From positions 21,678-45,677 of the forward strand of contig JANZKC010000003.1 of NCBI GenBank assembly GCA_025061115.1: DNA of 24,000 nucleotides. Direction: 5' to 3'. Positions within the stretch are counted from its first letter, which is position 1. Each line of letters starts with the position of its first letter. The translations under genes were made by a program, and so were the position numbers. Positions 1 through 24,000 of this stretch are shown piece by piece. Source of the stretch: Candidatus Culexmicrobium cathedralense. GTDB taxonomy: Archaea > Thermoproteota > Methanomethylicia > Culexarchaeales > Culexmicrobiaceae. The notes beneath the pieces were generated by a model, which worked only from the letters and a program-made list of their open reading frames with translations, was not told the origin of the DNA and ran no database searches.

Positions 1-452
1 CCTACTGTCATTATTGTGCCTGAAATTGCAGTTCCAACTGCAAGGCCATCCCAGTTGTTCTTTGCAACTGCTGTTGAGCCTAAAGCTGCAACTAGGAATG
101 GCACCTTTAGAGGTATTCCTCCTATCTTTGTTGTTACGTCTACGTTTGGAAATATTGCTACATCGGAGTCTTCAGCTATTCCCTTAGCGCCTCTCACTTC
201 AGCTTGAATGTTGAAGTGCGACCAGTCTAGGCCGTAGTTCTTGTTTGATGCTGCGGTGCTCCAGCCGAACCAGTCTGGTGAGGGGTAAACGAGTTCTTTA
301 CCCCTGATTGCTGACATGCCAACTTCGCATGGGAATGGGCAGTCCTTAATGCATAGTGGGCATAAGCCGCTGAAGGGACTTACTTCAGCTAGTGGTACTC
401 TAGTTGATGTTTCATTTGTAGGTTTTCTATTTCCATATCTTTCAGATAGCAT
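1..452 (-). CDS. FMN-dependent TIM-barrel oxidoreductase, glutamate-synthase (GltB FMN domain)-like; N-terminal part only, 3' end lies beyond the window start
   Basis: Not in the supplied track because it runs off the edge. Reverse-strand ATG at 452 is preceded by GGAGGGTG (rc of 461-468). The frame is open to position 1 and translates as MLSERYGNRKPTNETSTRVPLAEVSPFSGLCPLCIKDCPFPCEVGMSAIRGKELVYPSPDWFGW...GGIPLKVPFLVAALGSTAVAKNNWDGLAVGTAISGTIMTVG. The Cys-rich CPLCxxDCxxPCE segment followed by a P-F-x-x-A-A-x-G-S stretch resembles archaeal glutamate-synthase-related FMN proteins. Family assignment is from memory. Confidence 0.5.
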   Translation of the reverse strand, partial: MLSERYGNRKPTNETSTRVPLAEVSPFSGLCPLCIKDCPFPCEVGMSAIRGKELVYPSPDWFGWSTAASNKNYGLDWSHFNIQAEVRGAKGIAEDSDVAIFPNVDVTTKIGGIPLKVPFLVAALGSTAVAKNNWDGLAVGTAISGTIMTV

Positions 453-668
453 TTAAAATCACCCTCCACACAAAATTCCATTTCATGGGCGTTGAGCAAT
501 AGCGAAAATCTAAATATAAGGTTTACTGAAAAATGTTCATTTAACGTCTCCTAAATATTTCTTTTACTTAACTAATGTGAATCATAGCTTTTTGGCTTAA
601 AAGGTTAAATTGGTTGAAGCTGAAAGATTCATTAGGCTATTTGCGAAACATATGTTGAGAGGATTTGT

Positions 669-2000
669 TTGAAGATGATTGAAGTAGAAGAGGAAATTAT
701 GCTTAGGCTAAGAGGGGGGAAGGTCGCATATCACCTCGTTGATGGTGAAACGATTTTAATTGATGCTGGCTTATATCCATTTGACAAAAGTAAAATTCCG
801 ATTCAATGCAAATTGCCGGAGGAAAAGCTTGAAGAAAAATTTGGGTACACTAGCGGGAATAGGTCCGTGGTGTTTAGATTTGGTGATGGCTGGTTTAAAG
901 CTAAGGCGATAGGTATTCCTTCAGGAGTTTCCCAGCCGATTTATCGTCGAAGAATCGTGCACACATACTACTTGTATAATGCTTTTATTGGGTCTGGAAG
1001 AGTAGTGTGGGGTTTCATGACCATTGGAGAAGCAGAGCGAGAAATATATTGGATGAATAAAGCTTGGGAGCTTGATTTACCAGCAACTCGTCCAATTGGA
1101 ATTGGAGTTTATCCTAAAGTGAAAATTCTTGAGTTTCCAAATAGGCATGCTTTATTCAACTTCCTAAGGGCAAAGAGCCGAGATGAAGTTTTGAACTTAT
1201 TTGAATGCGATGGTAAAAATGCTGGTGCGGCCTGCCTTTTTAGCCTTGAACCAGGCGATGTCAGAGCCGACGAAATTCTATATGGCCTTTTATTTCCAAG
1301 AATTGATGAGCTCATGGATTTAGAGGAATGCAAGGCATATTTGAGGTGGCTAGGGTCTTCTTGCGCTTACAATTTAAGGCTGCATCATAATAGTGGAATT
1401 TTGCATGGTACTATACGTAGAGAGGATGGGTTAATGACTAACTCTCACTTAGCAAATCACATTGTTGGTTTTGAAAAAACTTGGGTTACCGATTATCACA
1501 TGGCTTCAGAAATTAGAAGTAGGGCTGAAGAGAAGCTTAAGTTAGAGGAGTACTACTGCTTATGGCATGTAATGAATCCGCTTCCAGCAGCTAGTTTACT
1601 GGTCAGGGCAAGAAGAAGGAGAATATCTCTTCTCGAATTACCTCAAATCCAGTTTGAAGTAGCGCCTTACAAGAGCTTTTATGTGTGGGAGAACATCATG
1701 AAGATTCACGCTGGATTATATTCTCCTGCAAGCATTTATGAAGAGCTAACTGCATCATTAATTGACGGAATGGAGTATGGGTATAATAGGGGTAAAGTGC
1801 TTGAGGTTGAGCGGAAGTTAAAAAGGAAAATGCTAATTAATCTATCTATTCTTAAGGAGGAGCTCTGGAACCTTTATGGCTTGCCGAAGGGAATGCAGCG
1901 GGGAGTTGAAGTTTTGCGCAACTTGATGAGGGTGAAAAAGCTGGATGAAGATTACCTGAATCGAAAAATTTTGGAGTTGAAAGAGATACTGTGCGTCTAG
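669..2000 (+). CDS. hypothetical protein, possible atypical protein-kinase-like (RIO/Kdo-kinase-like) fold with a helical C-terminal region
   Basis: 443-aa ORF starting at TTG 669 or ATG 675 after GAGAGGA. By-eye kinase-like order of motifs: GYTSGNRSVVFRF (Gly-rich loop), WFKAKAIG (beta3 Lys), GEAEREIYWMNKAWELDLPATRPIG (alphaC Glu plus P-x-P turn), LHGT...NSHLANHIV...VTDYH (catalytic-loop and DFG-like region with the canonical Asp not conserved). The last ~130 aa are Lys/Glu/Leu-rich and helical. Confidence 0.65.
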   Translation: MKMIEVEEEIMLRLRGGKVAYHLVDGETILIDAGLYPFDKSKIPIQCKLPEEKLEEKFGYTSGNRSVVFRFGDGWFKAKAIGIPSGVSQPIYRRRIVHTYYLYNAFIGSGRVVWGFMTIGEAEREIYWMNKAWELDLPATRPIGIGVYPKVKILEFPNRHALFNFLRAKSRDEVLNLFECDGKNAGAACLFSLEPGDVRADEILYGLLFPRIDELMDLEECKAYLRWLGSSCAYNLRLHHNSGILHGTIRREDGLMTNSHLANHIVGFEKTWVTDYHMASEIRSRAEEKLKLEEYYCLWHVMNPLPAASLLVRARRRRISLLELPQIQFEVAPYKSFYVWENIMKIHAGLYSPASIYEELTASLIDGMEYGYNRGKVLEVERKLKRKMLINLSILKEELWNLYGLPKGMQRGVEVLRNLMRVKKLDEDYLNRKILELKEILCV

Positions 2001-3364
2001 CGTAGCATGTCAGCTTCGACTTCTGTGAGAACTTCCTCGATGATGTCTATTGCTTTGTCCATTAGTTCCCTAGTTATGGTTAGTGGTGGAGCAATTCTAA
2101 TCGTAGATTTGCCTGCACCTATCACTGCAATGCCTCGTTTAAAGCAGCGTATCAGCGTCTCAGAAAGCTCTTTAACTGCGGGCTCCTTGGTTTCCTTATT
2201 GCGGACTAACTCTACTCCAATCATTAATCCCTTACCTCTAACGTCGCCTATGATTTCCATTTTCTCCTGCATTTCCTTGAACCGCTTAATCGTATACTCT
2301 CCAATTTTAGTTGCATTTTCGAGCAGATTTTCCTCTTTAATTATTTCTATAACTACGTTGGCGGCAGCGCATGAAACTGGATTTCCTCCAAATGTTGATG
2401 CGTGGCTTCCCTTCGGCAGGTTCATTATCTCTTCTCTGCCGATTATTGCTCCAAGAGGCATTCCTGCAGCGATGCCCTTGGCAACTGTAATTAAGTCTGG
2501 AGCTACATTCCAGTGTTCGATTGCAAACCACTTTCCAGTTCTTCCCATGCCTGCTTGAACTTCATCTGAAATCATTAAAATGCCGTATTTTTCGCATAGC
2601 TTCTTTATTTTTAGCCAGTAGTTCGGCGGAGGAACCACGTATCCTCCCTCTCCTTGAATTGGCTCGAAAATTATGCATGCAGTTTCATCTGGTGGAACGT
2701 ACTTTTTGAAGTAATATTCCTCTATGAAGTCTACGCACCAGTATCCGCAGTCAGGGTATTCCTGCTTCCAAGGGCACCTGTAGCAGTATGGGTATGGGAC
2801 ATGCTCGACGCATGGCAGAAGTGGTGAAAACCACTTTCTCTGAACAGGTTTGCTTGAAGTTAGAGCCATCGCTCCGAAGAGCCTTCCATGGAACGAACCT
2901 ATGTACGCTATTATGTAGGGCCTAGATCCTTTAAAGTACGCCCTTGCAGCTTTTATGGAACCTTCAACTGCTTCAGCTCCGCTATTGCAGAAGAAAACCT
3001 TTTTCTTGAATTTTCCTGGAACTATCTCTACGATTTTTTTGGCTAAAGCTACTGCCGATTCATAGTAGAAGTCGGTTAATGAGTAGTGGAGAAGCTTTTC
3101 GCACTGCTTCATAATTGCTTCAATAACTTTTGGATGCCTATGCCCAACAGAAATGACTGCAATTCCAGCATTTAAGTCAATATATTTATTTCCATCAACG
3201 TCAATTAGTATGCAATCTTCGGCTCTATCCACGACGAGTGGATACCACCTTACAAATGACTGCATCAAGTATTCAGAATCTTCCTCTAGTAGCTTCTTTG
3301 CTTTAGGTCCTGGAGGAGTTACGATGATTTTTGGAATATCGTCTAATTTCATGTTTATCCCCAT
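1997..3364 (-). CDS. class-III PLP-dependent aminotransferase family enzyme (GABA-AT/ornithine-AT-like; could be a transaminase or a racemase)
   Basis: 455-aa ORF with family hallmarks: FFCNSGAEAVEGSIKAAR, FHGR, EPIQGEGGY, ISDEVQAGMGRTGKWFA, TVAKGIAAGMPLGA (Schiff-base Lys), STFGGNPVS. It also has the Cys/aromatic-rich insert YPYCYRCPWKQEYPDCGYWC seen in archaeal members. Start could be ATG 3364 or ATG 3352. Lies 31 nt downstream of the amidohydrolase gene. Confidence 0.9.
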   Translation of the reverse strand: MGINMKLDDIPKIIVTPPGPKAKKLLEEDSEYLMQSFVRWYPLVVDRAEDCILIDVDGNKYIDLNAGIAVISVGHRHPKVIEAIMKQCEKLLHYSLTDFYYESAVALAKKIVEIVPGKFKKKVFFCNSGAEAVEGSIKAARAYFKGSRPYIIAYIGSFHGRLFGAMALTSSKPVQRKWFSPLLPCVEHVPYPYCYRCPWKQEYPDCGYWCVDFIEEYYFKKYVPPDETACIIFEPIQGEGGYVVPPPNYWLKIKKLCEKYGILMISDEVQAGMGRTGKWFAIEHWNVAPDLITVAKGIAAGMPLGAIIGREEIMNLPKGSHASTFGGNPVSCAAANVVIEIIKEENLLENATKIGEYTIKRFKEMQEKMEIIGDVRGKGLMIGVELVRNKETKEPAVKELSETLIRCFKRGIAVIGAGKSTIRIAPPLTITRELMDKAIDIIEEVLTEVEADMLR

Positions 3365-3395
3365 TCATCAAATTAAGAAACAAAGTATAAAAGGT

Positions 3396-5006
3396 TTAAG
3401 AGGTTGCAGAATATACGATAGCTCCATTAACGATTGTCATTATAACTTCAATGTCCTTCAACTTTTCAGCTGGAATTTCCGTTGGGTCATCTGATAATAC
3501 GACTATGTCTGCAACTTTCCCCACTTTAATTGAGCCCTTTATATCTTCTTCGAAACCTAAGTAAGCCGCGTCCAAAGTAAACATTCTTATTGCTTCTAGT
3601 GGAGTTAAGCACTCGTTGGCGGTGTATTCATACAATTTTATTTTTTCGAATTTGCCTCTTGTAACTGCGGAGTATATTTGGTAGATTGGGTCGAGTGGAT
3701 CTACTGGGCAGTCTGATCCACCTCCAATTCTAACTCCACTTTTCATCATTGACTTGAATGGGTATACCCACTTAGCTCTCCTTGGACCTACCCTGTCCAC
3801 CGACCAAAAGTCTGAAATTATAAATCGAGGCTGGACGGAAGCAACCATTCCAAGTTCGCTCATTCGCTTAATGAGATCTTCTCTAATTACCGATGCATGT
3901 TCAATTCTATGCCTATGGTCTAAACGTGGATTTTTCTTGATTGCTGCTTCCACAGCGTTTATAGCCATCTCTATCGCTCTATCCCCGATAGCGTGAATTG
4001 CTAGTTGTAATCCTGCTTCATGGGCTTTCTCGACTATTGCCGCAAGCTTCTGGTATGGTAGCACTACTATTCCCATGTTATTTGGATTTACGGGATCATC
4101 GGCGTATGGCTCGCTTAATGCAGCTGTTCTCGCTCCTAGGGATCCATCAACGAGTAGTTTTACTCCATTGATTTTGAGGTTATCATCTCCAAATCCTCGC
4201 ATAACTCCAAGTTTAGTTAAGTGTTCTAAGCAGTCTGATTTAATGTATAGGCAGACTTTAAGTGGAAGTTTATCCATTTTCTTTAAAATTTGAAGCAGCC
4301 TAAATTCTTCTGGTGTTGCAGATACAAAGTGCACTGTTGTGATTCCATGCTTCACAGCTTCTTTACAAGCTTTTTCTGCTGCTTCTAAAGATTCCTCTAA
4401 AGTTGGTTTTGGAATTTTCTCCCATACAAACTGCATTGCCTTTTCTCTCAAAATCCCGGTTGGCTCGCCACTTTCATTCCTGTCTATTTTGCCTCCTTCA
4501 GGATCCGGTGTATCTTTCGTTATACCTGCTATTTCCAATGCCTTTGAGTTTACCACGCATATATGGCCGCAAACTCGTCTTAACATCACTGGATTTTCCG
4601 GAGAAACTTCGTCCAAATCCCATCTCGTAGGGTATCGGCCTTCAATAAATTTATCTTGGTCCCAGCCTCTACCAAGAATCCACCTTCCTTTCGGCGTAAC
4701 TTCAACTTTTGATTTAACTTTACTCTTAATGTCTTCGATTGACGTTGCATCTCTTAAGTCGATCCACATTAATGAAAAGCCGAAGCCTATCAGGTGTATG
4801 TGCGTGTCGATGAAGCCTGGAACAACTGTTTTACCTTTGACATCAATTACTTTAGTATTTCCGCCGATAAGTTCTTCAACATCCTTGTTTGATCCTACAT
4901 AAATTATCTTTTTATCTTTAATTGCAATTGCTTCTGCTTTAGGTTTTTCCTCATCCATCGTTATTACATTCGCATTTAGTATAACTAGGTCTGCAAATAA
5001 ATTCAC
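3396..5006 (-). CDS. metal-dependent amidohydrolase, Amidohydro_3 / YtcJ-like family
   Basis: 536-aa ORF with GTG start at 5006, 7 nt after GGAGGTG (rc of 5014-5020). Motifs: VVPGFIDTHIHL (HxH metal site), HAIGDRA, RIEHA, GGSDCPV, and a C-terminal composite beta-domain ADIVVLSDDP...IVNG. Confidence 0.9.
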   Translation of the reverse strand: MNLFADLVILNANVITMDEEKPKAEAIAIKDKKIIYVGSNKDVEELIGGNTKVIDVKGKTVVPGFIDTHIHLIGFGFSLMWIDLRDATSIEDIKSKVKSKVEVTPKGRWILGRGWDQDKFIEGRYPTRWDLDEVSPENPVMLRRVCGHICVVNSKALEIAGITKDTPDPEGGKIDRNESGEPTGILREKAMQFVWEKIPKPTLEESLEAAEKACKEAVKHGITTVHFVSATPEEFRLLQILKKMDKLPLKVCLYIKSDCLEHLTKLGVMRGFGDDNLKINGVKLLVDGSLGARTAALSEPYADDPVNPNNMGIVVLPYQKLAAIVEKAHEAGLQLAIHAIGDRAIEMAINAVEAAIKKNPRLDHRHRIEHASVIREDLIKRMSELGMVASVQPRFIISDFWSVDRVGPRRAKWVYPFKSMMKSGVRIGGGSDCPVDPLDPIYQIYSAVTRGKFEKIKLYEYTANECLTPLEAIRMFTLDAAYLGFEEDIKGSIKVGKVADIVVLSDDPTEIPAEKLKDIEVIMTIVNGAIVYSATS

Positions 5007-5097
5007 TAAAACGCACCTCCGAACTAATTTTAATTGATGATAATATAAGAGTTGAGTGTGTCAATTTAAGTGATATTGAGTTGAGAGGGAGGTTCAT

Positions 5098-5958
5098 TTG
5101 AAGTTAGTCATAGACTTTGTCAAATATCAAGGATGTGGAAATGACTTTATAATAATAGATGAACTTGATCATGAAATCGTCCCTGAGGAGCTGAAAGGCG
5201 CAGTCTCAAGAATTATTTGCAAGCGAAGATTTTCAGTAGGTGCAGACGATGTCCTATACTTGCTTCCATCCAATAAAGCTTATGCATGGATGCGTATTTT
5301 CGAACCCGACGGCACCGAAGCAGACATGTGTGGAAATGGGATAAGGTGCGCTGCAAGCTACCTTTGTGAAAAGCTTAGGAAAAATAGCGTTCTAATAGAA
5401 ACAAAAGCCGGAGCAAAGTTGATCAAGAAGATAGATGGTTACTTTAAGGTTGATATGGGTAGGCTTCTAAGAAAACTCTATGAGCTCAAGGATTTCGTCA
5501 GCGTTGAGTTTGAGGAGGAAGAGGACCTTATAGGAAGGCGTGTATCATTTCCGTTGGTAGGTGAACTGGAAATTTCAATAGTTAAAGTTGGAGAGCCACA
5601 TGCTGTAATTTTTGTTGAAGATGTTGAAAAGGAGGATATGGAGGAATACGCTAAGGCAATTGCAATGAACAAAAAGTTTTTCCCAAAGGGAATAAGTGTA
5701 AATTTGGTTCAAATTGTCAGTGAAAATACAATAAAAGTTAGAACTTATGAGAGGGGAGTTTGGGGAGAAACTTTAGCTTGTGGAACCGGCTCAACTGCTT
5801 CAGCAGCAGTAGCTTATATCTTGGGTAAAGTTAAGGATAAGAAGATCAAGGTAAAAGTGAGGGGTGGAGAACTAACGATACTTGTGGAAGGGAATGCCTT
5901 ATACTTGATCGGTCCTGCTCAAAAAGTATTTGATGGGAGAATTGAAATAAATGTTTAA
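5098..5958 (+). CDS. dapF: diaminopimelate epimerase
   Basis: 286-aa ORF with TTG start after GAGGGAGG (5085-5092). Motifs: N-terminal YQGCGNDFIIID, and the two catalytic-Cys motifs MCGNGIRC and ACGTGSTASA. Length is typical for DapF. Confidence 0.92.
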   Translation: MKLVIDFVKYQGCGNDFIIIDELDHEIVPEELKGAVSRIICKRRFSVGADDVLYLLPSNKAYAWMRIFEPDGTEADMCGNGIRCAASYLCEKLRKNSVLIETKAGAKLIKKIDGYFKVDMGRLLRKLYELKDFVSVEFEEEEDLIGRRVSFPLVGELEISIVKVGEPHAVIFVEDVEKEDMEEYAKAIAMNKKFFPKGISVNLVQIVSENTIKVRTYERGVWGETLACGTGSTASAAVAYILGKVKDKKIKVKVRGGELTILVEGNALYLIGPAQKVFDGRIEINV

Positions 5959-6342
5959 TTACCAAATTATTCTTTCATGACATCTATAAATAAACTCGTT
6001 AAGGCAATAAAATTTCTTGCTTCAGCAATTGCATCAGAAATAAATGTTGGAAACACTGCTACAGCTCTACATTTAGCTGCGTTAATAGAGTTTACCTTTG
6101 GCTAATGGAGAACGTGTTCATAGAAGATTTTTGAGCTTAACTTATCATATTAATGATGCGTCGTTAACTCCGAGTGCGGTAGTATTGCAGTTCAAGCAAG
6201 TGGAATTGCTTTAAGCCTTAATAGTTCAGCTAAAGTTAAAGTTGCATTTGAAGTAGCTGTCAGTGTTAGCTAAGCAATGTAAATTGGCATAGTAATTGAA
6301 GGAGTAAGAGGGATTGAATGTGCTTCAATAGTTCAGAAAAAC

Positions 6343-6391
6343 TTAGATTAAACCGCAATATTAAGAATGTAAACTGCCAATTTAGATTAAA
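6343..6391 (+). repeat. direct repeat TTAGATTAAA-NN-GCA (6343-6357 and 6382-6396) just upstream of the D-aminoacylase start
   Basis: The two copies are TTAGATTAAACCGCA and TTAGATTAAATTGCA, 39 nt apart. They are flanked by AATGTAAA copies at 6276-6283 and 6366-6373, the inverted pair AAATTGGCA (6281-6289) / TGCCAATTT (6375-6383), and the hairpin ATTGAA-tgtgc-TTCAAT (6313-6329). Confidence 0.4.
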
Positions 6392-6415
6392 TTGCATAAC
6401 TGGAGGTGGCTTAAG

Positions 6416-8044
6416 GTGTATGATCTCGTTATTAAGAATGGGCGTGTAATTGACGGCACCGGCAACCCATGGTTTAAAGCTGACATAGCAGTTAAAGATG
6501 GAAAGGTAGTTGAAATTGGAGAAATACCACAGTCAAAAGCTGATGAAGTTATTGATGCAACTGGCCAAATTGTATGTCCGGGTTTCATAGACATGCACAG
6601 CCACTCAGACCTTTTTCTTCTAATAAATCCAAAGGCTGAAAGCAAAATTAGGCAGGGCGTAACGACCGAGGTTATCGGCAATTGTGGAGCAAGCCTATTC
6701 CCAATATTACCTGGTAAAGTGGAGATTTTCATGAAGCGAGTTGGCGCATTAGCTGAGGAAGTTACTTGGGACTGGCATACGCTTGATGAATATGCCGAGA
6801 AGCTTGAGAATCAGGGGATTTCCGTAAATGTCGTTCCACTTGTTGGTCATGGCACCTTAAGGATCAATGTTATGGAATTTGAGAATAGAGCTCCAACAAA
6901 AAATGAATTGGATGAGATGAAGGCTTTGCTCGAAGACTCTCTTAAAGTTGGAGCTTTCGGCATGTCGACTGGACTGATATACACGCCTGGGTCGTATGCC
7001 AATACTGAAGAGATAATTGAGCTGGCAAAAGTTGCTTCAAGATATGGCGGAATATATGCGTCTCATGTTAGAAGCGAAAGCACGTGGCTTTTAGAAGCAG
7101 TGAGGGAGGCAATTAGAATCGGTAAGGAAGCTGATATTCCAGTTGAAATTTCACATTTAAAGTCAGCTGGAAGGAGGAATTGGGGAAAAGTTAGAGATGC
7201 TTTAAGAATTATTGAAGCTGCTAGGGATGAGGGCGTAGAGGTTACGTGCGACTTTTACCCATATACTGCTGGAAGTACTGGTCTTGCTGCATGTTTACCT
7301 CCTTGGGCTCATGAGGGCGGATTGGAGGAAATGCTAAAAAGGCTCAACGACCCGTCGGCAAGAGCTAAGATGAAGAAAGACATAGAACGGGGATTGCCTG
7401 GGTGGGAAAATCTGGCTGGAACAGCTGGTTGGGACAGCATAGTTGTAGCTTACTGTGAAAAGAATAAGGAGTATGAAGGATTAAGCATAGCTGAAATAGC
7501 AAAGATGAGGGGTGTGGATCCTTTTGATGCTGCATTCGACCTTCTTCTAGAGGAGGAGGGTGTTGTAAGCATTATTTTGCATATGATCTGTGAAGATGAC
7601 ATGCGATACGTCATGAAGCATCAGCTAACGATGGTTGGAACGGACGGCTCATGCTATGCGCCGTACGGGCCATTGGCTAGGGGGAAGCCTCACCCGAGGA
7701 ATTATGGAACGTTTCCAAGAATTTTAGGTAGGTATGTTAGAGATGAGAAAGTGCTTTCACTGCAGGATGCAATTAGGAAGATGACTTCAATGCCTGCGCA
7801 GAAACTTGGATTGAGAGATCGCGGCTTAATTAGAGAGGGATTTTGGGCTGACATAGTGATATTTGACCCGCATAAGGTACTCGATAAAGCTACCTTTAAG
7901 AATCCGCATCAGTATCCTGAGGGAATAACCTATGTCATTGTTAATGGGAAAGTTGCAATAGAAAAAGGGGAGCATACGGGCGTTTTGGCAGGGAAGGTTT
8001 TAAGGAGAGGTTCTCATCGATACTCCGCCAATACCAAGTCGTAA
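6416..8044 (+). CDS. N-acyl-D-amino-acid deacylase (D-aminoacylase) family amidohydrolase
   Basis: The track ORF begins at TTG 6392. GTG 6416 is preferred because GGAGGTG (6402-6408) lies 7 nt upstream and the product then starts MYDLVIKNGRVIDGTGNPWFKADIAVKDGKV. Motifs: PGFIDMHSHSD metal site, SHVRSE, EISHLK, and the C-terminal ADIVIFDP...ATFKNPHQYPEGITYVIVNG typical of this family. Confidence 0.9.
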   Translation: MYDLVIKNGRVIDGTGNPWFKADIAVKDGKVVEIGEIPQSKADEVIDATGQIVCPGFIDMHSHSDLFLLINPKAESKIRQGVTTEVIGNCGASLFPILPGKVEIFMKRVGALAEEVTWDWHTLDEYAEKLENQGISVNVVPLVGHGTLRINVMEFENRAPTKNELDEMKALLEDSLKVGAFGMSTGLIYTPGSYANTEEIIELAKVASRYGGIYASHVRSESTWLLEAVREAIRIGKEADIPVEISHLKSAGRRNWGKVRDALRIIEAARDEGVEVTCDFYPYTAGSTGLAACLPPWAHEGGLEEMLKRLNDPSARAKMKKDIERGLPGWENLAGTAGWDSIVVAYCEKNKEYEGLSIAEIAKMRGVDPFDAAFDLLLEEEGVVSIILHMICEDDMRYVMKHQLTMVGTDGSCYAPYGPLARGKPHPRNYGTFPRILGRYVRDEKVLSLQDAIRKMTSMPAQKLGLRDRGLIREGFWADIVIFDPHKVLDKATFKNPHQYPEGITYVIVNGKVAIEKGEHTGVLAGKVLRRGSHRYSANTKS

Positions 8045-8940
8045 ACCATATCTCTTTCAGTCAATATCCCAACAAGCTCATTATTTTCAACTACTGGTAG
8101 TGCTCCAATTCTCCTCTCGGACATTATTTTTGTTGCTTCGCCCAATTCGGCATCTGGACTTATTGTTATGACTGGAGATGACATGATATTCGATATGGGT
8201 ATTCGAATTAAGTCGTATATGCTGCATTTGGGCGACAGCTGAATTGCCCTTTTCAATTGAAATAGCTTTACTATATCCATGGCAACAACTATTCCAACCA
8301 GCTTGTCATCAACTATAACTGGAAGCCTTCTAAAACCTAAATTTATCATGGTTTGGGAAGCTTCTTTAACTGTTGTTTCTGGGGATGCCGTAACTACATC
8401 CTTTGTCATTATGTCCTTTACCTTCTTTCCGGTAACCTTATTAGCCAAATATCGAAGCACATCTCTTTCGGTGATGATGCCAAACACCTTTTCATCTTCA
8501 TCTACTATTGGGACTGCCCCCACATTATTGACTACCATCCGCTCTAGAACATCTACAAACGTCTCGTCAATATATGCCTTAACGACGTTCCTCACCATTA
8601 TTGATTCAATAGGCTCTTCAACCGCCTTATACAAATTTCCTTCATGCCTATTAACTATGATGTTGAAGTAATCTCCACCGCCAAAATAATTCACCAAGTC
8701 TGTTGCAGTTACAATTCCTAGCAGCCTCTTGTCAGGCATGGTGATTGGAACCCTTCTGAATCCGTGGCTTACCATCATTTGAATAACCTCTTTAACTGGA
8801 GCTCGCTGGGATGCCGTTATTACAGGTTTCTTAACAATTACGCTCAGTTCAAATTCTCTTTCGTAAATTTTATCTGAGAAGTTGGGCTTGCCATCACTCC
8901 TTAAAAAGCGAGGTTCAATTCTTCTCATTTTACATTTCAT
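8014..8940 (-). CDS. CBS-domain protein with four tandem CBS motifs (two Bateman modules) and no other domain
   Basis: 308-aa ORF with ATG 8940 after GGTGA. Four repeats of the CBS pattern occur: ...GFRRVPIT..LLGIVTATDLV; ...NVGAVPIVDEDEKVFGIITERDVL; IMTKDVVTASPETTV..GFRRLPVIVDDKLVGIVVAMDIV; IMSSPVITISPDAEL..RIGALPVVENNELVGILTERDMV. The 3' end overlaps the D-aminoacylase 3' end by 31 nt. Confidence 0.9.
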   Translation of the reverse strand: MKCKMRRIEPRFLRSDGKPNFSDKIYEREFELSVIVKKPVITASQRAPVKEVIQMMVSHGFRRVPITMPDKRLLGIVTATDLVNYFGGGDYFNIIVNRHEGNLYKAVEEPIESIMVRNVVKAYIDETFVDVLERMVVNNVGAVPIVDEDEKVFGIITERDVLRYLANKVTGKKVKDIMTKDVVTASPETTVKEASQTMINLGFRRLPVIVDDKLVGIVVAMDIVKLFQLKRAIQLSPKCSIYDLIRIPISNIMSSPVITISPDAELGEATKIMSERRIGALPVVENNELVGILTERDMVYDLVLAEYR

Positions 8941-8987
8941 TTAGTCACCGATGATAATTAGGTTAATACAAATATATACGCATTAGG

Positions 8988-9437
8988 TTAATGCGTTACT
9001 GCAACTTTATTTCCACCGGCCCTTTTAACTTCTCTCAAAAGCTTTAACGCTCTCTTTCTCGTATAGCTGTTATATGCATCTCTTCTATTTTTAGCTGGCT
9101 TGCCTGTTACTGGTCCCAAAGCTACTGCAATAGATATGGAAGCACCTAACCGACTTATTTCCATCCTAATACGCTCTAGATCTTCAATGATTTCTTCCAA
9201 ATCCTTCTCAGAAATGTCTGGTATTTCAAGAACAACTTCTTCCGTACCTCTCTTTTCATCTAAACCATAAATAACCACTGCAAAGTGCTTGCGAACGAAT
9301 TGCCAGACCAGCGTTGTGAGTGTTCCAGTAATTATATTTGGCACATACTCGCTCCATCCTCGACTTTTGCTGAGCTCCTCAAACTTGTCTAAATCCATTA
9401 TTATGACGCATCCAGTTAGCATAACTTCAAACACCAA
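8988..9437 (-). CDS. stand-alone minimal palm-domain protein, GGDEF / Cas10-palm (mCpol)-like putative nucleotide cyclase
   Basis: 149-aa ORF. Start could be TTG 9437, GTG 9434 or ATG 9422. It is collinear by eye with a GGDEF domain: IIMDLDKFEE (DxDxFK), AVVIYGLDEK (xxGGDEF position, G-L-D-E), SISIAVALG (TxSxGxA), ALKLLREVKRAGGNKVAV (ALYxAKxxGRNRV). There is no sensor, transmembrane or other domain. Confidence 0.65.
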   Translation of the reverse strand: MVFEVMLTGCVIIMDLDKFEELSKSRGWSEYVPNIITGTLTTLVWQFVRKHFAVVIYGLDEKRGTEEVVLEIPDISEKDLEEIIEDLERIRMEISRLGASISIAVALGPVTGKPAKNRRDAYNSYTRKRALKLLREVKRAGGNKVAVTH

Positions 9438-9472
9438 TTTACTTAATGGTTAAGTTTTTGATTTCAGCTGAG

Positions 9473-9495
9473 GACCACTTCTTCATCTGGTGGTC
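9473..9495. promoter_or_regulatory. inverted repeat GACCAC-N11-GTGGTC next to a G-rich patch (GGTGGTCGGGCGGGG) in the divergent palm-gene/rgy intergenic region
   Basis: A perfect 6-bp inverted repeat read directly from the sequence. It is the only GC-rich element in an otherwise AT-rich 147-nt spacer. Function unknown (operator or RNA hairpin). Confidence 0.25.
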
Positions 9496-9539
9496 GGGCG
9501 GGGTATTTTCATCATCAAGAACTATAAGAGTGCTAAGGT

Positions 9540-9550
9540 AAATATAAAAT
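9540..9550 (+). promoter_or_regulatory. candidate archaeal TATA box for reverse gyrase
   Basis: AAATATAAAAT is centred ~40 nt upstream of ATG 9585. The expected TSS ~25 nt downstream would leave a short leader carrying GAGGT (9574-9578). Positional and compositional argument only. Confidence 0.35.
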
Positions 9551-9584
9551 TGGCTGAATTGAAGCGATGACCCGAGGTTGAATC

Positions 9585-12500
9585 ATGAACTCGATTAGGA
9601 GTCATGGAATATATAGGCATGCTTGTCCAAACTGCAGGGGCGAGGAAGATGATGGCAGGCTCTTTCTGGGAGCTCCATGCTTTAAGTGCTTCCCACGTGA
9701 AGTTGAAAGTAGAATTTCAATCTACAAATTATATGATCTTCTAAGGAATTATGGTTCTCTTAAAGAAGTTAAAGAGCTATTTAAATTGCATAAGGGCTTG
9801 GATGAAGTTGATGAGCTTTTCCATAAAGCGACTGGAAGTAGGTTGTGGAGCATTCAAAGAACATGGGTTAAGCGTGTTTTGAAAGGAAGGAGTTTCACTA
9901 TCATAGCTCCTACTGGTGTTGGCAAAACTGTTTTCGGCATGATAATGGCTCTTTTTCTTGCCTTAAAGGGTAAAAAAGCATACATCATAGAGCCAACCAC
10001 TCCACTTGTACTTCAAGTTTATAATAGGTTAATTAGTTTCGCAGATAAAGCAGGATTAGATGTGCAAATAATTGCTTATCATGCCCGTCTCAAACCTAAA
10101 ATTAAGAGCGAAGTACTAAGCAAGATTTCAAATGGGGACTTCGATATTCTCATAACAACATCAAGATTTCTAACTGCGCGATTTGATGCTTTAAAGGGTA
10201 AGCATTTCCATTTCATATTTGTTGATGATGTCGATGCGATATTGAAGAGCTCTAAAAATATCGACCGTATTCTAAGCTTGCTTGGATTTACTGATGACGA
10301 AATTGCAGACGCTTACGAGCTCGTTAAACTTAGGAATAGAATTACCAAGTTAATTAGCTTGCATAGGAAAAGTCCGGAGATCAAAGAGTTAATGGAAAAT
10401 TACGATAAACTTGTGAAGCGAGTAGCAAAGATTAAGGGCAAATCGAAATCGATTCTCGTTGTTTCGAGTGCTACGGGAAGACCTAGAGGACTGCGCGTTA
10501 AACTATTTAGAGAACTTTTAGGCTTTGACGTTGGATCTAGGTCGGAGCTACTTAGAAACGTAGTAGATGTTTACTGCAAGGTTTCTCCTGAAAAATCAAT
10601 TGAGGAGATGATAGTTGAGCTGGCAAGTAATCTTGGATCAGGAGGACTCGTATTCGTTCCAGTAGATAAGGGTCTCGAGTACGCTGAGAAGTTAGCAGAA
10701 ATACTTGTTGAAAGCGGAATTAAAGCTGAAGCTTTTTCCTCCAAGAACATTGAAGCTTTAAGTAGGTTTATTGAAGGGGAAAGCGATGTCTTAGTTGGCG
10801 TAGCTTATTACTATGGAGTTATGGTTAGAGGCCTCGATCTACCAGATAAAGTGAGGTATGCATTATTCGCCGGGATTCCAAAATTTAAGTTTAACACCAA
10901 GTTAGATGAGCCTCATCCCTCAAATATTCTTCGTGGATTAACGATAATTAGCGAAGTTGTTGAAGGAATTGAGGAAAAAAGGCGAATTGAAAGGCTAATT
11001 GCTAGGGTTAGGCGTTACATGCAAATTTTGCCTGTGGCGCTCTTAAATGAAATTGGTGGCAAGCTAGCTGAAGGCATTAAACCTAGTACTGACGCTGAAA
11101 GAGTATTTTACGAGGCTCTTCAAGTACTTAGGAGCTACTTGGCTAGAAGCGACATCAAGGATAAGCTGAAGAAACTGGAAGATGTAAGGTTGATCGAAGA
11201 AAACGGGAAAACTTTCATTTTAATACCGGATGTCATGACTTACATTCAAGCTAGCGGTAGGACATCCAGAATGTTCGCTGGAGGATTGACGAAGGGGCTC
11301 TCGATTGTAGTGGTTGATGATGAGCACTTACTTAAGGGACTTATGAAGCGCGCTAAGTGGATTATTGAAGACATGGAGTGGCGAAGCTTAGAAGAAGTTG
11401 ACATAAAATCCATAATTGATGAGATAGATAGAGATAGGCTAGCGGTTAAGCAGTTGCGTGAAGGTAAAATAAGAATGGAATTTAAAGATCCAATGAAGAC
11501 GGCGCTGATGGTTGTAGAATCGCCAAATAAAGCTAGAACTATCGCCAACTTCTTTGGGAAGCCTAGCGTGAGGAGATTTGAAGAACTTAAGGTATACGAG
11601 GTTTCTACTGGAGAGCTACTTTTAATGATCACCGCAAGTGGCGGCCACATTTATGACTTAGTGACAGACGTAGGTTATCATGGAGTTTTACTTCCAAAAG
11701 ATGGTGGAGCCTTCCTCCCAGTATACACTGCAATAAGAAGGTGTTTGAAGTGCGGATATCAATTCAGCGATGACCTGGATAAGTGTCCTAAGTGCGGCAG
11801 TAGCGTTTTGAGGAATTCGCTTAAAGTAATTGACTTCATTAGAGCTCTCTGCGAAGAAGTTGATTTAGTGCTGATCGGAACTGATCCTGACACTGAAGGA
11901 GAGAAAATTGGGTGGGATTTAGCTGCTCTCCTCACGCCATACGCGAAAGAGGTTAAGCGAATAGAATTCCACGAAGTAACTAAAAGGGCAATACTGGAAG
12001 CATTAAGGAGCGCGAGAAGCTTCGATACAAATCTCGTAGAAGCGCAGATAGTTAGGAGAGTTGAAGATAGGTGGATAGGTTTTGAATTGAGCAAACGATT
12101 ATGGAGTGCATTCAAGAGAAGGGGATTATCTGCAGGTAGAGTTCAAACACCAGTTTTAGGCTGGATTATTGAGAGGGAGAGGGAGTTTAAGGAGAGCTTT
12201 AAGAACGTGTACTCAATATTGCTGCCATATGGCATTAAAGTTGAATTGACGGAAGATGAAGTATTGGAAAAGCTCGTCAAAGCTGAGCTCGTCAAGGCGA
12301 AAATTAAGGTCTTGGACGTGGTTGAAGAAGATATGCACCCGCCTCCACCCTACACGACTGATACTTACCTGCACGATGCTTCTAAAAAGCTTAGGTTAAC
12401 CGCACCTGAAGCCATGCAAATAGCGCAGGACCTATTTGAACTAGGCTTCATAACATATCACAGAACAGATAGCACGAGAGTCTCCACATTTGGACAATAT

Positions 12501-13232
12501 GTTGCTAAGGAATATTTGTCTGAGAAATTTGGAGCTAAAGCCGAAGAACTTTACATGCCTAGAAGCTGGGGGGAGGCTGGTGCACATGAGTGCATAAGGC
12601 CTACAAGGCCATTGGACGTAAATAGGGTAAGAGAGCTCATAGCTGAGGGAATAATAACGCCAATAAAGCCTCTAACTAAAAGGCACTTTCTCGCCTATGA
12701 TATGATCTTTAAGCGATTCATTGCAAGCCAAATGAAGGCGGCAAAAGTAGTAAGGCAGAAAATAGAGCTAAGCATACTGGGAGTAGCTAGAAATATAGAT
12801 AGGATCATTAAGGTTAAGGAGCCTGGCTTCTTAACGGTTAATCCAATAGTAAGAGTTGAGGTTAAAGTCGAGGAAGGCGAAGTAAAGCCGGTAAAAGTTG
12901 ATGTAAGGCGAAAGGCGCTGGTAACCCTTTACACGCATGGAGATGTGATAAGGCTTATGAAGGAGCGCGGAATTGGCAGGCCATCAACCTACGCCAAAAT
13001 AGTTCAAACTTTAATACAGCGAGGATATGTTATGGAGACAAAAAGGAAGAAATTGATGCCGACAAAACTAGGCAAAAGCGTCTATAGGTATTTAGCTTCA
13101 AAATATGGCAATCTAGTATCGGAGAAGAGAACTGCAATGCTTGAAGAGATAATGGATCAGATCGAGAGAGGGGAGCGCAATTACATTGAAGTTTTAAGTG
13201 AGCTATATAGGGAAATTTCGTCAATACCTTAA
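9585..13232 (+). CDS. rgy: reverse gyrase (helicase-like domain fused to type IA topoisomerase)
   Basis: 1215-aa ORF with ATG after GAGGT (9574-9578). It has an N-terminal Zn finger (CPNCRG...CFKC), Walker A APTGVGKT, DDVD box, SSAT and QASGRTSR helicase motifs. The TOPRIM region has VVESPNKARTI and DPDTEGE, with an inserted Zn finger CLKCGYQFSDDLDKCPKCG. The topo IA active site ITYHRTDS has its Tyr codon at 12456-12458. Length and order are canonical. Confidence 0.97.
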   Translation: MNSIRSHGIYRHACPNCRGEEDDGRLFLGAPCFKCFPREVESRISIYKLYDLLRNYGSLKEVKELFKLHKGLDEVDELFHKATGSRLWSIQRTWVKRVLKGRSFTIIAPTGVGKTVFGMIMALFLALKGKKAYIIEPTTPLVLQVYNRLISFADKAGLDVQIIAYHARLKPKIKSEVLSKISNGDFDILITTSRFLTARFDALKGKHFHFIFVDDVDAILKSSKNIDRILSLLGFTDDEIADAYELVKLRNRITKLISLHRKSPEIKELMENYDKLVKRVAKIKGKSKSILVVSSATGRPRGLRVKLFRELLGFDVGSRSELLRNVVDVYCKVSPEKSIEEMIVELASNLGSGGLVFVPVDKGLEYAEKLAEILVESGIKAEAFSSKNIEALSRFIEGESDVLVGVAYYYGVMVRGLDLPDKVRYALFAGIPKFKFNTKLDEPHPSNILRGLTIISEVVEGIEEKRRIERLIARVRRYMQILPVALLNEIGGKLAEGIKPSTDAERVFYEALQVLRSYLARSDIKDKLKKLEDVRLIEENGKTFILIPDVMTYIQASGRTSRMFAGGLTKGLSIVVVDDEHLLKGLMKRAKWIIEDMEWRSLEEVDIKSIIDEIDRDRLAVKQLREGKIRMEFKDPMKTALMVVESPNKARTIANFFGKPSVRRFEELKVYEVSTGELLLMITASGGHIYDLVTDVGYHGVLLPKDGGAFLPVYTAIRRCLKCGYQFSDDLDKCPKCGSSVLRNSLKVIDFIRALCEEVDLVLIGTDPDTEGEKIGWDLAALLTPYAKEVKRIEFHEVTKRAILEALRSARSFDTNLVEAQIVRRVEDRWIGFELSKRLWSAFKRRGLSAGRVQTPVLGWIIEREREFKESFKNVYSILLPYGIKVELTEDEVLEKLVKAELVKAKIKVLDVVEEDMHPPPPYTTDTYLHDASKKLRLTAPEAMQIAQDLFELGFITYHRTDSTRVSTFGQYVAKEYLSEKFGAKAEELYMPRSWGEAGAHECIRPTRPLDVNRVRELIAEGIITPIKPLTKRHFLAYDMIFKRFIASQMKAAKVVRQKIELSILGVARNIDRIIKVKEPGFLTVNPIVRVEVKVEEGEVKPVKVDVRRKALVTLYTHGDVIRLMKERGIGRPSTYAKIVQTLIQRGYVMETKRKKLMPTKLGKSVYRYLASKYGNLVSEKRTAMLEEIMDQIERGERNYIEVLSELYREISSIP

Positions 13233-13280
13233 TTCCAGCATATTTGTCTAAGATCATTAATGGCTCTGGATTAATTGCAT

Positions 13281-14474
13281 TTAGCTTCTTAAATTTACAC
13301 TCCATCTTTCTGATATCGACTTTAATCTCTTGAATGCGAATAACTTCTCCTTACTGCCAACTCTCATATCCGATATGATTTGCTCAAGCTCGTAAACTAC
13401 GCTGTCGTAAACTTTTCGGTTAATTGGATATGGTATTCCATCTTTACCTCCAACTGCGAAAGACCATTTAATTGGGTCGAATATGTGTGTTATAGGATCC
13501 TTCTTAGATGGCGGTTCGTCGTAAATGAGTTCTGAAATTAATGCTAGCGCCCTGAGAGTTGAAGGTCCTATGCCCCTAAATAAAAGAAAACTTTCAAAAT
13601 CCTCAGGCTTAACTTGGAACACATTTCTTAGCGCTCTCCAATTGATTGCTATTTCTTCAATTGGCTTGTAATAATCTAGCTTTACGGCTAATTCATTTTT
13701 GCCGCTAAACCACCTGGTTATTGGACAATTCTTTCTCAGAAACCTCTTAATAGAACCTAAATCTCTCTTTAGCTTTGCAGGTCCATGATTAATAATTTCT
13801 AGAATCGTATTCCTGCAGCTTCTACTCTCTCTAGCAACTAGATTTAAAGTTGATTCGCTTATTTTAACGTCGACTATGGCGTTATGAGGGTCTTCAACGA
13901 ACTTCCTTACTTTGCTTGACAGCCAATGATATCTTCTAGCCATGCGCTTTTCAACGTTCATTCCCTGCTGAATTACAGTCCACGATCCGCTTTTTGAAAC
14001 TATCATTGAGTGGTGATATATTGAGTAGCCATCTTGAAGAGCTGCATTGTCAATTTTTGCTACTAACCTACTAATTCTAGCAAGCTTCTCTCCATACTCC
14101 TCTCCTAAATCAAGCTTGATGGCTGCCTGTTTAACTTCAATTGGCGTTTCCAGACTTTTCTTCCCTTTACCGCCGGCTATGGCTATTTCAACTTCACTTT
14201 TGTTTAGAGCTTGCCTTAGAACTCCGCAGACAACTGTTGTGGACCCTGAGGAATGCCAATCGAATCCTAGAACATTGCTGAAAGCTTGAAACCACAGTGG
14301 ATTTGCAAGCCTTTCGAGAAATTTGTCCTCTCCAAATTCGTTCACGAAGACTGTGATAATTGCATTTGCTAGTTTAACCATTCTATTAAATAGCCATCTT
14401 GGAACTGATCCTTCATGTAATGGTAGTTCTGCTATTCCTTTGATGCTCAATTTTACTCCCAATTCAATATGCAC
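13281..14474 (-). CDS. DUF763-family protein (conserved, uncharacterised; contains a helix-hairpin-helix-like GIGPSTLRALAL element)
   Basis: 397-aa ORF. The N-terminal ELPLHEGSVPRWLFNRMVKLA...ANPLWFQAFSNVLGFDWHSSG matches my recollection of the DUF763 signature. The C-terminal FRGIGPSTLRALALISE resembles an HhH motif. It starts 32 nt downstream of the TOPRIM gene on the same strand. The family name is from memory and needs an HMM check. Confidence 0.7.
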   Translation of the reverse strand: MHIELGVKLSIKGIAELPLHEGSVPRWLFNRMVKLANAIITVFVNEFGEDKFLERLANPLWFQAFSNVLGFDWHSSGSTTVVCGVLRQALNKSEVEIAIAGGKGKKSLETPIEVKQAAIKLDLGEEYGEKLARISRLVAKIDNAALQDGYSIYHHSMIVSKSGSWTVIQQGMNVEKRMARRYHWLSSKVRKFVEDPHNAIVDVKISESTLNLVARESRSCRNTILEIINHGPAKLKRDLGSIKRFLRKNCPITRWFSGKNELAVKLDYYKPIEEIAINWRALRNVFQVKPEDFESFLLFRGIGPSTLRALALISELIYDEPPSKKDPITHIFDPIKWSFAVGGKDGIPYPINRKVYDSVVYELEQIISDMRVGSKEKLFAFKRLKSISERWSVNLRS

Positions 14475-14506
14475 TTTTAGGAATATTTTTGTTGCTGATT
14501 TGGTTT

Positions 14507-14914
14507 CTACCTATAAGCTCTGCGCCTTAAGGCTGTTAACTCTTCGATTGCTAAGATGTTTTCTCTAATCATAATGTTCTTTAATGTTTTTCTAAAATAC
14601 CTATGAACTTTAACTCCCATTTCTTCAAGCTCATTTTCAAGTCGTTTTGAGAGCTTTTCACCTTCGCTGTCGAAGTCCATTAGCACTGCTATTCTTTTCC
14701 CTTTGAATTTCTCTGCTAATTTTTCAGTGAATTGAAATATTGGCTTTCTAGAATCGCAGAACCTTATGATTTTACCTCTATATCCATATCTTCTCAGCGC
14801 TTTTTCGTCGTGTGACCCTTCAACTATTACTGCATCTACGGAGAAATTTAACTCTTCGATCAATTTTTCTATGCGCTTCATTAATTCAAAGTCCGCTTTT
14901 CTTTTCCTCTTCAT
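14507..14914 (-). CDS. small TOPRIM-domain protein (RNase M5-like / small primase-like family)
   Basis: 135-aa ORF with the conserved Glu in AVIVEGSHDEKAL and the DxD-type acidic cluster VLMDFDSEGEKL. Its ATG 14914 directly abuts the moaB stop (TAAATG on the coding strand). Confidence 0.8.
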   Translation of the reverse strand: MKRKRKADFELMKRIEKLIEELNFSVDAVIVEGSHDEKALRRYGYRGKIIRFCDSRKPIFQFTEKLAEKFKGKRIAVLMDFDSEGEKLSKRLENELEEMGVKVHRYFRKTLKNIMIRENILAIEELTALRRRAYR

Positions 14915-15433
14915 TTACCCTTTCCTCGCGTGGAGAAGTATGTGTCCTGCTTCTGGTAGGAGCAGCTTTTCTAATGCTAATTTTACAGCTGATTTTGATC
15001 CAGGAATACAAGCTAATAGCTTTCCATTAACTATTCCTGCACATGCTCTTGAGATTATTGCTGAGCTTCCAATCTCCCTATAACTTAAAAATCTAAATAT
15101 TTCTCCAAATCCTTCGAGTTCTTTCTCAATAATTTCTTTAATTACTTCATAAGTATAGTCTTTCAATCCTACTCCTGTTCCTCCAATAAATATGATTACA
15201 TCAGCTTCATTTAGGCTATTTTTAATGCTTCTCCTAATTTCTTCAGGATCATCTGGAATAATTACCTTATTAGTTATTTCGTAGCCATAATTTTTGATGA
15301 GCTTTCCTGCTAATTCTCCAGATTCATCTTTTACTTCTTCTCCCTTCATTAATCGGCGATATCTTGAGCTACTTACTACTACGATTTTAAATTTTAAGTC
15401 CTTTAGGGCTTTAGCTTTATGCTCCCTACTCAT
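14915..15433 (-). CDS. moaB: molybdenum cofactor biosynthesis protein B (MoaB/MogA family)
   Basis: 172-aa ORF with DESGELAGKLI, PDDPEEI, VIIFIGGTGVGLKDYT (GGTG motif), ISRACAGIVNGKLLACIPGSKSA. Its ATG 15433 directly abuts the carbamate kinase stop (TGAATG). Confidence 0.88.
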   Translation of the reverse strand: MSREHKAKALKDLKFKIVVVSSSRYRRLMKGEEVKDESGELAGKLIKNYGYEITNKVIIPDDPEEIRRSIKNSLNEADVIIFIGGTGVGLKDYTYEVIKEIIEKELEGFGEIFRFLSYREIGSSAIISRACAGIVNGKLLACIPGSKSAVKLALEKLLLPEAGHILLHARKG

Positions 15434-16387
15434 TCAACTCCCCCTATAAATTAGAGTTCCAGCTTCTCCTTTAATTGCTTCAACCGCTCGTTCTAGATCG
15501 GCAATTATTGCTTTTTCTCCACCCCACTCGAGAAATCTAATGCATGCTAAAACTTTTGGACCCATGCTTCCAGGTAGGAAGTGCCCTTCAGAATAATATT
15601 TCTTCGCTTCTTCAAGTGTCATCTTATCTAAGGGTTTTTCATTAGGCTTTCCATAGTTTAATCTAACCTTATCGATGTCGGTTAAAATTAATAGGATGTC
15701 TGCTTTAACGACTTCAGCCAGCTTTTCACTTGCCAAGTCCTTGTCGATGACTGCTTCAACACCTTTAAGCTCACCATGTTCTTCAACTACTGGAATGCCT
15801 CCTCCACCTGTAGCTATTACTATCATGCCCTCCTCAACCATAGCTCTTATGGCATCTCCTTCAATGACCTTTATTGGATCTGGAGATGGTACTACCCTCC
15901 TATAAACCCTGCCTTCTCCTGGCTTTATCTTCTTTATGATGTAACCTTTATTCCTAGCAATTTTTTCTGCTTCATCTTTATTGTAAAATGGGCCCACAGG
16001 CTTGGTTGGATTATTAAAGGCAGGGTCGTTCTTGTCGACTAAAACTTGAGTAACCACAGTCACAACGGGCTTTCCAATTCCTTCTGCGCGCAACATGTTC
16101 TGTAAAGTTTGCTGCAACATGTATCCAATTTGACCTTGAGTCATTGCGCCTAAAATGTCAAGAGGCTGGGGCGGAACTCTGTCTTCAGCCTCCTCCTGCT
16201 GAATCATTAAATTGCCAACTTGAGGTCCATTGCCATGCGTTATTATTAACTGATAGCCCATTTTAACTAATTGAATTAAATTTTTACATGTTTTCCTAAC
16301 ATTTCTGAGCTGCTCCTCAGCAGTTCCTATTTCGTCAGCCTTTTTAATTGCGTTGCCGCCCAGGGCCACTAAGACTCTTTTAGTCAT
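15434..16387 (-). CDS. arcC: carbamate kinase
   Basis: The track ORF extends to 16456. ATG 16387 is preferred because GGAGGT (rc of 16393-16398) lies 5 nt upstream and the product starts MTKRVLVALGGNAI. Motifs: ITHGNGPQVG, IVIATGGGGIPVV, DKDLASE, LTDIDKV. About 318 aa, typical for the family. Confidence 0.93.
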   Translation of the reverse strand: MTKRVLVALGGNAIKKADEIGTAEEQLRNVRKTCKNLIQLVKMGYQLIITHGNGPQVGNLMIQQEEAEDRVPPQPLDILGAMTQGQIGYMLQQTLQNMLRAEGIGKPVVTVVTQVLVDKNDPAFNNPTKPVGPFYNKDEAEKIARNKGYIIKKIKPGEGRVYRRVVPSPDPIKVIEGDAIRAMVEEGMIVIATGGGGIPVVEEHGELKGVEAVIDKDLASEKLAEVVKADILLILTDIDKVRLNYGKPNEKPLDKMTLEEAKKYYSEGHFLPGSMGPKVLACIRFLEWGGEKAIIADLERAVEAIKGEAGTLIYRGS

Positions 16388-16496
16388 ATTAAACCTCCAG
16401 CAAATCTTTAATTGACATTTTAGTAGCTCATTGAGTGGGAATTTATATTTGTACATTAAATCTAATATAAGTTTCCAACTAAATTTAATTTGGTGA

Positions 16497-16829
16497 ATGT
16501 TATTGTCTAGTTTATCTTATGGAAAAGTTGCGGCAGCAATATTCTTCCTATACTTGGGGATCTCGGTATGGCTATACTCGAGCCAAGTAGTAACTGACGT
16601 TCTGATGTTATTTGCTGGATTACTGATAATGATTGGGGCATGGACAATTGTCTTTGGATTTATTGGTGTGAGGAGGGATTTGACTTTCTGGCTTGCTAAC
16701 GGTTCTTTTATATCATTAATTTCAGCAGCCATCTTTGCATTCCAACTAACAGGGCAAATTTCAACATCAATTGCAGTACTATTCATAGGAATAGGATTAC
16801 TAATCGTTGCTTTCATTTTAAGACGCTAA
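16497..16829 (+). CDS. hypothetical small integral membrane protein (about 4 predicted TM helices)
   Basis: 110-aa ORF with ATG after GGTGA (16492-16496). It consists of consecutive hydrophobic ~20-aa segments separated by short polar or charged loops (GVRRDL, terminal ILRR). The antisense ORF 16517-16816 has no protein-like features. Confidence 0.7.
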   Translation: MLLSSLSYGKVAAAIFFLYLGISVWLYSSQVVTDVLMLFAGLLIMIGAWTIVFGFIGVRRDLTFWLANGSFISLISAAIFAFQLTGQISTSIAVLFIGIGLLIVAFILRR

Positions 16830-16910
16830 CTCGAGATAAAAATGGCAGCGTTGATGCAAGTTTAAAATGAAAATAAAGAAGAAATAATTTATGCGTATTT
16901 TCATTTCTTT

Positions 16911-17924
16911 TTAAATTATTTCCTTAATGTTTTTGATTACGCTCCATACTTCATTTGGAATATACTTCTTTCCTAAAATAAAACTTAAAACTTTACTTTT
17001 TAATGATAGTTTTAATCTAAATCCGCAAGCATATGGATGTCCCCCTCCACCATATTTTTGAGCAATCGGCAAAAGGTTTATTTCTTTGCCTTTGGAGCCT
17101 ACGTAAAGTGAAATGGCGTTGTTTCGTCTTAGAACCATAATGAAATCTAAATCCAGTTTTTCGGATATTTTTCTTGCAATCCAGCTTTTTGGAAGATTTA
17201 CCTTTCGCAAATCTATGATTGCAAATTTCAAATTATTATGGGTTTTCATCTTAATTGCTCGTTTTATTGTTTTTGAAACTTCAGCTTCCGCTTCCTTTCT
17301 TAATCGGTCTGAAATTCTCCTTATTTCATCATCGAAAAATATTCCCTGGGTAAATTTTTTGAGAAGCTTCTTTTTCCATTTGCTTTTGTAGGTTAAGATT
17401 CTAAGTATAGGGCTTTCATTAAATTTATCTCTCAATGAATCGATATCGTCGGCGTACATTGCTATCTTCTTTGAGATTTCATCTTCCGGCATGAATTTTT
17501 CTAGAACTATTCTTGCTGCACTTGGTGCTTTTTCCATTAAAATTAGCTCAGCTATGTTGGATAACTTTTGAATGTATTCCCTTCTCCACTTGTGATGATC
17601 TATCCATGTAATTTTTGAACCATGATTTTTTATTTGTTTTAATTGCCTGAGAATTGAATGTTCATCAATAATGTTTGGGGATATGTCTGTTATGTATAGA
17701 GTAATTGAAGATTTTGGAATTACGCTTAGGACTCTTAATAATGATGAGGGTCCAGAGAATATGACTGAAATTGCTTTCTCATCGATTTTTTCCTTTAATT
17801 TCAGGTATCTTTTGAGAATTGCTGCGCATGAAATTCCATCTACGTCTGAGTGCGTTATTATGATTGCTTTAGGTTTTTTAAAGGCTATTTTCGCTCTGAG
17901 CTTGATTTCATCCAGCTTTCTCAT
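16911..17924 (-). CDS. DHH/DHHA1-family phosphoesterase (NrnA-like nanoRNase/pAp phosphatase type)
   Basis: 337-aa ORF with motif I IIITHSDVDGISCAAIL, motif II LYITDIS, motif III WIDHHKW (DHH), and the DHHA1 motif YGGGGHPYACGF near the C-terminus. Confidence 0.88.
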   Translation of the reverse strand: MRKLDEIKLRAKIAFKKPKAIIITHSDVDGISCAAILKRYLKLKEKIDEKAISVIFSGPSSLLRVLSVIPKSSITLYITDISPNIIDEHSILRQLKQIKNHGSKITWIDHHKWRREYIQKLSNIAELILMEKAPSAARIVLEKFMPEDEISKKIAMYADDIDSLRDKFNESPILRILTYKSKWKKKLLKKFTQGIFFDDEIRRISDRLRKEAEAEVSKTIKRAIKMKTHNNLKFAIIDLRKVNLPKSWIARKISEKLDLDFIMVLRRNNAISLYVGSKGKEINLLPIAQKYGGGGHPYACGFRLKLSLKSKVLSFILGKKYIPNEVWSVIKNIKEII

Positions 17925-18004
17925 GCATGCTTCAATGTGAAATTTTCAGCTTAATATATTTAACTTTAAATTATTTATGCTAATTATTTTGCGAATAAAA
18001 ATTC

Positions 18005-18346
18005 ATGTTAATATTCATTCTAGTAATATTTAAAAGTTGTTTTACAGATGTTATAGCGGTGACTTATTTGCTGATTGAACCTAGAAACTTAGGTTTTATA
18101 TTACTATTAATTGGATTGGGACTGCTATTGACTTCATTTGGATTAGCTTATGTGGCTTATGCTTCAGCAGAGTTGACAGTAAGCTTAGGGGGCGATATTG
18201 TTGAGGCTTTTACAGCGCTTATTCAAGTTATTGCGATGCTTCTTCCAAGATTGATTTGGATTGCAATTATGGTTTTCATCGGTAGTATTGTGCTGTCTAA
18301 GGGTATTTCTCTATTAAGCTCTAAACCTTCCGAGGAAGCGGGTTAG
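18005..18346 (+). CDS. hypothetical integral membrane protein
   Basis: 113-aa ORF with 3-4 hydrophobic segments and a polar tail (SSKPSEEAG). It is the first of three same-strand ORFs with 20-nt and -8-nt junctions. Confidence 0.6.
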   Translation: MLIFILVIFKSCFTDVIAVTYLLIEPRNLGFILLLIGLGLLLTSFGLAYVAYASAELTVSLGGDIVEAFTALIQVIAMLLPRLIWIAIMVFIGSIVLSKGISLLSSKPSEEAG

Positions 18347-18366
18347 TTAAGCTGCGGGGAAAATTA

Positions 18367-19077
18367 ATGATTGGAGCGACGTTGAGGAAGATATCTGCCG
18401 CATTTCTATTGGTTTCCATAGTCGCTGTCTTCCTAACACTTTACTTCATGGCTAATGACTTATCGACTTTAAGAGTCTTAGCAAGAATTGATGATATGAT
18501 GGTTGATAGTGATGGAGTTCATTTTAATTTAGAGTTGAATTTTACCTATAATGGATTGCGGCCTTTAATCAATTTTAAAGCAGTGCTCTTATTAAATAAT
18601 GAGTCATTCAGTTCGCGGGCATTGGATTTGAATAAAGGAACTACTATCTTCGTGATTCCATGCAAGCTTGGCCTATCCTATATTGGTAGAAATGTAACGG
18701 CATCAGTGGGCTTTAGCACTTCTTATGCTAACTTGATTCCAATTCATGTTTCACTACCTGCCAAGAGCTATATTCCGATTGAAGTGATAGCACCTGCTTC
18801 TGCAGTCTCCTCAATTGACTTTAATTCGTCTCATGCTGAAGTTTCATGTATGATCATTGCTTTGGCAAACATCAAGCTTAGTGGAGTTGCGAAGCTTACT
18901 TCCAATGGAATTGAGGTTGCTAAGACTAACATCCCTCCACTGAAGAGAGAATCTACTCAATTGTTGAAGTGGTATGTTAGATTTGAGGATCTTGAGAAGC
19001 TTGATGCAATTGAATTTTACTTGGACACGCCTACAGGTTACATTAAAATTTACGAGTGGAGGTTAAAGGGTGGTTAG
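18367..19077 (+). CDS. hypothetical membrane-anchored extracellular protein, beta-rich, with N-glycosylation sequons
   Basis: 236-aa ORF with an N-terminal anchor AAFLLVSIVAVFLTLYFMA followed by a beta-strand-like alternating sequence. It carries four N-x-S/T sequons (NFT, NES, NVT, NSS). No family recognised. Confidence 0.7.
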   Translation: MIGATLRKISAAFLLVSIVAVFLTLYFMANDLSTLRVLARIDDMMVDSDGVHFNLELNFTYNGLRPLINFKAVLLLNNESFSSRALDLNKGTTIFVIPCKLGLSYIGRNVTASVGFSTSYANLIPIHVSLPAKSYIPIEVIAPASAVSSIDFNSSHAEVSCMIIALANIKLSGVAKLTSNGIEVAKTNIPPLKRESTQLLKWYVRFEDLEKLDAIEFYLDTPTGYIKIYEWRLKGG

Positions 19078-19549
19078 GTTAAATTGGCATAGAATTAGGA
19101 GGATATCTAAAAGAATTGTTTTAGGCGTTTTTTCAGGTTTATTTAATTATGTCTTATACTTCATAATTCCAGATTACATCTATAAGTTTCTTAGATTCAT
19201 GATTTCGAGCGCTTATCCTGAAGTTGCAGGTGTTATTGGGCTTCCAGCAATTCGACCAACAGTGGAACTTTCAGCACTGGCGATATTCTTGATTTTAAGT
19301 TGCTTATCATCATTGCTTTCAGGTTCATGGTTTGGGTATTTAATTGCTGTAACTTCATCTTCTGTTTTCATGTTTTACGCCATTTCGCTCATGAATTTTG
19401 GAAGAATTTCCGTCGAGTACCAAGGTGTTGGCGTTACAGTTGAATTCTCGGTGCTTATAGTTGTTTGGTTTACGTCATTTATTTTGGATGTTTTGGGTCG
19501 AGCATTTGACTTGATTGAGCGCGAGGCGAAGTTTATCCCTACCCTCTAA
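19070..19549 (+). CDS. hypothetical integral membrane protein
   Basis: 159-aa ORF whose GTG 19070 overlaps the upstream stop by 8 nt. GGAGGT (19058-19063) lies 6 nt upstream, suggesting translational coupling. It has 4 hydrophobic segments. Confidence 0.7.
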   Translation: MVRLNWHRIRRISKRIVLGVFSGLFNYVLYFIIPDYIYKFLRFMISSAYPEVAGVIGLPAIRPTVELSALAIFLILSCLSSLLSGSWFGYLIAVTSSSVFMFYAISLMNFGRISVEYQGVGVTVEFSVLIVVWFTSFILDVLGRAFDLIEREAKFIPTL

Positions 19550-19718
19550 TGCCCCTTCCAAGTTTTCTTGCTGCTGCTATTGATGCGCTCATTGAGCCTA
19601 AAATAACGAATACTATTCCAATGTCTGAATTCGCCATTAATAGTACGACTCCGAGTACTGTTATTATAACGCCTAGAATCAGTATAAATGTTAATTCCTC
19701 TCCTCCACTTCTCCTCAT
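19539..19718 (-). CDS. small (59 aa) two-TM membrane protein; not in the supplied ORF track
   Basis: Hand translation of the third reverse frame gives MRRSGGEELTFILILGVIITVLGVVLLMANSDIGIVFVILGSMSASIAAARKLGRGIRG, then TAG. ATG 19718 lies 7 nt after GGTGGAG (rc of 19726-19732). The product has a positive N-terminus, two hydrophobic helices and a basic tail. The two track ORFs on this stretch (19546-19734 -, 19549-19752 +) look like low-complexity shadows. Confidence 0.45.
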   Translation of the reverse strand: MRRSGGEELTFILILGVIITVLGVVLLMANSDIGIVFVILGSMSASIAAARKLGRGIRG

Positions 19719-19813
19719 GTTTGATCTCCACCATTTAACTATACGACTTTAAGTTAAAAACTTAATGAATCTTAGTGCTTAAATCACTTTTATTTTCCCT
19801 TTTATTTAAACTA

Positions 19814-20371
19814 TTAAGTATTGCGGATGTTACTATTCTTAGCCCTTAAGATGGAGACTGTTCTTGCCATAATCTTGTAAATTAGCCTTAATGCGTTGAG
19901 GTCATCATAGCAGTGCTCTTTAATTAATTTTAAGGCTTCTATTTCCCCAGATATTGCTTTCATATAGATTGGAGGCATATCTTTACCCTTCAACTCTATT
20001 TTCTTTGGGATGTTGAAGAACCTGGCGACTGAATCCAAGCTGTAGTCACTTAGCTTGAGTAGTTTTTTAGCATATATGCACAGGTCTATGTGCTCTTTCA
20101 TCAGGATATTTGTGGGATCTAGTCCATGAAGCAAGCTTCTGGAAACTATCATGGGTATGTCGAAGCCATCGCCATACCATGTAACTATTATATCTACCTC
20201 TTCAATATTTGTAAGTAATTTTTTTAGCAGCTGCTTTTCCCCTTCAATTACGGTTCCCTCTAAAAATTCATGAATCCATTCTCCATCTTCGAACATTAGG
20301 CCGAATCCAACTATGAATCCGCTGTCAGCTGTTAGACTTGTGGCTTCAATGTCCAAAAACGATAGTTTCAT
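19814..20371 (-). CDS. DEDD-type 3'-5' exonuclease, RNase H-like fold (YprB / family-B-polymerase-exonuclease-like)
   Basis: 185-aa ORF with Exo I FLDIEAT, Exo II WYGDGFDIPM and Exo III EHCYDDLNAL. It is a single domain with no polymerase or helicase fusion. Confidence 0.78.
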   Translation of the reverse strand: MKLSFLDIEATSLTADSGFIVGFGLMFEDGEWIHEFLEGTVIEGEKQLLKKLLTNIEEVDIIVTWYGDGFDIPMIVSRSLLHGLDPTNILMKEHIDLCIYAKKLLKLSDYSLDSVARFFNIPKKIELKGKDMPPIYMKAISGEIEALKLIKEHCYDDLNALRLIYKIMARTVSILRAKNSNIRNT

Positions 20372-20426
20372 AATGTTACCTCCAACTCATTTATATTGTA
20401 AGTCAGGTATCTTAATTTTATTTGAG

Positions 20427-21068
20427 GTGCATTGCTTGCTTAATTTCCTCGCAGAGGTTGTGGCAATTACTGCTTCAGGCGCTCTTTCTCCAGGTCCATT
20501 AACCATAGCTACTATTAGGAGAGGAATCGAGCATGGTTGGAAAGCAGGTTTTCAAGTATCTATTGGCCATACGATTGGCGAGTTTTCATTAGTCATAGTT
20601 TTGGCGCTTGGTTTTTCTAAATTTTTGATCTTCGATTTTGCTAGAATTATTGTTGGTATTGTTGGAGGAATTGCTTTGGCAATTTATGGTATAATGCAGT
20701 TGAGATCTATAAGTAAGGATGACTTGGTTCATCCTCATGAAAATTATGATGGTAGTAGTGTTTGGATTGGACTTACCTTTTCAATATTTAATCCATATTT
20801 CATAGTGTGGTGGGCTACTGTTGGATTGAAGTTGATAGCGGATGCTCTTACCTATGCCTCATTTATGGGGATTATTGTTATGTACGTTGCTCACGTTTGG
20901 ATGGATTATGCATGGCTCATGCTTTTATCGCACTTGGCATTTGAAGGTAAGCGGCTTTTTAGTGAAAAAGCTTATAGGCTGCTTTTAGTTGGGCTATCTT
21001 TAATGATGCTTATTTTCGCTACCTACTTTATAGTTGATTCTACTCTTATTTTGCTGGCTCAAACCTGA
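20427..21068 (+). CDS. LysE/RhtB-family amino-acid exporter-like membrane protein
   Basis: The track ORF starts at 20313 but its first ~38 codons overlap the exonuclease gene. The likely start is GTG 20427 or TTG 20436, giving (M)LNFLAEVVAITASGALSPGPLTIATIRRG with the family SPGP motif near the N-terminus. About 6 hydrophobic segments and ~210 aa, as usual for LysE proteins. Confidence 0.78.
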   Translation: MHCLLNFLAEVVAITASGALSPGPLTIATIRRGIEHGWKAGFQVSIGHTIGEFSLVIVLALGFSKFLIFDFARIIVGIVGGIALAIYGIMQLRSISKDDLVHPHENYDGSSVWIGLTFSIFNPYFIVWWATVGLKLIADALTYASFMGIIVMYVAHVWMDYAWLMLLSHLAFEGKRLFSEKAYRLLLVGLSLMMLIFATYFIVDSTLILLAQT

Positions 21069-22155
21069 TTTCATGATCGAAATAATCTTGCAATTTTTCT
21101 TTTAGAGCATTCTTCCTTCTATTGTGTTGCTCCAGAATATTTATGAGAGCATTTGCCAGCATTTCCTTGCATCTCCCACATATCAATTCTCCTGCAACGC
21201 ACTTTTCCACATGTTTTTTGGCTTCATTCTCATCTGGAAACACGTATACTGTTAACCACTCGAAAACAACGCACTTATTCGGTTCTCCTCCAAGTTCCCT
21301 CTGCTCCTTAACTGTCGGCCTTCCGCCAGTAAATGCGTTCCAGACCTTCTTTTTAATGATCTCTGGCGTGTCATTGGTGAATATGCATGTTTCTGGCTTT
21401 GAAGCTGACATGGGCTCTCCAGTTAATCCCTTTAAGTATTTTGTGTAGATTGACGCTGGCTTGAACACCTTAATTTTACCAGCGATGTCTCGTGTTAATC
21501 TCATGTACGGATCCTGATCCATTGCAATAGGCACTACTACTGGATATCCATATTTTATTGTTGGCATAAGAATGTGTGCTGCTTGAACTGCAGCGTAAAA
21601 TACAACTCCTGGATTTGCACTTTCATTCAATCCGAAGGTTGCTCTGACAGTGCTGTATGTCAAGTGTCTTGAAAGCTTTATGGATAATGGGTATACCCAG
21701 CTTGTTCGAGATGATATATACATGTGAGTTTTTGATGGATCATAGCCTAGAGCGGCTATGTCAAGTGCATTGTCTATTGCATATTTATACGCCTCTTCAA
21801 GGCTGCCTACCTTTTCAAAGACGAACTTTTCATCATCTGATAGTGGTATAAAGACTTCAGCGTTCAGCTCTTTTTGCAGCCATCGAATGAAGTCGAATAC
21901 TATTAGGTGTCCTAAATGCATGTAATTTGATGGTCCTCTTCCAGATACTATTGCTACTTGCTTTCCGCTCTTGAACTCTTTTAAGTACTCATCGAAGTCT
22001 CTATGTGCAAAGAAGAATCCAAATTTAACTAATTTATATTTCTCCTTAAATATGTCTAAAATTTCTAAATTCAAAGGTTTGGCGCCGAATTCTTTAATTA
22101 GCTTTTCATAGTCTGCTTTTTTCTTTAATCCCTCAATCTCTCCAAACGCGACCAC
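21046..22155 (-). CDS. trpS: tryptophanyl-tRNA synthetase (archaeal/eukaryal type)
   Basis: 369-aa ORF with GTG start 22155 (in-frame TGA two codons upstream). Motifs: FFFAHRDF, SGRGPSNYMHLGHL (HIGH-type), AMDQDPYMRLTRD, PMSASKP (KMSAS-type), plus a C-terminal Cys cluster CVAGELICGRC. The 3' end overlaps the LysE-like gene by 23 nt. Confidence 0.93.
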   Translation of the reverse strand: MVAFGEIEGLKKKADYEKLIKEFGAKPLNLEILDIFKEKYKLVKFGFFFAHRDFDEYLKEFKSGKQVAIVSGRGPSNYMHLGHLIVFDFIRWLQKELNAEVFIPLSDDEKFVFEKVGSLEEAYKYAIDNALDIAALGYDPSKTHMYISSRTSWVYPLSIKLSRHLTYSTVRATFGLNESANPGVVFYAAVQAAHILMPTIKYGYPVVVPIAMDQDPYMRLTRDIAGKIKVFKPASIYTKYLKGLTGEPMSASKPETCIFTNDTPEIIKKKVWNAFTGGRPTVKEQRELGGEPNKCVVFEWLTVYVFPDENEAKKHVEKCVAGELICGRCKEMLANALINILEQHNRRKNALKEKLQDYFDHEIRFEPAK

Positions 22156-22259
22156 CCATCACCACTGCACCTCTTATTTTATGCAATTAAATAGATATGT
22201 ACTATAGTTAAATGTTTTTTGAAATTAATAGGTTTGTGTGCAGGGTGAGGTGAGAGATT

Positions 22260-22637
22260 ATGGTTAAGGTAATATATAAACCGATAAAGGAGGTAGTGAT
22301 TTTCGAGTGCGTCTACTACCCAAATTTGGAGCTATTTACTCGAAACTTGAGAGTCTTGATGAGGCTTGGGCAACCAGTACTCCTTGCTTGGGCTGAAGGC
22401 ATCCTATTTACGCACACTTCCCTATCGCCTGCAACTGATAAAGTAGTAAGTGAGCTCATGGAAGGAAGGGTATTTTGGCCATCAGTAGCGTACACCGTCT
22501 TGCCCAAATATCAACCAGTAATTAAAGTCAATGCACTAGAAATACATGTTGTGGACGTTTCACTGAATCCAGTTTTAAGGGAAGTTGCGATTTGGCTTAA
22601 AAATAGGATTAATCAGTTTAGAATAAATTCGCAGTGA
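22260..22637 (+). CDS. hypothetical protein (no recognisable family)
   Basis: 125-aa ORF with ATG preceded by GGTGAGGTGAG. Composition is protein-like and it is divergent from trpS. No motif recognised. Confidence 0.6.
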   Translation: MVKVIYKPIKEVVIFECVYYPNLELFTRNLRVLMRLGQPVLLAWAEGILFTHTSLSPATDKVVSELMEGRVFWPSVAYTVLPKYQPVIKVNALEIHVVDVSLNPVLREVAIWLKNRINQFRINSQ

Positions 22638-22793
22638 AAAATTTTATTTCGCTTGAACTTCGCATAATCGGCGTGTTCAAATTTTTGAATGTAAATTTTT
22701 GCATCTTTCTAATAATGTTAAAAATTAGTTAAACATCAAATGAAATAAATATTCGTTAGCCCACACGTAGCTCGGTGAATTTAAATTATTAGA

Positions 22794-23547
22794 ATGAGTA
22801 GGTCTGCTGCTATTTCTCTTGTTACTATATTACTAATAGTTTCACTACTAGGAATGGTTATCTCCACATGACTAGCACGTAATAAACTTACTTTTAATCA
22901 AAGTTCGCAAGAAAGCGAAAAGCCTCATATAAGTACTATAACTGTTACAGGACAAGCATCCATCTATGCATATCCAGATCAAGCTGAATTGGTTATATCA
23001 ATTATCACCCAAGCTAAATTAGCCGATGAAGCTGTCAAGGAAATTCAGCTAGGACAAGCGATGCCGTAGACGCTTTAATTAAATTAGGAATTTCAAAAAG
23101 CGATATTGAGATAATTCGATATTCTCTAGTTCCCATATACTACTATTCGTCTAAAGTAACATTGATAACTGGTTATAAATTTATCTACGAACTTTAAATA
23201 ACAGTCCAACCCATCGATATTCTAGGCAAAGTGATGGATGAATCTGTAACTGCAGGTGCAAATAGAATTTCCTACATAGTATTTAAGCCGTCGGAAGAAA
23301 GCTCAAAGAGCTAAGAAATGAAGCATTGCGAAAAGCTTTAGAAAATGCAGTTGAAAAAGCCAATATAATGGCTGAAGTACTTAACATTCATTTGACTAGA
23401 GTTCTTCAAGTAACTGAAAACGTATTTCAACCAAGTTGGAAACATTATTACGTTGAATATGGTGTGGTTGAAAGTGAAACCCCAATAATTCCAGGAGAAT
23501 TCAAAGTAACTGCAAACGTGCAAGTAGTCTTCGAAACTTCTAGTTAA
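22794..23547 (+). pseudogene. SIMPL/DUF541-like secreted or membrane-anchored protein gene, disrupted by two nonsense codons and two -1 frameshifts
   Basis: Hand translation across three frames restores a collinear SIMPL-like protein. Segments in order: MSRSAAISLVTILLIVSLLGMVIST[TGA 22869-22871]LARNKLTFNQSSQESEKPHISTITVTGQASIYAYPDQAELVISIITQAKLADEAVKE; frameshift at A-run 23041-23043; NSARTSDAVDALIKLGISKSDIEIIRYSLVPIYYYSSKVTLITGYKFIYEL[TAA 23195-23197]ITVQPIDILGKVMDESVTAGANRISYIVFKPSEE; frameshift at A-run 23298-23300; KLKELRNEALRKALENAVEKANIMAEVLNIHLTRVLQVTEN...PIIPGEFKVTANVQVVFETSS. The track ORF 23326-23547 is only the C-terminal fragment. Confidence 0.75.
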
Positions 23548-23670
23548 AATTTAGGTTCTTCTTATTATATTCTTATATTTTTTACTTAATTATTTAAATT
23601 GAGGCTGAAATATAAATTTTTTATTTGATAACTGCTAGGATCTGATGGGCGCTAGCCAACGACTTGAAAC

Positions 23671-24000
23671 TTAATTATTAAGTTTTTTCATTAATGTGCT
23701 AGCGAGAATTTCAAGTTTATCTTTAAACTCGCAATTGAATTCCTTTGAAGCTTCAAGAGCTGCATTTAAGATTACCTTGCTCCATTTAGGTGTAATTTTA
23801 AGCAAATATTTTTCAATTTTAATTAAATTTTTCCGATGAATTTTAGTTGCGGGTAAAGCGCACATAACTACCTTTAATATTGAAGCGAGAGCCAAGGCTC
23901 TATAGCTCAAATTTAGCTCACTTAAATTATAAACATCAAATTCATTTTCAGAAGGAATTAAAAGAAAATTTATGTATGCAAGCTGGTCCTCGATAAAATT
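23671..24000 (-). CDS. hypothetical protein, C-terminal part (5' end beyond the window end), predicted all-alpha
   Basis: The track gives 79 aa from TTG 23910, but the same reverse frame stays open to position 24000 (...FIEDQLAYINFLLIPSENEFDVYNLSELNLSYRALALAS...), so the gene probably starts outside the window. No family recognised. Confidence 0.45.
   Translation of the reverse strand, partial: NFIEDQLAYINFLLIPSENEFDVYNLSELNLSYRALALASILKVVMCALPATKIHRKNLIKIEKYLLKITPKWSKVILNAALEASKEFNCEFKDKLEILASTLMKKLNN

Follow-up and report, generated by a model that had tools for sequence, protein, structure and literature searches.

A conserved archaeal family of bare GGDEF-like palm proteins with an intact predicted catalytic centre

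The open reading frame on the minus strand at positions 8988-9437 of the window (the whole stretch of 24,000 nucleotides from Candidatus Culexmicrobium cathedralense analysed here) encodes a GGDEF-superfamily palm domain and nothing else, the sensor-less, single-domain protein described in the initial annotation. Considered together, the sequence and the structural model suggest that this protein is, on balance, an active, minimal GGDEF-superfamily enzyme that condenses NTPs, with a housekeeping or signalling role and not one in anti-virus defence. Judging from the searches, it belongs to a family that is small, compact, isolated in sequence and restricted to archaea. The catalytic residues are all intact, making this protein a good candidate for signalling-nucleotide synthesis in archaea.

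The palm ORF runs for 149 aa from a TTG codon at 9437 to a TAA stop (8988-8990), and the peptides quoted for it in the initial annotation are present exactly, on the minus strand. The length of 149 aa is the part of that description that probably has to be changed: the ATG at 9422 (M6), giving a protein of 144 aa, is the likelier start, because public gene calls are of 144 aa or 148 aa, the homologues start 1-5 residues ahead of the conserved strand in the family alignment, and an A/T-rich, TATA-like stretch, read from the sequence, lies 15-37 nt upstream of this ATG on the minus strand. This stretch is a putative promoter. The divergent intergenic region (9438-9584, also read from the sequence) is shared with the gene for reverse gyrase (9585-13232), which agrees with the earlier description of the source as a reverse-gyrase-encoding archaeon. 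The organism is a hot-vent dweller. Two antisense ORFs on the plus strand (9100-9270 and 9289-9453) were discarded as mechanical by-products of the conserved minus-strand gene.

A homologue search with the palm protein returned 40 homologues (E-values from 5.6e-86 to 5.4e-22), and the search of 1.84 billion representative proteins resolved the family into 45 clusters at 50% identity. The genomic loci of the family amounted to 94 confirmed, of which 80 were kept, and the conservation counts were taken over 284 unique full-length family sequences. These strong homologues, the 94 loci and the retention of the catalytic residues in all 284 sequences indicate that the palm ORF is a real, conserved gene, beyond a chance ORF. 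Family members are found in Desulfurococcales, Culexarchaeia, Geoarchaeota, Methanomethylicota and Heimdall/Hodarchaeales, including cultured hyperthermophiles (Ignicoccus, Pyrodictium, Staphylothermus and Aeropyrum-like organisms); Aeropyrum MAGs also contribute members, and one further member lies on a contig with 65% G+C whose composition resembles that of Methanopyrus. The proteins from cultured species include IPA_04350 of Ignicoccus pacificus, CF15_04080 of Pyrodictium occultum and PABY_15920 of P. abyssi. The automatic label "GGDEF domain-containing protein" is already attached to some of them.

The AlphaFold2 model of the palm protein (pLDDT 94.2, pTM 0.88) has its elements in the order beta1-alpha1-alpha2-beta2-beta3-alpha3-beta4-alpha4-beta5. 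All the natural proteins among its significant Foldseek matches were GGDEF domains, class III cyclases, mCpol, Cas10 or GTP cyclohydrolase III, which bears out the palm fold expected in the initial annotation. The best matches in the PDB were GGDEF domains (6d9m, E=4.3e-6; 4zve, 3ign and 4zmm). The others included the class III cyclases Ma1120 and Rv1900c (E 5e-5 to 5e-4, TMq up to 0.63), the mCpol OptS (9pd0; E=1.4e-4, TMt 0.67), Cas10 palms (e.g. 9g9d, 4doz and 3w2w; E 1.7e-4 to 1.2e-3) and GTP cyclohydrolase III (2qv6, target length 253; E=1e-3, rank 43, TMq 0.51). Annotated phage diguanylate cyclases were among the top matches in BFVD, where a Thg1 match was found at E=4e-3 (TMq 0.38); Thg1 was not among the best 50 PDB matches. 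The TM-scores to known palms reach only 0.5-0.63, a point against the reading as an active enzyme, and the comparison is one of overall fold.

Sequence profiles and the model together show that the palm protein is homologous to GGDEF at the superfamily level, though below the curated family thresholds. It scores under the cut-off of every curated Pfam and NCBIfam model, and a Pfam scan of the single palm sequence gave no GGDEF match; Arena_nucleocap, DUF4763 and RsaX20, which appeared beside sub-threshold GGDEF in the Pfam and NCBIfam scans of the single sequence taken together, were dismissed as noise. The GGDEF model TIGR00254 matched residues 10-148 on model positions 38-167 of 168 (E=0.0036, 17.0 bits versus a cut-off of 37.4), the N-terminal ~37 positions of the canonical model being missing from the palm protein. 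PF00990 (GGDEF) was matched by 8 of the 40 homologues (best E=0.0039). An exhaustive hmmsearch of the 1.84-billion-protein library reached the canonical GGDEF protein P0082, a bona fide member of PF00990, at E=1.3e-4, and hhalign of the family against P0082 gave 95.5% probability with E=1.4e-8 over 133 columns; the profile search proposed in the initial annotation thus finds significant remote homology to GGDEF. The likeness to mCpol and Cas10 palms proposed there stands as a shared fold, but the closest relatives are GGDEF proper: mCpol (PF18182) was matched by 1 of the 40 members (E=0.035) and not by the palm protein itself. The class III cyclase model PF00211 was absent from the Pfam matches of all 40 members, and GTP cyclohydrolase III (PF05165) had no Pfam or NCBIfam match for the palm protein or the 40 members. 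When PDB sequences were searched with the family profile, the top matches were the designed proteins sr312 and DeNovoTIM13, which were set aside as helix/strand low-complexity similarity; GGDEF was found in the same search at only E=0.015-0.1.

The beta1 motif D15-L-D17-K-F19 (9381-9395, minus strand), aligned to DLDHF by hhalign, is the DxDxF of GGDEF, as initially annotated, and its two predicted metal-binding Asp are 100% conserved. It is followed by a family-specific segment, G27-W-x-x-Y31-x-P33-N34-x-x-T37-G-x-L-T41 (9315-9359, minus strand), which hhalign places on GHxxGDxxL with short insertions. The loss of the Asn of "ND" noted initially is confirmed by this alignment, in which various residues fill the "N" column, and N34 stands in the "D" column of "GD" in 283 of the 284 sequences. 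We take the former position to be N335 of PleD and the latter, the Asp of "GHxxGD", to be the second guanine contact, D344 of PleD. The beta2-beta3 hairpin (G58-L-D-E-K-R63-G64-T65-E66-E67-V68; 9234-9266, minus strand) is formed in the model by strand 54-58, loop 59-66 and strand 67-76. Here the initial annotation had equated GLDEK with GGDEF, a register that has to be abandoned: the true equivalent is RGTEEV (63-68), since hhalign aligns R63-G64-T65-E66-E67-V68 with Y-G-G-E-E-F of the canonical domain and D60 of "GLD" is kept in only 259 of the 284 sequences (91%; S or N otherwise). The earlier register was a reasonable guess, single-sequence phmmer having put YGLD on YGGD with a 6-residue gap. 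The resulting signature of the family is G-T-E-E-(V/A), in a hairpin longer than the canonical one.

The two remaining motifs had been read correctly. In beta4, S100-I-S-I-A-V-A-L-G108 (9114-9140, minus strand; model strand 101-107) corresponds to TxSxGxA, and divergent members of the family show T-x-S-x-G-x-A at the same columns. The C-terminal helix A130-L-K-L-L-R-E-V-K138-R-A-G-G-N143 (9009-9050, minus strand) corresponds to A..LY.AK..GRN, with K138 aligned to the canonical AK lysine and R446 of the GRN motif replaced by Gly (G142). Seven residues are invariant in 284/284 sequences (D15, D17, G58, G64, E66, E67 and K138) and four others are kept in most sequences (N34 and T65, 283/284; P33, 281/284; T37, 276/284); the conservation of the acids among orthologues, on which the initial reading depended, is therefore complete for D15, D17, E66 and E67. 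E66 and E67 are predicted to be the catalytic, metal-binding acids, and K138 the lysine binding the transition state and phosphate. No RxxD I-site was found in the palm protein, in the sequence or in the alignments.

Compared with bacterial GGDEF domains (PF00990/TIGR00254; DosC 4zve, 3ign, WspR, PleD), the archaeal palm agrees in its fold and in the succession of its elements, and it shows motifs in the same linear order (DxDxF, GH..G(D), GG(D/E)EF corresponding to GTEE(V/A), TxSxG and AK..G.N) and the same predicted two-metal NTP-binding chemistry. In contrast to them, it falls below every curated threshold, is ~37 N-terminal positions shorter, carries G-T-E-E with the guanine contacts lost and Gly in place of the GRN Arg, has no I-site, sensor or receiver, and occurs in archaea only. 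In the reaction that we propose, two Mg2+/Mn2+ ions would be held jointly by D15 and D17 of beta1 and by E66 (and E67) from the hairpin tip, and K138, aided by R139, would bind the triphosphate, so that each monomer would take one NTP. Two monomers would meet antiparallel, as in GGDEF and mCpol enzymes, and the 3'-OH (or 2'-OH) of one NTP would attack the alpha-phosphate of the other, giving linear pppNpN and/or a cyclic dinucleotide or short oligonucleotide. In mCpol/OptS, a bare palm makes a cyclic dinucleotide as a homodimer. Base specificity would probably not be of the canonical guanine type, because the Asn of "ND" is lost and the Asp of "GD" is N34. In the Hypr enzymes, a changed Asp of "GD" alters base specificity within the GGDEF fold, which is a precedent for N34. 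The Hypr GGDEF cGAMP synthases (Geobacter GacA), a precedent mentioned in PMC10249747, are full-length bacterial proteins with receiver domains and have Ser at this position, whereas the archaeal palm has Asn.

The palm protein carries no sensor, I-site or effector domain, and with no sensor its output would be set by expression, substrate level or a partner protein. No evident receptor or effector for a product was found, which counts against the reading as an active synthase. A further point against it is that no archaeon has ever been found to contain c-di-GMP (PMC10249747), although the species tested appear to lack the palm family.

In the window, a four-CBS-domain protein is encoded 47 bp downstream of the palm gene on the same strand (8014-8940, minus strand; Pfam CBS in four stretches, E=6.5e-59), an arrangement also found in four other loci. 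As a receptor for the product this protein was rejected: it accompanies the palm gene in 5 loci only, those of the window's closest relatives (also with adjacent reverse gyrase), so it is not a family-wide partner. The window also encodes a small free-standing Toprim of the PRK04017/UPF0292 type (14507-14914, minus strand; NCBIfam PRK04017 models at E=6e-18, below the cut-off). It matches residues 1-140 of P0076 (phmmer E=1.2e-9), the lone Toprim-palm fusion, whose N-terminal half is homologous to it. The small Toprim was not retained as a general neighbour, being present only in the window and 5 kb away, nor was a DHH phosphoesterase (16911-17924), which was also seen in two other loci and has a homologue in no further one.

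The recurrent neighbours of the family are phosphoesterases. A PHP gene lies directly downstream of the palm gene, on the same strand and at -16 to +38 bp, in seven loci from three lineages (Asgard, Methanomethylicota and the Toprim-fusion lineage). In the Desulfurococcales the palm gene is accompanied by TBP and a TIGR00024 metallophosphoesterase; of the 92 loci overall, TBP is adjacent in 47 and the metallophosphoesterase is nearby in 36. Both neighbours stay with the palm gene while the order and direction of the genes change in several ways. Synteny inherited within one order may nevertheless account for the links to the phosphoesterases and TBP. PHP and the TIGR00024 metallophosphoesterase would be the best candidates for turnover of the product. 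A more specific proposal, which we put forward tentatively, is that the family synthesises a new cyclic or linear di- or oligonucleotide messenger that is not guanine-specific, with PHP and TIGR00024 as its dedicated phosphodiesterases; adjacency to TBP might link it to basal transcription. The setting of such a messenger would be the hyperthermophilic Thermoproteota, Culexarchaeia, Methanomethylicota and Heimdall/Hodarchaeales.

The linked partners are all enzymes of nucleic-acid type, an observation that fits equally well with a different activity, that of a nucleic-acid-directed nucleotidyltransferase (Thg1-like 3'-5' addition, terminal transferase, or primer/dinucleotide synthesis) working with the linked nuclease-type partners. 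The recurrent partners come without exception from families whose targets are nucleic acids or nucleic-acid ends: PHP is related to RNase AM and pAp phosphatase, and TIGR00024 belongs with the SbcD/Mre11-related phosphoesterases and has the DNA-damage endonuclease PdeM as a relative. The Toprim fusion and the DNA-binding TBP neighbour point the same way, and an RNA-specific nucleotidyltransferase activity of some GGDEF domains was raised as a possibility by Anantharaman et al. 2010 (PMC2904730). However, Thg1 is far weaker than GGDEF among the structural matches described above, the palm has no fingers, thumb or obvious nucleic-acid-binding extension, and the residues kept in the family belong to the site that binds the NTP in GGDEF domains. 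We consider this activity unlikely, although it is the alternative that survives best.

The structural matches to Ma1120 and Rv1900c, which fit the model nearly as well as GGDEF domains, could instead indicate a class III-type mononucleotide cyclase, with cAMP, cGMP or some other 3',5'-cNMP made where the two subunits of a homodimer meet. The family profiles argue against such an enzyme, with no PF00211 signal in the 40 members versus GGDEF in 8, and in the hhalign alignment each GGDEF motif, GGEEF and AK..G.N among them, finds its counterpart; a cyclase of this type appears distinctly improbable. The protein might also have no catalytic activity and be a nucleotide-binding regulator, a degenerate GGDEF domain that serves as a receptor, like certain bacterial ones. 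Its non-canonical signature (GTEE versus GGDEF) would fit this, as would the census by Galperin, which called MK0296 and APE1864 "truncated" and left them out of the count of cyclases (PMC1183210). Still, the protein has no RxxD I-site, and metal ligands and a catalytic Lys that never vary among 284 sequences drawn from several phyla are the pattern of an enzyme, which leaves the receptor very improbable.

Even less probable is a hydrolase like GTP cyclohydrolase III (MJ0145, 2qv6), which would open the GTP ring or release pyrophosphate in cofactor biosynthesis. This is the one characterised archaeal enzyme with the GGDEF/cyclase-like palm fold and a structural match of the model, but it ranks only 43rd, is hydrolytic, has 253 aa and shows no sequence-profile signal, and no riboflavin or F420 genes lie near the palm gene. 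It is built of two palm-like halves. The least probable of all is an mCpol-type (Panoptes-like) defence synthase, whose nucleotide would serve an anti-virus effector as a decoy or an alarm: OptS (PF18182; 9pd0, 9mnr) fits the model and is likewise a minimal stand-alone palm of similar size, and a single family member touches the Pfam mCpol model, but this sequence signal is negligible, mCpol lies in bacterial defence operons with effectors and none is present in the window or the 91 related loci, and the stable synteny that the palm gene keeps in different orders, beside TBP, reverse gyrase and metabolic genes, is unusual for defence genes. Specifically, no effector (CARF, SAVED or 2TM) or defence gene was adjacent in any of the 92 loci, and PADLOC gave no meaningful match for the ORF, the CBS neighbour, PHP, the metallophosphoesterase or the fusion protein. 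The analogy with conflict systems drawn in the initial annotation is therefore not upheld, the neighbours being housekeeping genes. Cas10 of type III CRISPR-Cas systems has the same palm fold, is common in archaea and makes cyclic oligoadenylates, but it is a large subunit of an RNA-guided complex (557-976 residues in the matches), made up of several domains, two of them palms, with a GGDD signature, and is encoded with csm/cmr genes, whereas the palm protein has one domain and 144-149 aa; no CRISPR-Cas genes were found around the palm ORF in the window.

The reading that we favour, an NTP-condensing GGDEF-superfamily enzyme, has antecedents in the literature, which reduce the novelty implied initially. 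MK0296 of Methanopyrus kandleri (Q8TYK1) and APE1864 of Aeropyrum pernix (Q9YAS9) were listed as "truncated GGDEF" by Galperin 2005 (PMC1183210), and archaeal relatives of GGDEF were predicted in silico to be active by Anantharaman, Iyer & Aravind 2010 (PMC2904730). The proteins are described as small, archaeal and N-terminally truncated, retaining their three catalytic acids but lacking signalling domains, which is the picture obtained here. The palm family was probably already noted in 2005 and 2010 under these names, the comparison being one of published descriptions; the family homologue and cluster look-ups brought up nothing named as M. kandleri or A. pernix.

GGDEF-type cyclases and c-di-GMP signalling are considered in reviews to be essentially absent from archaea (PMC5847659, PMC10249747). 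The palm family consists of conserved, apparently housekeeping, bare GGDEF-like palms in which the catalytic centre is fully intact. If active, these proteins would bring to light a novel nucleotide messenger of archaea or a novel kind of nucleotidyl transfer, would show what a sensor-free GGDEF domain does, and would bear on the common ancestral enzyme proposed for the GGDEF, Cas10 and Thg1 palms (PMC2904730). The palm protein is small, thermostable and obtainable from cultured species, making the question directly testable. If the product did prove to be a messenger, archaea would have a GGDEF-derived signalling system of their own, and so would those among them that are most closely related to eukaryotes.

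The open reading frame (ORF) at 8988-9437 (minus strand) reads as 149 aa, the length initially annotated, from a TTG start, and contains all of the peptide strings quoted from it. It is a real gene and not a chance ORF, since a first search recovered 40 homologues (133-178 aa, E-values of 5.6e-86 to 5.4e-22) and scanning one genome per species gave 94 confirmed loci, 80 of which were retained. Translation probably begins at the ATG at 9422 (M6, giving 144 aa), because the gene calls in public records are of 144 or 148 aa, the homologues start a few residues ahead of the first strand, and a TATA-like A/T-rich stretch, identified by eye, lies 15-37 nt upstream of this ATG; residue numbers here follow the 149-aa reading. 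A near-identical public protein is recorded as a 'hypothetical protein' of Candidatus Culexmicrobium cathedralense, phylum Culexarchaeota. The family is carried by Desulfurococcales sensu lato (Pyrodictiaceae, Acidilobaceae, Desulfurococcaceae and Fervidicoccaceae; also Ignicoccus pacificus, Pyrodictium, Staphylothermus, Thermodiscus and Aeropyrum-like MAGs), Culexarchaeia, Geoarchaeota, Methanomethylicota, and Heimdall/Hodarchaeales and other Asgard MAGs. One member, P0067, is encoded on a 65% G+C contig (L089), where its gene overlaps the stop of D-3-phosphoglycerate dehydrogenase by 4 bp (3436-5432), a context different from that of the other loci and apparently operonic.

Single-sequence comparisons of the ORF protein were weak: a Pfam scan gave noise only, phmmer against the PDB matched the GGDEF domain of DosC at E=0.3, and the NCBIfam GGDEF model TIGR00254 scored 17 bits (cut-off 37.4), although this sub-threshold alignment was collinear (residues 10-148 on model positions 38-167 of 168). 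An exhaustive hmmsearch of 1.84 billion representative proteins with the family profile found no more than 45 proteins at E<0.001. The first hit outside the family was P0082, a bona fide GGDEF protein (PF00990 at 8.4e-37) that was matched over its full length at E=1.3e-4. The profile-profile comparison proposed in the initial annotation established GGDEF homology (hhalign of the family against P0082: 95.5% probability, E=1.4e-8, 133 columns). The AlphaFold2 model from the family alignment (pLDDT 94.2, pTM 0.88), likewise proposed there, has the palm fold, with the element order beta-alpha-alpha-beta-beta-alpha-beta-alpha-beta; its 39 Foldseek matches in the PDB at E<0.001 were all nucleotide-cyclase palms except two designed proteins. 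GGDEF domains lead this list (6d9m at 4.3e-6, 4zve, 3ign, 4zmm), followed by class III adenylyl cyclases and then by the mCpol OptS (9pd0, 1.4e-4) and Cas10, while GTP cyclohydrolase III (2qv6) ranks 43rd (E=1e-3). In a viral structure library, annotated phage diguanylate cyclases are among the top matches, and Thg1 reached only 4e-3. TM-scores to known palms are moderate (0.5-0.63), and the predicted structure and profile alignments therefore place the protein in the superfamily as a divergent representative whose nearest kin are GGDEF domains proper, not mCpol and Cas10, which the initial annotation had also named.

Motifs were mapped on the hhalign alignment with P0082, and conservation was scored over 284 unique full-length family sequences. 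The counterparts of the GGDEF motifs are: D15-L-D17-x-F19 (DxDxF); G27-W (GH); N34 (the Asp of GHxxGD); R63-G64-T65-E66-E67-V68 (Y-G-G-E-E-F); and K138-R-x-G-G-N143 (AK-x-x-G-R-N). Residues D15, D17, G58, G64, E66, E67 and K138 are conserved in 100% of the sequences, and N34 and T65 are each kept in 283. D60, part of the GLDEK string first taken as the GGDEF counterpart, is kept in 259 of the 284, with Ser or Asn in the rest; the conservation pattern thus moves the register to a family signature, RGTEE, carried by an extended beta2-beta3 hairpin (in the model, strand 54-58, loop 59-66 and strand 67-76). The earlier register was a reasonable guess, since single-sequence phmmer gives it too. The equation of SISIAVA with TxSxGxA was borne out by divergent members, which show T-x-S-x-G-x-A in those columns. 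The ORF protein has no RxxD I-site, N-terminal helix or second domain. The guanine contacts of GGDEF, which we take to be N335 and D344 of PleD, are not retained: the first column, whose Asn the initial annotation had already noted as absent, varies among members, and Asn stands in the second. Invariant predicted metal ligands and catalytic Lys, combined with changed base-specifying residues, form the pattern of an active enzyme with altered specificity. The initial annotation was right in its essentials: a single-domain minimal palm of the GGDEF type, lacking a sensor and with its predicted catalytic centre intact, in a hyperthermophilic archaeon encoding reverse gyrase.

The family is probably one noticed earlier in silico. 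A 2005 census by Galperin listed 'truncated' GGDEF domains in M. kandleri (MK0296) and A. pernix (APE1864), not counted as cyclases (PMC1183210); in 2010 Anantharaman, Iyer and Aravind predicted such archaeal relatives to be active, but not as signalling proteins (PMC2904730). We provisionally match the family to this group because the description fits exactly and Aeropyrum-like members exist; the roughly 37 model positions missing from the ORF protein agree with the word 'truncated'. A few members are already labelled 'GGDEF domain-containing protein' (UniRef, JGI). Later reviews, which pass over the family, describe GGDEF domains as all but absent from archaea and c-di-GMP as undetected there (PMC5847659, PMC10249747). 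No biochemical study of any member was found in the literature, and the PDB searches by sequence and by fold returned no structure of a member.

Gene neighbourhoods were surveyed by calling ORFs in 92 loci, clustering neighbours within 4 kb and annotating the recurrent clusters. No universal partner was found among these loci. The gene for TBP adjoins the family gene in 47 of them (median distance 118 bp, four relative orientations); this adjacency spans Desulfurococcales loci within L003-L087 (for example L003 5291-5872 and L005 6551-7159). A TIGR00024 ('SbcD_rel_arch') metallophosphoesterase (130 bits, cut-off 115) is present in 36 loci, mostly just past TBP and at times directly adjacent to the family gene, and the trio is kept through at least seven gene orders in Desulfurococcales. 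This adjacency may represent functional linkage or slowly decaying synteny. In five loci from Asgard archaea, one from Methanomethylicota and one carrying a gene fusion (L007 6498-7139, L008, L072, L082, L088, L040 6432-7028, L091 5644-6237), the next gene downstream, in the same orientation and at a spacing of -16 to +38 bp, encodes a small PHP+PHP_C phosphoesterase (about 200 aa), and the arrangement looks operonic. The single fusion, P0076 (292 aa, L091), joins Toprim (PF01751, 6e-7) to the palm. Its N-terminal half is homologous (E=1.2e-9) to a Toprim-only protein of the window (14507-14914, minus strand, 135 aa, PRK04017/UPF0292 type), a possible Rosetta-stone link; the Toprim-only and palm genes are 5 kb apart in the window and are not neighbours in other loci.

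Within the window, the reverse gyrase noted previously (9585-13232, plus strand, 1215 aa, full-length; zf_Rg, DEAD/ResIII, Toprim, Topoisom_bac) and the ORF are divergently transcribed with 148 bp between them, a layout shared by the closest relatives (L001, L002, L009, L010). A four-CBS-domain protein (8014-8940, minus strand) is encoded 47 bp beyond the 3' end of the ORF; the spacing is 47-58 bp across the window and these relatives, to which this lineage-specific link is confined. The ORF-CBS spacer contains TATATATTT, which is TATA-like, and GGTGA, which resembles a Shine-Dalgarno element. Pairs of CBS domains bind ligands containing adenosine, and the protein matches the c-di-AMP-binding protein CbpB below threshold. 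A DHH-family phosphoesterase (16911-17924, minus strand, 337 aa, weak RecJ-like matches) was rejected as a partner, its homologue being near the family gene in no other locus; in L005 and L006 the family gene has a DHH gene about 5 kb away. The amino-acid-type metabolism cluster at 1997-8044 (class III aminotransferase, two Amidohydro_3 amidohydrolases, DAP-epimerase-fold protein) appears to be a locally conserved gene order with no connection to the palm protein; L001 and L002 carry aminotransferase, Amidohydro_3 and DAP-epimerase-fold genes near the family gene, with Asp/Glu racemase and S-Me-THD genes. Several other sizeable, uncharacterised ORFs encode a DUF763 protein (13281-14474, minus strand, 397 aa) and three plus-strand products that matched neither Pfam nor NCBIfam at the cut-offs applied (669-2000, 443 aa; 18367-19077, 236 aa; 19070-19549, 159 aa).

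In its predicted working the ORF protein resembles a GGDEF cyclase most, differing in falling below the curated PF00990/TIGR00254 thresholds and in its guanine-contact residues. The best explanation, which we hold with moderate confidence, is an NTP-condensing palm dimer. Each monomer would bind one NTP: D15, D17 and E66, together with E67, would hold two divalent metals, and K138, together with R139, the triphosphate. Two monomers would associate in the antiparallel manner of GGDEF and mCpol domains, and a ribose hydroxyl of one NTP would attack the alpha-phosphate of the other, yielding pppNpN, a cyclic di- or oligonucleotide, or both. The main rival, a nucleotidyltransferase acting on nucleic-acid ends with nuclease-type partners, fits the partner identities (PHP, related to RNase AM; the Mre11/SbcD-like phosphoesterase; Toprim; TBP) but fits sequence and fold less well, Thg1 being far weaker than GGDEF, and we consider it unlikely. 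A class III-like cNMP cyclase, second in the fold ranking, is improbable; class III cyclases, GTP cyclohydrolase III, mCpol and Cas10 all differ from the ORF protein in model match and in architecture or context. A non-catalytic receptor is very improbable beside the active-enzyme pattern of conservation, and a GTP cyclohydrolase III-like hydrolase even more so. An mCpol-type defence synthase is the least credible: the conflict-system idea raised initially met a housekeeping context, with PADLOC negative for the ORF and its partners and defence genes absent near the family gene in all 92 loci.

For the NTP-condensing palm, the linkage of two unrelated phosphoesterase families in different lineages suggests a synthase-hydrolase pair. 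That the family constitutes a native archaeal messenger system derived from GGDEF, with the PHP protein or the metallophosphoesterase as turnover enzymes, is a tentative proposal of low probability, which would be of high interest if true.
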